Part shown: piece after piece, positions 1 through 64,000 of the stretch | How the letters are laid out: each line of letters starts with the position of its first letter | Numbering within the stretch: the stretch's first letter is position 1 | DNA from: a bacterium | Lineage (GTDB): Bacteria; Verrucomicrobiota; Verrucomicrobiia; Limisphaerales; J093 | DNA length: 64,000 nucleotides | Assembly: GCA_021823625.1 (NCBI GenBank) | Contig: JAKANS010000002.1 | Span: forward strand, 7,575 to 71,574 | Direction: 5' to 3' | Program-made: the position numbers and the translations under genes | Notes under the pieces: generated by a model | Database searches by the model: none | Told to the model about the DNA's origin: nothing | What the model saw: the letters and a program-made list of their open reading frames with translations, nothing else

Positions 1-574
1 CCAGCCCGCCGCCGGCGCGGTCGAATTCGGCGCGCTGGTGCAGGCGATGAGCGGCGAAGGCCTCGTGGGCGGCCTGGCGCGTTTGGGCGTGTCGGTGCTG
101 GCGTCCAGCACCCGACTCCAGGCCGCGACGAAGGTGGCGCTCATCGAGGTGCTCGGCCGCTTGCCGAACGACCTGACCCAAATCGCCGGCCTGCCCGCCG
201 GGATGCAGCGGTTGCTGCGCGTGCTGGTCGAAGAACGCAACGAGGCGGTGGTGCGCGACCTGCGGGCGGCGCTGGCCGAAAAGCCGGCCCCAAAGTCGGT
301 GGGCGTGTTTTACGGCGCGGGGCACATGGCGGACCTGGAGTTCCGCGTCTGCCAGGCGCTGGACTACGCGCCGATCGAGGACCGCTGGCTGACCGCTTTC
401 GACGTGAATCCGCGAGCGCTGGGGATTTCGGAATTCGAAGTCGAGCTGACCGCACGGATGGTTCGGCTGCAGATGCAAGGCTTGGAGCGGACGATGTCCG
501 AGCCCGACCCGACCGCGGCAACCAACCGTCCGCCCCCGCAGCCGGATCGGCCGGCCAAATCCGAGCCGCAATGA
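1..574 (+). CDS. C-terminal part of a TraB/GumN-like protein (5' end outside the window)
   Basis: The frame is open from the window edge to the stop at 572-574 (ORF track 38..574). The motif VGVFYGAGHMADLE resembles the GAGH motif of TraB/GumN family proteins, and the tail is Pro-rich. The family call rests on motif recall only. Confidence 0.4.
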   Translation, partial: QPAAGAVEFGALVQAMSGEGLVGGLARLGVSVLASSTRLQAATKVALIEVLGRLPNDLTQIAGLPAGMQRLLRVLVEERNEAVVRDLRAALAEKPAPKSVGVFYGAGHMADLEFRVCQALDYAPIEDRWLTAFDVNPRALGISEFEVELTARMVRLQMQGLERTMSEPDPTAATNRPPPQPDRPAKSEPQ

Positions 575-739
575 TGCGCCTTTGGGCCGCCGCCGCGCTG
601 GGACAACCGCCGCGCCCGCAGGCCGGCAGTCAAATCGGCTGGCGGCGGAAACGCCATTTCAGCAAGACAACCAAGGCCAACGGCCTTTTGCCTTGACCCT
701 CGCAAACCCGCATTTGATGCTCAACCGCGCGTCCGCACT

Positions 740-1834
740 ATGAACAGCAATACTCTCAAGGCTTTCCTTGCCGCCGCTTGCGCCGCCCTCACGCTGGGAT
801 TTCCCGACCTCGCAAGCGCCTCGGATGCTCCCGCTCCAACCGCCCCGACCCACAAGGAGTACCCGACCATCGGCAGCATCGAGCGCCTGGCACCGGAGCT
901 GGACCGCCTCATCGCGCCGGACGCGAAGATCCAGAAGCTGGCGGGCGGCTTTGCCTGGGCGGAAGGCCCGGTCTGGAATCGCAAGACCGGCACGCTGCTT
1001 TTTTCCGATGTGCCCCGCAACGTGGTGTTCGAATGGAAAGCAGGCGTCGGGACCCGGGATTACCTCTATCCGAGCGGCTATACGCAGGCGCACCGCCGCG
1101 AAGGCAACGACCGGGAGCAAGGCTCGAACGGCCTGACCTTCGATGCCGAAGGCCGGCTGGTGCTTTGCCAGCACGGTGACCGCCGGGTGGCACGGTTCGA
1201 GCCCGGCAAAGGCTTCGAGACCCTCGCCCAGTACTACCTGAACCGGCGGTTCAACAGCCCCAACGACCTGGTTTACGATGCCAAGGGCAATCTGTATTTC
1301 ACCGACCCGACCTACGGCCTGCCGCGCGATCCGGCGAACCCGGAAAAGCTCCTTGGCCAGGAACTGCTCCTTTCTGGGGTTTACCTGCTCCGGCCAAATG
1401 GCGAAGTGGTTTTGGTGGTGAAAGACCTCACCTTCCCCAACGGCGTGGCGCTCTCGCCTTTGGGCAAGCTCCTGTACGTGGCCGTGTCGGACCCGGAGAA
1501 TCCGCGGATCATGTCTTACCCGGTCAAGCCCGACGGCACGCTCGATGCCGGCACCGTTTTCTTCGACGCCAAGCCGCTGATGGCCCAAGGCAAGGGTCTG
1601 CCGGATGGCTTGAAAGTGGACAAGGCGGGCAATTTGTTCGCCACCGGTCCGGGTGGCGTGCTCGTGATTTCGCCTTTGGGAAAACTCCTTGGCCTCATCA
1701 ACCCCGGCGAAACGACGGCGAATTGCGCTTGGGGCGACGATGGCACCATCCTGTACATGACGGCAGACACCATCCTGTGCCGGATCAAGACGAAAACCCA
1801 AGGCACGGGCGACTGGCCCAAACTGAAGCCGTAG
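740..1834 (+). CDS. SMP-30/gluconolactonase/LRE-like beta-propeller hydrolase, secreted
   Basis: 364-aa ORF with an N-terminal signal-like segment (LKAFLAAACAALTLGFPDLASA). Typical SMP-30/gluconolactonase strings are present: AEGPVWNRKTGTLLFSDV, NGLTFDAEGRLVLCQHG, FNSPNDLVYDAKGNLYFTDP, FPNGVALSP. Confidence 0.8.
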   Translation: MNSNTLKAFLAAACAALTLGFPDLASASDAPAPTAPTHKEYPTIGSIERLAPELDRLIAPDAKIQKLAGGFAWAEGPVWNRKTGTLLFSDVPRNVVFEWKAGVGTRDYLYPSGYTQAHRREGNDREQGSNGLTFDAEGRLVLCQHGDRRVARFEPGKGFETLAQYYLNRRFNSPNDLVYDAKGNLYFTDPTYGLPRDPANPEKLLGQELLLSGVYLLRPNGEVVLVVKDLTFPNGVALSPLGKLLYVAVSDPENPRIMSYPVKPDGTLDAGTVFFDAKPLMAQGKGLPDGLKVDKAGNLFATGPGGVLVISPLGKLLGLINPGETTANCAWGDDGTILYMTADTILCRIKTKTQGTGDWPKLKP

Positions 1835-1859
1835 TCTCCGGCGACCAATTCGCTCCCCT

Positions 1860-2420
1860 GTGGCTGGTGCCGTGCTCAATCGCGTTCGCGCCTTGTTTCA
1901 CACTCCAGCCCCACCCGGCTTGGGCTCCGCCGTTCGACCGCACGTTCAATCGGCCGCCAGTCTGACGACTGCCTTCGACGATCTGGTTTGTGAGTTGGGG
2001 CTGCCGACACGGCAGGCCGACTTGATCCGGGCCGCGGCGCTCTTGTGGCACGATCATTTGGAGGCCGCGCACCGCGTTGTCCAAGGCATGGAGGACCCGG
2101 ATGGCAACTTCATCCACGCGATCATGCATCGACGCGAGCCTGACTACGCAAACGCGAAGTATTGGTTTCGCCGCGTGGGCGCGCATCCAGCCTTCGGCCC
2201 GCTGGCCGTGGCTGCGATCCAGTTTCTGGGCCAACAAACCGGGGACCCGCTCAAGAGGACGCTGCTGCCGAAAGGGAATTGGAACTGGGATCCGTTCGCG
2301 TTCGTGGACGAGTGCCAGGAATGTGCCCGCCTTCCGGCAGGCAACCTCCGCCTTGCCACGGCTGTCGAACTCCAGCGGCTGGAGTTCGAGACCCTGTTGG
2401 CGCATCTCTGCGCCCGGTAA
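1860..2420 (+). CDS. hypothetical protein (conserved-looking, function unknown)
   Basis: 186-aa ORF with a GTG start at 1860 and protein-like composition (LWHDHLEAAHRVVQ, FIHAIMHRREPDYANAKYWFRRVG). No family recognised. The start codon is uncertain. Confidence 0.55.
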   Translation: MAGAVLNRVRALFHTPAPPGLGSAVRPHVQSAASLTTAFDDLVCELGLPTRQADLIRAAALLWHDHLEAAHRVVQGMEDPDGNFIHAIMHRREPDYANAKYWFRRVGAHPAFGPLAVAAIQFLGQQTGDPLKRTLLPKGNWNWDPFAFVDECQECARLPAGNLRLATAVELQRLEFETLLAHLCAR

Positions 2421-3049
2421 AGCCACCAAGGGAGCCACGGTCAAATCGGCTATCTGCAAGGCGCGGTCACGGGAAACCGCGCTCACCGGCCTGAGCGGAA
2501 ACGAAACCTTCTCTGAAAATCGGTAACCGGCAGCTTCAAAGCGTATGCTCACACCGCCCTTCTCAGGGGAAGCTGAGTACTGGCGTGGCAACCCTCCCCC
2601 CTCGATTGCACAGGTTGACGTTGTTAGTTTTCCTTCGAGAGCGTTTGGCTGCCAGTGCCTGACGCTGCCGGCACCGATTACCGCCGTACTCCGCGCTTCC
2701 AGTCACTTTGTCAATTCTCGTTCGTATCCTTCAGATGGTCAGGAAATTGGACATGAAAAAGTGCCGCTACGAACGCCCCGAACAGGGGCTCTCCGTCAAC
2801 TCTCTGTAGCGATCTTCTGGCTCGCACGCAGGCAGGACACGAGCCTCGTGAGGATAAGTCCTGACTTGTGCTTAAGGTTCAGAAGGCGCGGGGATGCAAC
2901 TGCCTCGCCAGGCAGTATGCCCGGAGTTTGATCGCATCTCACCGTCTTCACCGGAAGTTGAGAGGTGGCAGCAGCGGTCTGATCCAAAGTGGGTTTCCGA
3001 TCTCGTGCGCTATCACGAGTCGAAGTGCGAGGCTGGCTGCTCCCAAGCA

Positions 3050-3084
3050 ACAAAAAGCCCCGGCGGCACCAATGGGCCGCCGGA
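3050..3084 (-). terminator. intrinsic terminator downstream of the 2859-aa gene
   Basis: 8-bp GC stem (3060-3067 ccggcggc paired with 3076-3083 gccgccgg) with an 8-nt loop. On the minus strand a T-run follows (plus-strand aaaaa at 3052-3056). It lies about 25 nt after the stop codon at 3107-3109. Confidence 0.7.
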
Positions 3085-3106
3085 GTCGTTCACGGAGATT
3101 GCCCAC

Positions 3107-6100
3107 TCAAGGCGAGGTCACCGCCCGGTAGAACTTGGTGGGAGTGCCGGCATCGAGCGGTACGGTGAACACCATCGTGCCACCGGTGTTGAGTTGCGAG
3201 GCAACCGGCGACCAAGTCACCAGGTCCGCGCTATCCTGCAAGGTGTAGGTCAAGCCGGTCTTGCCGGTGACCCAGATTTGCAGCCCGTCCGGAACACTGA
3301 CCAAGGTCAGATGCGCCGCCGGGTCGGTCGGATCGGGCACGTCAGCCGGCACGTAGATGTTGTCGATGAACATCGCGTCCAGGCCCGCGGAGAAGTTGTT
3401 GTCCTTCACGTAGCGCCAGGTCAGCGTGTGCGTGCCCGCGCCGAGGCTGAACAGGTAGGTGCGCCAGGCCACCTCGCCGCTCCAGCGCTCGATGCGCAGG
3501 CCGTCCACGTAAAACTCGGCGAAGTCCCAATTGGCCTCCGAACTGACCCGGACGTCGAACGCCGCGGAGCCGCCGCGCGAATTGACCTGGAGTTGCAGGC
3601 TGGTGTCCTGGCCATCGCCAATGCTGCCCGAGCGCACCGCGAACTTGCCGGCGCTGGCCACGGACGACTGCAACTGCCACGGCCGGCTGGAATTGTTGAC
3701 CCAAGGCGGGGCTTGGAGGTTCGCCGCGGTGAACGGCGGCTCGAAGGTGTAAGTGTAAGCCGTCGGAGCGAACTGCGCGGTGAGCACGTAGTCCTTGTCC
3801 ATCACCAAGACCAACGGATTCGCGGTGGAATTGACCGTGCCCTGCCAGCCCGTGAAGGCGAATCCCCGTTCGGGCAAGGCCGTGACCGTCTGGGTGGAAC
3901 CCACCGGGTACGAACCGGACGATGGGGTGACCGTGCCGCCCACCGGCGGCGTGATGTTGAGCGCGTAACTGTCCACGCGGTCGTCGTCCACGATGCTGAG
4001 CGTGGCGGTGTTCTGGAGCCCGAGAACGGCGCCACCTTGCGGATTCGTCAGGGAGAGCAGAACCGTGCGGTCCGACTGCGCAACGGCGTTGTCGATGATC
4101 GTCACCGGGAAGGTCAGCTCGCGCTCGCCGGGGTTGAACGTGAGCGTGCCGGTGGCGGACTCGTAATCCACGCCTGCGACACCGGTGCCGTCGGCGGTTG
4201 CGTAATCCACACTCACGAGCGTGTTGGTGGGGCCGGTGCGTCGGACGAGGATGTCGGCCTGGCCGCGGTTTTCGGGCACCGAATCGGTGGCGGAGCCGAA
4301 GGCCACCGCGCTTTGGCTGTCCTCGATGGTCAGCACCGCGCTGAGGCGCGCGGTCAACGAGTAACCGGGCGGCAGGTTGGTGAGTACCACGTTCACCGTC
4401 AGGTCGCCCCGCCCCTGATTATCGTTGAGGACCGGGATATCGAACGTCTTTTCCGTCTCGCCGGCCGCGAAGTTCAACGTGCCGTTGGTGGCGACATAAT
4501 TGACGCCCGCCGTCGCCGTGCCATCCGCGGTCATGAAACGCACCGTCGCCGGTAGCGTGAGATCGCCGGCGCGGGTCACCGCGAGGGTGGCCTGCCCGTC
4601 GAGTTCCGAAGCGCGGTACGCGGCGGAACTGAGCTGGAGGATGTTCAGGCGGAACTTCTCATCGCCGTGGATGCGGGCAATGCGGTTGCGCGGGAGCTTG
4701 TTCACCATCGTGAAATCGCCGCCGATGACCACCGCGCTGTCCGGTTGGACCAGCAGGGTGTACACGGTGTCGTTGGCGCCCGAGCCGATGTCAAACGTGC
4801 TGTCGAGCGTGCCATCCGGGTTGAGCCGGGCGAGGCGGTTGAGGTCCTGGCCATCGTACTGGGTGAAGGCACCGCCCAGCATCACCTTGCCATCGGCGGT
4901 CAGGCCCGCCGCGTAAACCGTCGCATTCGCGCCCGTTCCCGGATCGAAACCAGCATCGAGCGAACCGTCCGCGTTGAGCCGGGCCACGCCGTGCCGCGGG
5001 GCGCCGCCGGCCAGTTGCAGCGCGCCTGCGATGACCACGCGGCCGTCCGGTTGGAGGGCAATGGCATTGACGGTGTTGTCCAACGTCGGGCTGAAGCCGG
5101 CATCCAGCGTCCCATCGGCGTTGAGCCGCGCGAGGAATGGCCGGCTGGCGTTGCCGACGTTCCGGAATGCGCCGCCAACCAGAATCTTGCCGTCGCTCTG
5201 AACCGCCAGCGCATTCACGGCGCCATCGAAGGCGGGTGCAAAGGTCGGATCGACCGCGCCGGTGGACTGGAGTCGCGCCAGGCGCTGGTGGCGTTGTCCC
5301 TGCACGTTGTTGAAGTCGCCGCCCAGCAGGATCGTGCCGCCGGATTCGACCGCCACCGCCCGCACGGCCGCGTCGGCACCGGCGCCGACCTTGAAGTCCG
5401 GATCGACGCTGGCGTCCGCGTTCAGGCGGGCGATGCGGTTCAGCGTGTTGGTGCTGAACTTCGTGAATTGGCCACCCACGACGATGCGGCCGTCGGGTTG
5501 CAGCGCCACCGCGAGCACGTCGGCATCGAAGCCGCCGCCCGGGTTGAGGAACGTGTCGAGGTAGCCGTCGTCGTGGAGCCGGGCGATGTGGTTGAGCGAA
5601 ACCTCGTCCACGGCGGTGAACTTGCCGCCGAGCAGCACCTTGGCGTCGGCCTGGAACGCGACCGTCAGGACGGTGTCGTTCGCGCCGGTGCCGGGGTTGA
5701 ATTCGAAGTCCACACTCCCCGGCTTCTCGTTGTCGATGATGGTGACCGCTGCCGTGGTGTTGGTGCCGAGAGTGGCGGTGAGCGGCAAGCCCACGCCGCC
5801 CGCGGTGCGCGCATTCGTGAGGGCCACGGAGAACACCTGGTCGCCGTCGCCGATCGTGTTATCGAGAATGCGGATGTTGAACGACTGGTTCGTTTCACCC
5901 GGTTGCAGAACCAGCACGCCGGTCCCGTCTTGGGACCGGACAATCTGGTCGCCCGCGAAAGCCAGCGTGCCGCGGGCACCGATGTATTTCTTGCCGGAGG
6001 TGGCGGTGCCATCGACGGTGGCGAAATCCACCTGCACCGGCTGCACGGGGCTGCCGTCGCGCTGGACGGTCAGCGTGAGAATGCGCGCGTACTCGTCCAC

Positions 6101-9100
6101 CTGGTACGTACTCGCGGCGAACTGGAGCGAGCATTCGTCGTCGAGCACGAGCACCTGGCCATTGGTATTGGTGCCGTAAGTGGCGCTGGCATCCAGGTTG
6201 GTGAGCATCAGCGGCAGGGTCTTGTCGCCGTCAAACAACTCGTCGTCCAACAGCTTGACCTGGGCCACGGCCGTGGTCTGGCCCGGCGCGAAGATCACCG
6301 TGTAATTCGTCGCCGTGAAGTCGAGGCCGTCGATGGCCGTTCCGTTGGTGGTGGCGAGCACGTCCACCTGGAGCTGGTTCGTGACGATACCGTAGCGGCT
6401 GAGCGTGACCGGCGCGGTGGCGTCGCTTTCCAGGGCGCGCACAGTCGGCGCGAGCAACTCGACCACCGTGTCGTCGTCCAGGATGGTGAGTGTCGCGGTG
6501 GCCTGGCCGCCCAGCGGCACACCATCGCTCAAGTTGCGGAGCGTCAACAGCACAGTGCGGTCGGGCTGCACGATCCGATTGTCGTTCAGGCTGACGGAGA
6601 ACGTCTGCAACGTCTCGCCGGGCGCGAACGTCACCACGCCGTTGGTGGGAATGAAGTCGTTGGTGGTGGCGGTCCCGGCCACCGCTTGGAAGGCCACGCT
6701 CGCCGTGCCGTTGGTGTCGCTGGTCCGGCGGACGGTGATCTGGGCCTGACCGGCGCTTTCGTACACGGCGTAAATCAGCGATGAGAATTCGACGGCGCCG
6801 TCGTTGTCGATGAGGGTCACCGTGCCTTGCGCGTTGGTGCTGAGGAGGGCTCCTGGCGCGCCTATGAGGCTGAGCTGGACCGATTCCATGAACTCCTGGA
6901 TCGGATCGTCGATCGGGATCACCGGCACGGCCAGTGTGGCCTCGCCTTTGGGAATCACCAGTGTGTCGGGAATGGTCTCGTAGTCGCTGCCGTTGGCTGC
7001 GGTGCCGCTCACGGCCAGCTTGACGACCTGGTCCCGGTTGGTGGCGCCCACGCGACGGATCGTGAACAGACCTTGCTTGCGTCCTTGTTCCATCGCGATC
7101 GGGTCGGTGGTTTCCAGGCTCACGACGCTCGAATCGTTGTCCACGATCGTCAGCGTGTGCGACGGGTACACGTCGAACATTGCGTTCATCGGAACGGGCG
7201 TCACCGTCGTGTTGGTGACCAGGACGTTCGTCGTGCCGATCGTTTCGCCAGCGTCGTTGGTGAGCGTGATTTCGTTCGTGGTGACGATGTTACTGATCAG
7301 CGGAGCAGGTTCGACCAGCGTGAGCAACACCGTGCGGTCCGGCCGCGCGTTGGTGTCGTCGATCATCGGGAAGGCGAGGAGCTGGACGCGGTTGCTCACC
7401 GCCGGGTCGGGCACGTTGGTGAAGACCAGCCGGCCGGACGTGTTGGTGGCCGGGTAGTCGGTCCCCGGCACTGCCGTGCCACCGGTGACCTTCCAGTCCA
7501 CAGTGACATCCGTGTCTTGGGCGGGATTGGCGCTGACGGCGACCGCGACGAGGGCGGTCTTGACGCCCTCCGAGAAAGTGGAGTTCTGGAAAGTAAAGCC
7601 CACGCCCGGCAACGCCCCGCTGTCGTCGTCGGCGATCGTCACCGTGTCCTGCATGGGCGAGCCCACGTTGTAGTTGGTGCTCGGCAGGACTTCGCAGATC
7701 ACGGTCTCGTCGTCCTCGCGAACCTTGTCGTTCACCGGCGACACCCGGATCACGACGGACGTAGCACCGGCGGGGATGACACCGGCCGTGGTGATCGGCG
7801 CGTAATCCGCCACGGGCCGCGCCGTGCCCCCCACGGCGAGTTCCACCGTGAGTGCCTGGCGCGTATCGCCGACGCGGCTGAGCGTGAATTCGCCGACCGT
7901 GCTGGGCTCGGCAGCGTTCGCCGGGGTGGCACGCAAGGTCACCGTCGGCACCGCGCCATCCTGGATAAACACGGTGGCCACGCTCGGAGATCCCACGTTG
8001 TAGGTCGGGCTATCGGAAAGGATGATATCGACGCCATTGCCGCCGTCCCGAGCGCGGTTGTCCCGCGGTTGGATTACCAACGTGACGGACGGCTGGCCGG
8101 CCGGGATCGTGATCGTGCCCGACAAGGCCCGGTAGTCCTGGCCGTTGATCGCCGAGCCGCCGACCAGGTAATTGACGGTCAAGCTGCGGCTCAAATCGCC
8201 CGTGCGAGTAAACACCACCGATCCCGGGTCATTCCCGGTCTCGGAGGCGACCGAATCTTGGGCCAGGACCGTCAGCGTCGGCAGCACGTTGTCGCCGATG
8301 GTCAAGGTCGCCTTGGCGGTGCCCAGCGTGTACGTGGGATCGGCCAGCACCGAGACGGTGACGCTCTCATTGCCTTCCAAGTACAAGTCAGGCCGCACGT
8401 AAAGCGGCAACGGCACGGCGGTCACGCCAGCCGGGATCACCACGATGGACGGCAGCGGGGCATAGTCCGCGTCGTACGTGGCCGTTCCGCTGTAAGCCAG
8501 GCGGACGGTTACGGGCACGTCGGTTTTGCCGGACCGCAGCAGCATGAAGAGCGCGGAATCGCCGCCGTTCTCGCTCACGGCCTTGCTGATGGCCAGGATG
8601 GAAATGGTCGGTTGCGTCGGCGGGGTGATCTTGAAATTCATCTGCGCCTGGCCGGGCGTGCCCACCACGTAGTCGCCATAGGTCTGGAACCAGGTGTCGT
8701 TGCCGGTGGGCGCGAGCACCTCCCAGCCGGTCAGCCGCGTGTAGTTGGTGGCCAGGCCGTTGGTGGTGCCGCCGTTGCCGTCGTCCACGTTGGTCATGAA
8801 CACGGTTTCTCGCTGCAAGGCGTACATCACGGACGCAGAGAGATAATGCAGGTCGGTCTTGGGCGCGTTCGTGGACGGCGTGATGGTGATGTTGGTTTGG
8901 AACACGCCCGTCTGAAAATCCACGAAGCTGAAAGGAATCTTGAGCGTCACGGGCCCGAGCAAGGTGGTCAACGGGTTCGTGTGAACCGTCTGGTTCGTGT
9001 ACGCTTGGTAGTCGTTGGTGCTGACGGTGCCGCCGAGCGTGAACACGGCTCTGAGTTGCGTGTTCGTGTCGCCCGTCCGCATGAACGTGAAGATGCCCGG

Positions 9101-11686
9101 CGTTTGCTTCTCGAGGTCCACGTCCTTGGCGACCTGCACCGTCACACGCGGCTGTTCCTGCGCGAGAAACTCCAGTCCTTCGAGGTCGCGATCGGCCACG
9201 GTGACGATGGCGTTGAAGTTCAGCGGCGTGGTGAGGTAACCATGCAGGAACGCCGTGATCTCGTGGTCGCCGGAACTTTGGTTGATCAACGTGAAGCGGC
9301 CGTCGCTGTCCGTGAAGGTCGCCTGGAAGTCGTCGGCCAGGTCGGTGTTGTTGGTGAGCGCGCCGTTCGCCACGCGCACGCCCGCCACCGGCGCACCGCT
9401 GTTGTCGGTCACCACCCCGCTGATGCGGAAGCCGGTCGGCTCGCCCACGCGAACGACGACGTGCTTGCTCACCACCGCACCGCGCATGTCGCTGACCTCC
9501 ACCCGCACGCGGTAGTCGCCCGGTTGGATCCAGGTCTTCGTGAGCGTCGGACCGTTGGTACCGAACGACCCGTCACTGATGTCCCAATAATACGAGAGCG
9601 CGTCGCCGTCCGGATCCACGGCATCCACCGTGAACGTCACCGGCTTGTTGGTTACCACGGCCTCCGCACTGGCGGTCAAAGTGACGTCCGGCGGGAGGTT
9701 GCTCGTGAACGGACCGCGGTTGACGACGACATCGTAATAGGTCTCCGTCCCGGAACCACCGATGGCGACCGGCGTGATGGTGAGGTTCACCTCCGGGTCG
9801 GTGTAAGTGCGGCCGACGCAGATCGGCGAGTCGCTCTTGCCGTCCTTGGTGCCAGGCGTCGTGTCCAGCAACGTGCTGTAGCCGATGCCTTGCGGCCAGG
9901 CGCTCCATTGCAGCAAAACGCCGTTCGTGACCCAGTGGTTGTCCGTGATCTTGCTGCGGGCGCTCACCCAATATGTGCGCTGGTTGTCTTTGGGAATCTT
10001 CAGCGCGTAAAACCGGTTCGATGACATCACCGGCGTGTCGAAGGCATAAATACGGTTGGTCCGGTTTTCACTGTCAGAGTCGATGACCGAGTCCGGCAAC
10101 CAGCCGAGAATGTTCTTCCCGATGGCGTTGAAATGGCCGCTGAAGCCGCTGACCGTCTGGACATTCGTGCGCTGGGACTCGCCGCCGCCACTGCCCATCA
10201 CGTCGAACGGGTCGCCATATTCGATGTCGTCGCCGGCGCCGATAAGGCTGTCGTGGCCGATCACCGAATCCGTGTCCCACAAGTCGGGCGGCGGGTTCGG
10301 CAAGGGGGCGCGCCGGGTTTCCCAGTAATTGGCGTGGCCCAAACCGTAGCAATGGCCGATTTCATGGATGGCCAGGCCGGACCCGTTGTATTGGAGCCAG
10401 GCGTTCTTGCCGCCACCGAGACCGCCCCAGTTGAAGCCGGGCACGGGTGTGAACCGCGCCAGCAACAAATCGTAATTGCCCTGCAAGTAGCCTGCCTTCG
10501 CCGCTTCAGCCAGCGCGTCGGCCATGACGGCGCCCGGACCATCCTTCGAGTAGCGCGACTTGGGATTCGGCAACGTGAGCAGTGGCGTGACGGTGGTGAT
10601 GATCGCCGTCTTGTTGTACGACGCCTCCGTGTAAAACCGGCTCACTTCCTCCATCTCCGCCAGCGCTTGCGGCTCGCTGATAGGAATCGTGGTGTCGTCG
10701 CGGAAAATGATCCGCATGTAGAGTGCCTTGCGCACGCCCCAGGTGGGCAGCGGTGTGATCGGTGGCGGATTTGTCCAAACCGGCAACGCCGACGCCGCCA
10801 AAGCCGGCCGGTTCGCCAGCCCCATCAAAGCGCGACTCAAGGTTTTGGCGTGGGCATCCGAGCACACCGTGACGAGATTTCCCGCCACATCCACAACTTC
10901 TCCCGCCGAAGTCGCCCCACACACGGCACAGGCACCGGCCACCGAAGCCCCGCTGGCCGCGACCGCCTTCGCCTCGTCCCCATCGAGCACGCGAACCGGA
11001 TCCTCATCCACGGCCATTGCGTCGCCGACGGCGATGCCGTGCAAAGGCACATTCTTGAGCGACATTTGCATCGCCCGCAGCCCATAAACGTAAGCGCGAT
11101 AAGTGCGCCCCTTCAGGGTCACGTAACGGTAGGTCGGGGTCTTGAACAGCTTGTAGTCCGCTCCCGGCGCGGGCGAGGCTTCGTAAACGTCGAACTGGGC
11201 CAGGCCGCTCACGGTTTCTTCGAAATGGCGGGTGATGTTCGCCGGCAACACCTGACGCCAGCGATAAGGCACCGCGTGTTCCAAGGCCGCCCGTGGATTT
11301 TCCTCGATCTCCGCCGCCAGCTCGGCGCGTCGGGCTTGCGCCAACCGTTCGCCCTCGGCAATCAACGCCGCGGAATCACCGCCCCAAGCCTCGCTGAAAT
11401 AACGCTCCACCCAGCCCGCGAAAGCCGCGCGCGGCGAGGCGTAGGCGTGGCCGGGACTTGGTTCGCTGGCGGCCATCGTGCCGGCGGAAGTCGCTTGCGA
11501 CGCGGGAGCCGCCGTGCCGCCACCGCGCACAGCGGCATAAGAGAGCAGGCTGGTCTGCGGAGCGCTCGGGACAGCCACCGTCCGCGGCCGGGTCGGAAGA
11601 GGAATCGCCTTCTCACCGCGGGGCCAGAACGAAAGAAAAACGAAGAGGCTGGCCAACCCGGCCAAAGACCATTTAACAGCTTTCAT
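3107..11686 (-). CDS. giant exported multidomain metzincin-like protein (2859 aa)
   Basis: Single uninterrupted ORF. Domains seen by eye, N- to C-terminus:
- N-terminal hydrophobic anchor/signal (WSLAGLASLFVFLSFW).
- HExxHxxGxxH zinc motif (HEIGHCYGLGH, about nt 10335-10370).
- PKD-like segment (VTFTVDAVDPDGDALSYYWDISDGS).
- CarboxypepD_reg-like segment (FRISGVVTDNSGAPVAGVRV).
- Ten Calx-beta-like modules of about 95 aa, eight before and two after the propeller.
- Seven delta-60-type repeats of about 50 aa (LARLNADGSLDAGF..., about nt 4655-5725).
- InlB-B-type repeat (FAFTGWQG).
- Jelly-roll-like domain (VRVSSEANWDFAEFYVDG).
- About 70-aa C-terminal domain ending in KFYRAVTSP. Confidence 0.9.
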   Translation of the reverse strand: MKAVKWSLAGLASLFVFLSFWPRGEKAIPLPTRPRTVAVPSAPQTSLLSYAAVRGGGTAAPASQATSAGTMAASEPSPGHAYASPRAAFAGWVERYFSEAWGGDSAALIAEGERLAQARRAELAAEIEENPRAALEHAVPYRWRQVLPANITRHFEETVSGLAQFDVYEASPAPGADYKLFKTPTYRYVTLKGRTYRAYVYGLRAMQMSLKNVPLHGIAVGDAMAVDEDPVRVLDGDEAKAVAASGASVAGACAVCGATSAGEVVDVAGNLVTVCSDAHAKTLSRALMGLANRPALAASALPVWTNPPPITPLPTWGVRKALYMRIIFRDDTTIPISEPQALAEMEEVSRFYTEASYNKTAIITTVTPLLTLPNPKSRYSKDGPGAVMADALAEAAKAGYLQGNYDLLLARFTPVPGFNWGGLGGGKNAWLQYNGSGLAIHEIGHCYGLGHANYWETRRAPLPNPPPDLWDTDSVIGHDSLIGAGDDIEYGDPFDVMGSGGGESQRTNVQTVSGFSGHFNAIGKNILGWLPDSVIDSDSENRTNRIYAFDTPVMSSNRFYALKIPKDNQRTYWVSARSKITDNHWVTNGVLLQWSAWPQGIGYSTLLDTTPGTKDGKSDSPICVGRTYTDPEVNLTITPVAIGGSGTETYYDVVVNRGPFTSNLPPDVTLTASAEAVVTNKPVTFTVDAVDPDGDALSYYWDISDGSFGTNGPTLTKTWIQPGDYRVRVEVSDMRGAVVSKHVVVRVGEPTGFRISGVVTDNSGAPVAGVRVANGALTNNTDLADDFQATFTDSDGRFTLINQSSGDHEITAFLHGYLTTPLNFNAIVTVADRDLEGLEFLAQEQPRVTVQVAKDVDLEKQTPGIFTFMRTGDTNTQLRAVFTLGGTVSTNDYQAYTNQTVHTNPLTTLLGPVTLKIPFSFVDFQTGVFQTNITITPSTNAPKTDLHYLSASVMYALQRETVFMTNVDDGNGGTTNGLATNYTRLTGWEVLAPTGNDTWFQTYGDYVVGTPGQAQMNFKITPPTQPTISILAISKAVSENGGDSALFMLLRSGKTDVPVTVRLAYSGTATYDADYAPLPSIVVIPAGVTAVPLPLYVRPDLYLEGNESVTVSVLADPTYTLGTAKATLTIGDNVLPTLTVLAQDSVASETGNDPGSVVFTRTGDLSRSLTVNYLVGGSAINGQDYRALSGTITIPAGQPSVTLVIQPRDNRARDGGNGVDIILSDSPTYNVGSPSVATVFIQDGAVPTVTLRATPANAAEPSTVGEFTLSRVGDTRQALTVELAVGGTARPVADYAPITTAGVIPAGATSVVIRVSPVNDKVREDDETVICEVLPSTNYNVGSPMQDTVTIADDDSGALPGVGFTFQNSTFSEGVKTALVAVAVSANPAQDTDVTVDWKVTGGTAVPGTDYPATNTSGRLVFTNVPDPAVSNRVQLLAFPMIDDTNARPDRTVLLTLVEPAPLISNIVTTNEITLTNDAGETIGTTNVLVTNTTVTPVPMNAMFDVYPSHTLTIVDNDSSVVSLETTDPIAMEQGRKQGLFTIRRVGATNRDQVVKLAVSGTAANGSDYETIPDTLVIPKGEATLAVPVIPIDDPIQEFMESVQLSLIGAPGALLSTNAQGTVTLIDNDGAVEFSSLIYAVYESAGQAQITVRRTSDTNGTASVAFQAVAGTATTNDFIPTNGVVTFAPGETLQTFSVSLNDNRIVQPDRTVLLTLRNLSDGVPLGGQATATLTILDDDTVVELLAPTVRALESDATAPVTLSRYGIVTNQLQVDVLATTNGTAIDGLDFTATNYTVIFAPGQTTAVAQVKLLDDELFDGDKTLPLMLTNLDASATYGTNTNGQVLVLDDECSLQFAASTYQVDEYARILTLTVQRDGSPVQPVQVDFATVDGTATSGKKYIGARGTLAFAGDQIVRSQDGTGVLVLQPGETNQSFNIRILDNTIGDGDQVFSVALTNARTAGGVGLPLTATLGTNTTAAVTIIDNEKPGSVDFEFNPGTGANDTVLTVAFQADAKVLLGGKFTAVDEVSLNHIARLHDDGYLDTFLNPGGGFDADVLAVALQPDGRIVVGGQFTKFSTNTLNRIARLNADASVDPDFKVGAGADAAVRAVAVESGGTILLGGDFNNVQGQRHQRLARLQSTGAVDPTFAPAFDGAVNALAVQSDGKILVGGAFRNVGNASRPFLARLNADGTLDAGFSPTLDNTVNAIALQPDGRVVIAGALQLAGGAPRHGVARLNADGSLDAGFDPGTGANATVYAAGLTADGKVMLGGAFTQYDGQDLNRLARLNPDGTLDSTFDIGSGANDTVYTLLVQPDSAVVIGGDFTMVNKLPRNRIARIHGDEKFRLNILQLSSAAYRASELDGQATLAVTRAGDLTLPATVRFMTADGTATAGVNYVATNGTLNFAAGETEKTFDIPVLNDNQGRGDLTVNVVLTNLPPGYSLTARLSAVLTIEDSQSAVAFGSATDSVPENRGQADILVRRTGPTNTLVSVDYATADGTGVAGVDYESATGTLTFNPGERELTFPVTIIDNAVAQSDRTVLLSLTNPQGGAVLGLQNTATLSIVDDDRVDSYALNITPPVGGTVTPSSGSYPVGSTQTVTALPERGFAFTGWQGTVNSTANPLVLVMDKDYVLTAQFAPTAYTYTFEPPFTAANLQAPPWVNNSSRPWQLQSSVASAGKFAVRSGSIGDGQDTSLQLQVNSRGGSAAFDVRVSSEANWDFAEFYVDGLRIERWSGEVAWRTYLFSLGAGTHTLTWRYVKDNNFSAGLDAMFIDNIYVPADVPDPTDPAAHLTLVSVPDGLQIWVTGKTGLTYTLQDSADLVTWSPVASQLNTGGTMVFTVPLDAGTPTKFYRAVTSP

Positions 11687-11816
11687 GGCTTTTCAGGTGC
11701 ACCGACTTTAGGTGACAGGTACTTCGGTCGCAAGGGCATTCAAAACTGGTCGCGCAAACCTCGATAAACAGCAAATAACACGCCACGATTCCCGCATTTT
11801 CGGTCGCTCCTGTGGC

Positions 11817-12413
11817 TCACGGAACCACTCCCACCCCACGCAGAATGCGGGCGAGTTGCCCGGCCGTGTTGGCCAGTCCGCCTTCGGCCCAAATCACGTA
11901 GCGCGCCGCCGCGATTTTTCGTTCGATCGGCCACTGGGCACGGATGCGCTGCGTGATTTGCTCCTCCGACCAGCCACGCGCCCGCAAGCGCGCTTGCTGG
12001 CTCGCCGCCGTGCAGGCCACACAGATCGTGGCCGAAAACTGCCAGGCGGCGTCCGTCTCGAAAAGCAGCGGAATGACCACGCCGCCGGCCAGGCAACCGC
12101 GCTCCCGCCAGCGCGCCGCCTCGGCCAACCACGCCGCCCGAATGCGCGGATGCAAAATGGCCTCAAGCTCCCGGCGGCGGTTGTCGTCTGCAAACACGAT
12201 TCGGGCCAGTTCCTCGCGGCGCAGAACGCCTGCATCGTCCACGACGCCGTCGCCGAAGGCGCGTTGGATCTCCCGCAAAGCGGATTGGCCCGGCGCCACC
12301 AGTTCCCGCGCCAACGTGTCGGTGTCCGTGACTGGCAGACCAAGCTGCCGGAGACAATCCGCCGCCGCCGACTTGCCCATGCCGATGCCGCCCGTAAGTC
12401 CGAGGAGTTTCAT
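11817..12413 (-). CDS. coaE: dephospho-CoA kinase
   Basis: MKLLGLTGGIGMGKS P-loop at the N-terminus and ILHPRI, length about 198 aa. The ATG at 12413 is preferred over the TTG at 12425 used by the ORF track. Confidence 0.85.
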   Translation of the reverse strand: MKLLGLTGGIGMGKSAAADCLRQLGLPVTDTDTLARELVAPGQSALREIQRAFGDGVVDDAGVLRREELARIVFADDNRRRELEAILHPRIRAAWLAEAARWRERGCLAGGVVIPLLFETDAAWQFSATICVACTAASQQARLRARGWSEEQITQRIRAQWPIERKIAAARYVIWAEGGLANTAGQLARILRGVGVVP

Positions 12414-12494
12414 CGCGCGAGGCAAAGAGTGGTGGCGTGACGGACCGGCGGCAGCTGTTGCCCGCCACTGGCGAGAGCCCAGGCGTTGCCGTCT

Positions 12495-12533
12495 GCAAAA
12501 ACGAAGCCGCGCGGCGAGCGGCCACCGCGCGGC
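12495..12533 (-). terminator. intrinsic terminator downstream of the M36 protease gene
   Basis: 9-bp GC stem (12506-12514 gccgcgcgg paired with 12525-12533 ccgcgcggc) with a 10-nt loop. On the minus strand TTCGTTTTTG follows (plus-strand aaaaacgaa at 12497-12505). It lies about 40 nt after the stop at 12573. Confidence 0.65.
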
Positions 12534-12572
12534 GGAAAGGAGGACATGCTGCGAACCTCGGCGGACCCGCCC

Positions 12573-15500
12573 TCAAGGCGCGACGCCGCGATACACCCGG
12601 CTCGGAATGGTGACGGAGTCCGGATCGATAAACCGAAGCTCGCCGAAGCTCGCCTGGTTGGTGTAGATCCCCTGCCAGCGAGCCGGGAAGTTCGTGGCCG
12701 CCTGGATCACGTAGATTTGGTTGGTCTGACCTCGCAGGCGGATTTCCACCCCGCCGGTGAAGGCGCGGCCGATGGAGAGCACCGGCCGGGTGCCGTCGTT
12801 CGGCACCGCGACCGGCAACGCCACGTTGTCGATGAACGCCGCGTCCGAACCGAGGCTGCGGGCCGGATCCTTGACGTAGCGCCATTCCAGGGTGTGGTCG
12901 CCCGCGGTCACGGCGAACTCGAACTTGGTCCAGCCGACTTCACCGGTCCATTGCTGAACCAAGGTTCCGTCCACGTAGAATTGGAGGAAGTCGTAGTTCG
13001 CCTCGGAACTCACGCGGACATCGCAACTTGCCGTTCCCGCCCGCAACGTCTTGGCGAGTGTGAGCGAGCTGGTCTGGTTGTTGCCGATTTTGCCCGAGCG
13101 CACCGAGTACTTCCCGAGCGCGGCAGTCTCGTCGGTGACGTACCAAGGCACATCGCCGCCAGTCACCCAAGGCTGTTGCCCCAGACCACCGGACTCGAAG
13201 TCGTCGGCGATGGGTTGCGGCCGGAAGACGGCCTGCACGGTCATGTTCGTGGTGACGGGCACCGGCACCGGATTCTCGGAAGTGTTGATGTCCCCCTGCC
13301 AGCCGGTGAATTCGTAACCCGGATCAGGATCCGCCGCCAGTTGCACGCTGGCGTTGGCTTCCACGTCGATCACGCCGGCGGGCGGATAGGTCGCGCCGCC
13401 CGAAGCCGGGCCGACCGTGAGCTGGTAAAGCTTCGAGGGCACGAACGAGTAGGCCAGTTGCACCTGGCCGGTGGCCGCGTTGAAGCCATCCACCGCGATG
13501 GAGTAAACGACATTCGAGCGCACCGCCTGGCGGATTTTGCTGAACCTGGCGCCTTCGTAAGCGTCATCGTTGGAAGTGACAGTCCGAAGGATGTCCACGC
13601 GCTCACCCGTGTAAAGGCCCAGGAGCGTATCGAAATCGCTGCCCTCGGTACTCAGCAGCAATACTCCGTCGCTGGGCGCCCACCATTTCCACCAAACCGA
13701 TTTCCCACCGTCGTTACCGGCGTGGCGTGGCTCGCCATTTTCCCGGGTGGCGAGCGCGTTGGAAACGCTGTTCGTGCCCGCGTCGCCTTGCAGCCGCGTC
13801 GCGTTCACGAAGTGATCGTTCGGCGGTTCCGGCCGGCGGTAAGTCACCAGGATGTTGGTCATGCTGGCATTGCCCGCCAGGTCAGTGGCCGTGACCGTGA
13901 TGGTGTTGCGGCCTTCGCTCAAAGCAATGCGGTTGGTGGTGCTGCCTTCCGCGAGGGCGGCGGCCGGTTCGGCCGGGCCGAAGCTCCGCGGGCCGACCTG
14001 GAAAGTGATCTGGTCCACGCCGCTGGCCAGCGGTTCGGGATCGACCGCGGTGGCGACCACATCCACGACGTTGTTGGTCCAGATATAGCCGCTGGGCGGG
14101 CGCGAAACCGTGACGACCGGCGGCGTAATGTCCGGCGAGCCGTTGGGCGTGATGCGCAACTGGAGCACGCCGGCGCTGGCCGGACTCGCACCGGCGACCG
14201 AGATCTGATAAGTCTGGCCCTTCTTGGCATCGAAGTACAGGTAGCTCTGTTTGCGTTGCGGGACCGAGCCCACCGATGTCACCTCGGTGAGGTTGGTCAG
14301 GTTGTTGCCGGTGTACACGCCCACGACGCTCTGGAAGGCGCTGCCGGCGGTGTCCACCAAAACGGGGCTGTCATTGGTCGGCGTCCAACTCCACCACAGC
14401 GAGGCCACGAAGTTGCTGATTCCCGCCGGCGCCGGTTCGCCCGTTTCCGTGGTGGCGTACTTGTTGTTGGTGAAGAAATAGCCGCCCGGCGCGTTGACCT
14501 TGGCGCGGTTTTTGAAGAGGTCGTTGACCGGCTGCTGCGCCACGAAATAGTTCACCGACAAGGTGGCGTTGGTCTTGTCCGGCGCGTTGGCCGTTATGTA
14601 GAGGGTGATGTTCGTCGCGTTGACTGGCACGTCGAGAAGGCCCGTGTAAATCGAATCCGCCGGTCGGGCGTCCGGCGTCGTGCCTCCGTTGTTGATGGGG
14701 AGGTCGATCGAGCCATTGACCTTGGCGGTGACCGTGGCGTTGGTGACGCCGACGCCATCGCGGACCCGGATGTAAACCGGCATGTTCGTGCCACTCAGAA
14801 CGGTGGAGCGGTCGGGCGGAATCACCGTCAGCGAGAGTACGCCCGTGGGCGGCTGGATGCCGACGCCCGGCGGCAGATCGTAAGATTCCACCACGCCGAG
14901 GGTTGTGTCGCTGTCGGGGGCCGTGGCGCCGTAGCCCAGACCGCGTTTGGCGAAAGCCGTCCAGATTTCGGCGGCGTTGGCCCCGCCGGTAAGGACTTCG
15001 TCGGCTTGTACGATCGCATCCCGCGTCTCCACGAAAGTCGGATTGGCCGGACCCAGCTTCATCCCGTCGGTGACCAACTGCATGGCGAGCTGGTTGCCGG
15101 TGGCTGCGCCATAGGTGTCGATCAAATTGGCCCGCATCTCCCAAAGCATCATGCACCAGACTTCGCCCTGGTTGTGAACCTCCGGCGCGTAGTCGTACGC
15201 CACCGGGCTCTTCGGAATGCCGAAATGCGTGTCTGCCTGAGTCGGATCGATGTCCTTGAACGTCAGCGGATTCTTGAGCATGTCCGTGGAATACGGATAG
15301 CGCCGGATGCCGAAGTAATAATTCTCCGTCAGATCCGACAGGAGGTAACTCGCGTAGGCGCCTTCCTGGTAACAGGCGTGCGGGTCGTCGGTTTCCTTGC
15401 TCAGCAAGGCCAGCGAATAGAAGTCCGACCAGCCTTCGCCCATGCCCGCGGTTTGCAGGGCCGTGATGCCCACGCCCGCACCCACCAACCGGCCGCTCAA

Positions 15501-17102
15501 GCCGTGCGTATATTCGTGACAGACAATGTTCGCATCCAGCGAGCCGTCGCGATTCGGCACCGGCCCGTCGAAGATATACATCTGCATCCGGCCTGGATAG
15601 CCGTCCGGCGGCGGGTAAAAGTTCGCGTTGTTGCGGTGCGCGAAGTCGTTCAGAAGCGCGCCATCCAAAGCGTCGGCCTGCACGGCGTCGTTGCCCAAAC
15701 CGCCCCGACCGAAGTTGTTGTTCTGGAAGTTGCCGGCCGCCTCGGTGAAGCCGAGTTCGTACAACTTGTCGTGCATGAAATTGTTCAGGTAGAACAGATT
15801 CACCACGGTGGCATTCGTGTGGGTAACGGGTTGGATGGTAAGGTCCAACAGAAAGTCGAACACCGGCGGATCCTGCGTCGAGGAGGGCCGCGGCAGGTCG
15901 GGGTTGTTGTCGTCGTCCAAGTCCGCGTGGGCATCCACGTTGTTGCCGGTCGTGGTGTACGCGCCGGTAAACTGATCGGCCGCATCAAGCCACCCGGACG
16001 GCGACGCAGTCAGGTCAAGAGCGGTTAGATTGGTCACCAACGTCCGCGGCTGGAGGGGCGGCTGCTCGTCATTGGGCACCTGCCAGCCGGGGTTGAAGGG
16101 CGACGGGCTTTCGCCCAGGAACACGTTGTAGGTCGCCGCCACCGGGGTCGCCGGTGCGGCGTAGCAGGTCAGATTGTGGCGCACCACCACCTGGCCCGTC
16201 TGGGCATCCACCACGCTCAGGTACATTTCCTGGCGCGCCTTGCTCACAAAAATCACCTGCCAGGCCAGCCGCAGCGAACCGGCGTTCATCGGCAGCCAGA
16301 TGAGCTTGGCGTAGCTATCGCCGCTCAGCAGCGGCGCGCGCAGCTTGGTGTCCATTTCGGCGCCCACCGGTTCGCTGATCCGACGCACCGCGGCTTCGTC
16401 CACTTGATCGCCCACGTCCGCCGCGGCCTTCGCCAGGGCCCGGGCCATCGGGATCGGCGGGTTTTGAGTCAGCGCCGCCCAGGCGGGCGTGCCTTGCTCC
16501 GCCGCGGTCACGGGATCGGTCACGAACTGGCTGGCGATGCCCACCAATTCGCCTTTGGCGGTGACGTGGCTTTGCAGCACCGCTTCGAAAACCGAGATGC
16601 CGGCGACCTGCTGTTCCCAGACGGTCGTGTGGAGACCATTGTGCTTGGTGACGTAATCGCGCTTCACCACCGCGTTATCGAGACTGTCCGGGCCGTAGCC
16701 GAACAACGCCCGGTTCTCGGCCAGGAAAGCCTTGACCACACGATGCGGATCGTTGGCCGGAATCGTCGCGAGCGTTTGCGCGGACACGCCACCGCCCACG
16801 CCACCCCGACCGGTCAGGAATCCGGTTTCGGCGGTCACCAGACGGGGAGAGCGGGTGAGGTTGTGCGCCGACACCACGAGACTGGGAATGCGGTTGCGGA
16901 GGTTTGCCGCCGCCTGGGTTTGCGCGGGCGTGAAACCGAAGGTCCGCGGGGGGGTGGTAAGCATGAGACTCGGGCCGCTGGCAGGCGCCCGCTTGTCCAC
17001 GTTTGGCAGCGTAGCCACCGTGGGACTCTGAAAGGCCTGGAGCGAGGCCAGGCTCAGGATCGCGCCGCCCACCAAGGCGGCCTTTAGGACACGCGTCTTC
17101 AT
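12573..17102 (-). CDS. secreted M36 (fungalysin-type) zinc metalloprotease with long C-terminal extension
   Basis: HEYTHGLSGRL zinc motif (about nt 15495-15525) and GEGWSDF third-ligand motif. N-terminal signal MKTRVLKAALVGGAILSLASLQA. The ATG at 17102 is preceded by a GAGGTGA Shine-Dalgarno-like sequence; the ORF track starts at 17132. The C-terminal part holds an InlB-B-type repeat (YEFTGWQG), a jelly-roll-like domain (VRVSSEANYDFLQFYVDG) and a terminal domain ending in RVYRGVAP. Confidence 0.85.
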   Translation of the reverse strand: MKTRVLKAALVGGAILSLASLQAFQSPTVATLPNVDKRAPASGPSLMLTTPPRTFGFTPAQTQAAANLRNRIPSLVVSAHNLTRSPRLVTAETGFLTGRGGVGGGVSAQTLATIPANDPHRVVKAFLAENRALFGYGPDSLDNAVVKRDYVTKHNGLHTTVWEQQVAGISVFEAVLQSHVTAKGELVGIASQFVTDPVTAAEQGTPAWAALTQNPPIPMARALAKAAADVGDQVDEAAVRRISEPVGAEMDTKLRAPLLSGDSYAKLIWLPMNAGSLRLAWQVIFVSKARQEMYLSVVDAQTGQVVVRHNLTCYAAPATPVAATYNVFLGESPSPFNPGWQVPNDEQPPLQPRTLVTNLTALDLTASPSGWLDAADQFTGAYTTTGNNVDAHADLDDDNNPDLPRPSSTQDPPVFDFLLDLTIQPVTHTNATVVNLFYLNNFMHDKLYELGFTEAAGNFQNNNFGRGGLGNDAVQADALDGALLNDFAHRNNANFYPPPDGYPGRMQMYIFDGPVPNRDGSLDANIVCHEYTHGLSGRLVGAGVGITALQTAGMGEGWSDFYSLALLSKETDDPHACYQEGAYASYLLSDLTENYYFGIRRYPYSTDMLKNPLTFKDIDPTQADTHFGIPKSPVAYDYAPEVHNQGEVWCMMLWEMRANLIDTYGAATGNQLAMQLVTDGMKLGPANPTFVETRDAIVQADEVLTGGANAAEIWTAFAKRGLGYGATAPDSDTTLGVVESYDLPPGVGIQPPTGVLSLTVIPPDRSTVLSGTNMPVYIRVRDGVGVTNATVTAKVNGSIDLPINNGGTTPDARPADSIYTGLLDVPVNATNITLYITANAPDKTNATLSVNYFVAQQPVNDLFKNRAKVNAPGGYFFTNNKYATTETGEPAPAGISNFVASLWWSWTPTNDSPVLVDTAGSAFQSVVGVYTGNNLTNLTEVTSVGSVPQRKQSYLYFDAKKGQTYQISVAGASPASAGVLQLRITPNGSPDITPPVVTVSRPPSGYIWTNNVVDVVATAVDPEPLASGVDQITFQVGPRSFGPAEPAAALAEGSTTNRIALSEGRNTITVTATDLAGNASMTNILVTYRRPEPPNDHFVNATRLQGDAGTNSVSNALATRENGEPRHAGNDGGKSVWWKWWAPSDGVLLLSTEGSDFDTLLGLYTGERVDILRTVTSNDDAYEGARFSKIRQAVRSNVVYSIAVDGFNAATGQVQLAYSFVPSKLYQLTVGPASGGATYPPAGVIDVEANASVQLAADPDPGYEFTGWQGDINTSENPVPVPVTTNMTVQAVFRPQPIADDFESGGLGQQPWVTGGDVPWYVTDETAALGKYSVRSGKIGNNQTSSLTLAKTLRAGTASCDVRVSSEANYDFLQFYVDGTLVQQWTGEVGWTKFEFAVTAGDHTLEWRYVKDPARSLGSDAAFIDNVALPVAVPNDGTRPVLSIGRAFTGGVEIRLRGQTNQIYVIQAATNFPARWQGIYTNQASFGELRFIDPDSVTIPSRVYRGVAP

Positions 17103-17120
17103 CGAATCACCTCTGCGGTT

Positions 17121-17167
17121 GAAAACTAACACACAGGCGCGCCGCGCACGAGGGCACGGACGCGCCC
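17121..17167 (-). terminator. hairpin plus T-rich tract between the 1008-aa gene and the M36 gene (possible terminator/attenuator)
   Basis: Stem 17136-17144 (ggcgcgccg) pairs with 17157-17166 (cgg-a-cgcgcc, one bulge). On the minus strand TGTGTGTTAGTTTTC follows. It sits about 28 nt after the stop at 17195 and just ahead of the M36 SD/ATG. Confidence 0.4.
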
Positions 17168-17194
17168 GTCAACTCTCCGGTTGGGAGCCGCCAA

Positions 17195-20100
17195 CTATGG
17201 GTCATAGCGGACCCGGTAATACCGCTGCCCGCCACCGGCCGGGCTGACCAAATTCGTTACCGTCAAAGTCTGGATCGTCGGCGCGGCGTTGGTGGCGGCG
17301 GCGAACACCGTCCACATCGGTGCCACGAGATTGGTGACGTACTCGACCGCGTACCCGGTCTGGGCGGCCGCCCGCCAAGACAACTGGGTCGTGTACGGAT
17401 CCGTGCTGAGGATCTTGAAATCGGTGATCAGCACGTCGTCGAACGGATATTGGTCGTAGCCGTTGGCCAGCCCGTCGCCATCCGAGTCAATGGTCTTGCT
17501 GTCCACCAAACCGACGTTTACATGCAGGGTCTTGCCGTTGCGCAAAGCCACATCCACGCCACTCGCCGGTCCAGCATAATCTTTCACCCAGTGCAACTGG
17601 CCGCCGAACAGGCCGTCGATTTCCTCTTCGCCCAGGTTGGAGGCGGCAAAGTAGATGTTCAGCCCCGGTTCGATCACGATATAGGCCGCGGGATCCAAAG
17701 CCACGCTGTTCGTAGCAAACTCGAGGTAATCCACATACAGCGCGTAGTTGCCGGGCAGCGGGGTGCCCATGCCGTCCGTGGGCGGTCCGAAACGCAGTTC
17801 CCCGTTCGGCAGACTGTCCAGCACGAGCCGGCCGATCGCCGCGTTGTCCTTGAAACCGTCTTTGCGCGCGCCGCGGTCCGCCGCGGCCCAAGTATGGGAC
17901 ACGCTGGTAAACTGGGGGGCGCGAGTGCGGAAGGTGGTGCCCAGCAGGTCACCGTAAGCGGGTTTGCGCAGCAGGCTGAAACCGTCGGACAACTCGATCA
18001 AATTGTTGGCCCCCGCCCCCACGTCGCTAAAGCTGTTCGTGACATTGATGAAGAAGCCCCGGCTGGCAACGACGTGGGTGTTCCGCAGTTTGTAATCGTT
18101 GCCATAATAGTGGACCGCTCCGCTGGCGTTTTCGTAAGCGCTATCCAGGACCGCCGTGTTCGCGAACACTCGCAGGTCGTTGTTGTTTTGGATGGTCCCG
18201 GAATCTTGGAAGAAGTCGCACGCGATTTCGTGCGCGCCCGCCCGGAGCGTCCCGGTGTTGACCATTTGCAGTAGTTGCTGGCCGGCCGGATAATCGCCCC
18301 CGTAGTAAGCGACGTTCGGGATGTTGATCGTTCCGTTGTTGGTCATGTACCGCAACCCCGGCGTCAGGTCGCCCGTCCAGTTCACCAGCGGCCCGCCCAG
18401 CGAGAAGTTGCTGTTCACGGTCAAGCTCTCAGCCGCAATGTCCATTTTGCTGCTCACCAGAAAAGGATCGTCGATCACCACGTTCGTACTCGCCAGAGCG
18501 AGCGTGTGGGTAACCACCTGTTGGGTCCTTGTGAGCAAATCGGCGCTGAGCACAAGACAGTAGATGCTGACATCCACCGGGTTGGTAACGGGGTTGAAAT
18601 AATTCGTGTTGGCGTCGATGAACCAGTTCGACAGCACCAAGGCAAACTGGTTCGACCACACGCCACTCCAGGCGTAGATGTTGCCATTAACGGCGTGCGT
18701 CGAGTCCTTCGACAGGCTCTGGATGGTCAGCAGACCGTTGGTGGAAGCCATGTCGTAAATGAGATTCGGAACATCGATCTTCGCGCCGGCGCTGTTCTTC
18801 AGGTGCTTGGCCTTGATACTCACCGTGCTCATGCCCCGGATGCGGGTGTTACTCAAGTCAACGGTGTCGCCCGCAATCTCGATCCGCCCGCTCGTGTTGG
18901 TCACATCGACGCCCGGCACCGGCGGCGGACGGTTTTCGAGATTGTCGATGAAGCCCCCGTAACCGGCGTACAAGTTGGTCGCATACACGTTGGAGAAGCT
19001 CAAATCGTAAAGGAACGAGTTGAAAATCGGACTATTACCGTTGGCACCGATGGCAAACTCGAACGGCTGCTCCCGGTAGATCCGATAGGCGTAAGGCCGC
19101 ATCGTCGGCACCCAAACCAACAGATTCGTCAAGGACAGCGTGTTGGTATTGTATCCCAAGTAATCCACGAAGTAGATGGCACTGGTTTCAGCCGAAGCCG
19201 TGATGACGTTGGTCGTTTGGGAGGCAATCTCGACCGCCACGGTGCCCATACCCATTCCGGCCGGACCGGGAGGGCCGAATTTGGTCCGAACCGTGAAATT
19301 GGTGTCGCCCACCCCCACAAGGACCGCCTGGCGATAAATATTGGTGGGCATGATCAGGTTCGAGATCGACCCATCGAAGTTAGTCAGGGTCAACCCAGTA
19401 AAGCCCACGACGCCGGTGTTGCCAAACGAGGTGTTATACTCGGGTGGAATGAAAGTGCTGACACCGGTCAGGAACCATCCGAACTTGTTCGTCACCGCAT
19501 GGAATGGGGAGTTGACCAGGAAGCCCCCGCTCTGCGGTCGCAGAATCGCCGCCGTGTTGATGGGACCGAAAATCGGCGGCGGATCCTGTACGCCGGAACC
19601 CCAGTAAAGGTCGAACATCGCGCTGTCGGGGTAGAAAGAGTCCGGTACGTTGTCCCGATCGACATCGAATATCGCGTTGGCGAAGCCGAACGAGGTTAGC
19701 GGCTGCACTTCCAAGCTGCCGCGAGACAAATTCACGTTTTGACCGGTGATCGAGAGGATGCCGGCGTTCCCCACGCCGATATAGCCCGAACTGGCTACGT
19801 TCGTGGCCGAGATCAGCAGCATCGTCTGGCTATAGGCGCCTGGTCCCCAATAGTCCGGAAGCACGTAATACTCCAGTGCGGCGACCCGGCCGGAATTGTC
19901 GTTGACGAAATTGGCCGACGGGCGATGGAAACCGTTGTCGTCGATGTAGTCGAATCGAAAGCCCGGCACACCGATCATGGCGCCGCGGTTCGTGTAGTAC
20001 CGCGTATTCGTGAAATCGTACGGCAGCGTCATCGTGAAATCGTACGGCAACGGCGTGAACGCCTGGAACGTGCCCAGATTGACAAACGCCGTGGCGTCGA

Positions 20101-20221
20101 TTTGCGGCGGGTTGGTGACGATGGTGCCCGAGTTGATGTAAATGGGCAGGGTACTCGAGCCGGCGCGCACGAGCACCGGCAGCACTGCTGCCCCCGCCAG
20201 GAATGTCAAAAGCCGCTTCAT
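17195..20221 (-). CDS. large secreted hypothetical protein (1008 aa), probably beta-helix/adhesin-like
   Basis: Signal peptide MKRLLTFLAGAAVLPVLVRAGS. N/T/G-rich, repeat-poor sequence. Asp-rich Ca-binding-type motif DSDGDGLANGYDQYPFDD. C-terminal domain ending in QRYYRVRYDP. No catalytic motif recognised. Confidence 0.75.
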   Translation of the reverse strand: MKRLLTFLAGAAVLPVLVRAGSSTLPIYINSGTIVTNPPQIDATAFVNLGTFQAFTPLPYDFTMTLPYDFTNTRYYTNRGAMIGVPGFRFDYIDDNGFHRPSANFVNDNSGRVAALEYYVLPDYWGPGAYSQTMLLISATNVASSGYIGVGNAGILSITGQNVNLSRGSLEVQPLTSFGFANAIFDVDRDNVPDSFYPDSAMFDLYWGSGVQDPPPIFGPINTAAILRPQSGGFLVNSPFHAVTNKFGWFLTGVSTFIPPEYNTSFGNTGVVGFTGLTLTNFDGSISNLIMPTNIYRQAVLVGVGDTNFTVRTKFGPPGPAGMGMGTVAVEIASQTTNVITASAETSAIYFVDYLGYNTNTLSLTNLLVWVPTMRPYAYRIYREQPFEFAIGANGNSPIFNSFLYDLSFSNVYATNLYAGYGGFIDNLENRPPPVPGVDVTNTSGRIEIAGDTVDLSNTRIRGMSTVSIKAKHLKNSAGAKIDVPNLIYDMASTNGLLTIQSLSKDSTHAVNGNIYAWSGVWSNQFALVLSNWFIDANTNYFNPVTNPVDVSIYCLVLSADLLTRTQQVVTHTLALASTNVVIDDPFLVSSKMDIAAESLTVNSNFSLGGPLVNWTGDLTPGLRYMTNNGTINIPNVAYYGGDYPAGQQLLQMVNTGTLRAGAHEIACDFFQDSGTIQNNNDLRVFANTAVLDSAYENASGAVHYYGNDYKLRNTHVVASRGFFINVTNSFSDVGAGANNLIELSDGFSLLRKPAYGDLLGTTFRTRAPQFTSVSHTWAAADRGARKDGFKDNAAIGRLVLDSLPNGELRFGPPTDGMGTPLPGNYALYVDYLEFATNSVALDPAAYIVIEPGLNIYFAASNLGEEEIDGLFGGQLHWVKDYAGPASGVDVALRNGKTLHVNVGLVDSKTIDSDGDGLANGYDQYPFDDVLITDFKILSTDPYTTQLSWRAAAQTGYAVEYVTNLVAPMWTVFAAATNAAPTIQTLTVTNLVSPAGGGQRYYRVRYDP

Positions 20222-20268
20222 AGCCGAATCAAAGTCGTTTCCGAGCCAACTCCTGGCTCAATCTGGGT

Positions 20269-21807
20269 TCACGGGGTTGTTCCACCTGTCCCGGTCGTGC
20301 TGGTTGTTCCGGTCGCTGTAACCGTGATGAACGGAGAAAGCCACGGGGTCTGGCTGCTGTCACTCATGCTCCCCGAGAGGACCAGGCGTTCCAAGTCTTG
20401 GATGCTTGCACCGAAAGGATAAATGACCGGCTCCGCCGTAGTCCCGTCATAAGTCCCCCAGAAGAAACCCGGGATACTATCGGCTTCTCCACCTTCGGGA
20501 ACGTTGATGAGAAACTGGCCCAACTTGCTGAAGGTGATCGTGACGGGGGGCTGTATCAGCCCGGGACCGGCCAACGTCTCGCTGCCGTTCTGCGCATCCA
20601 AGTTAACCAGCGGAATGGTCCGGCGGTACATGACCGGCGACGTGACCCCGATGCCGAGGTCCGCCGCGGTGAAAAGCACGTCCGGGGCCGTCAGCGTACG
20701 CTGCACGGTCTGACTACGCTGGGTGTAATTGGTGATGTACTTGTCCACGTACACGTTCGTCAGCGCCACCCAGCCGCCGACCAAGGAATCGTAGTTCACC
20801 CGCGCAAAGCTGACCTTGTCCACGCCCGAACGGAGTGCGACGTCGATCGCCGCCAGGTTGGTTCCCACCGCGTTGGTGAAACCGGAAGGAGCACCCCACG
20901 GGTTTGAGCTGCCGGATCCGGTGCTGCCCCCGATCAGGTAAGTGCCGCTTGCCGTCCCCGGCGACGCCTGCACCACGTTCGTGGCCAACGTTTCGACGTT
21001 GTAGTTGGAGGGCCGGTACAGGTAGCGCAACGCAGCCACGTCGTCGCGGGTCAGGCCGGTGAAGAACAGCCCAGGCGAGGTGTTGACCGTCCAGCCGGAG
21101 GCAAAGATTCCCACCGACAGCCCTATGAACGAGGACACGGAATTGACGCTCGGAACAGTAGGATCCACCTCGAACTCCACCGCTTCATACGTGGGCGTCG
21201 TAATCGTCTGGAGAATCTGATAGGTGTAAAGCACGGAGTTGACGTACGCGCTGGGTTGAAGCGAGAGCGGATCGAAGTTGCGTCTGATGACCGTGTAGAA
21301 AGGAATGTTGTTGATCACGACGCGCGATCGCAGCGTCCAGACGTACCGCTCTGCCGGCGCGGCCCCCATGACCTCCATCAGCGCGGCCATCGCGTACGAC
21401 CGCAGATCGTACAGGTACAGCGCCGTCGCCCGGTGGTTGAAGCGGCGGGTATCCAAGGGAAACTCAGACAGATCCGCGCTCATTTGTGAGGTTGCCGGCA
21501 GGTCGTTGAAGACCTTGATGGCCTTCTCCACCTCTTCCACGCCTTTCGCGCCAAAATAATTGAGGAACGATTCGTCGAACCCGTAGGTGATCAAAGGCAG
21601 GTTCCACCGGTATTCCTCCCCCAAGTTCATCGGCCCCCCCACGTCCGGTGGGAGGGTGTTGTTTCCAAGATCCAGCCCCCCGAGCTGGTAGCCGATTTCC
21701 GGCGTCATCCAGGTGTCGAACGCGCCCAGCAACGAGAACGCCTGGGCGCGGGGCAACGCGCCGGCGAGGGCGAGGACCAGCAGGATTCGAGCGAACAGAG
21801 CACGCAT
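20269..21807 (-). CDS. secreted hypothetical protein (512 aa)
   Basis: Signal peptide MRALFARILLVLALAGALPRAQA followed by FSLLGAFDTW. Thr/Gly-rich tail (TATGTTSTTGTGGTTP). The start lies 3 nt after the stop of the upstream 691-aa gene. No family recognised. Confidence 0.75.
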   Translation of the reverse strand: MRALFARILLVLALAGALPRAQAFSLLGAFDTWMTPEIGYQLGGLDLGNNTLPPDVGGPMNLGEEYRWNLPLITYGFDESFLNYFGAKGVEEVEKAIKVFNDLPATSQMSADLSEFPLDTRRFNHRATALYLYDLRSYAMAALMEVMGAAPAERYVWTLRSRVVINNIPFYTVIRRNFDPLSLQPSAYVNSVLYTYQILQTITTPTYEAVEFEVDPTVPSVNSVSSFIGLSVGIFASGWTVNTSPGLFFTGLTRDDVAALRYLYRPSNYNVETLATNVVQASPGTASGTYLIGGSTGSGSSNPWGAPSGFTNAVGTNLAAIDVALRSGVDKVSFARVNYDSLVGGWVALTNVYVDKYITNYTQRSQTVQRTLTAPDVLFTAADLGIGVTSPVMYRRTIPLVNLDAQNGSETLAGPGLIQPPVTITFSKLGQFLINVPEGGEADSIPGFFWGTYDGTTAEPVIYPFGASIQDLERLVLSGSMSDSSQTPWLSPFITVTATGTTSTTGTGGTTP

Positions 21808-21810
21808 AGG

Positions 21811-23742
21811 TTACCGGACGCGAATAACGCGATAGTAAGCGGTGGAGTTGGTGCCGGGAATGACGGAGGAAGCGACGCTCCCCGGAGCGAACGCAGGTCC
21901 CGCGGCATCCGACCAAGTTTTCAAATCGGTCGAGGATTGGAGTTGGTAGATGGAACCCGGCAGGGCGTTCCATTGGACCAGGAGACCGCCGGTCGTGGGC
22001 TTAATGCCGACCCGCAGGGCACTGTCCCCTTTCGTTGGGTCGGTTCCGGCCAGGAACTCAGCCAGGTTCGAGGCGCCATCGCCGTCGGAATCCACCGTTG
22101 GAATTGGCCAGGTCGAGCTGTCCGGCCCCCAATACAGCGTCTGCCAATCGTCGGGCAGGCCGTCGTGGTTGCGGTCGCGGCCCCAGGTCGTGCCGCTGGC
22201 CACGTCCGACAGCGGCGAAACGCGACCGCCCGTCAACTCATAGGCCAGCCGGAAGCTGTGCACCGTTGCGGGATCCAGATCGCTCAGAATGTAGAAATTG
22301 CTGGTCAGAGCCACCGGCGTCGCCGCTCCGTCCACGAAGAGACGGTAGCCCGCGAGGTCGGTGTAGCCGGCCAGCGGCGCCCAGCTCACCATCAACGAGT
22401 ACGAGTCCAGCGCGGACACGACCGGTGCGCTCGGCGCCGGCAGCACCTGTTCACCCGCAAACCGTTGGCCAAAAATCTCGAAACTCGCGTCCCCGCCGGC
22501 GAATCCGGCCCAAGCCACCAGGAACCGCCCGCTGCCATCCGCCGCCACCATGGGTTGGAGTTGCTGGCTGACGGTGGTGGTGTTGATGAGGAATTCGCCC
22601 CCCGCCGGACCGTCCGAGCTCAGCAAGCGCCCGTAAATGCCGTCGCGCGAGCCATCCTGCCAAAGACTGTCCCACACCACGAGCCGGGTGTCGCCCAGGG
22701 CGGCGAGCTGCGGCGAAAACTGATTGTTCGGCCGGTAGGTGTTGACCACGGCCGGGGCGCCGACCGGCTGCCCCGCGGTGTCGAAATTACCCACGACCAC
22801 GTCCCACATGTTGGTCAGGTCGGGGAGATAACGCTCGCTCCAGGCCGCCACGAAGCCGCCGTTCCAACCGCGGGCCAGCACCGGGTTGGCGCAGAGGTTG
22901 GTCGCGGTGTTGAGCCGGAACTCGTCGCCGAGCGGATTGCCGGAAGCGTCGAACCGCCGGGCGAAGACCTCCACGCTGTTTTCGTAGCTCTGCTGCTCGC
23001 TCACCCACGCCGCGACAAATGCGCCCCCATCGACCGGGGTCACGGCCGGATTCCGCTGGTTGAAACTGCTGAACTGGTTGATTTGAAATTCGCCGCCCAG
23101 CTTGTCGCCGTTCGGCGCGAGGCGCTGCCCAAAGACGCCCTGCATGCTGCCGTCCTGGCCGAAGCCGCTCCAGAGCACGACCAGGTTGCCGTCGGGCAGG
23201 AGTGCGATGGCCGGGTTGGCGCGCTGGTTGCCGGTGGCCGCGTTCAACCGCAGGTCGCCCGTCGTGAAAGTGCCTTCCGGGCCGATGACGCGAGCCCAAA
23301 TGTCCTGCGATCCCTGCTTGCCCCCCTGCCAAACGAAGACCGCCCCACCGTCCTTGAGCAATTGAACCTGCGGATTCTCCTGGTCATCGGCCGTGCTTTC
23401 GTTGACCCGGAACATCCGCGTGGGAATGGGTGAAAGCGAGCCGTTCAGCTTCGCAGCCCCGATGCCGAGACCCGCGCCGTCCACGGCGTTGTCCTGCCAG
23501 ACCGCGTAGCCGCCACTGGCGTCGAGGCTGAGGTGGGGATGCGTCTGGTCCCCTGGCATTCCGCGCGTGATCAGGTACTCGGTGCCTTGCGCCGCGGCCG
23601 TCAGGTCGGCCGCCGCCATGCTGCTCGTAGCGGCCATCCCGAGGGCCAAGGACAGCCGGACCGCCCGGCCAGCGTCACGCGCCCGGACCACGGCCGGGTT
23701 CGCCGACGCGCTTCGAGGGCGTCCACTCATTGTTCCGCTCAT
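21811..23742 (-). CDS. secreted repeat-propeller / FN3 protein (about 643 aa from the ATG at 23742)
   Basis: Six to seven repeats of about 55 aa (pattern EF.(I/V/L)N......Q..P.V....DG.FVV.W......DGS..G(I/V)FGQR(F/L)). An FN3-like segment follows (SYSLMVSWAPLAGYTDLAGYRLFVDG), then DxDxDG-type motifs (DRNHDGLPDD, DSDGDGASNLAEF) and a C-terminal domain ending in AYYRVIRVR. The ORF track starts at 23886. The ATG at 23742 places a Tat/Sec-like basic N-region before a hydrophobic stretch. Confidence 0.75.
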   Translation of the reverse strand: MSGTMSGRPRSASANPAVVRARDAGRAVRLSLALGMAATSSMAAADLTAAAQGTEYLITRGMPGDQTHPHLSLDASGGYAVWQDNAVDGAGLGIGAAKLNGSLSPIPTRMFRVNESTADDQENPQVQLLKDGGAVFVWQGGKQGSQDIWARVIGPEGTFTTGDLRLNAATGNQRANPAIALLPDGNLVVLWSGFGQDGSMQGVFGQRLAPNGDKLGGEFQINQFSSFNQRNPAVTPVDGGAFVAAWVSEQQSYENSVEVFARRFDASGNPLGDEFRLNTATNLCANPVLARGWNGGFVAAWSERYLPDLTNMWDVVVGNFDTAGQPVGAPAVVNTYRPNNQFSPQLAALGDTRLVVWDSLWQDGSRDGIYGRLLSSDGPAGGEFLINTTTVSQQLQPMVAADGSGRFLVAWAGFAGGDASFEIFGQRFAGEQVLPAPSAPVVSALDSYSLMVSWAPLAGYTDLAGYRLFVDGAATPVALTSNFYILSDLDPATVHSFRLAYELTGGRVSPLSDVASGTTWGRDRNHDGLPDDWQTLYWGPDSSTWPIPTVDSDGDGASNLAEFLAGTDPTKGDSALRVGIKPTTGGLLVQWNALPGSIYQLQSSTDLKTWSDAAGPAFAPGSVASSVIPGTNSTAYYRVIRVR

Positions 23743-23992
23743 GTAAGCTGTGTCCACAAGCTTTCGCACTTCGTTGGGCAAGCCCCGCCTTTGCGGTCGA
23801 CCTGCCCGGTCACGCTGCTTTTCTGAATACCGTGGCCGCGAGCACCACTTAGCAAGTCGCCTGCCACTCGACTGACCGAACGTCATCGCTCCGCCAGCCC
23901 TTCAAATCTCCCCAAACCGCAGAATCGAGGACCACCCCCGGCGGTTCCGGCAAGTTGGGGTCGGCCTTGGTCCCGAGCCGGCCCTCGAACGC

Positions 23993-24577
23993 TCACTGGG
24001 CCGGACTGAACGGCGATTGCGACGGCAATTTGTTGGGATCGTACGGGAGATTATTTTCGTCGTGCACCCGGTTGCCGGCCGGATCGATGATCGTGGGGGT
24101 CACGAAAATGACCAGATTCTTCTTCGAACTCGACTTCGCCTCGCTGCGGAACAAGCGGCCGACCAGCGGCAGATCGCCGAAGACGGGCACCTTGTCCTTG
24201 ACCTTGGTGACGCGCTCGGAGATCAAGCCGCCCAGCACCACGGTCTGTCCGTCCCACACGATCGAACTGGTCACGACCTGGCGGATGCGGAACCGCGGCA
24301 GCGGCACCGGCGCGGCCAGGTTGCCGACGACCGCCCGGAATTGGCCGGGATCGTCGTAGCCGAGGAATTCGGTAACCGTCGGCAGCAGGTTTAGTTGGAT
24401 GGTGTAACCATCCGCCGAAACGTGCGGGATCACGTCCAAGGTCGGGCCGATCGGCACCGGGACGGTGGTGGGTTGAATCGTCGGGGTGGCCGCCGCCTGG
24501 TTGACCACCTGGGCGTGGGCCAGGCCGCCCAACCCCAAAACCGCCGCACCGAGCAGAACAAGCGCTTTGATTCTCAT
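23993..24577 (-). CDS. secretin C-terminal half (second part of the PF00263-type secretin domain) with its own signal peptide
   Basis: MRIKALVLLGAAVLGLGGLAHAQ signal, then LDVIPHVSADGYTIQLNL, WDGQTVVLGGLISE, KVPVFGDLPLVGRLFRS and NLVIFVTPTIID, which is the canonical C-terminal secretin signature. It is in the same frame as the upstream 826-aa ORF and is separated from it by a single TAA. Confidence 0.8.
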   Translation of the reverse strand: MRIKALVLLGAAVLGLGGLAHAQVVNQAAATPTIQPTTVPVPIGPTLDVIPHVSADGYTIQLNLLPTVTEFLGYDDPGQFRAVVGNLAAPVPLPRFRIRQVVTSSIVWDGQTVVLGGLISERVTKVKDKVPVFGDLPLVGRLFRSEAKSSSKKNLVIFVTPTIIDPAGNRVHDENNLPYDPNKLPSQSPFSPAQ

Positions 24578-24610
24578 ATCGAATGTCTGGTCGAAAGTTG
24601 GATCCACCGG

Positions 24611-27061
24611 TTACTGGACGACCCCAACACCCGTCGTCGTCCCACCACCCACCGTGCCTGTGCCGGTAGTAGTGGTGCCGCCGCCGATGCCGCCGGCCTG
24701 GTTATACGAAACCACCGTCTGGAGATCGATGATTTGAATCTGTGCCTGGCGACCGCTCACGGTCGTCACTTTCGGGGCGGAGAGCACATCCACGCCGCCG
24801 CGTTGTTCCAGTGCCCGGATCACCACCCGGAATTGGGGATCCGTCATGATGCCGGTGACCGTCGCGAGGGTTGGGATCGCTGTGCCGCCGACCTCCGTGC
24901 TGCGCAATCCAGAGGTGATTATTTGATCCGTACCGGCGTTAGGCGCCACCGCCGGCGCTCCGAAATTGCCCGGAAACACGCCGTAAGGGTTCGCGGCGGA
25001 GGGCGTGCCCGCATACGAAGGCGCCGTCCCGCCAGAGAGGCCGACGTTGCCGCCCGCCATGTTGAAATTACCCAAATACCAGTCGAAGCCGAGGGCCTTC
25101 GCGTCGTCCTGCCCGATTTCGACGAACTTGACCTCGATGGTCACCTGATCCGGCGTCATGTTTAGGGCTTGGATCGCCTGATCGATGATCTCGAGATCCT
25201 GCATGGTCGCCCGAACCAAGAGGAGCCCGGTGCGGTCATTAAAGAACAAAGCTTTGCCTTGGGCGTTCTGGAAACCCGCGCCGGCCGCGCCGCCTTGGAA
25301 GCCGCCCGCGCCGCTGAAACCGCCGCCACCCTGGCCGAGAATGTTCTGGCCGCCCAGATCGACACCTGCCGCGGTGAAGTATTGCCGCACGAGGTCGTTG
25401 ACGTAGGACATCGGGGTCGATCCCGCCACGCCAGTGGGACTTCCACCGCTGCCGAGTCCACCGCCACCGCCTTGGCCACCGAGTCCACCGCCTTGGCCGC
25501 CATAGCCACCGCCACCCCCGCCGATGCCGCCACCACCACCGCCACCATAGCCGCCGCCGCCGCCGAAACCGCCGCCGCCTTGGCCGCCATAGCCACCACC
25601 GCCGATACTCACCCGCGCAATCGACAGACCGCCACCGCCGCCTTGGCCGCCATAACCGCCACCACCACCGCCGTAACCGCCACCACCACCACCACCGCCG
25701 AGGCCGCCGCCACCGCCGAGACCTCCGCCACCCAAACCGCCACCCCCGGTACCGCCAGTACCACTGCCGCCGAGCACACTGGAATAATCGATGGCATAGA
25801 CGCCTTCGAGTCCTTGCACGAACGTGTTCGGGTTGACCTTGAAGGTCTTGGTAAAGAGCTGTTCGCCTTCGGGAATCTTCTTGCTGAACACGATCGCGTA
25901 TTCCTCGACCGAGTACTTGATCTGCTTCTCAGCCACTTTGACGATTGCGTCCAGCACGTCGGCCAAGCGCACGTCATGCAGTGGCGGCTCGATCTTGATC
26001 TGGACTTCGCCCAGGTCGAACTGCTCCTGCTCGGGCGCCGCGGTCACCGGCTGCCCGGTCTGCGGATCGAAGGTGGTCAGCCCGGCCGCCGCCTGACGCG
26101 GCTGGGAGTCGATGGTCGGGGCAATGATGAAATTGAGCCCCTTCTTGTCCGGGTCGCGCAGACGGGCTTCCTCGTCCAGATAGGTGACGGCCTCGCTCAA
26201 CGACACGCCGGGGAAGTCCACTTTCTCGAGGCGGATGCGATCAAGCTTGGAATAAATCATTCGGCGGCCTGGACCGGTATAAACGGTATTGGTACGGGCA
26301 AACGGGTTGGCCACCGGCAGCTTCTCGCGCGAGATGGACGGATTCCAAGCCTCCTCGACCTCGACCATCTTGTTGCGAGCCATGATTTCGCGCTTCACGG
26401 CATCTTGCTTGTACCGCAACTCCTGAACCATGGTGAGATAATAACCCGCGGCGCGGTTCTCCGGATCGATCTTGATCGCCTGCCGAAGCTTCCCTTCCGC
26501 CTCGTCCAATTTGCCCATTTCATAAAGCAGCTTGGCATCCTGCACCAAACTACCTGCGTCCAACTTGGACTGGTGGGCCTCCGGCAACAGGGCGACGATT
26601 TCCTTGCTGGGGGTTCGCCCCTCGAGCGCCTTGAGCGCCTTGTCCACCTTCACCTTCAACTCTTGCGCCTCGGGGTTCTTCGGATCCACCCGGAGCACGC
26701 GCGACACCTGCCGGTTGGCCTCTTCGTAGGCGGCGCTGGCATAGGATTTCTTGCTGAGCGCCAGGTAGGTGGCGGAGAAGCCGGCCACGGTCTCTTTGCG
26801 CTCGTTCTCGATGCTCGTGTCTCCGATGCGCTGGACCAAGCTCCAGCACTCTTCGTACAACCGGGACGCATCCATGAGGTTGCCCTGGCGGGACTGGGCG
26901 GCCGCCTCCTTCAAATCTTTGCGCAAGAGAATCCGAAGTTCCTCCCGCCGTACGGCTTCCTCGGCCGCAGTCGTCTGCGCCGCATTCGTCTGGGCCCGGG
27001 CAGTGGGCACCGCCACCCAGAGGGCCGCCGCGGCGACGGTGATGAAGGCAAATCGAATCAT
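24611..27061 (-). CDS. secretin N-terminal part (TPR-like region, N-domains, Gly-rich domain, first strands of the secretin domain); Amuc_1098/PilQ-like
   Basis: Signal MIRFAFITVAAAALWVAVPTARAQ (ATG at 27061). TPR-like helices (KLLYEMGKLDEAEGKLRQAIKIDPEN). Secretin N-type domains (IRLEKVDFPGVSLSEAVTYL; LLLVRATMQDLEIIDQAIQALN; VTIEVKFVEI). VLSAPKVTTVSGRQAQIQI marks the start of the secretin domain. The ORF ends at the TAA at 24611-24613. Confidence 0.8.
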   Translation of the reverse strand: MIRFAFITVAAAALWVAVPTARAQTNAAQTTAAEEAVRREELRILLRKDLKEAAAQSRQGNLMDASRLYEECWSLVQRIGDTSIENERKETVAGFSATYLALSKKSYASAAYEEANRQVSRVLRVDPKNPEAQELKVKVDKALKALEGRTPSKEIVALLPEAHQSKLDAGSLVQDAKLLYEMGKLDEAEGKLRQAIKIDPENRAAGYYLTMVQELRYKQDAVKREIMARNKMVEVEEAWNPSISREKLPVANPFARTNTVYTGPGRRMIYSKLDRIRLEKVDFPGVSLSEAVTYLDEEARLRDPDKKGLNFIIAPTIDSQPRQAAAGLTTFDPQTGQPVTAAPEQEQFDLGEVQIKIEPPLHDVRLADVLDAIVKVAEKQIKYSVEEYAIVFSKKIPEGEQLFTKTFKVNPNTFVQGLEGVYAIDYSSVLGGSGTGGTGGGGLGGGGLGGGGGLGGGGGGGGYGGGGGGYGGQGGGGGLSIARVSIGGGGYGGQGGGGFGGGGGYGGGGGGGIGGGGGGYGGQGGGLGGQGGGGGLGSGGSPTGVAGSTPMSYVNDLVRQYFTAAGVDLGGQNILGQGGGGFSGAGGFQGGAAGAGFQNAQGKALFFNDRTGLLLVRATMQDLEIIDQAIQALNMTPDQVTIEVKFVEIGQDDAKALGFDWYLGNFNMAGGNVGLSGGTAPSYAGTPSAANPYGVFPGNFGAPAVAPNAGTDQIITSGLRSTEVGGTAIPTLATVTGIMTDPQFRVVIRALEQRGGVDVLSAPKVTTVSGRQAQIQIIDLQTVVSYNQAGGIGGGTTTTGTGTVGGGTTTGVGVVQ

Positions 27062-27118
27062 GGATGGGTTATTTCGCAAAACGGAAGACATAAAGCAATG
27101 CGGATTACGGAGCGGCCT

Positions 27119-27916
27119 TCAGCGGTTGAGCGAGATCACGGTTCGGCGTTTGGTTTTCTCGTCCTCGATTGTAACGTCCGAGGCACTGATGGCAACGACA
27201 TTGTAGGTGGAACCGGCCACGGTGAGCTTGCTGCCCTGCCTTTCCTTCAAGAAGGTGCGGCCTTCGCCCTCGTGGCGCAGGTCGGCCGAGTAACCCGCCA
27301 CTTCGTTGTAACCTTTGTCCTTGGGAACCACCACGGTGGTGCGCGAATCCGCCAGCTCCACGCGAAAGCCATCCGGGCGGTCCTTCGGCCCCATGACCTC
27401 TTTGAGCAGGATGACATCCGGTTTGTCGTTGATGGCAAGAATCACGATGCGACCGTGCTGCAGGCTCGACACGGTTGCCGCCTGGTTTTGCACGTAGAAG
27501 CGGTACCTCGTGGCGGTGCCGCTTCGAGAGAGGCCCTGGAATTCGATGCGGAGCATCAGCGGCGTGATATTCGTAACGATCAGTCCCTCCAAACCTGAAG
27601 GCGGCGGGGGAATCGGCGGAAAGCCTCCGGGACCCCTGCCTTTCATCCAGGTGCCGGAAGGATTGAACAAACCGTGTTTGCCGGTCCCGAAACCGAACTT
27701 GATGGGCCCCTTCAGTCGGGCGAGCACGGCTTCGTTCGTGGAGAGGTTGAGTTCGGGAATCGGCGCCACCTTGGGGTCATCCACCGCACTCGTCACCACC
27801 GCGAGCCTCTCCCGGACGTTGGCCACTTCGAAAGGCAGATAACCGGCCGCCACCGCCAAGCTGAGCAAGACCACGCTCAGCAGTATCTTCTCGTAGTGCT
27901 TCTTTAGAAAGTCCAT
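27119..27916 (-). CDS. membrane-anchored hypothetical protein in the PilP / Amuc_1099 position
   Basis: 265-aa ORF with an N-terminal TM (ILLSVVLLSLAVAAGYLPF). It lies between the PilO-position gene and the secretin, with an 8-nt gap upstream. The function is inferred from position only. Confidence 0.55.
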   Translation of the reverse strand: MDFLKKHYEKILLSVVLLSLAVAAGYLPFEVANVRERLAVVTSAVDDPKVAPIPELNLSTNEAVLARLKGPIKFGFGTGKHGLFNPSGTWMKGRGPGGFPPIPPPPSGLEGLIVTNITPLMLRIEFQGLSRSGTATRYRFYVQNQAATVSSLQHGRIVILAINDKPDVILLKEVMGPKDRPDGFRVELADSRTTVVVPKDKGYNEVAGYSADLRHEGEGRTFLKERQGSKLTVAGSTYNVVAISASDVTIEDEKTKRRTVISLNR

Positions 27917-27924
27917 GCGTCAAC

Positions 27925-29013
27925 TTAGGGGGAGGGCGTGGCTTCCGGAGCCGCCGCTGGATCGGGTGGAGCCGCTTGCGGATCGCCTGCAGCCGCCTGC
28001 CCGCGCGCACCGCCTGACCGGCTGGCCTTGGCTTCGTTCGGATCGCGGAGCCTGACGATGTCCACCCAGGCTGTCACGCGGAAGGGTTTTTCGCTGACGA
28101 TCTTCGCGGCGTCTTCCTGGGCGGTCAGCGTCGCCGAATCCATCGGTTGCGGGGCCATTGGCATGCGCCCGCGCAAACCGTACCGCATCATCATCATCAT
28201 CGCGGGACTCATCGCAGGCATGTTACCCTCGCCGCCGCCCGTGGGCGCGTAGATGTCAACCGTATTGGTGTCCCCGGTATCGACGATCAGGTTTTTGAGC
28301 AGCAAGCTGTGAGGGTTGCGGGCCAGACCTTCGAGCACGGACTGCAACTCGCTGCTGAAACAGCGGAAAGTGAACTCGTAAGGGATCACCACGGCCAGGT
28401 CGTTGGTAACGGCTTTTCGCGTCCAGTAATCCGAAGTGCCGCCCATCATTCCGATTCCGGGCGTGTCTTGCGTGGCCAGCGAGATACGGCGGATCCGTTC
28501 GAGTTCCAAAACCTTCGCATCGAAGATAATCTCGCAGACTTCCTTGATTTCCATGAGCGCGCGCGTCAACGGCACCACGGTGTTGGCCTCGACGAACGCG
28601 AGTGGTTTCTGGGCGGCGAAGGTAAAGGCGTAATTGTCAGGGAGTTTCGTGCTCGACTGCCGCGCCAACCGCTGCAGGTAGTCCACCGTGGTGTCGAGCA
28701 GGAGTTTGAAATCGCCGCCGCTGAGGTTGGTCGGGTACGGTACGGGGACGAACTGTTGCTTCGCCCGCGCGGCAAAGACCTCGAGTTTCTCCTCCTGCTG
28801 CCGCGCGGCGGCGATGTTGTCCACCTTCCGGTTGCCCGGATGCGGTTTCATGCGGAGCAGCCCCTGCAACTCAGTGTCCTGCGCCTCGAGCTTGGTCGTC
28901 ACCTCCGCCGAATGCTGGATCTTGAGGTAGAGAAAATAGCCGGCAAAACCCAGGAGAGCCAAAGCCGCGACCCCGCTGATGACCAGCGTGAGGTTTTTTT
29001 TGATCCAGTCCAT
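27925..29013 (-). CDS. Amuc_1100-like / PilO-position pilus-complex protein
   Basis: N-terminal TM (LTLVISGVAALALLGFAGYFLYL), then a coiled-coil. The segments IPYEFTFRCFSSELQSVLEGLARNPHSLLLKNLIV and EKPFRVTAWVDIVRL resemble, from memory, the Akkermansia Amuc_1100 segments LEIAFQGDRESVLKAMNAI...FTVNSIRI and QVFVKVSLNLVHF. There is a 3-nt gap to the pilMN stop. Confidence 0.5.
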   Translation of the reverse strand: MDWIKKNLTLVISGVAALALLGFAGYFLYLKIQHSAEVTTKLEAQDTELQGLLRMKPHPGNRKVDNIAAARQQEEKLEVFAARAKQQFVPVPYPTNLSGGDFKLLLDTTVDYLQRLARQSSTKLPDNYAFTFAAQKPLAFVEANTVVPLTRALMEIKEVCEIIFDAKVLELERIRRISLATQDTPGIGMMGGTSDYWTRKAVTNDLAVVIPYEFTFRCFSSELQSVLEGLARNPHSLLLKNLIVDTGDTNTVDIYAPTGGGEGNMPAMSPAMMMMMRYGLRGRMPMAPQPMDSATLTAQEDAAKIVSEKPFRVTAWVDIVRLRDPNEAKASRSGGARGQAAAGDPQAAPPDPAAAPEATPSP

Positions 29014-29016
29014 ACC

Positions 29017-30924
29017 TTACAGTTTGATGGGCGCGGCGAGCTTCAGTTTCACCTCAAACCGGAAGGTGTTGGTGGTCTGGTCAGGCTGCATGTTGCCGGA
29101 GAGCACCGTGCCATTGGTGCCGCTGAGGAAAAGCGGATTGGCCCGCAACGCCTCCTGCACCGCCAGCATGATCTCGGTGTTCGCGGTGGGATTGGCGATG
29201 TGCCAGTCGATCGCCCGGCAGGTCAGGTTCACGGTGGAGATTTCGTTGGTGTTGGGCTTGCTGGGTGCTGCACCCGCATCCGGCGCGCCCGAGGCGTCGC
29301 TGGCGCCGCTGGCGTCGCCGCCCGAAGAGTCACCGCCCGTATCCTGCGTGATTTTGAAGCCTTTCGGGACCAAGCCATAACGCATCATCATCCGGATATC
29401 CATCATCATGGGCTTCGGCTTGTTGCTCTCGTCCTCCTGCTCTTCCGGTGGCGCCGAAAGGTTCTCCGCCGCCAGGCGTTCGATCCAGACCGCCGTCTTC
29501 ATTCCCGGTTGGGTGGTCACCTTCTCCGCCGTCACCAAAGAGTTACGCAACGCCGTTAGAATATCCGCCCAAGCGAACCGGTCCTCGAGCCACTCCGTGT
29601 ACTGATCCACCACCTTCTGCGCCTCATCGCGTTTGCGCATGGCGGCCTTAAACTGCTCCGCATTCTGCTTCAGTCGGGCCACCTTGGGGTCACGTTCGTC
29701 GATCGCCTGTTGCTTCACTGCGGCGACGCGATCGAAAAACATGCCCATCGCGAACACGGCCAGGATCAAGCTGATGACCGCCGCAATGAAATAAGGCTTT
29801 TTCTGGTTGAACTGTTGGCGCTGGAGGATCGTCTTCGGAATCAGGTTCAGCTCCACCGGACACCGCGTCGGATTGCGCAAACCGAGCCCGACGACCTCGC
29901 CAAACGAATGGGCCACCCGCGCCAATTCTTCGATATTGACGCCCGGGGCGATCTCCACGTTCCGGAATGGATTGAAGTAATCCACCGGCAGGTTGAGCTT
30001 CTCCGCGAAGAACTGCGAGGTGTAGGCCATGATGGAGGCCCCGCCCGAAAGAAATACCCGCTGAGGCGCCGAGCCGCCTTGCTGGCTCCGGTAAAACTGG
30101 ATGGTCTGATTGACCTGGATGTGCAGGCGGGTCATCACCTGCCGGGCGATCTTGGAAATCGCCGCCTGGCGCGGGCTGTCAGGCTCTTCGTAAGCGCCGC
30201 CCAAGCTGACGAAGCCCTCGGCGATCTTGATTTTCTCCGCCTCGGCGAACGGCAGTTTCGACTCGGCGGCGAACTCCTGGGTGATCGAGTTCGCGCCAAT
30301 GTTGATGCTGCGGCAATAGATCTTGTCCTTCTCGAAAAAGAGGACGTTGCTGGTCTTGGCACCGATGTCCAGCAGCATCGAACAGCCTTCCTGATCGCCG
30401 TAATTATAGCGGAAGGCATTCGCGAGCGCTGCCGCGGAAACATCCACCAGTTGCAGCCGCAAGCCCTGCCCTTCCGCGGCCTTGAACAGGCCCTCGACCA
30501 AGTCGGTCTTGATGGCGACGAGGAGAACCTCCAGTTCGCCCGAAGGCAGATTGCCGAGAATCTGGTAGTCCCAGACGACCTCCTCCAGTGGGAAAGGCAC
30601 GTTCTGCTGGGCCTCGTACTGGATGATCTGGGTGGCCTTCGAGGCGTCCACCGGCGGCAGCTTGATGAACTTCGAGAACGCTTGGAAACCTGGGGCGCAA
30701 ACGTTGCAGTCGCGCGCGTTGAAGGTCTTGCTGCCGACCACCTCCTGCAAAGCACGCAGCACCACGCCCTCCCGGGCGCTATCCTGCGCGCCCGCAAATC
30801 CCAACGGCTTGACCGCGTAACGCAGCAGCCGGAGGGCGCCCGCTTCGGTGGCGTCAAATTCGGCCAGCTTCAGCGTCCCGGCGCCAAAGTCGATGCACAA
30901 AAAGGATTTCGACGTGTTCAGCAT
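29017..30924 (-). CDS. pilM: PilM-like actin-fold ATPase fused to a PilN-like membrane segment (Amuc_1101-like)
   Basis: Residues 1-350 look PilM/FtsA-like (FLCIDFGAGTLKLAEF, LVDVSAAALANAF, MLLDIGAKTSNV, VFLSGGAS). ELNLIPK and a TM helix (YFIAAVISLILAVFAMGMFF) follow as in PilN, then a coiled-coil and a C-terminal extension of about 130 aa. Confidence 0.8.
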   Translation of the reverse strand: MLNTSKSFLCIDFGAGTLKLAEFDATEAGALRLLRYAVKPLGFAGAQDSAREGVVLRALQEVVGSKTFNARDCNVCAPGFQAFSKFIKLPPVDASKATQIIQYEAQQNVPFPLEEVVWDYQILGNLPSGELEVLLVAIKTDLVEGLFKAAEGQGLRLQLVDVSAAALANAFRYNYGDQEGCSMLLDIGAKTSNVLFFEKDKIYCRSINIGANSITQEFAAESKLPFAEAEKIKIAEGFVSLGGAYEEPDSPRQAAISKIARQVMTRLHIQVNQTIQFYRSQQGGSAPQRVFLSGGASIMAYTSQFFAEKLNLPVDYFNPFRNVEIAPGVNIEELARVAHSFGEVVGLGLRNPTRCPVELNLIPKTILQRQQFNQKKPYFIAAVISLILAVFAMGMFFDRVAAVKQQAIDERDPKVARLKQNAEQFKAAMRKRDEAQKVVDQYTEWLEDRFAWADILTALRNSLVTAEKVTTQPGMKTAVWIERLAAENLSAPPEEQEDESNKPKPMMMDIRMMMRYGLVPKGFKITQDTGGDSSGGDASGASDASGAPDAGAAPSKPNTNEISTVNLTCRAIDWHIANPTANTEIMLAVQEALRANPLFLSGTNGTVLSGNMQPDQTTNTFRFEVKLKLAAPIKL

Positions 30925-31078
30925 TGCTTCTACCCGACTGCCTCAAGCCGGACCTGCAAAGTGTCACGGTCCGGCCCAACACAAGGTCGAGAGTTTCGTT
31001 GGTGGTTACTGGAAATGAATCGGACGGTCAAACAGAAAAGTCTGTTGAATACGCTGTTTGAGAGCGCCGAACCGGGCG

Positions 31079-32095
31079 CTAACCGACCCGTTTCCGGAAC
31101 CACGCAACGGTTTGTTCGAGTCCATCTGTCAAAGACACTTTCGGTTCCCAACTAAGCAGTTTTCGTGCTCGCGAGATGTCGGGCCGACGTTGTTTGGGGT
31201 CATCTTGCGGGAGCGGTCGAAAAACGATCCGGCTGCGGGAACCGGTGGCCCGAATGATCGCCTCGGCGAACTCCAAGACTTTCATTTCGTTCGGGTTGCC
31301 GATGTTGGTGGGCAGGTGCGAATCGCACAACATCAGGCGGTAAATGCCTTCGATCAGGTCCGAGCAATAGCAAAAGCTGCGGGTCTGGCTGCCGTCGCCA
31401 AATACCGGCAGCGGTTGGTTGCGCAACGCGGCGGCGATGAACGCCGGGACAACCCGCCCGTCGCCCATGCGCATCCGTGGACCGTATGTGTTAAAGATCC
31501 GCACGATTCGCGTTTCGAGGCCATGTTCCTGGTGGTAGGCCATGGTCAAGGCCTCGGCGAAACGCTTGGCCTCGTCGTAACATCCACGCGGGCCGACTTG
31601 GTTCACGTTGCCCCAGTAGCTTTCCGTCTGGGGATGTACCAACGGATCGCCATAGACTTCCGACGTGGAGGCGAGCAGAAAACGCGCGCCTTTGTACTTG
31701 GCCAGGCCGAGAGCCTTGTGCGTGCCCAGCGACCCAACTTTGAGCGTCTGGATGGGCAGCTCGAGATAATCCACCGGACTCGCCGGTGAGGCAAAATGCC
31801 ACACATAGTCCACCGGTCCGTCCAAGAAGAGGTACTCAGTTGCGTCTTGGCAAACGAACCGGAATTTCGCGTCGCCCGCGTGATGCGCGATGTTTTCCAC
31901 CGACCCGGTCACCAGGTTGTCGATCACGACCACCCGATGGCCTCGCGCCAACAGCAGGTCCACCAAGTGCGAACCCAGGAAACCCGCGCCGCCGGTCACC
32001 ACCGAGACGGGTGCTGAAGCGCGGCGAGGACGGCGGGACGGGGGCGGGGCTTTCTTCATGCGTTCGGGTAATTCGCGGGAGGTTCGGGTGGGCAC
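31079..32095 (-). CDS. UDP-glucuronate decarboxylase (UDP-xylose synthase), SDR family
   Basis: [16 protein letters not shown] Rossmann motif, [15 protein letters not shown] catalytic Yxxx[11 protein letters not shown]. The start is either the GTG at 32095 or the ATG at 32059. Confidence 0.85.
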
Positions 32096-32100
32096 GGGGG

Positions 32101-33498
32101 CTATTTGGCGCCGGCCCCGGAAAGGACCGCGGGCACCGTCCGCAGCAGGATGCTGCAGTCCAGCCAGAGCGACCAGTTGTCGATGTAGTGCAGGTCAAGG
32201 CGCACCCACTCGTTGAAGTCCTTGACCTGGTTGCGACCGCTGACCTGCCACAAACAGGTCAGTCCCGGTTTGACGCTGAGGCGGCGCCGGTGAGCCGGGT
32301 CGTCGAATCGCTTCACTTCATGGACCGGCAACGGCCGGGGTCCCACCAGGCTCATCTCGCCGCGAAGGACGTTGAACAACTGCGGCAGTTCGTCGATGCT
32401 GTACTTGCGCAGAAACCGGCCAAAGGGCGTGATGCGGGGATCGTTGGTCACCTTGAACACCGGCCCGCTCATTTCGTTCAGCGTCTCCAACTCATGCCGG
32501 CGTTGCTCCGCGTCGCTCACCATGGAGCGGAACTTGAGCATCGTGAACGGCCGCCCGTTCAGGCCGCTGCGTTCCTGGCGGAAAAGGACGGGGCCGGGGG
32601 ACGACAACCGCGTGCCGATCGCCGCCACCAACATGATCGGCGCCGTCACCACCAGCAGCGCCAGCGCGCCGAAGAAATCAATGGCTTGCTTGGCGAAGAG
32701 CGGCCAGACGCTTGAGGGGGCGGAGCGAAAAACCAGCACCGGCCGGCCTTGCAACACCGCCACGCTGGTTTTGGAAATCCGGGGTTTGAAGAAATCCGCC
32801 AGCAGCCAGACCTCCACGCCTTCGCGTTCGCACAAAGCGATGGCCTGCTCGATCTGGCCGAAGAGCGTGTGCTGGGCGGCAAGCAGGATGCCGTTGGGAG
32901 AATGCTCGTGCATCAGGTCCACCAGCAGTTCGACCGGCGCCTGGTTCAGGTCGAGACGAGCCACCACCTGGAACCCGCCGCCCTGGTCACGGTTCAACTC
33001 GAACAACAACGGTTCAGTCTCCTCGGGTGAACCCACCAAGATCAAGCGCTGCTTGATTTGCGCCTGTCCCATGCTGCTGCTCCGCCAGCGCAAGAGCAAC
33101 TCCTCCTTGAGGGCCATCAACCCAAAGCTGGTCACCCCGAAGAAGATCAGCACCGACCGGGCGATGATTTGCGCTTCCCGCGTGATCCACAGCAACAGAA
33201 TCAGACCCACGACCGTTCCCGAGCACGCCTGGAACAGGCTCCAAGCCGTCTGGGTCCGGCTGGGCAACCACGGGCGCCGGTAGAAACCGCTCAAGACCAA
33301 AGCCACTGGCGCCAGCGGAATGACCAGCAAAAACACCCACAAGTAGTACTCGAAAGGGTAGATGTTCTTGGCCCCCCGGAAGACCTCGAACTGCCAATGC
33401 TCACGGACGGCGTGGGCCAGGAAGAAGCTTAAAGCGAACAACCCGGCGTCCACCGCCATCTGAATCTGTTGCTGAACTTGTCGCTGTTGTCGCAGCAT
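32101..33498 (-). CDS. polyprenyl-phosphate glycosyl-1-phosphate transferase (bacterial sugar transferase, EPS priming enzyme)
   Basis: Several N-terminal TM helices. C-terminal PF02397-type strings are present: [57 protein letters not shown]. Confidence 0.85.
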
Positions 33499-33615
33499 CG
33501 GTGATCAGACACTGACTCGCCAGACCGCGTCGGAACTCTGCCACCCTCGGAGGCCGGCGGGCAATTCTTTACGGGCCACCGCCCGTACTCCTTCCAGAGC
33601 AATCATGATCGCACC

Positions 33616-34344
33616 CTACGGAGCCGCCGCCATCGCGGGTGGTCCGGCGGTCCTCTGAAATTCCGGCACCGCTGCCTCAAGAAACCGTTTGGCGCGCTCC
33701 GCCGCCTGCGCCTCCTGACCGGCCGGGCAGCCCACGAAAGCGCTCACGTACGCCCAGCGCGGCAAGACACCGTGCCGCACCAAATCCCAGGTCAGCCAGC
33801 CGATCCGGCCCCAGTGGCTGGCCGTCAGCCGGTCCTGGGCCACGAACCAGAACATATAGACCGCGGTTTGCCGCACCTGTTGTCCGTTTTCCTGCTGGAC
33901 CAGCCGCCCGGCCGTGAATTCCCGCACCGGCAACGCGTAGCGGTGAGGCCGCTCCATGGGCACCGCGATGGTTTCCCGGTTCAGGATCTGCCACCCTTGC
34001 GAGGTAAGGCAGTACTCGGGTTTGTGGATGCTCGTCCGGTCGGTCCCCATCAACACCACGCTGAGCAAGACCTGGAAACCATCGGGGGCGCGGTAAAGGC
34101 GTCGCCCGAAACTCGTGTCTTTCGGCAGCACGTCCAACTCCAGCTTCGTGGGTTCGACGTTCGTCGAAACGAACTCGCCGACGCGCTCCGGCAGTTGGAT
34201 CGTGACCCGCAACCCATCGCCGGCCACGCAGCGCACGCCCGGCTCCCCGAGTCGCTGGCGGCCCTTCAGGTGCAGCAGCATCCCCGCACCGGCCGCGATC
34301 AAGACAAGGCCCGCGATCCCCACGTTCAGCCGCAAGCGCTTCAT
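33616..34344 (-). CDS. EpsI-family exosortase-associated protein
   Basis: The ATG at 34344 overlaps the exosortase stop (ATGA at 34341-34344). N-terminal TM (LNVGIAGLVLIAAGAGMLL). HKPEYCLTSQGW matches the H-(S/K)-P-E-x-C-L motif of EpsI, and YMFWFVAQDR is also present. The ORF track's longer version (to 34584) overlaps the exosortase and is rejected. Confidence 0.75.
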   Translation of the reverse strand: MKRLRLNVGIAGLVLIAAGAGMLLHLKGRQRLGEPGVRCVAGDGLRVTIQLPERVGEFVSTNVEPTKLELDVLPKDTSFGRRLYRAPDGFQVLLSVVLMGTDRTSIHKPEYCLTSQGWQILNRETIAVPMERPHRYALPVREFTAGRLVQQENGQQVRQTAVYMFWFVAQDRLTASHWGRIGWLTWDLVRHGVLPRWAYVSAFVGCPAGQEAQAAERAKRFLEAAVPEFQRTAGPPAMAAAP

Positions 34345-35312
34345 GCGATTTCCGGCGCCAATCCTCCTCCGCCGCTTCGGTTTTCCGGCTCGCGCAGCCA
34401 GTGCCCCACCACCAGCAACCCCCCCATCGCCAGGGCGAAGGTGACGAACCCGAACCATTCGTGAACGAACTCCCCGGCCCGGCGACCGAATGCCTCCGAG
34501 GCGACGATGATGGTGACCAACCGCAAGACATTGCCCGCCACGGCCAACGGCAGAGCCAGCGCGATGACCACCCCGCGCTTCCACGTACGCGAGAACGACA
34601 CGAAAGCATAAACCGTCGTCAGCACCAGCAACGTGATCAGGCTGTTAATGCCGCTGCAGGCGGCCGCCACCTCGTACTGGTAGGCACCTCTTGGATCGGC
34701 CAACTGCACCCCTTCCCGCAAAATCGGGATGCCCAGACCATGCCGAACCACCCCCACCGTAATGTCCGTCGAAAACTGCCGCAGCGGGATCGTGAGCGGC
34801 TCAGCCAACGCGCCCAGCGGCACGCAAAACACCATCAGCACGTACGGAAAGACGATCTCCCGGGCAACCCGCCAGCCCCAAACCGTGGCCACGATCGCGT
34901 AAAGGCCGAACACCAGGGCCACCACCGAAAGGCGCGGCTGCTGGACAATGTAGCCCAGCAGGTGGAGCCCCCCCGCCCCGGCCAGCCCGAACAGCCCCGG
35001 CCACCAGATGGCTGTGGAAATCACCCGCAATCGGTCGCGTTTCCACCACATCAGCCCCAACACCAAGAACGGGATCAAATTACCGTGGCCATCTTCCGAA
35101 CCGGGAGAGTTGTAGGCCGAGTTCAGCCACCCGAACAACGAGGGGGTGTCGATGTAGCCAAACGTCGAGTTTCCAAGGAACTGGAACCACGTCAGCCAGG
35201 CGATCGCCAGAGCGAAGAACAGTGGCTTTTCCGGAATGGAACGCCAGACCACCGGGAGATCCTCCCGGAGGTCGTCCAACGCCGTTCTGCCTGTTGCTGC
35301 GGTTTTGGCCAT
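34341..35312 (-). CDS. exosortase (XrtA-like family; subtype not determined)
   Basis: Polytopic membrane protein with the catalytic-Cys context EVAAACSGINSL, AGNVLRL (conserved Arg) and a late His (FVHEWFG). Typical length (323 aa). Confidence 0.8.
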   Translation of the reverse strand: MAKTAATGRTALDDLREDLPVVWRSIPEKPLFFALAIAWLTWFQFLGNSTFGYIDTPSLFGWLNSAYNSPGSEDGHGNLIPFLVLGLMWWKRDRLRVISTAIWWPGLFGLAGAGGLHLLGYIVQQPRLSVVALVFGLYAIVATVWGWRVAREIVFPYVLMVFCVPLGALAEPLTIPLRQFSTDITVGVVRHGLGIPILREGVQLADPRGAYQYEVAAACSGINSLITLLVLTTVYAFVSFSRTWKRGVVIALALPLAVAGNVLRLVTIIVASEAFGRRAGEFVHEWFGFVTFALAMGGLLVVGHWLREPENRSGGGGLAPEIA

Positions 35313-35426
35313 CTGAATAGCGGAAGCGCATCTGACTTGGAGATGCTGTCAATTACAACCCAAAAACGCTTGGAAGGGAGGAAAAGAGGGGCGCTCTTAA
35401 CAAAGGGGCAAGTTGTTGATGCGGTT

Positions 35427-35530
35427 GAAATCCGAAGGCCGAAGATCAGACCGCTTGGCGAACGGCCGTTGCGTCTCGGGGTTCGGATTTCGGATTCCTT
35501 TCGGGTTTCGGCTTTCGGGCTTCGGGTTTT
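35427..35530. repeat. heptanucleotide TTCGGAT-type repeat element, intergenic copy A, with an inverted partial copy
   Basis: 35474-35530 reads tctcggggttcggatttcggattcctttcgggtttcggctttcgggcttcgggtttt. An inverted partial copy gaaatccgaaggccgaag lies at 35427-35444. A GTCCCCAG/CTGGGGAC hairpin follows at 35531-35567. Confidence 0.7.
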
Positions 35531-35762
35531 GTCCCCAGAAACTTGAGGTCAGAGCAGCGCTGGGGACAAGGCTGGGTAGATCGTGACCCCGGTGGCAGGG
35601 AGAAGGCAAGGCGGCCTGATGGCGTCGGACGAGGTTGGGCGGACGCCATTAAAACCGCTCGCCGTCTGGCGCCGGAATCCTGCCGTGCGCCCAAAGCGCC
35701 GGCCGCGAAGGCGCGTCCCGCGACGCCCGGGGCGGGCGGGCTCCCCAACTCGGAGTTCCGGC

Positions 35763-38700
35763 TCAGTCTTCCGCGAACAGGTATTCGAGGTCGGCCTGCG
35801 TAAGGCTGCGGGCGAAGCCTTCCTCGCCCAGCACATCGGCGATCGTCTGGGCCTTGCTCTGCTGGAGCTCCCAGATCTTTTCCTCGACTGTGCCCGGCGC
35901 GATCAGGCGATAGGCGTTCACCGTCCGCGTCTGGCCGATGCGGTGGGTGCGGTCGATCGCCTGCGCTTCCACCGCCGGGTTCCACCACGGGTCGTAGAGC
36001 ACGACGTAGCTGGCGGTGGTGAGGTTCAGGCCGGTGCCGGCAGCGCGCAAGCTGAGCAGGAAGAGGCTGGGATTCGGGTCGTCGGAGAAGGCCTGGACGA
36101 CGTCCTGGCGGTTCTTGGTTTCGCCGGTGAGCAGGTGCGTGGGCAGGCTGCGCCGTTTACATTCGGCTTCGAGCAGCAGGAGCATCCGCACGAATTGGCT
36201 GAAGACGAGGACCTTTTGCCCTTCTTCGAGCAACGGCTCGATGAGTTCGAAGAGCGTCTCGGTCTTGCCGGACCCGCAATCGCTGCCGACCAGCGAGGGG
36301 TGGCAGCAGATTTGGCGCAGGCGCGTGAGCGCGGCCAGAACCTGGAGTTTGCTGCGCGAGAGGCCTTTTTCCTGGACGGTCTGAAGCACCTGCTCGCGGC
36401 TGCGGCGCAGCTCGGCGAGGTAAAGTTTGCGTTGCTCGTCCACGAGCTCGCAGTCGCGGCGTTCCTCGATGCGGTCAGGCAGATCTTTGGCCACCTGCTT
36501 TTTGAGGCGGCGCAGCATGATCGGGCGGAGCTTGGCGGAAAGCTTCCGCCGCGCCATCCGCTGGTTCCACTCGGCGTTCTCGCCGGCCGGCTCGTAAACG
36601 TCGTGGAACTGCTGCTGCGTGCCGAGGTAAGTGGGCTGGACGAAGTCCACGATGCTCCAGAGGTCGAGCAGGCGGTTTTCGAGCGGGGTGCCGGTGAGGG
36701 CGAGCCGGTGGTCGGCCACGAGTTGCTTGACCGACTGGCTGACTTGGGCGGACGGGTTCTTGATGAACTGCGCCTCGTCCAGAATTACGGCGCGGAAGGA
36801 GAATTTCTTGAGCGCCTCGAGGTCGCGCCGGAGCAACGCGTAGTTGGTGACGATGATGTCGTATTGCGGGATCTGTTTGCGGAGGTTGTGCCGCGCCGGG
36901 CCGCTTTCGAGCACGAGCACCTTCAACGAGGGCGTAAACTTCTCCGCCTCGCGCCGCCAGTTGTGCAGCACCGAGGCGGGGCAGATGACCAGCACAGGCT
37001 TGTGTTTCCGGGCGTGTTGCTCCTTGAGCCAGGCCAGCCAGGCGAGGGTTTGCAGCGTTTTGCCCAGGCCCATGTCGTCCGCGAGCAGGCCGCCCAGTTT
37101 GACCCGCGCCAGATGGCAGAGGAAATCGAAGCCCTCCTTTTGATAGGGTCGCAGCTCCGCCTGGATGCCCGCGGGCAAGGCCACGGAGTTGACGCCCTGG
37201 AAGTTGGCCAGACGCTCGCGCAACGCCTGCGCCTCGGGCAGGTCGGCGAAGCGCTTGAGGCCTTCCTCGCCCAGGTGGACCGCCTGCACCATGTCCACTT
37301 TTTGGGGCAGCGCGGAGAGGGTTTCGAGGCCGAGATCGGCCATCGTTTCGTGGGCTTGCTGCACGGCGCCGAGGTCGAGCTGCACCCAGCCGCTGTCCGG
37401 CAGCTTCACGAAGCGCGCCGTGGCGGCGGCGAGGCATTCGAGGTCGGCCTTCGTGAGTTTCAACCCTTCCTGTTCCCACGCGGCGGACACGGCGAACCAG
37501 TCGATGCCGCTGCCCTGGACGATGATCTTCGGTTTGAGCTGGCGGGGTTGCAGGAAGAGGCGTTGGAAGGCGGAGTTGGCCAGGTAATCCGCCTGGTCCG
37601 GCCGGTCCGGCCAGACGAGGGAGAGCGAACTCAGGAAGGAGTCGTTCGCGTCGCCCACCCAAAGGCCCGGCTCGGGCGTGAACCAGTCGAGCCGGCGCAG
37701 CCACTGCGCGGCCAGATCGAGGCGCGGGTCGTCGAGGATTTCCGGCTTGTCCACGAGTTTCGGCGGCGGCTCGGACGGCTGCCACTCGTGGCCATTCCAT
37801 TGCCAGTGGCGCTGGTCGCGGTCGCTCACGGCCACCAGCCGGAGGCGCACGGTTTCATCTTCGAGTTCGAAGATGAACTGCGGTCGCGCAGTGTGGGCGA
37901 GGCAGAGGCTTTCCCAGTCCGAACCGTTGCGCGATCCGATCTTGCGCAGGTGCGTGAGCAGGCGGTGGCTCAGCTTGCGCACCGGCACGCCAGGTTCCTG
38001 GACCAGGGTCGCCAGGAGCGCGGGCGACGGCGCGTTGCGGAGCAGGTAAAAGGTTTGGTGCACCGCCACCAACGGCGGCACGCCGGCGAAGAACCGCACG
38101 TCGGCGAGTTTGAATTCCTGGTCGCCCGGCAGCTTCAGCCGCTGGACGAAGGACAGTTCGCGGTCGCCGTTTTCCAGGTGCGGGGCGAACTCGGCCATTT
38201 GACCGGCGAAGAAGAGGTTCTCCGGCCGGCCGGCCCATTCCATCCAGGGCGGGTTGCCCCAGCGGGCCAGCCATTGGAGCAGATCGAGACCGCAGAGCCT
38301 CAGCAGTTCGCCGTCCAGACTGCGCTGGCCATAAGTTTCGCCCAACCAAAGGAGGAAATCCCAGTCGCGCGGGGCGAAGAGTTCCCGTTCGTGGACCGCG
38401 CGTGTGGTGAGCTCGATCAACTCCGGGGCGGTGCGCGGTTTCTCGCCGGAGCGCGGCCGGAACAGCGTGAACTCGATGCCGAGATCGTGCAGGCCCGGCT
38501 CGTTTTCACGCGGCAAGGCCCGGGCGATCACGCGCAGGTGGGCGCGGGGCGAATCAAGATGCGCGACCTGGGGCGGCAGCAACCACTGCTCGAGCGCCCG
38601 GATGCGCTTCTGTTCCTGCTCGGCCTGCTCGATTTCGGCGAGGCGGTCGAAGTTGGCGTAGCCCGTCAGTTCGTTCGGCAGCGGGCGGTTGTTGCGCAGG

Positions 38701-39023
38701 AAGAGCAGCGCGGTTTCCTCGAGGCGCGTGCGCCCGGCGGCCGCCAGCAGCCGTGGCCACCAGTCGTTGCCGGCAAAATCCTTCCGCGCCAGCAGCAGCT
38801 TGCTGAAGTAATCCTCAAGCAGGAGCCACGCGCGTTGCGAGTCCTGGCACTCGGCGAAAAGCTCCAGCAACTGCTTGCGCTCCTCGACCGCGGCCCGCGA
38901 ATCCGCGAGTTCGCGGCGCAGATCCGCGAAGGCCCCGTAGGCCGTCTTGAGCGCGGTGTGGTTCGCGTCGTACTTGTTCACCTGCGCCGGTCGCGGCGCG
39001 CTGGCATGGCGAATTCTGGGCAT
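35763..39023 (-). CDS. SNF2-family DNA-dependent ATPase/helicase (1086 aa)
   Basis: LRPYQKEGFDFL, LADDMGLGKTLQ (motif I), ILDEAQFIKN (motif II), LTGTPLENR, VLVFSQF, and the C-terminal helicase motif YDPWWNPAVEAQAIDRTHRIGQ. The N-terminal part (about 540 aa) has no recognised motif. Confidence 0.85.
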   Translation of the reverse strand: MPRIRHASAPRPAQVNKYDANHTALKTAYGAFADLRRELADSRAAVEERKQLLELFAECQDSQRAWLLLEDYFSKLLLARKDFAGNDWWPRLLAAAGRTRLEETALLFLRNNRPLPNELTGYANFDRLAEIEQAEQEQKRIRALEQWLLPPQVAHLDSPRAHLRVIARALPRENEPGLHDLGIEFTLFRPRSGEKPRTAPELIELTTRAVHERELFAPRDWDFLLWLGETYGQRSLDGELLRLCGLDLLQWLARWGNPPWMEWAGRPENLFFAGQMAEFAPHLENGDRELSFVQRLKLPGDQEFKLADVRFFAGVPPLVAVHQTFYLLRNAPSPALLATLVQEPGVPVRKLSHRLLTHLRKIGSRNGSDWESLCLAHTARPQFIFELEDETVRLRLVAVSDRDQRHWQWNGHEWQPSEPPPKLVDKPEILDDPRLDLAAQWLRRLDWFTPEPGLWVGDANDSFLSSLSLVWPDRPDQADYLANSAFQRLFLQPRQLKPKIIVQGSGIDWFAVSAAWEQEGLKLTKADLECLAAATARFVKLPDSGWVQLDLGAVQQAHETMADLGLETLSALPQKVDMVQAVHLGEEGLKRFADLPEAQALRERLANFQGVNSVALPAGIQAELRPYQKEGFDFLCHLARVKLGGLLADDMGLGKTLQTLAWLAWLKEQHARKHKPVLVICPASVLHNWRREAEKFTPSLKVLVLESGPARHNLRKQIPQYDIIVTNYALLRRDLEALKKFSFRAVILDEAQFIKNPSAQVSQSVKQLVADHRLALTGTPLENRLLDLWSIVDFVQPTYLGTQQQFHDVYEPAGENAEWNQRMARRKLSAKLRPIMLRRLKKQVAKDLPDRIEERRDCELVDEQRKLYLAELRRSREQVLQTVQEKGLSRSKLQVLAALTRLRQICCHPSLVGSDCGSGKTETLFELIEPLLEEGQKVLVFSQFVRMLLLLEAECKRRSLPTHLLTGETKNRQDVVQAFSDDPNPSLFLLSLRAAGTGLNLTTASYVVLYDPWWNPAVEAQAIDRTHRIGQTRTVNAYRLIAPGTVEEKIWELQQSKAQTIADVLGEEGFARSLTQADLEYLFAED

Positions 39024-39275
39024 CGAGCTAAGGGTCGAAAACAGTCATCATCCATTATGTCCGCACGAGGCGGCGCGCCCGGTCAATCGGAAAACGCACT
39101 TCTTCGGGCGCGGAACGGGATGGCGTCAGGGCATTCCGCATGACCCTCATTCTCGTACGGGAAGGGCCCCGGTTTGACAACCTCTTTCCCAATTTTTGCG
39201 GTTTTTTCGGCGGCCGCGGGAATGGGCATTGCCTGCGGCGCAGCCGGACCGCAAAATGCTGTCTCCGCGGTCGCG

Positions 39276-40604
39276 ATGCGCACACTCTACAACATTCTGT
39301 TCCTGGTCGGATTCATCCTCACGTCGCCGTATTATTTCTTGAAAATGTGGCGGCGCGGAAACTGGCGGGAGGGTTTCGGCGAGCGTTTCGGCCGGTACGG
39401 TTCACGGATCAAGGTCGCGATCACCAACCGCCACATGCTCTGGCTCCACGCGGTGAGCGTCGGCGAGGTGAACCTCTGCCTGCAACTCATTCGCGCCCTC
39501 GAACCGCGGGTGCCCAACCTGAAGATCATCGTCTCCACCACCACCTCCACCGGCATGGGCGAACTTCAGCAGAAGCTCCCGGCCCACGTCGCCAAGATCT
39601 ACTACCCGGTGGACCTGCGACGGTGCGTGTCGCGGGCCTTGAAGACGCTGCACCCGGAGGCGGTGGTGCTCGTGGAGGCGGAAATCTGGCCGAATTTTCT
39701 GTGGAGCCTCCGCTCGCGCGGCACGCCGGCTTTCCTGGTCAACGCCCGGCTCTCCGAGCGGTCGTACCGCGGCTACAAGCGGTTTGGGTTTCTGTTCCGT
39801 CCGCTCTTCGCCAGCCTGGCGGGCGTCGGCGCCCAAAGCGACGCCGACGCCGCGCGGTTGATCGAACTCGGGTGCCGGCCGGAGGTGGTGCAGGTGTTGG
39901 GCAGCCTCAAGTTCGACACCGCGAAGGTGGACGAGCGCCGCCTGCTGGACGTGGCGGCGTTGCTGCGCCAGCTTGGCGTGCCCGAAGGCGCCCCGATCCT
40001 GCTGGGTGGCAGCACCCACGCGGGCGAGGAAGCGATCCTGGCGGATGTCTTCCTGCGCCTGCGCGCGCGGTTCCCCGAGCTGTTTCTGGTGCTGGTGCCG
40101 CGGCATTTCGAGCGCGGCAAGGAGGTCGGCGCGGAACTGACCCAACGCGGCCTCAAGTTCATTTACCGCCGCGTGATCACCGCCGCCACGCAGTTCGCGC
40201 CAGGTTCGCTCCAGGCGCTGGTCGTCAACACCACCGGCGAGCTGAAGTATTTCTACGAGGAAGCCACCGTCATTTTCGTGGGCAAAAGCCTCACGGCCGA
40301 AGGTGGCCAAAACCCCATCGAGCCGGGCGCGCTGGGCAAGGCGATGGTCTTCGGTCCGAACATGCAGAACTTCCCCGAGATTGCCCCGCGGTTTGTGCAG
40401 GAAGGCGGCGCGGTCCAGGTGCGTGACGCCGCTGAACTGGAGCGGGCGATCGCCGGGTTGCTGGCCGACCCCGCGCGACGCGAGTCGCTCGGCAAAAACG
40501 CCCAGCGCGTGGTCCGAACCAGCAGCGGCGCGCTCGAACGCACGGTGGAATTGATCGTGCACGAACTGCCGGCGGACGAAACTTACGTGGCGCCGCTGGG
40601 CTGA
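39276..40604 (+). CDS. waaA: 3-deoxy-D-manno-octulosonic acid (Kdo) transferase
   Basis: N-terminal TM MRTLYNILFLVGFILTSPYYF, WLHAVSVGEV, EAEIWPNF, GGSTHAGEE, GGQNPIEPGALGKAMVFGP. The ATG at 39276 is preferred over the ORF-track start at 39174. Confidence 0.85.
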   Translation: MRTLYNILFLVGFILTSPYYFLKMWRRGNWREGFGERFGRYGSRIKVAITNRHMLWLHAVSVGEVNLCLQLIRALEPRVPNLKIIVSTTTSTGMGELQQKLPAHVAKIYYPVDLRRCVSRALKTLHPEAVVLVEAEIWPNFLWSLRSRGTPAFLVNARLSERSYRGYKRFGFLFRPLFASLAGVGAQSDADAARLIELGCRPEVVQVLGSLKFDTAKVDERRLLDVAALLRQLGVPEGAPILLGGSTHAGEEAILADVFLRLRARFPELFLVLVPRHFERGKEVGAELTQRGLKFIYRRVITAATQFAPGSLQALVVNTTGELKYFYEEATVIFVGKSLTAEGGQNPIEPGALGKAMVFGPNMQNFPEIAPRFVQEGGAVQVRDAAELERAIAGLLADPARRESLGKNAQRVVRTSSGALERTVELIVHELPADETYVAPLG

Positions 40605-40607
40605 ACG

Positions 40608-41630
40608 TCACTTCTCGCCCAGCAAGACCTTCCGCGCTTCCGCTGCCGGGCTGGCACCGGTCCGCTTCTGCAAGGTGTAGGTGTTCGTGCGCTCGATCTG
40701 GTCGCCGATGCGGAGCGTCTGCAGCGGCCCGAGCGTCTCCAACTCCACGTACTTTTTGGGGTCGCCGTTGGTCCAGACCTCGGCGCTCGCGCCGCCATCC
40801 GGGAATTCGCCACCCGCCTCGCGCGGCGACTCGATCAGCACCATCTGCCGCTCCCCCACCCAGAGCAGCGCGCTGGCGTCGTTGCCGATCTTCTCGCCGC
40901 TGTCAGTCTTGCGACGCAGCGAAACCAGGCCGTCCTCGACCTTCAAATCCAGCGGCGTGGCGGCGGACTGGTTGGTGTAGCCTTTCGCGAACGGCGAGTT
41001 TTTCGGCACCGGCAGGAAGACCGCGACCGGGTCTTTCAACTGGGTGATGACCCACACGCCCACCTTGACTGGCTCGCCCGCGACCTTGTGGTAGATCGTG
41101 CGAATGCGCATCACCGGCCGGTTGGGATCGAGCTCGATGTAACGCTCGGTGCGGATGCCATAATGCGGATCGACGACCGACCGCAGCACCACGCCGCGCC
41201 CTTCGACCCTGACCATGACCGGCATCGAGTCGAACGCCGACGGGGGCGGCCACGCGCGTTTCGCGACCTTGCCCCAGTCGGCTTGCGGCGCCGGCCAGGT
41301 CTTGTCGCCGCCGAAGTTGATCCAATCCTTCGCTTCCGGGTCAGGCGGTGTGCCGTACAAGGCGGGGTCTTCCCAAAACGGCGTTTCTTCGCCCACGAAC
41401 CGGAACTGCATCACGCGCCCGACGAGCGGCACGACCACCGCCTCGACCTGGCCGTTGCTCAGGAGGTAGGAGCCGGGCCAGCCTTCGTACCGGATACGCT
41501 GGGGCGCGGGCGCTTCGCCCGCCTGGCCGCAGCCGCAAATCAAAGTTCCCAGCAACAAAAGCGTGGCGGCGGCCCAGCGAACCGACTCGCCGGGCAGCCA
41601 ACCGCCACTCAAAGAGACTTCAGCGTTCAT
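40608..41630 (-). CDS. lipoprotein, DUF4380-like (aldose-epimerase-like fold?)
   Basis: 340-aa ORF with signal plus Cys (LLLLGTLICGCGQ). INFGGDKTWPAPQ and similar strings recall DUF4380. Its stop is only 3 nt from the convergent waaA stop. Confidence 0.5.
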   Translation of the reverse strand: MNAEVSLSGGWLPGESVRWAAATLLLLGTLICGCGQAGEAPAPQRIRYEGWPGSYLLSNGQVEAVVVPLVGRVMQFRFVGEETPFWEDPALYGTPPDPEAKDWINFGGDKTWPAPQADWGKVAKRAWPPPSAFDSMPVMVRVEGRGVVLRSVVDPHYGIRTERYIELDPNRPVMRIRTIYHKVAGEPVKVGVWVITQLKDPVAVFLPVPKNSPFAKGYTNQSAATPLDLKVEDGLVSLRRKTDSGEKIGNDASALLWVGERQMVLIESPREAGGEFPDGGASAEVWTNGDPKKYVELETLGPLQTLRIGDQIERTNTYTLQKRTGASPAAEARKVLLGEK

Positions 41631-41846
41631 AGAATGCCCGCAGGCTAGGAGGTGGTCCGGGACGGCGCAAGTCCGGGGCTTTGCCGTGCACCCGCTTGGC
41701 GCCAGCCAGGTTCATGGCTTGCCTGGCCGATCCGTTCGCCCACAAGATGCGTTCGCCTTGATGCACCCTCCGTGCTTTCCCAGGCAAACGCTCCAGGATG
41801 AGAGTGTACGCGGCCCGCGCGCCTGAGTTCGCGAAGTCGAAACGGC

Positions 41847-42725
41847 GTGACGCCGCGAGGCGGTGAGTCCGGACGGGGCGTTGTTTTTGTGGCGAAACCA
41901 AATTACATCGAACTCGGCGACGGCACGCGCATTCCGATCCTGTACGAGGATCGCGCGACGCTCGCGATCGACAAACCGGCCGGCTGGCTGCTCGTTCCCG
42001 CGCACTGGCGGCAGACCAGTCGCAACCTCCAGGCGGCGATCGAGTCCGACCTCTTCACCCGCGCGTTTTGGGCGCGCGCGCGCAATCTCCAGTTCCTCCG
42101 CTACGTGCACCGCCTCGACGCCGAGACCAGCGGCGTGCTGTTGATGGCGAAAAGCCACGGCGCGCTCAGTGTTCTGAGCCAGATGTTCGAGGCGCGCGCC
42201 GTCGAGAAACGCTACCTCGCCGTCGTTCGCGGCCGACCCGCCGAGCCGGCCTGGGCGTGCCGCCTGCCGCTCGCGAGCGATCCCGAGCGACCGGACTCCG
42301 CCCGCGTGGACCCACACGGCGGCAAGCCCGCCGAAACTGTGTTTCGGATGATCGCGAGTCGCCTCGATGCAAAATGGGGCGAACTGACCTTGCTCGAAGC
42401 GCGACCGCTGACGGGGCGCACCCATCAAATCCGTGTCCACCTCGCCGCCGGTGGCAACCCGGTGCTGGGCGACACCGCTTACGCCACCGCCCCCAACCGA
42501 TCCGCACCTCCCGAAGCGCTGCCCCGTGCCCGCACGCAACCCGGCCGCACCCCCGCGCGAAAAAGTGCGTCGCCGACCGCCGCCGCGCGCCCGCTCACAA
42601 TGGCGCTCCGCTCGGTCGCCCTGGCCTACACCGACCCGTTCACGCAGCGACGGGTGCGCATCGCCGCGCCGTGGCACGAATTCGTGGCCGGTTACGGCTT
42701 CGCCGGCGTGGACTTCACCTTGTAA
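41847..42725 (+). CDS. RluA-family pseudouridine synthase
   Basis: AIDKPAGWL, HRLDAETSGVLLMAKS (catalytic Asp), RYLAVVRG, TGRTHQIRVHLA. GTG start. A low-complexity insert of about 40 aa precedes the last conserved block. Confidence 0.8.
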   Translation: MTPRGGESGRGVVFVAKPNYIELGDGTRIPILYEDRATLAIDKPAGWLLVPAHWRQTSRNLQAAIESDLFTRAFWARARNLQFLRYVHRLDAETSGVLLMAKSHGALSVLSQMFEARAVEKRYLAVVRGRPAEPAWACRLPLASDPERPDSARVDPHGGKPAETVFRMIASRLDAKWGELTLLEARPLTGRTHQIRVHLAAGGNPVLGDTAYATAPNRSAPPEALPRARTQPGRTPARKSASPTAAARPLTMALRSVALAYTDPFTQRRVRIAAPWHEFVAGYGFAGVDFTL

Positions 42726-42783
42726 CGCTCCCCGGCGATTTCGGATTTGCGACCCCGCCGGCCGGCGGCAGTGTCTTGCCCGC

Positions 42784-43551
42784 ATGAGTGTGACTCTGGA
42801 AGTGACTTTCGCACCCGCGGAATTCGACGCCCTGGCGCGGCGCGATTTGAGCGGCGCGGTGTGCGTGGTCTTCGATGTCTTGCGCGCGACCAGTTCCATG
42901 ACCGCCGCGCTGGCCAATGGCGCACGTGAGATCGTTCCACTGGCCGACATCCCCGCCGCGGTGGCGTTGCGGCGCGCGCGCCCAGAGGTGTTGCTCGCCG
43001 GCGAGCGCAACGGTCTGCGCATCCGCGCCGACCTGACCGGCAGCGTGGATTTCGATCTGGGCAACTCGCCGCGTGAATTCACGCCGGAGCGCGTGCGCGG
43101 CCGCAGTCTCGCCATGACCACCACCAACGGCACCCGCGCGCTCCGCGCCTGTGCCGGGGCGCTGCGCATCCTGGTGGGCGGGTTCGTGAACCTCGGCGCG
43201 GTGGTGCGGGTGATCGAGCGGCAGCGCCCGGCGCAATTGATTCTGGTGGGCAGCGGCACGCTGGAACAGGCCGCCTTCGAAGACACGCTGGCCGCGGGCG
43301 CGCTGGTGGACGTCCTCTGGCCGTTGTACGCGAACGGGCAGGTCGCGGACTCGGCACCGATCGCGCGCCATTTGTACCGCCGGTTCGCGAACGACGTACC
43401 CGCCGCGCTGGCGTTGGGACGAAACGGACGACGCCTGCTGGCGCAGCCGGAGTTGCACGAAGACGTCGCCTTCTGCGCGCAGCGGGACGTCTTCGATCTG
43501 GTCGGCGAACTCCAAACCGACGGTGCGGTGCGGCTTTGCTCTGAGAAGTAA
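42784..43551 (+). CDS. comB: 2-phosphosulfolactate phosphatase (ComB) family protein
   Basis: ATG at 42784. VFDVLRATSSMTAALANGA, GERNG, MTTTNGTRAL and FEDTLAAGAL are typical of the ComB family. The ORF-track 5' extension (42433-42783) overlaps rluA and is rejected. Confidence 0.7.
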   Translation: MSVTLEVTFAPAEFDALARRDLSGAVCVVFDVLRATSSMTAALANGAREIVPLADIPAAVALRRARPEVLLAGERNGLRIRADLTGSVDFDLGNSPREFTPERVRGRSLAMTTTNGTRALRACAGALRILVGGFVNLGAVVRVIERQRPAQLILVGSGTLEQAAFEDTLAAGALVDVLWPLYANGQVADSAPIARHLYRRFANDVPAALALGRNGRRLLAQPELHEDVAFCAQRDVFDLVGELQTDGAVRLCSEK

Positions 43552-43581
43552 TGCAGGCGAGCTTCAGCCTGATAACTTTAG

Positions 43582-43619
43582 TGCACACTTTCTGTCGCAA
43601 TTGCGACAGAAAGTGTGCA
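43582..43619. terminator. perfect 38-bp palindrome between convergent genes (candidate bidirectional terminator or operator)
   Basis: The sequence tgcacactttctgtcgcaa|ttgcgacagaaagtgtgca is an exact reverse complement about its centre. It lies 30 nt after the comB stop and 18 nt after the rsmA-nudix stop. No flanking T-run is present. Confidence 0.5.
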
Positions 43620-43637
43620 ATGTGCGGCGACCTGAAG

Positions 43638-45119
43638 TCACTTGCGCGAGCCGCCTGCGCCCGCCGCGCCGGTTTTGCCCGCAGCCTGGAGCTGTTGCCA
43701 GATCACTGGCACCGAACCGGCGAAATCCTGCGGCCGTTCGGCCAGCCAGCGCGTAATGTGTTCCGGCGTGAACCAGTCGCCTTCCGAGATTTCCTCGGGT
43801 TGAAGTACAAACGGACCTTCGGCTTGCGCGCGGTAAACCCAGACGAATTCCTGACCGGTTGCCGGGCACGCATCGATCTTGAACAGTCGCGCCGGCGGTT
43901 GCTTCAGCCTCCAGCCCAACTCCTCCTCGACCTCGCGCCAGGCACAGGCTTCGTAACTTTCGCCGGGTGCCAGGTGGCCGGACGCCGAGGAGTCCCACGT
44001 GCCGGGGAAGCAGTCTTTGGCGAGCGAACGCTTCTGGAGAAACAATTCGCCCCGGCGATTGAAGAGCAGCACGTGTACGGCGCGGTGTTTCAGGCCCAGC
44101 CGGTGGACCTCACTCCGCGGACGGCGGTCAATGACTTCGTCGCGCTCGTTCACGACGTCGAAGAGTTCTTCAAGCATAGAGCGGGAGGCGGCCCCGGTTG
44201 CCGCGGAAGTTGGCCGGGCCAGTTCCGTTGTCAGAAGCAGAAACTGGTCGAGGCTCAGTTTTTCGGCGCGAATCTGAGGATCGAGACCGGCCGCGGCGAA
44301 AGCGGTTTCGAGTTGAGCTGCCGGCCAGGCGGCCTTGAGGAGCTTGAACATCTTCTTGCGCCGCTGGCTGAAGGCGAGTTTGACCAGCCGCGCGAACGCC
44401 CGGCGTTGTTCGGCCGGCAGCAAAGGCACCCGGTGACGCACCAGGCCAGCGCAGGTGGAGTCCACGTCCGGCGCGGGAAAGAAACAATTGGGCGGGATCT
44501 TGAACCAGCCGCACGGTGCGTAACCCAATCGCACCAGCAACGTGAGCACGCCGTAATCGTCGCCACCCGGCCCGGCCAGGAGCCGGCGGAGCACTTCGAG
44601 TTGCAGCGTGACCACCACGCGCTCCGGCGCGCGCTCGGCCAAGGCCAGTTCGACGAGGATCGGCGAAGCGACGGAGTACGGCATGTTCGCCACCAGCTTC
44701 CAGCCCGACCAGTCGCGCGGCTCGCGGCGGAGCACTTCGAGGGCGTCGGCGCGCAACAAACGCAGACGTGGCTTGGCGGGACCAGCCTCGTTTGCCGACC
44801 TTGCGGTTGCTGGATCGGTGGCGGCCGCGTCAGCAGCGGCGAGGCTCGAAACCGCCTTCGCTTGAAAACGCTCTTGGAGCAACTCAACCAACCGTGCGTC
44901 CTTCTCGATCGCCAGCACTTCCACGCCGCGAGCAAGCAACTCGCCGGTGAGCGGCCCCAGGCCGGGGCCGATTTCGAGCACGCGGTCGCCGGGCGACAGA
45001 TCGGCCAGGTCCACGATGCGGCGGAGCTGGTTCGCGTCGTGGAGGAAGTTTTGCCCGAGCGACTTGGTGAGCTGGATGCCGCGGGCGGCCAACAATTGGC
45101 GCATTTCGGAGAGTTTCAT
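43638..45119 (-). CDS. rsmA: 16S rRNA (adenine1518/1519-N6)-dimethyltransferase RsmA/KsgA fused to a C-terminal NUDIX hydrolase domain
   Basis: N-terminal LGQNFLHD, VLEIGPGLGPLT, VANMPYSVASPI, FSQRRKK. C-terminal NUDIX box GTWDSSASGHLAPGESYEACAWREVEEELG. The ATG overlaps the aminotransferase stop (ATGA at 45116-45119). Confidence 0.8.
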   Translation of the reverse strand: MKLSEMRQLLAARGIQLTKSLGQNFLHDANQLRRIVDLADLSPGDRVLEIGPGLGPLTGELLARGVEVLAIEKDARLVELLQERFQAKAVSSLAAADAAATDPATARSANEAGPAKPRLRLLRADALEVLRREPRDWSGWKLVANMPYSVASPILVELALAERAPERVVVTLQLEVLRRLLAGPGGDDYGVLTLLVRLGYAPCGWFKIPPNCFFPAPDVDSTCAGLVRHRVPLLPAEQRRAFARLVKLAFSQRRKKMFKLLKAAWPAAQLETAFAAAGLDPQIRAEKLSLDQFLLLTTELARPTSAATGAASRSMLEELFDVVNERDEVIDRRPRSEVHRLGLKHRAVHVLLFNRRGELFLQKRSLAKDCFPGTWDSSASGHLAPGESYEACAWREVEEELGWRLKQPPARLFKIDACPATGQEFVWVYRAQAEGPFVLQPEEISEGDWFTPEHITRWLAERPQDFAGSVPVIWQQLQAAGKTGAAGAGGSRK

Positions 45120-46492
45120 GCGGTGACGAGTTCCTCCAAGACTTCGCGGAGCACGGCGACCGCCTGCCGCAAGTCGCGCTCCGCAATCGTCAGCGGTGGC
45201 GTGAAGCTGATCACGTTCGCGTGCTCGCCTTCGGGCAACAAAATGAAACCGCGACGCAGCATCGTCTTGATGACGCCCAGCACTTCTTCCGTCGCCGGTG
45301 AACCGTCCGCGTGGCGGACTTCAATCCCGGCTATCAGGCCCTCGCCGCGGGCCGACGCCTCGTAGCCGCGGACGCGAGTCCGCGCTGACTTTCCGGGGGA
45401 AGGTATGCGCCGATTGACATCGGCGGCTACGGACGCCAGCAATTCCCGTAACTGCCCGCCCAACCTGGCGCTTCGCTCGGGCAGTTTGCCACGCCGCAAC
45501 TCCGCGATCTGTGCCAGCGCCATCGCGCAACCGACCGGATGGCCGAGGAACGTGCTGGTGTGAATCGCCTCGCCGTTGGACTTGGGCCAGGCGGCATCCA
45601 TCAAGTCCGCGCGGCCCACGCAAGCCGAGAGCGGGAAGCCGCCGGTGAGCGCCTTGCCCAGGCAGATCAAGTCCGGCACCACGCCGCTGTGCTCGCAGGC
45701 GAACCAGCGCCCGGTCCGGCCGAAGCCGGTGTAAATCTCGTCAAGAATGAGCAGCGCGCCGTGCGCGTCGCAAAGGCGCCGCAGCGCAGGCAGGAACTCC
45801 GGCGGGGGAAGGTTGATGCCGCCGCGCGCCTGGATCGGCTCGACCAGCACGGCGCCGATGTTCCCCCGGCGCAGGAAACGACGCAGCGCGGCTTCGACCC
45901 GCGGCAGTTCGGGAACACTGGCCGGGAACGGCGCGAAAATGGCGAACTCGCGGAGTTGCCGGCGAAACGGCGAGCGAAAGTGGTCGCGGTGGGTGGCGTT
46001 CAGGGCGCCGTAGCCGAGGCCGTGGTAGGCACCCTCGAAGGCGATCACGCCGGGCTTGCCGGTGGCGAGCATCGCCGTTTTGAGCGCGGCTTCGACGGCT
46101 TCGAAACCGGAATTGCCGAAGATGACTTTGCCGGATTTCGGATTTCGGGATTCGAATTTCGGACTCCGCCGGGTCCACCGCTCGAAAGTGATCCGGCTCA
46201 ATTCGCGCGCCAGCTCGGCTTTCAGGGCGTGCGGATGCACGTCACCCATCGCGTGCAGCAGCGTGGCCATTTGACGTTGGCCGGCCCGGACGACGCGCGG
46301 GTTGGCATGTCCCGCCGCCGCCACGCCGAACGCGGCCGTGAGGTCGAGATAGCGCCGGCCCTCGGCGTCCCAAACGTGGCAGCCACGGGCGCGCGCCCAG
46401 ACGATCGGCCACGAACCGTCGGCCTCGATGAAGGTCACGTTGTGTGACTCGTACCGGGTCAGCAGGCGCAGGATGTCCGCGGTCCGGCTCAT
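45116..46492 (-). CDS. class-III (PLP-dependent) aminotransferase
   Basis: GNSGFEAVEAALK, ILDEIYTGFGRTGRWFA, LGKALTGGFP (PLP Lys). The ATG at 46492 (MSRTADIL) is preferred over 46570. Contains an in-frame repeat-derived insert, SPKFESRNPKSGK. Confidence 0.8.
   Translation of the reverse strand: MSRTADILRLLTRYESHNVTFIEADGSWPIVWARARGCHVWDAEGRRYLDLTAAFGVAAAGHANPRVVRAGQRQMATLLHAMGDVHPHALKAELARELSRITFERWTRRSPKFESRNPKSGKVIFGNSGFEAVEAALKTAMLATGKPGVIAFEGAYHGLGYGALNATHRDHFRSPFRRQLREFAIFAPFPASVPELPRVEAALRRFLRRGNIGAVLVEPIQARGGINLPPPEFLPALRRLCDAHGALLILDEIYTGFGRTGRWFACEHSGVVPDLICLGKALTGGFPLSACVGRADLMDAAWPKSNGEAIHTSTFLGHPVGCAMALAQIAELRRGKLPERSARLGGQLRELLASVAADVNRRIPSPGKSARTRVRGYEASARGEGLIAGIEVRHADGSPATEEVLGVIKTMLRRGFILLPEGEHANVISFTPPLTIAERDLRQAVAVLREVLEELVTA
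46131..46166. repeat. heptanucleotide repeat, copy B, inside the aminotransferase CDS
   Basis: The sequence is ccggatttcggatttcgggattcgaatttcggactc. On the minus strand it translates in frame to PKFESRNPKSG. Confidence 0.75.
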
Positions 46493-46570
46493 GGCGGGCA
46501 AAGCCGAGGGCCGAAGGCCGAAACTCGACGGGACTGGCTGTGGACCGCGCGGGTTGCTGGAAATGCGCAC

Positions 46571-46612
46571 GGCTCACCCTCATCCCAGTCCTCTCCCCAA
46601 GGAGAGGGAGGA
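46571..46612. repeat. REP-like hairpin element of the PSPLPKEREE type
   Basis: The sequence is ggctcaccctcatcccagtcctctccccaaggagagggagga. The stem cctctcc (46590-46596) pairs with ggagagg (46601-46607), with loop ccaa. From memory, this type of element is widespread in intergenic DNA of high-GC bacteria. Confidence 0.5.
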
Positions 46613-46651
46613 ACCGGCGCCGCGCTCGGAGAAGCCCGCAGTTCACGGCGC

Positions 46652-46707
46652 GTTCGGGTTTCGGACTTCGGAATTCCTTCGGGCTTCGGCATTCGGATTT
46701 TGGACTT
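46652..46707. repeat. heptanucleotide repeat, intergenic copy C, abutting the queE stop codon
   Basis: The sequence is gttcgggtttcggacttcggaattccttcgggcttcggcattcggattttggacttt. It is collinear with copy A, with the same two TTCGG runs around an ATTCCTT core. Confidence 0.7.
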
Positions 46708-47559
46708 TCAGACGCCCTGCCGATCCGGCGACCAGATCACTTTGTGCATCTGGATTTGGAACCGCACCGGCAACGCATCGGCGATGATCCGCTCGACCAG
46801 TTCGCGGCGGCTGAGCGGCGTCTGACCCGGCGGCACGGCCTTGAGCGACTTGTCTTGCTGGTGCGGCGCCAACGGCGCAACCCAAGAGAAAAGCAGCGGG
46901 CAGATCGCGGCCAATCCGTGCTCCGCGATCACGCGCTTTGCCCACTCGTAATCCTCCACGGTGCCGATCACGAACTTCACCTCGTCGGTCGCTTTGAGCT
47001 GCCGGAGATTCTCCCAGCGGTTGCGCCCGACCTCGCCGCTGCTGGGGCATTTCAGGTCCATGATGCGGCGAACCCGCGGGTCCACCGGCGTGATGTCCAG
47101 CGCGCCGCTGGTTTCGAGCAGCACGATGAATCCGTCGTCGCACAACGCCCGCATCAACGGCAGCGCCGCCGGCTGGAGCAGCGGCTCGCCGCCGGTCAGT
47201 TCCACCAAGGGCAGACGGCTCGGGATTCGGGTCTCGGATTTCGGATTTCGGATTTCGAGAGGACGCACCAGCCCTTCGGGGGTGGGGCGAGAGTCCTCTC
47301 GAGCCCTGACATCGTCGCCGGCCTCGGGCTGGGCTGGGCTCGACGGAGTCTCGCCCCACCGGCTCGCCTGCCGGCGCACTTCAGCCAGGACTTCGGTCAG
47401 TGGCCGCCGCCGGCCTTCGGTGAAGGCGTAGGCAGTGTCGCAGTAGGAACAGCGCAGGTTGCAGGCAGTGAGGCGGACGAAGACACACGGCAGGCCGGCG
47501 AAGGTGCTTTCGCCCTGGAGGCTCAGATAGATTTCGTTGACGACCAACGTGTCGGCCAC
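46708..47559 (-). CDS. queE: 7-carboxy-7-deazaguanine synthase (radical SAM), with a low-complexity insert
   Basis: YLSLQGESTFAGLPCVFVRLTACNLRCSYCDT (CxxxCxxC cluster), LTGGEPLLQ, and the C-terminal IQMHKVIW (compare QTHKYL in QueE). Extra low-complexity residues lie between CDT and TGGEP. Confidence 0.8.
   Translation of the reverse strand: MADTLVVNEIYLSLQGESTFAGLPCVFVRLTACNLRCSYCDTAYAFTEGRRRPLTEVLAEVRRQASRWGETPSSPAQPEAGDDVRAREDSRPTPEGLVRPLEIRNPKSETRIPSRLPLVELTGGEPLLQPAALPLMRALCDDGFIVLLETSGALDITPVDPRVRRIMDLKCPSSGEVGRNRWENLRQLKATDEVKFVIGTVEDYEWAKRVIAEHGLAAICPLLFSWVAPLAPHQQDKSLKAVPPGQTPLSRRELVERIIADALPVRFQIQMHKVIWSPDRQGV
47219..47258. repeat. heptanucleotide repeat, copy D, inside the queE CDS
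   Basis: The sequence is ctcgggattcgggtctcggatttcggatttcggatttcga. On the minus strand it translates in frame to LEIRNPKSETRIPS. Confidence 0.75.
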
Positions 47560-47568
47560 GGCACGAAG

Positions 47569-48465
47569 TTAAGCCGAGACCGGCCCTGCAAGCGAGGTCT
47601 TCCGCGGCCAGGTGAGGAAGCGAGGGCGGTTCAGTAGTTCGCCAGCGGCAGTTTCCCGGAAGCGATGGAAAAGCCGCCGCCGCGCCCAAACAATCAAGCC
47701 CACGAACCACGCGAAGCTGACGAGGGAACCCGAAGCAAAGACCAGCCACTGCCACCAAGGCGAGCCCGGCAATATCGGCATCCGCCTCGCGGCCACCAGC
47801 AGGGAGAGCGCGGTGCCAGCAATCCAAGGCACGAACATGACCAGCAAAAGCGCGCGGCCAACGGCCTGTCCCGTGGTCTTCGCCGCGAGGCCGAGCATCA
47901 GTCCCACGACCGCCAGCACCGCGCGCAATTCGTCGTGGCTGCGCGCGCTCACCCAGAGTCCGCCCGCGGCCGCAAGAAACAACGTGGTCAGCAAGGCGAG
48001 TTGGGTGCGCCAGAATTCGCCCGCGGTGACGCCGCCTACAGCGAGCGTGATCCCCAAGACGGGAAACACTGCCAGCAGACCGTAAAAGGATTGCACCGAG
48101 GCGGCGGCGAATTTGCCGAGGGTGATGTCCAGGCCACCGAGGTCGGTGAGAAACAACAGGCCGAGCGTGCCTTCGCGCTTTTCGCCGCTGAGGGTGTCCG
48201 CGGTTTGCCGGGCGCCCTCGAAGAGGCACAACGCGAAACACAGCCAGGTGAGCAGGCTGAAAACCATCCGGCTCGTTTCTGCCGGGCTTGACCGCGACGT
48301 GTACTGAAGCCACATCAGCGAGATGAGCATCGCCGTGGCGGCCACGCCCACGCGTATCCAGGACGTGAACCGCTGCCGCGCGCGAACGCGCAGTTCCCGT
48401 TCGACAATGCTCAGCGAGGTCATGGGCGGCGCGCCCTTTGTCGTCCGTTCGTCGCTGGTCGCCAA
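47569..48465 (-). CDS. polytopic membrane protein, ABC-2-type permease-like (no ATPase partner in the window)
   Basis: Six or so hydrophobic helices. The motif GEKREGTLGLLFLTDL resembles the E-K-x-x-G-T-(L/I)-E-x-L motif of ABC-2/NosY/GldF-type permeases. The start is uncertain (48465 or the ATG at 48423). Confidence 0.5.
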   Translation of the reverse strand: MATSDERTTKGAPPMTSLSIVERELRVRARQRFTSWIRVGVAATAMLISLMWLQYTSRSSPAETSRMVFSLLTWLCFALCLFEGARQTADTLSGEKREGTLGLLFLTDLGGLDITLGKFAAASVQSFYGLLAVFPVLGITLAVGGVTAGEFWRTQLALLTTLFLAAAGGLWVSARSHDELRAVLAVVGLMLGLAAKTTGQAVGRALLLVMFVPWIAGTALSLLVAARRMPILPGSPWWQWLVFASGSLVSFAWFVGLIVWARRRLFHRFRETAAGELLNRPRFLTWPRKTSLAGPVSA

Positions 48466-48516
48466 GTGGATTCGGCCAGACGGCGCGAGTCTGCTTTTAA
48501 GCCGTCACCCTCCGGC

Positions 48517-48744
48517 TCAAAGACGAAACTCGATCAAACCGCGGTTCGCGGCGCGCTCGCTAGCGGAGGGGTACCGGTGGCCGAACTGCTCAGCCATTTG
48601 CGCGTTGAATCGGCAATACGCCTCCATCGACAGGGTGGGAGGGAGGGTGATCGGCACGCTGAAAACGGGCAGTTCCAGCGTCTTGTCTTCCGCAGCGTCA
48701 GTCGGGAGCGGTGGCCTGGAGGGTTTTGGCATAGAGGTCGGCAT
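48517..48744 (-). CDS. possible small protein (75 aa or shorter) overlapping the 3' end of the nucleotidyltransferase gene
   Basis: The ORF has G/C-rich third positions from LELPVFSVPITLPPTLSMEAYCRFNAQMAEQF onward. It overlaps the upstream gene by 47 nt if the ATG at 48744 is used. No family recognised. Confidence 0.25.
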   Translation of the reverse strand: MPTSMPKPSRPPLPTDAAEDKTLELPVFSVPITLPPTLSMEAYCRFNAQMAEQFGHRYPSASERAANRGLIEFRL

Positions 48745-49231
48745 TGCCGTACTTCAGGAACAACTTCTCGTACTTCTCCGCGCGGATGTCCAAGCCGTTT
48801 TTCAACACCAGCATGACCACGTCATTGAGATCCTTCGCGACCCGAGGCCGGAGACCCTGTTTGAGCACGTGCAGCTTTAGCGCCAGCAGGTGATCCAGTG
48901 AAGGCATGCGGGCCTCCACGGCACCGAATCGGATCGGCTGCGCTTCCGTGGACAAGCCGCGGAAGGTCTCGTCGCTGACGAGCATCAAGTCCAGGCCCAG
49001 ATCGTCGCTGCCGCGGCTGAACTGCAGGAAGGTCGCCTGTTCCGCTTGAACCTCGTACCCCTCACCAACGAGGCGGGTTCTCCAATTGGCTGCCGCCGAC
49101 CGCGGGATCATCAGATCGGGGTCATACGTGAGCCGCGGGTAGCCATGCGCGGCGACGGCGTACCCGCCGATGATCAGAAACGGCAGCCGGGGGTCCGCGA
49201 CCAGCCTGGCGATCAACTCCGGAACGTTCAC
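48698..49231 (-). CDS. nucleotidyltransferase-fold protein (minimal NTase, toxin-antitoxin-like family)
   Basis: FLIIGGYAVAAHGYPRLTYDPDLMI matches the G-G-x-A-x(3)-H-G-x(5)-D-x-D pattern of small NTase-fold proteins. LLALKLHVLK follows. 177 aa. Confidence 0.55.
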   Translation of the reverse strand: MNVPELIARLVADPRLPFLIIGGYAVAAHGYPRLTYDPDLMIPRSAAANWRTRLVGEGYEVQAEQATFLQFSRGSDDLGLDLMLVSDETFRGLSTEAQPIRFGAVEARMPSLDHLLALKLHVLKQGLRPRVAKDLNDVVMLVLKNGLDIRAEKYEKLFLKYGNADLYAKTLQATAPD

Positions 49232-49286
49232 CAGGAAACGCTAACCGGTCCTCGACCTCCGTGCGAGCGATCTGCGAGCCTCGGGC

Positions 49287-50555
49287 TTATCGGTTCTGGA
49301 AGTCGGCCGTGGTGTTGGTCGCGCACACGAAGCGGAAGAGCGGTTCTGGAATCGGAGTGGATGCAGCGGTGAATATGCCTCTTGATCGGGAGCCTCGGCC
49401 CATGAGCACTGCGAAAAACGTACTGACTGTATCGCTCAACGAGCGCTTGAATTGGGCTCGGTCCAGGCGGATGCCCCACGCCCAGACCTGCCCGTCGGCA
49501 GTAAGCCCGTAACTCAAGTCGCCCGCGGCAGCGACATCGCCCCAGTCCAACCGGTCGCCAACCTGCACCGGCAGTCCCGCAGTCGCACTCGACGCGTCTG
49601 ATGTCCCGCGCCCCAATTTGTCTGGGTAGTGACTTCCCCAAACACGCAGCCGGCCGTCCTCTGTGAGTAGAAGCAAATACCCGCCGCCGCCAGCGCTTGT
49701 ACGCCAGTTCAGATTCGTGGGGATTTGGGTTAAGCTGCCACTCTGAAGTGAAGGCCATGCGAACCACACGCCGGCCACGTTGGTGTTTCCCCAAGCCCAG
49801 CAGCGACCATCTACCTGTCTGGCCACCGAGAGGAATTCGGCGCAGGCGATGTCCACCCAGTTGGTCTCCCTGCCAACCTGGGCGGGCCAGCCACCTGATC
49901 CTGCCAACGGGTCACTCCCCCAAACCCAAAGCGTACCATCACGGCGCAGGCCGAGCGTGTGATACCCTGCGGCAGCCACCTTGACCCAGTTCGTCGCTTC
50001 GTCCAAGCGGATGGGCTTGGTGGAGGGCCGGCCAGTGCCATCGCCTGGCTGACTCTTGTGGTTGGCGCCCCAAGTCCAGAGTGTTCCATCAGATTTAAGC
50101 GCGCACACCGACTGCGAACCGGCGCCGACGCTCACCCAGTTGGTGGCTTCATCCACCTGGCGTGGCGACGTGGGCGTTCGGGGCTGGACCCCCGTTGGCG
50201 AGTGCAGCGTTCCCCACAACCAAAGCGTGCCGTTGGTCTTGATGCCAGCCGTGAAGAAGTAACCCGTCGCGATCGCCTGCCAACCGCGCTCGTCACTCAG
50301 CTTCCACGGTCGGGGATCCGCGGGCAGACTCGGCTCCACCGCACCGTTGGGCGCATCCGCTCCCCAAACCCACACCGTGCCATCCGGCGCCACGAACACC
50401 ACATGATGCCCACATGCCGCCATCAGCGGGCGCGTGGTGGCCGGGCCAACGGAAACGACCGGATTTTGCACCACAGGTGAGCGCGCGCGCGTGAGAAGCC
50501 AGGTAGCAATGCCTCCCGTCGCGAGCAGCAGCAAGACGATGATCAGCCGGCGCAT
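49287..50555 (-). CDS. membrane-anchored RCC1-repeat (beta-propeller) protein
   Basis: N-terminal TM (LIIVLLLLATGGIATWLL). Repeated DGT(L/V)W(T/V)WG units are present (DGTVWVWGAD, NGTLWLWG, DGTLWTWGAN, DGTLWVWGSD, DGRCWAWGN, DGRLRVWGS, DGQVWAWG). Confidence 0.75.
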   Translation of the reverse strand: MRRLIIVLLLLATGGIATWLLTRARSPVVQNPVVSVGPATTRPLMAACGHHVVFVAPDGTVWVWGADAPNGAVEPSLPADPRPWKLSDERGWQAIATGYFFTAGIKTNGTLWLWGTLHSPTGVQPRTPTSPRQVDEATNWVSVGAGSQSVCALKSDGTLWTWGANHKSQPGDGTGRPSTKPIRLDEATNWVKVAAAGYHTLGLRRDGTLWVWGSDPLAGSGGWPAQVGRETNWVDIACAEFLSVARQVDGRCWAWGNTNVAGVWFAWPSLQSGSLTQIPTNLNWRTSAGGGGYLLLLTEDGRLRVWGSHYPDKLGRGTSDASSATAGLPVQVGDRLDWGDVAAAGDLSYGLTADGQVWAWGIRLDRAQFKRSLSDTVSTFFAVLMGRGSRSRGIFTAASTPIPEPLFRFVCATNTTADFQNR

Positions 50556-50670
50556 GATCTAGCGATCATTCCACTCCGCGCCACGGAATCAATTCAGTTT
50601 GCGGGCGAGGAATTCGTTTTGCGTGGATTCGACTGGGTCGGGCAACACGTGGCGAGCCCAGCAATCAAAG

Positions 50671-50789
50671 CCACGGAGGCACAGAGGCTCGGAGTTGAAT
50701 GAGGAACTCAGGAAAGCCGGAAAGCCCAAATCGCGGTTCCTGGGTTCCTGACTTCCTCATTGGACCTCTGCGTCTCCGCGACTCCGTGG
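50671..50789. repeat. imperfect palindromic element of about 120 bp (REP/MITE-like; possible terminator of the GH84 gene)
   Basis: The left arm ccacggag..gcacagagg..aatgaggaactcaggaa pairs with the right arm ttcctgacttcctcatt..cctctgcg..ctccgtgg. The core is AGGAA/TTCCT-rich. It starts about 20 nt after the TAG stop at 50810-50812. Confidence 0.6.
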
Positions 50790-50809
50790 CAGTTCCTTGG
50801 AAGTTCACG

Positions 50810-52168
50810 CTAAGATGAAGGTTTGAACCGACCCCTTTCGTCCATCGGCAACCATCGGTCGATCGTTGCCGCGAAGCCGCCGTGCCAGATCTTGGGGCGG
50901 AAGTCGCTCGAAACGAACGCTTCCGTGGCCGCGGGATGATCGCGCCGCCATTGGACCCAGGCGCCCAGCAGGCCGGCCGTTTCCTTGATTTCCCAGAGGT
51001 GCGGGTACAGCGCGTAAAGCACATCGCGATCCGCCAGTTCCGTCGCTTTGTCATAGACCTCCGCAATCTGGCGGGTGGTCTGCTCGAACCGGACCGCCAC
51101 TTCGCCCCAGCCGTTCGGCGGCGTGTGCAGGATCACCCGCAGGTCGGCTAGGTAGCGCTCGGCCAGCTCCCCAAACTCGGTCGGCAGGTAGAAGATGTCC
51201 GCCGCTAGCTGAAGCCCTTCGAGCGTGAGCGCGCCTCCCCGGCCACGGCTCTTGAACGCCGGCAGCCACGCCGCCAGCGCCTCGTGGTATGCCGCGCGCG
51301 GGGAGTAGGTCTGTGGATCGCGCACGTAAGCCGCGAGAGTGCGGACCGGGATGAAGTTCGCTTCGAACTGGCAGTTGGGATTCGACAAAATGCCCGTGAT
51401 TTCGCTGGGCAATTCCGGCGCTCGCCCCGAATACGGCCCAACGTAAAGCCGGCGCATGTCGTAATCGTTTGCGTGGAGGTTGTCCCAGAGCATTGGCTTG
51501 CGTCGGAGCACGCGCTGCAGTTCGCGGATCGAGTCCACGGGCATGACTTCGGAGATGATCTCCGGACCGGTCCAAAGCACGTCGATCTTGGGATCAAGTT
51601 GTTCGCCGAGGGTTCGCAGGTAGGCCGATTCAGCGACTGAAGGTCGAGCGAACGCGCCGCAGTATTCGGTGGGGCAAAACAGCAGGTGGCTTTCGCCCGA
51701 CCCACCGGCCGCCCATTTCAACACCTCGTTGGCGGCGAAAGCCTGCGCCGCGGCGGGCGTGCCGAACCGTTGCTTGTCCGCGGCGGTCAACTCCGGCGAA
51801 ATGTCATCGAACAAAATGGCAAAATGGCGCACGCCCAAATCGCGAACCTGCTTTAGTTTCGCCTGCAGCGCGGCTAGGTCGGCGGCATCCGTGAACCTGA
51901 TGTCCAGACCGGGCGCGGTGGCGTAGATGAACTGCAAGCCTTGGCACTGGCAATCGCGGACCAAGTCGCGCAAAGCGGCGAGCTCCTGGAAATCGTAGAG
52001 TTCGCGCCAGACAGCGCGGTGCTTGGTGTCGTCCTTGGGCGCGTACATGTAGGCGTTGAGGCCGCCTTCGTGGAGCCAGCCGAAGAGCGTCCGCCGCTGG
52101 GCCGGATTCCACGGCCGGCCGTAGAATCCTTCCACCACGCCGTAAAGACCTTTGTTCGTCGCTGTCAT
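50810..52168 (-). CDS. GH84 beta-N-acetylglucosaminidase (O-GlcNAcase/NagJ-like)
   Basis: GVVEGFYGRPW, YMYAPKDD, HFAILFDDI (catalytic DD pair), WDNLHANDY. The ATG at 52168 is preferred over the ORF-track start at 52303. No signal peptide seen. Confidence 0.8.
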   Translation of the reverse strand: MTATNKGLYGVVEGFYGRPWNPAQRRTLFGWLHEGGLNAYMYAPKDDTKHRAVWRELYDFQELAALRDLVRDCQCQGLQFIYATAPGLDIRFTDAADLAALQAKLKQVRDLGVRHFAILFDDISPELTAADKQRFGTPAAAQAFAANEVLKWAAGGSGESHLLFCPTEYCGAFARPSVAESAYLRTLGEQLDPKIDVLWTGPEIISEVMPVDSIRELQRVLRRKPMLWDNLHANDYDMRRLYVGPYSGRAPELPSEITGILSNPNCQFEANFIPVRTLAAYVRDPQTYSPRAAYHEALAAWLPAFKSRGRGGALTLEGLQLAADIFYLPTEFGELAERYLADLRVILHTPPNGWGEVAVRFEQTTRQIAEVYDKATELADRDVLYALYPHLWEIKETAGLLGAWVQWRRDHPAATEAFVSSDFRPKIWHGGFAATIDRWLPMDERGRFKPSS

Positions 52169-52396
52169 CGTGTCCGTTCGGTTGAATTGGCTTCGAACAT
52201 GCCGTGGACACCCGCGTGGCGCAATCTCGCTCCACCTGCCGGTCTGGCGTTTTGCTCCGAGCTCGCGCACGCCCTGTGCCGCCGGTGAACAACCGGTGGA
52301 CAAGCCCCGCCGGCTCCGGACCCGAAAGCTTTTGACGCTCCCGCAGCCAGCCGTTAAGCATGTTCGGAAAACGCCGCCCAGTGGCGGCGATCACGG

Positions 52397-53131
52397 ATGA
52401 GCGTATCACCGGCATTTTTCGCGCGCGAGCAACTGGACCTGCTTTACGTCTGGGGACAGGCCACGTTGGAGGGCAAGGCGATCATCGTCCTGCTCGTCTT
52501 TTTCTCGATCATCGCCTGGTCGATCATGGCCACGAAGGCGGTCGAGATGCGGCGTGCCCGCAAATTGAACGGGTACTTCGACGCCGAGTTCCGCACCCAA
52601 AAAGGCGTCCTCGGCATCTTCGATCGACGTGTCCAAGTGGATGGCTGCCCGTTGTTCGCGGTTTATCAGGCGGGCTGCCAGGAACTCGACAACCGGCTGC
52701 GGACACGCGAAGGCGGTCGCAAGCCGCGCGTGTCGTTGACGGCGATGGAGCACACCAAGCGCACACTCGAGAGCGCGGTCGCCCGGCAGGCCTTGAAGCT
52801 GGAGTCCGGGTTGATCCTGCTCGCCATCGCGGTCAGCGGCGCGCCGTTCATGGGTTTGTTGGGCACGGTCTGGGGCGTGATGAGCGCCTTCAGTGGCATC
52901 GCCAAATCGGCCGCCGCCGGCGGGCGCGCGGACTTGGCGTCCATGGCCCCCGGCGTGGCGGCCGCGTTGATCACCACCATCGCCGGCCTGCTGGTGGCGA
53001 TTCCATCGATGTTCGGCTACAATTGGCTGGTTCACAACCTGCGCGTCCACACGGTCGAGTTGGACAATTTCGCGCAGGAACTCGTCTCCAAAATGGAGAC
53101 CGAGTACCTCCAGGAGGAGGACAACGGCTAG
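52397..53131 (+). CDS. tolQ: MotA/TolQ/ExbB proton-channel protein
   Basis: GAPFMGLLGTVWGVMSAF and ALITTIAGLLVAIPSMFGYNWL. First gene of a tolQ-R-A-B-pal-like cluster. Confidence 0.85.
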   Translation: MSVSPAFFAREQLDLLYVWGQATLEGKAIIVLLVFFSIIAWSIMATKAVEMRRARKLNGYFDAEFRTQKGVLGIFDRRVQVDGCPLFAVYQAGCQELDNRLRTREGGRKPRVSLTAMEHTKRTLESAVARQALKLESGLILLAIAVSGAPFMGLLGTVWGVMSAFSGIAKSAAAGGRADLASMAPGVAAALITTIAGLLVAIPSMFGYNWLVHNLRVHTVELDNFAQELVSKMETEYLQEEDNG

Positions 53132-53158
53132 GCCGGCCGCGCGCCGACCTTCCCCGCC

Positions 53159-53578
53159 ATGCGCCGCTTCTCCCAACGCAACGCGCTGGTCACGTTGAGC
53201 GACATCAACATCACCCCGCTCCTCGACCTGGCGTTCGTGTTGCTCATCATCTTCGTGATCACCACACCGCTGCTGGAGCACAGCATCGACATGCGCCTGC
53301 CGCCCGGCGGCAAGGCCGTGCAGCGCGTGGACCGTGACAACATCCTCAACGTGGAAGTGGACAAGCAAGGGCACTACCTGATCGACAAGACCGGGTACAC
53401 GATCGACCAGTTGGAGCAACGGCTCGTGAGCGCCTACAAGGCGAACCCGGAACTGGTCATCCGCGTCCGTGCCGACCAGGACAGCCTGGCGCGGCAGTTC
53501 TACCCGGTGATCGACCGCCTCGTGAAGAACGGGATCACCAGAATCTCCCTGGCCACCGAACCGTCTAACCGCAGATGA
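53159..53578 (+). CDS. tolR: ExbD/TolR biopolymer transport protein
   Basis: DINITPLLDLAFVLLIIFVITTP TM with the conserved Asp. 139 aa. The stop overlaps the next start (ATGA at 53575-53578). Confidence 0.85.
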   Translation: MRRFSQRNALVTLSDINITPLLDLAFVLLIIFVITTPLLEHSIDMRLPPGGKAVQRVDRDNILNVEVDKQGHYLIDKTGYTIDQLEQRLVSAYKANPELVIRVRADQDSLARQFYPVIDRLVKNGITRISLATEPSNRR

Positions 53579-54486
53579 GCCGGCTGCAACGAGAATGCCT
53601 GGCGGCGTCGCTGGTGATGCACACCACCCTGCTGGTGTCACTGGTCGTCGGGGCCGGCTTTGCGTCCCGCCACCAGCCGGTCACCGAGGAAGTCACCCTC
53701 CTGACGTTCATCCCGGACAAACTCGTCGATGCCCCCATGACGGGGGGGGGCAATCCGCCGAGCCAACCTCCGCGCCAACCGGCCAGCCAGCCGCCAGTTC
53801 GTCAGCCGGAAGCACCGCCGCCCAAGCCGTCCGAGCCGCCAAAAGTGGAAAAGGCGGTCGAGAAGGAAGTTCCGCCACCCAAGGTTGCCGAACCGAAGCG
53901 GACGGCGAAAGCGCCGGCGCCGGAGCCAGTACTCACCTCGCCCACCGGCGAGAAACCGGCACCGAAGCGCAAGATCGAGGTCAACCTTAAGCCGGTCGAA
54001 TTCTCCGCGGCGGAAGCCCGCGCCAGGCGCGAGCAGGCCGCTACCGAGGCGCGCACCCGCCGGCAAGCCGAGGCGCAACGCTTGGCCGACCTCCAGCGGA
54101 ACCGCGTGGCGGGCGTGGTCGGCAGCCTCGAAAACCAGCTTTCCAGCAGCACATCCGTCAGCGTGCCCGGCACCGGCGGCGCCACCTACGCGAGTTACAC
54201 CAGCTTTGTGGACCTGATTTACCGCACCGCCTGGGCCCCTCTGAAACCGCGCGAGACCGCCGACCGCAGCGCGTCGGTGCTGGTTCGGGTGGTCATCGCC
54301 CACGACGGCAAAGTGATCTCCGACACCATCCGCAAGCGCTCGGGCAACGCCGCGCTGGACAGGTCGGTGCAGGCGGCGCTGGACCGCGTGCCGACGATCG
54401 GCCGACCGTTCCCGGAAGGCGCGACGGACGCGCAACGCGAGTTCGACATTGTCTTCACCCTGGAATCCACCGGGGCCTCTGGATGA
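53575..54486 (+). CDS. TolA/TonB-family energy transducer
   Basis: N-terminal TM (LAASLVMHTTLLVSLVVGAGF), a Pro/Lys/Glu-rich spacer, and a TonB_C-like end (VLVRVVIAHDGKVISDTIRKRSGNAALDRSVQAAL). It occupies the TolA position. Confidence 0.7.
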   Translation: MSRLQRECLAASLVMHTTLLVSLVVGAGFASRHQPVTEEVTLLTFIPDKLVDAPMTGGGNPPSQPPRQPASQPPVRQPEAPPPKPSEPPKVEKAVEKEVPPPKVAEPKRTAKAPAPEPVLTSPTGEKPAPKRKIEVNLKPVEFSAAEARARREQAATEARTRRQAEAQRLADLQRNRVAGVVGSLENQLSSSTSVSVPGTGGATYASYTSFVDLIYRTAWAPLKPRETADRSASVLVRVVIAHDGKVISDTIRKRSGNAALDRSVQAALDRVPTIGRPFPEGATDAQREFDIVFTLESTGASG

Positions 54487-55661
54487 TAAACCTCATGCGA
54501 AACCTCCCCACGCTGCTCCTCGGCTGGCTGGCCGCGACCGTCCTCCTGGCGCCGGCGCGCTCCGCGGAGTCGATCGAAATCAAGGAATACGCCAGCGCCA
54601 CACAGAAGCCGATCCCCATCGCGTTGGTCGGCTACACCGGCGAAGTGGCCAGCGTGCTTAAATTCGACCTGTACGTGGTCGGTTTCGCCACCGTGGAGGA
54701 AAGCGCCGCCCAGTACACGCTGCGCGGCGGCAACAGCGGCCAGGTCGAGGGCCGGCTCACCGACAACGTCAGCAAGGCGGTGAAGTTCGGGAAGGCGTAC
54801 AGCGGCGGCTCGCTCCGCACCCAGGCCCACGCGCTGGCAGATGACGTGGTCGCGGCGGTCACCGGCAAAAAAGGCATCGCCACCACGAAGATCGCCTTCA
54901 AGGTCGTCCGCGGCCAAAACAGTGAAATCTACGTCAGCGACTACGACGGTTACGACGCCAAGGCGGTCACCCACGACGGCACGGTGGTCGCGGCGCCGAC
55001 GTGGATGCCGGGCGCGCGTCGGCTGTACTACACCACTTACAAGTTCGGGAACGCCGACATCGTCTGGCACGACGTCGGCACGGGAGAACGCAAGGTGTTC
55101 GCGCGCTACACCGGCTCGAACATCAGCCCGGCGGTCGCGCCTGACGGCCGGCACGTGGCCATGATTCTCAGCAAAGGCGGCAGCCCGGATTTGTACGTGG
55201 CGGACCCGGACGGCGGCAACCTGCGCCAGCTCACCCGGACGCGCGAAGACGAGTCCAGCCCGTGCTGGTCGCCGGACAGCCGCACGATTTGCTACGCGAC
55301 CAAAATGGGTGGACGTCGGGTGCTGGCCACCATTTCCGCCAGCGGCGGCACCCCACGGCGCCTGCCCACCTCCGGCGTGGCCAATCCGTCCGAGCCGGAC
55401 TGGTCGCCGGACGGCAAGTGGATCGCGTTCACGTCGCAGATGCGCAACTTCGAGATTTGCGTCGTGCCGGCGGGCGGCGGCGAGACCAAGCTGTATTTTT
55501 CGGGCGAAGATCCGGTCTGGGCGCCGAATTCGCGGACGCTGATTTTCACCCGGCGATCCGGCGGCGGGCGAGTCCTGTCTTTGCTTGACGTGCTCACCAA
55601 ACAACTCAAGGATGTCCCCCACAGTTTAGGCATTTGTTCGCAGCCGACGTGGGCCAGATAG
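54483..55661 (+). CDS. tolB: TolB-like periplasmic beta-propeller protein
   Basis: Signal peptide. Repeated PDG..(V/I)A(F/M)..........(L/I)Y units are present (SPAVAPDGRHVAMILSKGGSPDLYV, PCWSPDSRTICYAT, PDWSPDGKWIAFTS). The ATG overlaps the upstream stop (ATGA at 54483-54486). Confidence 0.8.
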   Translation: MINLMRNLPTLLLGWLAATVLLAPARSAESIEIKEYASATQKPIPIALVGYTGEVASVLKFDLYVVGFATVEESAAQYTLRGGNSGQVEGRLTDNVSKAVKFGKAYSGGSLRTQAHALADDVVAAVTGKKGIATTKIAFKVVRGQNSEIYVSDYDGYDAKAVTHDGTVVAAPTWMPGARRLYYTTYKFGNADIVWHDVGTGERKVFARYTGSNISPAVAPDGRHVAMILSKGGSPDLYVADPDGGNLRQLTRTREDESSPCWSPDSRTICYATKMGGRRVLATISASGGTPRRLPTSGVANPSEPDWSPDGKWIAFTSQMRNFEICVVPAGGGETKLYFSGEDPVWAPNSRTLIFTRRSGGGRVLSLLDVLTKQLKDVPHSLGICSQPTWAR

Positions 55662-55687
55662 ACTTAGCTTTTCGCAAGGTTACAATC

Positions 55688-56326
55688 ATGAAACGCACCC
55701 ATTTTCTCAATGCACTTGCGGTCGCTTTGACGCTCGTGGTCGCCGGTGTCGGCTGCAAGAAAACTCCCAAAAGCGTCACGCCCATCCCCGCCCGCACGGT
55801 CCGCGCGCCGGGTCCGGGCACCGGGCCGGGACCGCTGGGCGGGGGGGGCACGGTGCCCAACCAGGGCGTGGGCGAAAACAACCTCGGGACCAAGAGCACC
55901 GATCTGGGGCCTGGCACGGGTGGCACGCCCATGGCCGGCATGGGTAAGTTCGAGGGGTACCTGATGGACACGAACATCTTCGCCGCGGCCACCGTCCATT
56001 TCGACTTCGACAGCTCGGTGGTGAAGCGCAGCGAATACGAAAAGGCCGACTCCGTGGTCGAGCAACTCAAATTGAAGCCGGAGGACAAGCTCCTCATCGA
56101 CGGTCACTGCGACGAGCGCGGCACCGAGGAATACAACCGGTCGCTGGGCGAGCGGCGCGCCCTGGCCCTCCGCGAATACCTGATCGGCAAGGGCATTGGC
56201 GGCGAGCGCATCCGCACGCGCAGTTGGGGCGAGGATCGGCCCGTCGATCCGGGCCACGACGAAGTCGCATGGGCGAAAAATCGTCGCGGCGAATTCATCC
56301 TGTTGTTGCCGCCGGCCGGCCAATAG
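55688..56326 (+). CDS. pal: peptidoglycan-associated lipoprotein (OmpA family)
   Basis: Signal plus Cys (LTLVVAGVGC), a Gly/Pro-rich linker, and an OmpA_C domain (VHFDFDSSVV, IDGHCDERGTEEYNRSLGERRA, NRRGEFILL). The ATG at 55688 is preferred. Confidence 0.85.
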   Translation: MKRTHFLNALAVALTLVVAGVGCKKTPKSVTPIPARTVRAPGPGTGPGPLGGGGTVPNQGVGENNLGTKSTDLGPGTGGTPMAGMGKFEGYLMDTNIFAAATVHFDFDSSVVKRSEYEKADSVVEQLKLKPEDKLLIDGHCDERGTEEYNRSLGERRALALREYLIGKGIGGERIRTRSWGEDRPVDPGHDEVAWAKNRRGEFILLLPPAGQ

Positions 56327-56419
56327 TGGACCGCGCGCTCGGGGACACACCGGCGCCGCAGTTTTTGCCGCTTTACTATCCGGCAACCGTGGCCTAGCTT
56401 GCACCCTGATTTGATTTCT

Positions 56420-56617
56420 ATGAATACCATGTTGGCCATGTGGGGACTGAGCGGCGGCGAGATCGTGTTGGTCGTGGTCGTCGTGCTCGTCCTGTTCGGC
56501 GCCCGGAAAATTCCCGAGTTCGCGAAGGGCCTCGGCCAGGGCATCAAGGAGTTCAAAAAGGCCACCAACGAACCCCCGCCGGACGCCGCCAATCCTCCCA
56601 ACGCAAAGAGTCGATGA
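56420..56617 (+). CDS. tatA: twin-arginine translocase TatA/E-family protein
   Basis: [37 protein letters not shown], the canonical TatA TM plus amphipathic helix. The stop overlaps the next start (ATGA at 56614-56617). Confidence 0.85.
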
Positions 56618-56934
56618 CCATGAGTTCGATGCTGGCAATGCTCGGTTTGAGCGGCGGCGAGTTGATCCTCGTCCTGGTCGCGGTGCTGGTCCTGTTCGGA
56701 GCGAAGAAGATCCCGGATTTTGCCAAGGGCTTGGGCCAGGGTATCAAGGAATTCAAAAAGGCTTCGCGGGAAGTGCAGGACGAGTTCGACCGCGTGACTT
56801 CCGACATCAACAACCCCACTCCGCCACCACCGCCGGTCGCTTCGCGCCCGACACCCACCCCGGCGCCTGAGGCCGTCGCGCAGACTGCGTCGGCGCCGGA
56901 TACCACGTCACCTGCCTCCGAGGCAAAAAGCTGA
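56614..56934 (+). CDS. second TatA-family paralog with a longer C-terminal tail (possible TatB role)
   Basis: [45 protein letters not shown], followed by a Pro/Thr/Ala-rich tail. 106 aa from the ATG at 56614. Confidence 0.8.
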
Positions 56935-56959
56935 CTGACGCGGACCGCCCGGCTTCTTC

Positions 56960-58054
56960 ATGGACGATCCGAGCGATCCATCGCGTCCCGCCGCTCCGGA
57001 CGCCGCCGTATCTCCTTATTCGCCCCCGCCTTCTCCGCCGCCCAGCGAGGCAGACGAGGCCGAGGAGGACGAAGGCGGTGGCCCCATAAAATCGTTCCTC
57101 GAGCACCTGGAAGACCTGCGCTGGGTGCTCATCAAGACGTTCACGGCCATCCTGCTCGGCATGGTGGTCTGCCTGCTGGCGGTCAACCAACTCGTCGAAA
57201 TCCTGAAGTGGCCACTGGAACGCTCGCGCCAGCTTCAGTCGTTTTTCGACCCCAAAGGCGTCCAGCAGATCACGGTCTTCTTCGGCACGAACAAGGTGGC
57301 GGCGTTTCAGTCGCGGACCAACCGGATGGCCGGGATCGACCTGGGCACCAACCGCACCGTGCTGCTCCAGCTCGAAGCGACCGAACTGAACGGCCACCAC
57401 GTGCTCGAAATCCGGAACGTGACGAACGCACCAGCCGCGCTGGTCGATAAAGGCCGCGGCCCGGGCCTGATCTTCCTCGATCCGGCGGCGCCGTTCCTGT
57501 CGTCGTTGAGCCTGGCCTTCTTCGGCGGCCTCCTCCTCGCGGCGCCGTTCGTGTTCTACTTCCTCGGTGGGTTCCTCCTGCCAGCCCTGAAAATCAAGGA
57601 GAAGAAGTACGGCCTGCGCGCGTTTGGGGTGGGGCTGTTCCTGTTCGCGCTGGGCGTGAGTTTCTGCTACTTCGGCATCATGCCGCTCGCGTTGCGCGCC
57701 GCCGAGGCGTACTCGAACTGGATGGGCGTGCAAATGCCGGACTGGCGGGCGGAGACGTATTTCAGCTTCGTCATGAAGTTCATGTTGGGCATGGGCCTGG
57801 GCTTCGAGATGCCGGTGGTGCTCCTCGCACTCGTGAAGATCGGCATCCTCGACTACAAAAAGCTGGCGGCCATGCGGACGTACATGATCGTCATCAACCT
57901 GGTTCTCGGGGCAATACTCACAACCCCCGAGGTGTTCACCCAGGTGCTGATGGCCGTCCCGCTGCAGATCCTTTACGAAATCGCGGTCTGGATCGCGTGG
58001 TATTGGGAACGGCGCGACCGGAAACGGGCCGAGCAGGAAGCCCGCGCCGGTTAA
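56960..58054 (+). CDS. tatC: twin-arginine translocase subunit TatC (extended, 364 aa)
   Basis: FLEHLEDLRWVLIK, FLDPAAPFLSSLSLAFFGGLLLAAPFVFY, MGLGFEMPVV, ILTTPEVFTQVLMAVP. It has an acidic/Pro-rich N-terminal extension and a long insert in the first periplasmic loop. Confidence 0.85.
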   Translation: MDDPSDPSRPAAPDAAVSPYSPPPSPPPSEADEAEEDEGGGPIKSFLEHLEDLRWVLIKTFTAILLGMVVCLLAVNQLVEILKWPLERSRQLQSFFDPKGVQQITVFFGTNKVAAFQSRTNRMAGIDLGTNRTVLLQLEATELNGHHVLEIRNVTNAPAALVDKGRGPGLIFLDPAAPFLSSLSLAFFGGLLLAAPFVFYFLGGFLLPALKIKEKKYGLRAFGVGLFLFALGVSFCYFGIMPLALRAAEAYSNWMGVQMPDWRAETYFSFVMKFMLGMGLGFEMPVVLLALVKIGILDYKKLAAMRTYMIVINLVLGAILTTPEVFTQVLMAVPLQILYEIAVWIAWYWERRDRKRAEQEARAG

Positions 58055-58117
58055 AGCCCACACGGAGCGATGCGCGTGCGTCCGCCGTCGCCCCCGAACC
58101 TTCCGCCAAGCCCCGGC

Positions 58118-59266
58118 ATGAAAACCTTGCACCTGTACCTCACGCGACAGGTGGTGGCTGCGCTGGTCCTGACCGTGGCGGTGTTCACGTTCGTGCTCCT
58201 GCTCGGCAACTTGCTCAAGGAAATCCTGGAACTCCTCGTCAACCGGCAGGCGTCGCTGCTGAGCATTCTCCAGGCGCTCGGCTACTTGATCCCGTTCGTG
58301 CTGGTCTTCGCGTTGCCGATGGGGCTGCTCACCGCCACGCTGCTCGTCTTTGGCCGGTTCAGCGCCGACCAGGAACTCACCGCCGCCCGCGCCAGCGGTG
58401 TGAGCTTGATCGCGTTAATTACGCCCATCCTGTTGCTGAGCGTGGTGCTCAGCGGGCTGAGTGCGTGGTTCAACATGCAGCTCGGCCCGCAGTGCCGCAT
58501 GGCTTACAAGGCCCTGCTCTTCCGGCTCGGGACCGAGCGCCCCACCGCGCTGCTTCAGGAAAACCAGTTCGTGCGCCTGTCCACCAATTACATCATCTAC
58601 GTCGGCAAGGTCGAGGGCCTCAACCTGCGAAACCTCGTGGTGTACCAGATGGACACCAACGCGCCGCCAACCGCCACGGATAATCCTGGGTATCTCCCCT
58701 CCCATCCGGCTGACCTTCCAAGCGTGGCCGCCATCTACCGGGCGCCCGACGCCACGCTCCTGGTGGACACCAACACCGGCGTCATGCAACTTGAGATGCC
58801 TCAGGTGGAAGGCACCTACGTGACCCCGGCGGCCTTGATCTCCGGTCAGTCCGCCGGCATGAAACTGACGTTGCCCATCAACCTCTCGCAGCATTCGCTC
58901 GGCGGACCGCCGCTGGCCGACATGACACTGGCGCAACTCCTCGACACCTATTACGAGTTCCGCCGTCAGGGCATCGACGTCACGCCGGTCAAGGTCCAGA
59001 TGCATCGCCAGGCCGCGTTTTCGTTCGGCTGCATTGGCTTCACCTTGATCGGCATTCCGCTGGCCGTGCGGGCGCACCGCCGCGAAACCAGCGCCGGCTT
59101 TGGCATCGCTTTGGTCCTGGTGCTCATCTACCACAGCTTCGCGATTCTGGCGCAGGCGTGGGAGACCTACCCCCAACGTCACCCGGAGCTGATCCTTTGG
59201 GTGCCGAATCTGTTGTTCCAAGGCCTGGGCGCCTGGCTCCTGTGGCGGGCCAATCGGCGAGGCTGA
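58118..59266 (+). CDS. LptF/LptG-family LPS export permease
   Basis: MKTLHLYLTRQVVAALVLTVAVFTFVLLLGNLLKE, FGRFSADQELTAARASGVS, and a central periplasmic domain followed by three C-terminal TM helices. Only one copy lies in the window. Confidence 0.8.
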   Translation: MKTLHLYLTRQVVAALVLTVAVFTFVLLLGNLLKEILELLVNRQASLLSILQALGYLIPFVLVFALPMGLLTATLLVFGRFSADQELTAARASGVSLIALITPILLLSVVLSGLSAWFNMQLGPQCRMAYKALLFRLGTERPTALLQENQFVRLSTNYIIYVGKVEGLNLRNLVVYQMDTNAPPTATDNPGYLPSHPADLPSVAAIYRAPDATLLVDTNTGVMQLEMPQVEGTYVTPAALISGQSAGMKLTLPINLSQHSLGGPPLADMTLAQLLDTYYEFRRQGIDVTPVKVQMHRQAAFSFGCIGFTLIGIPLAVRAHRRETSAGFGIALVLVLIYHSFAILAQAWETYPQRHPELILWVPNLLFQGLGAWLLWRANRRG

Positions 59267-59594
59267 ACTCCGGCTTGCTGCCCGGCAGGTCTTTTCCGAT
59301 CGCACCGGCGGATAATCCTGAGGTGGAACGCGCGCTCGAAACGGGGAGCGCGACCATCGTGGTCGCTCCCGACGGCGCCGCGCCGACGGGACCGCGCGGT
59401 CGAACGCAAAGCCCAACCGCGTTACCGGCGTGGTTCCCAGCGCTTCCGGCCGGAGGCCGAAAGCTGCGGACGCGACGCCCGCGCTCCCCAGAACCCAGAC
59501 ACCGACGCCGCCGGTGGGTCCAACACCACCTCGGCCAGGCCGGAGGCCAGTGCGCCCGGTTGACCGGCTACTTGCCGAACCGGTAATCTCGCGC

Positions 59595-59963
59595 ATGGCT
59601 CACCAGAAACTGCCGCCCGCCGAGGTCCCCGTTGGGCGGCCCAGCGCCCTCGTGGACCCGCGCAAGTTCAAAGACCCGCATGACAAGGCGCAGTGGGAGC
59701 GACTCCATTCGCTGTCAAACCCGATCGACACCGACGGCAACGCCTTCAGCCTCTGGCAGGACGGCGAATGGGTGGATTCCGTCGTCACCCTCCTCGGCGA
59801 CCTCGAGTCCGCCGGCCTCAAGCGGCAGGCGCCGCCGGGCTTGCTGGGCCTGTTCGAGCATTGTTTCCGCTGGGAATCTGTTCCTCCGCAACTCTCGACG
59901 CGCAGCCTCAAGTACCGAAATCCGGGCATGTGCCTCATCGCCTGCCCCCGCGCCCATGCCTGA
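59595..59963 (+). CDS. hypothetical protein (122 aa) overlapping the start of the Res gene
   Basis: ATG at 59595 with balanced, protein-like composition (KFKDPHDKAQWERLHSLSNPIDTDGNAFSLWQDGEWVDSVV). The competing upstream extension of the Res frame is S/R/A-rich junk. It overlaps the Res ATG by 8 nt (ATGCCTGA). Confidence 0.5.
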   Translation: MAHQKLPPAEVPVGRPSALVDPRKFKDPHDKAQWERLHSLSNPIDTDGNAFSLWQDGEWVDSVVTLLGDLESAGLKRQAPPGLLGLFEHCFRWESVPPQLSTRSLKYRNPGMCLIACPRAHA

Positions 59964-62900
59964 CGCCAATCCCATTCTGAACAACCCTTACGAGGAGCCG
60001 CGCCAGCACTACGCCACCAACCGCGCGGGCGAGTTGGATTATGCGCGCCCCATGCCGGGCCGCCGCATCTTCACCCCGGACATCCTGACCATCCCCCTTC
60101 CGCAACAGGCCCAGCGCGACCTGATGGAGTTGAACGAAGTTGCCGCCGCCGACCACGGCAACCACCTCGTCAATCTCCTTCGCCGCGAAGTCGCCGCCTG
60201 GCGCGCAGCGCAATATCCGCAGACCACTCGCATCACGCGCGAACTTCTCCAGTTTTGGTTTCTAAACGACGAGCGCGATTTCACGCAATGCCTTTTCTTC
60301 GCCCAGCGCGAAGCCATCGAGACCGCGATCTGGCTCAACGAAGTCGCCGAGAAATCCAACGTCGGCCAGCACGTCCTTCGCCGCCTCGAAACCGAGTGGC
60401 GCCAGGTTTCTGCAGCAGCCTTGCCCCGTATCGCCTTCAAGATGGCGACCGGCACCGGCAAGACCGTCGTCATGGGGGCGCTCATCGCCTACCACTACTT
60501 CAACCGTCTCGAATACCGCAACGACCCGCGCTTCGCCGACAACTTCCTCGTCATCACGCCCGGCATCACCATTCGCGACCGCCTGGGCGTCCTGCGGGTG
60601 GACACACGCACCGGGGCCGAGGCCGCGGATTACTACTACGTCCGCTACCTGGTGCCCAAGACGTGGCGGGAGAAGAACCTCGCCCCGCTCAACAGCAAGA
60701 TCGTCATCACCAACTACCACACGTTCGAGCCGCGCACCTTGCAGGGAAACAAACGCTCGCCCTTCGACGGCAAAATCGGCACCGACGGCAAGAAGCAGGA
60801 AGCCACCGAAGACGCCGCCCAGGTCGTCGCCCGCGTCCTCAGTCATTTCAAGGCTGGCTCGCGCCTGCTGGTCATCAACGACGAAGCCCACCACTGCTAC
60901 CTGCCCCGCCAGGACGACCGCACCGCCGAGGGCGAGCCAACCAAGGACGAGAACGTCCGCGCCGCCGTCTGGTTCACCGGCCTTCTCCGCCTCGCCGGCC
61001 GCTTCAAGTTGCGCTCCATCTACGACCTCAGCGCCACGCCCTATTATTTGACCGGCTCCGGCTACGATCCCTACAGCCTCTTTCCATGGGTTGTCTCCGA
61101 CTTCGGCCTGATCGAAGCCATCGAATCCGGCCTCGTGAAAATCCCCTTCCTGCCGCAGTGGGATGACACGCCGGAATTGGAAATGCCGGTTCTCCGCAAC
61201 CTCTACGAGCACGTCAAAGACAAGCTGCCCAAGGCCGGCCAACGCCGCTTGCGCGCCCGCGCCAAGGAATCCGGCGAGGAACTGCGCGAGGCCCCGCCGC
61301 AATTGCCCGACACCCTCAAAGCCGCGCTCAAGCAGTTCTACCAACATTACGAAGAGGACTTCCACCACCGCAAACACTCCGTCGGCACCCAGGGCCGCGC
61401 CCAGCTTGAGATGGAGGACCAGCCGCCCGTTTTCATCGTCGTCTGCAACAACACTTCCGTCTCGCGCGAAGTGTTCAAGTACATCGCCGGCTACGAGCAA
61501 CCGACCGACGACGACAACGCCACACCCCAGGTGGTCCCCGGTGTCTTCGACCTCTTTACCAATTACGACCCCGCCACCCTCCGCCCGCGCCCGCGCCCGC
61601 CGAGCCTTTTGATCGACAGCGACGCCCTCGAAAATTCCGGGCAGATCGACGCGAGCTTCAAGCGCGTCTTCACTCGCGAGATCGAGCTTTTCAAACGCGA
61701 CTACGCCCGCGTCCACGGCCACGGGGCTGCCGAGCAAATCACCGAAGCCGAATTGCTCCGCGAAGTCGTCAACACCGTGGGCAAGCGCGGCACGCTCGGT
61801 GCCCATATTCGCTGCGTCGTTTCCGTCTCCATGCTCAACGAGGGCTGGGACGCCAACACCGTCACGCACATCGTCGGCATCCGCGCGTTTGGTTCGCAGC
61901 TTCTCTGCGAACAAGTCGCGGGCCGCGCGCTCCGCCGCCGCAGCTACTATTTGCAGACCTACGACAAGGACGGCCAACCCACGACCGACAAACGCCGCAT
62001 CGTCAGCCGCAAGTTCCCGCCCGAGTACGCCCACATCATCGGCGTGCCCTTCAAGCTGTTCAAAGGCGGGAAGTCCGTCCCCCCGCCCCCCAATGACACC
62101 ACCCGTGTCTTCGCACTCGCGGAACGAATCGACACCCACGAGATCACGTTCCCCGATGTGGAAGGCTACCGCGTCGAATACCCGGACGGCGCCCTTACCC
62201 ACAGCCTCGACCAGCTCGACGACTACGCCCTCGATGGCTCCAAGCTCCCCACGAAGACCATTCTGGCCAACGCCGTCTCTTCCGAGAAACGCAACCTCTC
62301 GCTCGACGACATCCTCGCCATCCGCGAGCAGGAAATCATTTTCCGCATCACCAAAGACCTGGTTCGCGATCATTTTTCCAACGAACCTGCCAACCCGGAA
62401 TTCCACCGCTTCCACGAACTCAAGGCCATCGTGGCAGAGTGGTATGCCCGCAAGGTCCGCGTCATCGGCAAGGATGCCCGCTGGAAAAGACTCCTCTACT
62501 TCGCCGACCCCAAGCAGGTCGTCGCCCATGTCGCCCGCGCCATCAATCCGGCCCCTACGAACGACGGCCAGCCGCGCATCCGCCCGATCCTCAATTACTA
62601 CAATCCCACCGGCAGCAGTCGGTTTGTGCGCGGCCAGACCAGCCGGGACACGCACCCGACGCGGCACAGCCACGTCAATGTCGTTGTCATCGAAAGCGGC
62701 TGGGAAGCCAAAGTCGCCAAAATCCTCGACGACCTCGCCGACGAGGGTGTTCTACAATCCTGGGTGAAGAACAATTTCCTCGATTTCCACATCCCCTACA
62801 CCGACGCCGCCGGCCAGGACCGGCTCTACTACCCGGATTTCATCCTCCGCATCGCGCCCGCCAAGGCCGGGCCGCTCCACCTGATCGTCGAAGTCTCCGG

Positions 62901-63075
62901 CATGAAACGCGACAAGCCAGAGAAAAAATGGGCGGTCGCAAACCGCTGGCTGCCCGCCGTGGAAGCCGTCCGCGCCCAGCGTGCCTGGCCGCGTTGGGAT
63001 TTCATCGAACTCGACGAGGAAATTGAAGTCAACGACGCGAGGAACCGCATCCTCGCGCAGTTGGCCAAGCCGTAA
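59956..63075 (+). CDS. type III restriction enzyme Res-like helicase-nuclease (DEAD/DEAH superfamily 2)
   Basis: N-terminal PILNNPYEEPRQHY, typical of Res-type proteins. Motif I is FKMATGTGKTVVM, motif II is VINDEAHHC, and motif VI is MLNEGWDANTVTHIVGIRAFGSQLLCEQVAGRALRR. The C-terminal YYPDF...LIVEVSGMKRDK is PD-(D/E)xK-like. The ATG at 59956 is preferred over the ORF-track start at 59632. Confidence 0.8.
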   Translation: MPDANPILNNPYEEPRQHYATNRAGELDYARPMPGRRIFTPDILTIPLPQQAQRDLMELNEVAAADHGNHLVNLLRREVAAWRAAQYPQTTRITRELLQFWFLNDERDFTQCLFFAQREAIETAIWLNEVAEKSNVGQHVLRRLETEWRQVSAAALPRIAFKMATGTGKTVVMGALIAYHYFNRLEYRNDPRFADNFLVITPGITIRDRLGVLRVDTRTGAEAADYYYVRYLVPKTWREKNLAPLNSKIVITNYHTFEPRTLQGNKRSPFDGKIGTDGKKQEATEDAAQVVARVLSHFKAGSRLLVINDEAHHCYLPRQDDRTAEGEPTKDENVRAAVWFTGLLRLAGRFKLRSIYDLSATPYYLTGSGYDPYSLFPWVVSDFGLIEAIESGLVKIPFLPQWDDTPELEMPVLRNLYEHVKDKLPKAGQRRLRARAKESGEELREAPPQLPDTLKAALKQFYQHYEEDFHHRKHSVGTQGRAQLEMEDQPPVFIVVCNNTSVSREVFKYIAGYEQPTDDDNATPQVVPGVFDLFTNYDPATLRPRPRPPSLLIDSDALENSGQIDASFKRVFTREIELFKRDYARVHGHGAAEQITEAELLREVVNTVGKRGTLGAHIRCVVSVSMLNEGWDANTVTHIVGIRAFGSQLLCEQVAGRALRRRSYYLQTYDKDGQPTTDKRRIVSRKFPPEYAHIIGVPFKLFKGGKSVPPPPNDTTRVFALAERIDTHEITFPDVEGYRVEYPDGALTHSLDQLDDYALDGSKLPTKTILANAVSSEKRNLSLDDILAIREQEIIFRITKDLVRDHFSNEPANPEFHRFHELKAIVAEWYARKVRVIGKDARWKRLLYFADPKQVVAHVARAINPAPTNDGQPRIRPILNYYNPTGSSRFVRGQTSRDTHPTRHSHVNVVVIESGWEAKVAKILDDLADEGVLQSWVKNNFLDFHIPYTDAAGQDRLYYPDFILRIAPAKAGPLHLIVEVSGMKRDKPEKKWAVANRWLPAVEAVRAQRAWPRWDFIELDEEIEVNDARNRILAQLAKP

Positions 63076-63078
63076 CCC

Positions 63079-63407
63079 ATGAACGAAGGCACGACATTCG
63101 ACAAAAAATCGCTGCTCTGTTTTCCCGCTGACCCACGGCGCTGGGATTGGAAGAAGATTGCCAAGCACCGCATCGCCTTCGCTATTTGATTCGGGAGGAC
63201 TTGGAAACCCACTCCCCCGACGCCAGCACGCCGTCCACACCGTCTGCCCTTCACCGCCGCATCGGCCTCGAAATCTCACTGGCGAAGATCAAACGCGCTT
63301 TGCACGACCTTTCCCGCGACGGCACCATCACCCACAACGGCAAACGCGGCCTCGGCTCCGCGTATTTCATTAGCGCAAAAGTCAGCCAAATACCGCCGCT
63401 CGATTAG
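63079..63407 (+). pseudogene. decayed/frameshifted remnant of an AlbA_2-plus-winged-helix type regulator gene
   Basis: 63079-63189 encodes MNEGTTFDKKSLLCFPADPRRWDWKKIAKHRIAFAI followed by a stop, which resembles an AlbA_2 N-terminus up to the AFAN-like motif. A shifted frame continues to 63407 as YLIREDLETH...STPSALHRRIGLEISLAKIKRALHDLSRDGTITHNGKRGLGSAYFI (wHTH-like). The central part of such proteins is absent. Confidence 0.35.
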
Positions 63408-63600
63408 CGCATTCACCCCCCATCTCCACCTGTGAACGTCACATGTTCCTCATTATCAGCTGTCTCCGATTGTCTGACTTGTCGGACGTTTTCTCACCTT
63501 GTAAGACAATGTGCAATGCAACGCGAACCGGTGGGATGCGGCAGGCCGCCAGCCGCCGTTTCCCCTAAAAATTAGGCCAGACTTCCCGCCCCTTTCCTCC

Positions 63601-64000
63601 ATGAAACCCTCCCCCGCCAAACCCGTCGCCTCCCACAAACACAAAGCCGACAAGCGCGCCCACATCCCCAGCGCCGAAGAGGCCGGCTACGAAGCCGCCA
63701 GCCCCAAGGTCGCCGCCGCCCCGAACCAGCGCGCCCTCCCGCGTAACCCCGTCGTCCATCGCGGCCAGGACCCCGAATTGTTCTGGATGCACAAATACGG
63801 CCCCGACGACGACCAAGCCGCGACCAGCGTGGACATCCGCTCCCTCTACCGCCACGAACACCTTGCCCCGGAGACGCTCATCAAGGGCCTCTACCGCATC
63901 GTCGCCGAAAAATCCGCCACGCAGGACGAACTCTTTTCCGTCAACGAGCTTTTCGGCAACGCCATCGGCCACGAGGAACTCGACAAGGTGTCCGACTACT
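63601..64000 (+). CDS. type III-like DNA methyltransferase (Mod), N-terminal part; 3' end outside the window
   Basis: This frame is not in the ORF track because it runs off the window. From the ATG at 63601 it is open for 133 codons. [10 protein letters not shown]...[11 protein letters not shown]...[21 protein letters not shown] matches, from memory, the conserved N-terminus of methylases paired with Res-type helicases (DPQLVWRGKDEQD...PPLYIQEKVHPKVLIDDL). Confidence 0.6.

Follow-up and report, generated by a model that had tools for sequence, protein, structure and literature searches.

Secretins are large gated outer-membrane channels that serve secretion of types II and III, type IV pili and the export of filamentous phage. 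To our knowledge, the barrel domain of every characterized secretin is built from a single polypeptide. The secretin described here shares its family and its operon type with PilQ of Akkermansia muciniphila (Amuc_1098, from the pilus-like Amuc_1098-1102 cluster), the most abundant outer-membrane protein of that bacterium (PMC4960237). Amuc_1098 contains the same BamD/pilotin-like TPR module (PMC4960237), and the two systems have in common an N-terminal TPR region, a C-terminal secretin and neighbors of the PilM/FtsA-like and Amuc_1100 families. Amuc_1098 is one polypeptide of 907 residues (PMC4960237), whereas at our locus the protein is divided between two genes, the second of which has a leader of its own. 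A literature search for split secretins found the rhizobial Rhc type alone, and the significance of that split has been called unknown (PMC3574062, PMC3973906).

In the window (the whole stretch of 64,000 nt that was analyzed), the split secretin genes A and B and their operon neighbors are all on the minus strand, to which the coordinates below refer. The earlier note gave ORF coordinates and lengths that hold, although it did not state the strand. The chain A gene extends from 27091 to 24611, stop codon included, and encodes 826 aa in the ORF list; gene callers use an alternative start at the Met at 27061, which gives 816 aa. Its stop codon, a TAA at 24613..24611, is followed by a 33-nt spacer (24578..24610) in which no terminator- or promoter-like site was found on the minus strand. 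Chain B is encoded from an ATG at 24577 to 23993 and has 194 aa, or 204 aa if counted from a GTG at 24607. Past the TAA the frame reads CCG GTG and onwards, with ATG 24577 as the 12th codon after the stop; the total of 826 + 1 + 204 confirms that one TAA divides a frame of 1031 codons.

Directly upstream of chain A lies a 265-aa gene of unknown family (27119..27916), which had no match in a Pfam search and keeps the same order in all strain contigs. It is preceded by an Amuc_1100-family gene (27925..29013, 362 aa) and a PilM-like gene (29017..30924, 635 aa; Pfam PilM_2, E 2.5e-35, plus FtsA). The Amuc_1100 label rests on a precomputed PF28028 match to the identical gene in L001, L002 and L005, because the local copy of Pfam gave no match for this neighbor. 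No T3SS genes were found near the locus and no other secretin-like pieces in the window. The closest homologs of the split secretin are Verrucomicrobiota "GspD" proteins.

Chain A begins with an export leader (26993..27091), read from the translation as MSSVLRNNPSMIRFAFITVAAAALWVAVPTARA followed by QTNA, in which a basic residue, a hydrophobic core and an A-R-A site were recognized by inspection. Residues 117-219 (26435..26743) match several Pfam TPR families and correspond to the pilotin/BamD-like module. A linker of nearly pure glycine follows (25440..25775, approximate limits from translation and composition), built of GGYGGQGGGG-type repeats; a glycine linker is also present in the continuous homolog P0009. 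Residues 625-794 (24710..25219) were assigned to an N3-like domain and the first secretin strands from the GspD alignment and the structural model, and they end in VLSAPKVTTVSGRQAQIQIIDLQTVV, the ascending gate strand. The remaining C-terminal tail (24614..24709; SYNQAGGIGGGTTTTGTGTVGGGTTTGVGVVQ) is rich in Gly and Thr and forms the A half of the central-gate loop. Orthologs have between 31 and 63 aa after SGRQ in this tail, to which one of them (L022) adds a Peptidase_S74 domain; from its sequence, the C-terminus of chain A appears to behave as a real free end.

Chain B starts with a predicted Sec-type leader (24512..24577; MRIKALVLLGAAVLGLGGLAHA), with predicted cleavage between AHA and Q, as judged by simple rules and conservation. 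Such an export signal is predicted in every split ortholog scored: all 37 B chains have an ATG and a leader of 20-34 aa with K/R and a hydrophobic core, and residue -1 is Ala in 33 and Gly in the other 4. The mature chain and its stop (23993..24511, 172 aa) make up the remainder of the secretin barrel domain. Its N-terminal segment (24449..24511; QVVNQAAATPTIQPTTVPVPI) is assigned to the descending central-gate strand, and the predicted mature N-terminal peptide is (pyro)QVVNQAAATPTIQPTTVPVPIGPTLDVIPHVSADGYTIQ. This end is QVV, QVI or QVL in 34/37 orthologs, and exactly 21 residues separate Gln+1 from the pivot glycine, again at 34 of the 37 loci. The pivot glycine itself (24446..24448) was placed by the alignments in the conserved GPTLDVIP. 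Further downstream are the VPVFGDLPLVGRLFRS motif (24143-24190) and LVIFVTPTII; all of the motifs quoted in the earlier note are present in the translations.

The break falls inside the secretin domain, as first proposed from the sequence. Pfam placed PF00263 positions 1-50 on chain A residues 760-809 (E 7e-4; 19.6 bits, which is below the curated cut-off of 27.5 bits when the match stands alone) and positions 46-169 on chain B residues 40-175 (E 1e-28, 100.3 bits), so that the complete domain is reached only by A and B together. The central gate of secretins is the loop between two conserved pivot glycines (PMC10550240, PMC7545093). In our alignments, the chain A strand before the break lies immediately past G453 of V. 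cholerae GspD, and the N-terminal segment of mature chain B is matched to the GspD residues leading up to G481. The pivot glycine of GPTLDVIP is invariant in alignments A1 and A2 and is matched to the Gly of GspD "EVGIKLKVVPQI". At the first of the two pivot positions, G453 in GspD, this family has Ile, Val or Asp and not Gly; the second is invariant. By alignment, the break is placed inside the central-gate loop, which is Gly-rich and 47-65 residues long in this family and has two free ends in the split clade.

An AlphaFold model was made of a chimera joining chain A residues 625-826 to mature chain B (pLDDT 74.5); it is a single chain and not a complex, and it is biased toward the continuous homologs in its alignment. 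The joined sequence is predicted to take the fold of a secretin subunit, with an N3-like domain, a double-layer beta sheet and gate hairpins. Model strands 143-175 come from chain A and strands 214-344 from chain B; strands 165-175 and 214-233 flank a disordered loop (179-208) that holds the A/B junction, and the chain A tail is a low-confidence, unstructured segment (179-202). All 40 significant PDB matches to the chimera in Foldseek were secretins.

A single stop codon in a long frame could be a sequencing or assembly error at the TAA. Beyond the prior chance of such an error nothing speaks for it, and we consider it extremely improbable, because the identical junction, TAA included, is present in 8 other independent assemblies. 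It was seen in six ENA metagenome assemblies, the NCBI assembly GCA_021839785.1 and two Logan run assemblies; they come from different samples and differ in assembler and source, with MEGAHIT-style contigs from ENA, a MAG from NCBI and unitigs from Logan. A diverged strain is among them, differing mainly at synonymous sites, and the same architecture recurs in ~40 other species.

Among 78 species-representative loci that could be classified, 38 have the split in the same loop and the other 40 have a continuous gene; a single polypeptide of ~900-1000 aa is thus found neither here nor at those 38. A metagenome contig (L092) carries a further, divergent split locus, and at least four stand-alone B-type clusters (50% identity) were found within the top 150 out of 1.84 billion representatives. 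Of the ~20 short matches (160-260 aa) in that exhaustive search, only four proved to be genuine stand-alone B chains; the rest of those inspected turned out to be fragments at contig edges or to have miscalled starts. Judged by sequence, the recurrence of break position, leader and mature N-terminus in ~40 species is far beyond chance.

Both genes are under purifying selection. In comparisons with orthologs, dN/dS was 0.06-0.13 for the whole of chain A, 0.02-0.08 for its C-terminal module and 0.04-0.14 for mature chain B, with underlying dS values of 0.7-1.9 (3.5 in one comparison), so that synonymous divergence nears or reaches saturation for several pairs. The leader of chain B evolves faster than the mature chain (dN/dS 0.2-0.7). 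Neither half shows further stops or frameshifts across the ~40 species. These data directly support two separately selected genes with a conserved leader on the second. They also bear on the proposal that a nonsense mutation or a small insertion inactivated the secretin and that its pieces are decaying. The earlier note had taken uninterrupted orthologs without the hydrophobic segment as the sign of a strain-specific pseudogene, and more distant orthologs are indeed uninterrupted and lack the segment; Amuc_1098, too, is a single uninterrupted protein. However, the split is clade-wide (38/78 loci and one metagenome contig), dN/dS stays at 0.02-0.14 in both halves despite near-saturated synonymous divergence, and the leader is always kept. 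The earlier note's reasoning, that no signal peptide should accompany a nonsense mutation of recent date, was sound. A decaying pseudogene is therefore very improbable. Shared by ~40 species and with a predicted export signal of its own on the second piece, the two-gene arrangement is a conserved and probably working design and not a broken gene or a sequencing error.

Programmed read-through or recoding of the stop would instead give a single-chain secretin in which the hydrophobic segment is an internal insert. At this locus the two ORFs are in frame and parted by a single TAA, a feature that the earlier note emphasized, but most orthologs have A and B in different frames. The two share a frame at 14 of 37 loci (binomial p = 0.6 versus 1/3), so that the shared frame is not meaningful and amounts to a coincidence of this lineage. 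The chain A stop is TAA at 18, TAG at 12 and TGA at 7 of these loci. Nor is the spacer conserved: it measures between -4 and 63 nt, one pair overlaps by 4 nt, and some in-frame loci contain a second stop within it. A read-through product would also lengthen the gate loop by ~34 residues, a hydrophobic helix among them. Because the stop varies and frame sharing occurs in about the third of loci expected by chance, we regard read-through as very unlikely, if marginally less so than pseudogenization.

Of the four options that had been left undecided, a genuine two-chain secretin is the one supported by conservation and selection. With a probability of roughly 0.8, we favor an old, conserved fission of a Verrucomicrobial Amuc_1098-type PilQ secretin gene that yields such a protein. 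The cut would sit in the long Gly-rich central-gate loop within the barrel domain. Chain A would supply the leader, the pilotin-like TPR module, the Gly linker, the N3-like domain and the first strands, among them the ascending gate strand, and would end in a floppy Gly/Thr tail. Translation of chain B would start separately at its own ATG, 33 nt past the chain A stop, and the chain would probably be exported through its Sec-type leader, with cleavage after AHA. The mature end (QVVNQ...) would give the descending gate strand, 21 residues before the pivot glycine, and the rest would give the remainder of the barrel and the motifs that insert into the membrane. A and B in equal numbers may then pair strand to strand, in the periplasm or in the outer membrane, to form a normal secretin ring in which the gate hairpin of each subunit is open at its tip and the free chain ends line the gate. 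The break in the gate loop and the secretin-like fold of the joined sequence are directly supported; Sec export and cleavage, 1:1 co-assembly and any effect on gating we infer.

It is also conceivable, although not likely, that chain B alone forms the outer-membrane pore and that chain A is a separate periplasmic, pilotin-like accessory whose residual strands lie outside the barrel. Chain B holds approximately three-quarters of PF00263, including the membrane-inserting motifs, the pilotin-like TPR module sits in chain A, and in rhizobia the N-domain protein NolW is separate from a protein with a complete barrel. However, chain B is without the first two strands of the barrel domain, one of them a gate-hairpin strand, and a sheet made of B only would therefore be incomplete. 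The last strands of chain A (TTVSGRQAQIQ...) are as conserved as in continuous relatives, with the low dN/dS of the C-terminal module given above, and wherever the flanking sequence suffices, A and B lie next to each other.

Turning to how the two-chain form arose, the gene tree recovered the main split clade with a bootstrap of 97/100, a second split group with 35% and the union of both with 1%. A single fission event is suggested by the shared break point, the QVV motif and the 21-residue spacing only. Chain A ends in ...VVQ and chain B starts with QVV..., and some continuous forms have a single G.VVQQA; we considered whether a small "VVQ" duplication had given rise to the fission. When the window was searched for further copies of the inserted DNA, only the insert itself matched, and there is therefore no sign of a repeated mobile element. 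One protein with a PQQ-like leader fused at the pivot glycine (P0133) was set aside, as its only source is one contig of 1.3 kb, for which chimeric assembly is the most likely explanation.

A two-chain secretin of this kind, with its natural, conserved cut in the central-gate hairpin, would show that the gate can do without covalent continuity, and it implies that two Sec-exported fragments can complement each other to make up a secretin protomer. In a ring of 12-15 subunits, 24-30 flexible free ends (the Gly/Thr tails of A and the QVV... ends of B) would replace the closed hairpins. We speculate, with considerable doubt, that the open gate is adaptive and not merely tolerated: a brush-like gate might seal and open unlike that of any characterized secretin, the barrel might assemble from two exported fragments with TPR-bearing chain A piloting chain B, and passenger domains might be displayed in the channel lumen, as suggested by the Peptidase_S74 domain on the L022 tail. 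The split secretin offers a ready-made system for studying gate sealing and opening as well as barrel folding and insertion. Annotation pipelines are likely to call such pairs frameshifted or partial genes, and a family member that is itself unsplit is the most abundant protein in the outer membrane of Akkermansia, a medically interesting bacterium.

Conversion of one component into two adjacent genes that still function has a parallel in the type IV filament superfamily, in the TadB/TadC fission (PMC6668835), but that event parted the duplicated domains of an inner-membrane platform protein, with no cut in a beta-barrel and no new export signal. The rhizobial Rhc-type T3SS secretin (RhcC1/NolW plus RhcC2; HrcIIC1/C2 in Pseudomonas syringae) is likewise split in a lineage-conserved manner. 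In Pfam searches, NolW of pNGR234a showed just N0 and Secretin_N domains, while PF00263 was found in full (1-169) in the RhcC2 candidate, along with pilus-N and BON domains. The rhizobial division therefore lies between domains, since NolW is without PF00263 and the RhcC2 candidate has all of it; a tblastn search of chain B against plasmids gave generic secretin matches only and did not locate rhcC2. Those genes are unlinked and belong to a T3SS, whereas the genes here are adjacent, are cut inside PF00263 and belong to a T4P-like system, so that by domain content the two-chain, barrel-cut secretin differs from the known rhizobial split. The canonical single-chain secretins (V. cholerae GspD, P. 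aeruginosa XcpD/XcpQ and V. cholerae PilQ) have the same fold as the chimera model, with Foldseek E values of ~1e-18 to 1e-16 over ~350 aligned columns, and share the second pivot glycine and the C-terminal VP.LGD.P..G.LFR motif. In these proteins a closed hairpin loop of ~28-30 residues serves as the gate (XcpD 466-496 is one example; PMC10550240), whereas in the split clade it is opened.

The window encodes one secretin in two adjacent genes on the minus strand, chain A followed by chain B. ORF A extends from 27091 to 24611 (826 aa, or 816 aa from the gene callers' start, Met at 27061) and is closed by a TAA at 24613..24611; ORF B runs from an ATG at 24577, codon 12 past that stop and in the same frame, to 23993 (194 aa). 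The earlier note had the coordinates, motifs, and codon counts right. A Pfam scan shared a single PF00263 Secretin domain (169 profile positions) out over the two chains, with positions 1–50 matching A residues 760–809 and positions 46–169 matching B residues 40–175 (E 1e-28). No terminator- or promoter-like site was found between A and B in the window. Chain A also carries a near-pure glycine stretch of about 110 residues (residues ~440–550, GGYGGQGGGG-type repeats; 25440–25775, minus strand) between its TPR module and an N3-like domain; the stretch is also present in the continuous homologue P0009 and yields long spurious antisense ORFs, e.g., 25169..27598 on the plus strand (809 aa).

The 194-aa B product, counted from the ATG, is present in the public protein collection and is encoded on seven contigs. 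Six loci were fetched for it (five ENA metagenome assemblies and the NCBI MAG GCA_021839785.1), and Logan assemblies of further sequencing runs supplied two near-identical B variants. All eight fetched loci share this TAA, spacer, and ATG, which rules out a sequencing or assembly error at the TAA, an option the earlier note had listed. The most diverged strain, L007, has five differences across the 221-nt junction region, of which three are synonymous, one falls in the spacer, and one alters a leader residue conservatively.

Chain B was used as the query against one genome per GTDB species. Each of the resulting 80 loci comes from a MAG, with a Verrucomicrobiota label in nearly every case, and the loci were sorted into split and continuous by tblastn and ORF tracing. 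The gene was split at the same loop in 38 loci, formed a single continuous ORF in 40, and lay at a contig end in 2; L092 is an additional, more divergent split locus. In an exhaustive search of 1.84 billion representatives, B-type chains stood alone in at least four clusters at 50% identity (P0124, P0130, P0145, and P0142), and single-chain proteins of 900–1500 aa made up most of the best 150 matches. Two loci, L044 and L048, are from MAGs titled "Akkermansia muciniphila" and encode a soil-/freshwater-type secretin with only ~60–68% identity to that of the window; the gene is continuous in one and split in the other, and the organism labels on both records look unreliable. Nei-Gojobori dN/dS between the window and seven orthologous species was 0.06–0.13 for whole A, 0.02–0.08 for the C-terminal module of A, and 0.04–0.14 for mature B, with dS at 0.7–1.9 (3.5 in one comparison) and near or at saturation in several. 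Both halves are thus kept by purifying selection, and old pseudogenization or a strain-specific pseudogene is ruled out by these low values and by the sharing of the split among 38 species-representative loci.

Junction statistics were collected from 37 scorable split loci. The stop codon of A was not conserved among orthologues (TAA in 18, TAG in 12, and TGA in 7), the A–B gap, with a median of 28 nt, varied between −4 and 63 nt without conservation, A and B were in frame in 14 of 37 loci (chance one-third, p = 0.6), and some in-frame loci had a second stop within the spacer. Together these make translational read-through very unlikely. The single TAA and common frame described previously do hold in the window, but the shared frame is a coincidence of this lineage.

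The leader, on the other hand, is a conserved feature of the split loci: all 37 scored B chains start at an ATG, and their presequences (20–34 aa, median 23) combine an early Lys or Arg with a hydrophobic core. The residue at −1 is Ala in 33 and Gly in 4, most chains have a small one at −3, and B is probably cleaved to leave an N-terminal Gln (QVV in 25, QVI in 5, and QVL in 4). In 34 of the 37, the distance from this Gln to a conserved Gly is 21 residues exactly. Signal peptides usually evolve faster than mature parts, and the B leader (dN/dS 0.2–0.7) does so. Chain A has its own putative N-terminal leader, by inspection.

Continuous relatives align across the junction, and the window has approximately 40 extra residues, corresponding to the stop, spacer, Met, and leader. 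Anchor points were taken from HMMER alignments to solved secretins: the pre-cut strand SGRQAQIQIID-LQTVV lines up with V. cholerae GspD DNGEASFIVG453-EEVPVIT, and in GPTLDVIP the invariant Gly matches that of GspD EVGIKLKVVPQI (G481 as counted from alignment coordinates). The central gate is the loop bounded by two conserved pivot glycines (XcpD 466–496), its tips converge in the lumen, and V. cholerae GspD G453 is a hinge for gate opening (PMC10550240, PMC7545093). Given these anchors and the published limits, the break between A and B maps within the central-gate loop. From SGRQ to the pivot Gly this Gly-rich loop spans 47–65 residues in continuous family members, whereas the gate loop of T2SS secretins has ~28–30. 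The split forms have an A tail of 31 to 63 residues and a constant B segment of 21. In the window, A ends in GVGVVQ (24614–24622) and mature B begins with QVVNQ (24497–24511), where some continuous relatives (P0065) have a single GVGQVVQQA; the repetition could be a small duplication left over from fission.

The variable length of its tail supports the C terminus of A as a free end, as does locus L022 (JAJXZJ010000032.1, 3401–3925), where the Gly-rich gate tail of A is followed, ahead of the stop, by an additional domain of ~110 aa. This domain is a Peptidase_S74 "chaperone of endosialidase" (PF13884, E 3e-10) with a coiled coil and, if the gate mapping is right, would sit at the gate tip in the channel lumen. 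In the 238-aa protein P0133 (L095, ERZ27252276 k141_2150541), a leader of RRRLL type with a PQQ-dehydrogenase-like N terminus of ~45 residues meets the secretin exactly at the pivot Gly (ALGPTLDV), a striking position; the most likely explanation is a chimeric assembly, as the protein is known from a single 1.3-kb contig.

As a proxy for the two-chain complex, A residues 625–826 were fused directly to mature B and modeled from an alignment of 74 homologues (mean pLDDT 74.5, pTM 0.59). Strands 165–175 and 214–233 were well predicted on either side of an unstructured segment, 179–208 (pLDDT below 50), that contains the A/B junction (202/203). All 40 significant Foldseek matches in the PDB were secretins (GspD, XcpQ, PilQ, InvG, RcpA, BfpB, and pIV; E 1e-18 to 1e-10, roughly 350 aligned columns), and the joined sequence is accordingly predicted to have a secretin fold. 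We conclude that the pair is a real, conserved secretin in two chains. Each chain would be exported by Sec and B cut after AHA; the N-terminal strand of B would then pair antiparallel with the last strand of A, giving a gate hairpin without a tip in a ring of A and B at a 1:1 ratio. Because A bears a pilotin-like TPR module and B the membrane-inserting motif VPVFGDLPLVGRLFRS, A may help to pilot B. The open gate may be adaptive, or may simply be tolerated, the loop being disordered. For secretin and type IV pilus specialists, the split should be of interest as a natural experiment on the continuity of the gate and the assembly of the barrel.

The operon, on the minus strand, reads PilM-like gene (29017–30924; PilM_2, E 2.5e-35), Amuc_1100-family gene (27925–29013), 265-aa gene with no assigned family (27119–27916), A, and B. 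The cluster is of the Akkermansia Amuc_1098–1102 type. In A. muciniphila, Amuc_1098 (PilQ) is the outer-membrane protein of highest abundance and one chain of 907 residues, with a TPR module at its N terminus and a secretin domain at its C terminus (PMC4960237), whereas two genes take its place here. Directly upstream of the operon are genes for the exosortase EpsH (34341–35312, E 2e-48), a bacterial sugar transferase (32101–33498), and an NAD-dependent epimerase/dehydratase (31079–32095), all on the minus strand, so that a PEP-CTERM/exopolysaccharide-type locus adjoins the pilus-like cluster. Downstream of B are three large minus-strand genes (17195–23886) of 691 or 602, 512, and 1008 aa, whose order is shared by all strain contigs; L092 has genes of similar sizes. 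The first has weak fn3/TSP3 matches; the other two, without a Pfam match on record, may be part of the same system as the secretin.

A neighbor-joining tree of the concatenated conserved parts (100 bootstraps) recovered the main split group, including the window, in 97 replicates and a second split group in 35, and united them in only 1. A single fission event is suggested by what the groups have in common, namely the identical break point, the QVV motif, and the spacing of 21 residues, although two fissions, or a fission with later re-fusion, may also account for the pattern. PMC6668835 discusses fission in type IV filament machines for TadB/TadC, not for the secretin. In the open-access full texts searched, we found no description of a secretin cut within the barrel domain, and no split secretin besides the rhizobial Rhc-type T3SS secretin (rhcC1/nolW and rhcC2), the significance of whose split is unexplained (PMC3574062, PMC3973906). 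Both rhizobial genes were taken from pNGR234a: NolW has N0 and Secretin_N domains only, and the rhcC2 candidate has a complete PF00263 (1–169) with pilus-N and BON domains, which places that division between domains. The rhizobial genes are unlinked and cut between domains, whereas A and B are adjacent and cut inside PF00263.

Follow-up and report, generated by a model that had tools for sequence, protein, structure and literature searches.

Type II and type III secretion, type IV pili and the export of filamentous phage all depend on secretins, large pores whose gating is currently explained by rigid β-hairpins together with small ordered N3 loops. What, then, is a pilus secretin doing with more than 100 residues of near-pure glycine in each subunit? 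The question is raised by a locus in the window, by which we mean the whole stretch of 64,000 nucleotides of verrucomicrobial DNA that was analysed. A first-pass annotation of this DNA had pointed to a Gly-rich tract and a second, smaller patch in a secretin, and both are borne out: positions 25271–25774 correspond by translation to residues 440–607, and 24614–27091 on the minus strand translates to the very sequence that the annotation had quoted. The tract is real, and it is conserved in a pilus secretin. We regard it as best explained as a translated, selectively maintained and probably intrinsically disordered insertion in the N3-like domain, the last periplasmic ring, of a TPR-fused, Amuc_1098-like secretin of a type IV pilus.

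The secretin is encoded on the minus strand by two open reading frames. Secretin ORF A (24611–27091; 826 aa plus a TAA stop, from the ORF list and its translation) carries, in order, a signal peptide, a TPR region with Pfam matches at residues 117–219, an N0-like domain, an N3-like domain that bears the Gly-rich insertions, and the opening portion of the secretin barrel; in the NCBIfam search GspD, MshL and PilQ models match its residues 602–809. Secretin ORF B (23993–24571; 192 aa from the ATG at 24571) opens with a signal-peptide-like start, MRIKALVLLGAAVLGLGGLAHAQ, followed by the remaining barrel. ORF B scores 100.6 bits over positions 46–169 of the Pfam Secretin profile (PF00263; gathering threshold 27.5 bits) and ORF A supplies positions 1–50 at 19.6 bits, the domain being complete only across both. 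These profile matches assign the pair to the secretin superfamily, and PDB profile searches match it to GspD, PilQ, InvG and pIV with E-values down to 1e-24. The two chains are predicted to be exported separately, each with its own signal-peptide-like start. Split orthologues, in the same or another frame, occur in other genera, and there too each second ORF has a signal-peptide-like start. The possibility that the gene is decaying is rejected on these grounds: the in-frame stop is a conserved two-gene split, with signal peptides. An 809-aa ORF on the plus strand (25169–27598) is likewise set aside: in this high-GC DNA it is the secretin's shadow on the opposite strand.

To which kind of secretin does this protein belong? 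Against NCBIfam NF042912, the Amuc_1098 family, ORF A reaches 250.2 bits and ORF B 130.6 bits where the cut-off is 750 bits, and a search of the genome (G000) returned no NF042912 match at E ≤1e-100; by these scores the protein is a distant homologue of the Amuc_1098 family and not an equivalogue. Nor is it a type IVa pilus PilQ by TIGR02515, against which it scores 45 and 76.5 bits, with 284 required. The traits of the Amuc_1098 family are nonetheless recognizable at the sequence level in the N-terminal TPR fusion and in the neighbouring genes, the product of 27925–29013 matching Amuc_1100_fam at E = 8e-13 and that of 29017–30924 matching both Amuc_1101_fam (485 bits) and, above the cut-off of that model, TIGR01175 pilM (148 bits). 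Neither Pfam nor NCBIfam detects in the secretin an AMIN domain, which many type IVa PilQ proteins have.

The main tract spans residues 441–552 (25436–25771), of which 82 of 112 (73%) are Gly, as opposed to 7.9% in the rest of the protein outside the tract segments. Its other residues are six Leu, five Ser, five Tyr, four Gln, three Ile, two Thr and one each of Ala, Arg, Val, Phe and Pro, that is, no acidic and a single basic residue. Arm 1 (residues 441–488, 48 aa; 25628–25771, minus strand) consists of Gly runs of 2–8 split by single Leu, Tyr, Gln, Ser or Thr, and arm 2 (residues 497–550, 54 aa; 25442–25603, minus strand) follows after a short island, LSIARVSI (residues 489–496; 25604–25627, minus strand, read directly from the DNA). 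This conserved non-Gly strand interrupting the tract had been left uninterpreted by the first-pass annotation. Its family consensus is φ-φ-[PA]-R-[VI]-x-[VLI]-A/S, variously φ-φ-P-R-V-x-V, and AF2 places a short strand at 492–494 within it. The second Gly-rich patch (residues 585–607; 25271–25339, minus strand) has 12 Gly among 23 residues and lies in the loop that joins helix 1 to strand 2 in the N3-like domain. The C-terminal tail of ORF A (residues 800–826, GGIGGGTTTTGTGTVGGGTTTGVGVVQ; 24614–24694, minus strand), rich in G and T, is a third segment of low complexity and falls at the tip of the GATE1 hairpin, which is also the point where the polypeptide is cut into two chains; unsplit relatives are G-rich at the same place. 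On the far side of the split, ORF B residue 42 aligns to InvG 407, and the conserved Gly407 of InvG lies at the GATE1 kink (PMC6155069).

Such a tract is beyond chance expectation in this genome. In a six-frame scan of the 6.1-Mb assembly, which yielded 28,619 stop-to-stop ORFs with a minimum length of 100 aa, just three had any 40-residue window with 60% Gly or more, and the Gly-rich region of the secretin, 132 residues long, has more than double the length of the runner-up. The reading frame is open throughout, and the flanks on both sides align to orthologues. The underlying DNA, which had been described as prone to slippage, proves not to be a clean microsatellite: Gly codons are mixed (43 GGC, 33 GGT), no exactly repeated word exceeds 23 nt and the scores for tandem repeats are low.

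The first-pass annotation had located the tract between the N0-like and N3-like domains. Upstream of it, however, residues 413–433 (25793–25855, minus strand) form its N-terminal anchor, consisting of strand 1, the motif PNTF and a short helix, which AF2 models as a strand at 413–418 (FTKTFKV) and a helix at 421–429, with pLDDT 86–88 in the domain-only model. P421, N422, F424 and G427 are invariant across 82 homologues, and the segment is homologous to 'RTFSVPPGF' in tract-less relatives. The C-terminal anchor is helix 1 (residues 561–574, VNDLVRQYFTAAGV; 25370–25411, minus strand), modelled at pLDDT 82–90 and accompanied by the invariant F572 and G576. Beyond the second patch come strand 2, strand 3 and helix 2 (residues 614–643, KALFFNDRTGLLLVRATMQDLEIIDQAIQALN; 25163–25252, minus strand; AF2 strands at 614–618 and 623–628, helix at 630–643, pLDDT 91–96 in the domain-only model), which profile-match N3 of DR_0774, a piliation protein of D. 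radiodurans (8co1), of InvG and PulD, and of PilQ from V. cholerae, M. xanthus and P. aeruginosa. The model thus predicts a strand-helix-strand-strand-helix domain of the N3 ring type directly before the barrel. Because the strand at 413–418 is homologous to the first N3 strand of tract-less relatives, the main tract is an insertion within the N3-like domain, between strand 1 and helix 1 and with both ends pinned, and its earlier placement ahead of that domain has to be given up.

Two structural searches bear on this assignment. In the PDB profile search, for which alone the Gly segments were cut out of the family sequences used as query, strand 2 to helix 2 aligned, with strand 1 and helix 1 aligning to no solved structure. 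Upon submitting the domain-only AF2 model to a fold search, weak matches were returned (E ≥0.19, 32–41 aligned columns), almost all of them secretin N domains; these are consistent with an N3 fold and are no proof that strand 1 belongs to it. The full-length model retrieved TPR proteins only.

The Gly segments themselves are predicted to be intrinsically disordered, as the first-pass annotation had led one to expect. AF2 was run on the monomer, full-length and domain-only, with five models in each run. Arm 1 has pLDDT ~28–35 in the full-length model and ~40 in the domain-only model, arm 2 ~30–45 in both runs and the second patch <50 in both, and the Gly segments at ~30–45 are without structure apart from the island; the flanking N3 elements, for their part, reach 82–96. 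Low pLDDT in a monomer is no proof of disorder in the assembled ring.

How widely is the tract kept? Comparison with orthologues shows that it is not peculiar to this contig: it is present in all nine same-genus orthologues and in the family-level orthologues compared, and among 120 homologues with 43–74% identity over the N-terminal 440 residues, 108 have a Gly-rich segment at ~410–520. Across an alignment of 82 homologues the core has a median length of 65 residues and is 65% Gly, with 0.7% Asp plus Glu, 1.9% Lys plus Arg and 1.4% Pro. The island is present in most of the 82; a strict pattern catches 46 of them, 45 with the Arg and 40 with the Val. It is absent from two orthologues (L007 and L020), and since the guest residue is also free to vary, either the pinning strand is not strictly required or the repeat has collapsed in those assemblies. 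The guest residue (F, Y, M, L, I or Q) and the arm sequence turn over fast, this genome using Y, L and Q where others use F, M, R, S or N, and close relatives carry (GGGGF)n; the site, the bipartite layout and the Gly-richness are kept. Only the closer relatives have a Gly-rich loop of 30–47 aa between helix 1 and strand 2; across the wider family its median length is 13 aa. Length variation, which had been foreseen, is found in frame, both between orthologues and within clusters of at least 90% identity.

Outside this lineage the picture is a different one. In a MAFFT alignment over 40 other genomes, from which seven loci that had yielded a wrong-strand shadow ORF (L022, L038, L039, L053, L054, L061 and L068) were left out, the span from strand 1 to strand 3, which here takes up 217 residues with 47% Gly, measures only 66–97 residues with at most 22% Gly in the Akkermansia-type equivalogues and in 33 genomes of other families. 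Because the Akkermansia-type Amuc_1098 and those 33 other sampled lineages have a short loop only, the tract is a lineage-specific expansion.

What might such loops do? Solved secretins offer a guide. The variable insertion of InvG at 217–267, between helix 1 and strand 2, is disordered in the majority of structures, has had a periplasmic constriction ascribed to it and shifts outward in the presence of the needle (PMC6155069). As InvG 266–329 aligns to the window protein from strand 2 onward, InvG 266 being the start of strand 2 (KALFF), the second patch occupies the site of this variable N3 insertion, an alignment-based correspondence that holds for the second patch only. The main tract may correspond to the β-insertion of InvG, judging from element order and published residue numbers and not from an alignment. 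[quoted passage not shown] We infer by analogy that both insertion sites are those of N3 loops which in solved secretins are flexible and directed into or towards the channel. With the third segment included, each of the three low-complexity segments maps to a position that in solved secretins faces the lumen or is directed at the gate, the main tract by element order.

We tentatively favour, at somewhat less than an even chance, the reading in which the Gly loops form a charge-free, deformable constriction beneath the gate. In a 12–15-mer, some 1,600–2,000 uncharged, flexible residues would gather at the periplasmic mouth just below the gate, where the loops could act as a soft gasket filling the empty vestibule. 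A passing pilus would displace them or thread them out, and the conserved Arg-bearing strand might fasten each loop at its middle, either to the ring or to the gate from below. The idea of a gel-like plug or a selectivity filter, raised by the first-pass annotation, fits this topology, because both sites match flexible, lumen-facing loops in solved secretins. In a stronger version, the two N3 loops and the GATE1 tip, all turned in this lineage into uncharged chains rich in Gly or in Gly and Thr, would cohere into a polymer brush or gel. This 'soft gate' would close the pore, give way as the pilus displaces it and take over part of the role of the rigid hairpin gate; we judge it unlikely. As a matter of volume, ~2,000 residues have a dry volume of about the whole lumen of the N3 ring, and full exit would be needed for a pilus of ~6 nm; this counts against lumen filling.

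The bulk of the loops lends itself to an outward-facing collar, in which the arms would leave by the outer or lower face of the ring and serve as flexible, weakly cohesive straps between subunits while the ring assembles, or contact peptidoglycan, the protein's own TPR and N0 parts, or partners. Other PilQ systems have AMIN domains or TsaP for tasks of this kind, and the lack of an AMIN domain here fits such a role, as do the difficulty of accommodating the loops in the lumen alongside a pilus and the path of the variable loop in needle-bound InvG, which passes outward through the space between N3 and N1 and strengthens the contacts between subunits (PMC6155069). Gly-spaced hydrophobic and aromatic guests (F, Y, M, L) could add weak cohesion; because the guest is Q, S, A or R in many homologues, however, aromatic cohesion is not general, and the protein has no peptidoglycan-binding motif. 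We give the collar a small chance. We are more sceptical of the periplasm-spanning tether that the first-pass annotation had offered, a linker by which the TPR/N0 module would reach inner-membrane partners at variable distance from the barrel. The segment is indeed long, uncharged and predicted to be disordered, and flexible N0–N3 linkers exist in other secretins, that of pIV being 19 residues long (PMC8563730). Against it stand the strand at 413–418, a homologue of N3 strand 1 modelled at pLDDT 86–88 in the domain-only AF2 run, and the conserved strand in mid-tract and the second patch in the same domain, both unlike a simple spacer; since the two ends of the insertion belong to one folded domain, the tract cannot add reach, and the tether is quite improbable.

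Might the tract instead be ordered, or be nothing but a tolerated by-product of mutation? Polyglycine-II folds are known from the snow-flea antifreeze protein and from the gp38 adhesin of phage S16, and arms this rich in Gly, with runs of 4–8 that could form short PGII helices, invite the idea of bundles or sandwiches making a compact, rigid module on the ring, the more so as shallow or repetitive alignments can hide such folds from AF2. The arms show no three-residue periodicity, however, their Gly runs varying from 2 to 11 and their guests not being biased to one face; close relatives freely differ by the gain or loss of repeat units, and AF2 gives pLDDT ~30–45 and no secondary structure apart from the island. 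With no fixed period and no predicted structure they do not belong to the PGII bundle or sandwich class, and this reading is very improbable indeed. Neutral expansion deserves more weight, even if we consider it improbable: a permissive N3 surface loop would have been inflated as GGN repeats slipped or recombined unequally in high-GC genomes, tolerated and functionless. The tract DNA does diverge faster than its flanks (67–84% versus 83–95% identity to the closest orthologue), with small in-frame indels; whole repeat units differ between near-identical relatives, four GGGGF units separating P0003 from P0270; the guest residue is lineage-specific, with an Asn-rich form of the same insertion in another lineage (P0135) where composition differs; and many lineages, Akkermansia included, have no tract. 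On the other hand, the same site, the bipartite layout and the near-exclusion of charge and proline persist in more than 100 homologues down to ~43% identity, three loops of one protein share a composition that the rest of the 6.1-Mb genome almost lacks, and the mixed GGC/GGT codons and 23-nt longest exact repeat are unlike unchecked slippage. The Asn-rich version in P0135 and the mixture of GGT and GGC in all six orthologues examined support, at the level of sequence, selection rather than pure slippage.

A large uncultured branch of the Verrucomicrobiota has more than 100 near-pure-Gly residues per subunit at these loop positions, ~2,000 per channel, which would mean either that a pore of 6–7 nm can be sealed or cushioned in another, polymer-like manner, or that the loops are strikingly tolerant of low-complexity expansion; in a true soft gate, bacteria would have their own equivalent of the permeability barrier of the nuclear pore. 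There is a practical side as well. The tract breaks short-read assemblies and confounds annotation, the contigs of at least six relatives ending within it, and close homologues are annotated merely as 'TPR repeat protein'. The family is under-recognised in metagenomes for both reasons.

The nearest studied relative is the Amuc_1098/Amuc_1100 cluster of Akkermansia, which is of medical interest and is without the Gly-rich tract. Amuc_1098 of Akkermansia muciniphila is likewise a secretin fused to TPRs and encoded in a cluster resembling those for type IV pili (NF042912; Ottman et al. 2016, PMC4960237), with Amuc_1100-like and PilM-like Amuc_1101 genes directly upstream in both and with the same order of TPR, N0-like, N3-like and barrel. 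The Akkermansia-type secretin is a single chain, whereas that of the window is split into two ORFs, and where the window protein has 112 residues the Akkermansia-type proteins have an acidic, Gly/Asp/Ser-rich loop of ~25 residues and no island. For this one characterised relative type, the first-pass view that such a tract is not a known feature of characterised secretins is thus supported. The papers on Amuc_1098 that were retrieved, including one from 2026, make no mention of a glycine-rich region, and literature searches on glycine-rich regions of secretins and PilQ, on N3-domain disorder and on polyglycine II found no description of such a tract.

Solved secretins provide the sites and not the composition. 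The β-insertion of InvG, with its turn at Arg198 (PMC6155069), is in the same place as the main tract by element order, and the tract, too, has an Arg, conserved and on a short strand. The InvG loops, at ~50 and ~20 residues, are of ordinary composition; here they are 112 and 23 residues long, 52–73% Gly and almost uncharged. The N3 loop of pIV is short and not Gly-rich, in contrast to the long, Gly-rich loops of the window protein.

Polymorphic low complexity in the periplasmic part of a pilus secretin has a precedent in the small basic repeats of Neisseria PilQ, which differ in being basic Pro/Ala/Lys/Gln octapeptides near the N-terminus, neither Gly-rich nor in N3. Calcium-binding RTX repeats (GGxGxD), which are nonapeptides containing Asp, were considered and rejected, there being no Asp or Glu in residues 441–552. 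In composition the tract resembles the glycine loops of loricrin and the keratins, quasi-repeats of an aromatic or aliphatic residue and a Gly run that are thought to be flexible and elastic, and to the GGX glycine-rich proteins of plants, a likeness of quasi-repeats with unrelated eukaryotic proteins. The FG domains of nucleoporins have polar Ser/Thr/Asn/Gln spacers between FG, GLFG or FxFG motifs that bind transport receptors, and they form hydrogels with selective permeability. They share with the window tract its length, its scarcity of charge, its predicted disorder and anchoring to a channel wall, and its spaced hydrophobic or aromatic residues. They differ in having fixed motifs in polar spacers, where the spacer of the tract is Gly and its guest residue is not fixed, with one Phe, five Tyr and six Leu among 82 Gly. 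The likeness is thus one of resemblance and not of membership: a probably disordered, nearly uncharged polymer that would be moored to the wall of a bacterial pore much as FG domains are to theirs.

The gene that carries the glycine-rich segment lies on the minus strand and is read as two consecutive frames: ORF A (24611-27091, 826 codons), with TPR matches and a match to positions 1-50 of the Pfam Secretin model, and ORF B (23993-24571, 192 codons from an ATG at 24571), which matches Secretin positions 46-169 at 100.6 bits. For both, the top NCBIfam model is NF042912 (Amuc_1098 family type IV pilus outer-membrane protein), with scores of 250 and 131 bits, respectively, far under the 750-bit equivalogue cut-off. 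Two genes farther upstream match Amuc_1100-like and Amuc_1101/PilM-like models. These matches and neighbors identify the gene as the secretin in a verrucomicrobial type IV pilus-like cluster; all of its named database homologues are from Verrucomicrobiota. An 809-aa plus-strand open frame (25169-27598) runs antisense to it, which we take to be a shadow ORF of high-GC DNA.

A single in-frame TAA (24611-24613) splits the secretin, and ORF B begins 12 codons beyond it with a signal-peptide-like N-terminus, MRIKALVLLGAAVLGLGGLAHAQ. Orthologues in other genera are cut at the same place, whether or not ORF B keeps the frame of ORF A, and ORF B of each split orthologue opens with a fresh signal-peptide-like sequence. 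The stop thus belongs to a conserved two-gene arrangement, and the gene is not decaying, which removes the decay that the first-pass annotation counted as a refutation. Farther order-level relatives have a single-chain secretin of 920-976 aa. ORF B residue 42 falls on InvG Gly407, the conserved kink residue of the GATE1 hairpin (PMC6155069), and the cut therefore lies at the tip of that hairpin. ORF A ends in a G/T-rich tail (GGIGGGTTTTGTGTVGGGTTTGVGVVQ; 24614-24694, minus strand) that recurs in the orthologues of several genera, and unsplit relatives have a G-rich segment inside the barrel domain at the matching position; this tail adds a third loop of low complexity, located at the tip of the gate.

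The main tract, residues 441-552 of ORF A, translates exactly as first quoted. Glycine accounts for 82 of its 112 residues, the others being mainly L, S, Y, Q, I, and T, with a single Arg and no Asp or Glu; a second patch (residues 585-607) has 12 glycines in 23, while the remainder of the secretin has 7.9%. The window positions first given, 25271-25774, correspond to residues 440-607. When every stop-to-stop ORF of 100 aa or longer in six frames of the whole 6.1-Mb assembly was scanned for 40-residue windows with at least 60% Gly, only three of 28,619 passed, and the secretin region, at 132 residues, was by far the longest. The observation is thus confirmed, and chance in a high-GC genome does not account for such a segment. 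The only other ORFs to pass, from position 1758 of contig G000:C2 (residues 323-380) and from position 20285 of G000:C104 (residues 17-64), both on the plus strand of the same genome, contain one G/A/S-rich segment and one that is RGG/GGM-like and N-terminal.

Run on the whole of ORF A with 82 sequences, AlphaFold2 models the TPR, N0-like, and N3-like elements confidently, with pLDDT falling to about 30 at residues 433-552 and 584-608. A second run, on residues 405-650 alone, predicts strand 1 (413-418, pLDDT 86-88), a short helix (422-429), an unstructured Gly segment (430-557, about 40), helix 1 (561-574, about 90), an unstructured loop (587-601, below 50), and then strands 2 and 3 and helix 2 (614-618, 623-628, and 630-644; 91-96), so that the suspected disorder of both Gly segments is predicted in this model as well. 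This strand-helix-strand-strand-helix order is that of a secretin N domain. In profile searches residues 614-700 match the N3 domain and barrel start of DR_0774 (8co1), InvG, and PulD, and likewise the PilQ proteins of V. cholerae, M. xanthus, and P. aeruginosa. In tract-less relatives a homologous first strand (RTFSVPPGF) is joined to the helix by 25-40 residues. The tract is thus inserted into the N3-like domain, after strand 1 and ahead of helix 1, and is not, as had been supposed, a linker between the N0-like and N3-like domains, since strand 1 precedes it. The second patch lengthens the helix 1-strand 2 loop, which is 30-47 aa and Gly-rich only in closer relatives; the wider-family median is 13 aa.

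Alignment of 82 homologues shows the insertion to be bipartite: an invariant FKV-(D/N)PNTF-xQGLE motif is followed by arm 1 (residues 441-488, 48 aa), a hydrophobic island, LSIARVSI (489-496), arm 2 (497-550, 54 aa), and a conserved helix (VR.FF.AAGV), all encoded on the minus strand. The island consensus is phi-phi-[PA]-R-[VI]-x-[VLI]-A/S; a strict pattern catches 46 sequences, 45 of them with Arg and 40 with Val. Core length across the family ranges from 18 to 117 residues with a median of 65, and the composition is 65% Gly, 0.7% D+E, 1.9% K+R, and 1.4% Pro; the longest and purest cores are those of the genus at hand (94-117 residues, 73-78% Gly). The Gly runs, of 2-11 residues, follow no fixed period, and the single guest residue between them varies by lineage: the window genome has L, Y, Q, and I, most congeners have F, sister genera M or Y, and more distant homologues Q, S, A, or R. 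In loci L007 and L020 (genomes G003 and G017) the Gly-rich tract is unbroken by a central island strand, which could reflect real deletion through recombination between the arms or assembly collapse. One database representative, P0135 (941 aa), has a 135-residue Asn/Gly/Gln-rich low-complexity segment at the same site with the central hydrophobic island kept, which suggests that length and absence of charge count for more than glycine itself.

The question of an assembly artefact was judged by comparison with related genomes. All 40 of the related genomes searched have a homologue, and in nine of nine same-genus genomes, together with the family-level loci fetched, a Gly-rich tract occupies the same site, in frame and with conserved flanks. 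A Gly-rich segment at about residues 410-520 is shared by 108 of 120 database homologues that are 43-74% identical over their first 440 residues. For at least six relatives, a contig stops within the tract and the remainder of the gene opens another contig (loci L013-L018, with second-half contigs in genomes G012, G016, G021, and G027); the tract is therefore present there and difficult for short-read assembly, and it systematically breaks such assemblies of the gene. As far as this comparison can tell, it is not an artefact. At the DNA level, its Gly codons are mixed (GGC 43, GGT 33, GGA 4, GGG 2); in each of the six orthologues examined, GGT is commoner in the tract than elsewhere in the gene. 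The longest exactly repeated word is 23 nt, and Tandem Repeats Finder reports only imperfect arrays (periods 9-30, matches 62-88%, scores of at most 86). The expected length variation is seen among relatives, but the slippage-prone DNA proposed for it proves to be degenerate repeat and not a clean microsatellite. Against the closest orthologue (91% protein identity), DNA identity is 67-84% in the tract and 83-95% in the flanks, with small indels that keep frame overall. Members of database clusters at 90% identity or above differ by whole units, for example P0270 with four more GGGGF units than P0003, although part of such differences could be assembly collapse. Because the units are multiples of three, the outcome is length variation and not on/off phase variation.

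NF042912 finds a strong match in 156 of 300 genomes drawn evenly from the phylum. The 22 above cut-off, all of one family, are taken to be Akkermansia-type; their secretins, unlike the split one here, are single-chain and have a short acidic Gly/Asp/Ser loop (VGDGGGEVSDDPFGGGGESSSGL) at the insertion site with no island. The 33 further genomes that were correctly read, from other families in the class and phylum, have a strand 1-to-strand 3 span of 66-97 residues and at most 22% Gly, as against 217 residues and 47% here. The long bipartite insertion is thus an expansion specific to the order of the window genome and its database relatives, built on a loop whose Gly content elsewhere is modest. 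A paralogous family of larger proteins (1,000-2,400 aa; G000:C211:7294-9150 in the window genome, and representatives such as P0125, P0151, P0156, P0164, and P0196) share the TPR/N0-like/PNTF module and partly the secretin region, with short, Gly-poor connectors at the insertion site.

Our favored reading, by analogy and held tentatively, is that the Gly loops form a constriction or gasket that is soft and deformable. By chain count, solved secretins are assemblies of 12-15 subunits, so that 135 Gly-rich residues per subunit would put about 1,600-2,000 uncharged, flexible residues around a 6-7 nm ring, directly beneath the gate. If directed inward, the loops would fill the empty vestibule and be displaced by a passing pilus, and the conserved Arg-bearing island strand might pin the midpoint of each. 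By a rough volume estimate loops and pilus would be too bulky to share the lumen, which fits displacement and an outward-facing cohesive or anchoring collar equally; we regard the collar as unlikely. Neutral expansion of a permissive loop, to which we give the same low credence, would account for rapid turnover and for lineages with no tract, but sits poorly with a conserved insertion site, a bipartite layout that is kept, the exclusion of charge, and the recurrence of one composition in three loops of one protein. The periplasm-spanning tether first suggested is more doubtful still, since the insertion starts and finishes within a single domain, and an ordered polyglycine-II fold is very improbable, given Gly runs of 2-11 residues with no periodicity and no support from AlphaFold2.

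Literature searches on glycine-rich secretins or PilQ, secretin N3-domain disorder, and polyglycine II, and within the 2026 Amuc_1098 paper, turned up no secretin described as having a Gly-rich insertion, and the Akkermansia PilQ paper describes TPR and secretin domains only. Loops at these positions are familiar from solved secretins. In a profile alignment InvG residue 266 falls at the start of strand 2 (KALFF), which gives the second patch the same position as the InvG variable insertion; the latter is disordered in other secretin structures, has been proposed to cause a periplasmic constriction, and passes outward between N3 and N1 once the needle is in the lumen (PMC6155069). The main tract, judging from element order and residue numbers, would lie at the position of the T3SS-specific β-hairpin insertion of InvG, whose conserved Arg198 props the closed gate (PMC6155069). 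In pIV, disordered N3 and Gate 1 loops are both directed into the pore center, within an N3 ring of 74 Å inner width (PMC8563730). The V. cholerae PilQ N3 ring is 60 Å wide. What is new here is a secretin in which such known variable loops are hugely expanded and of unusual composition.
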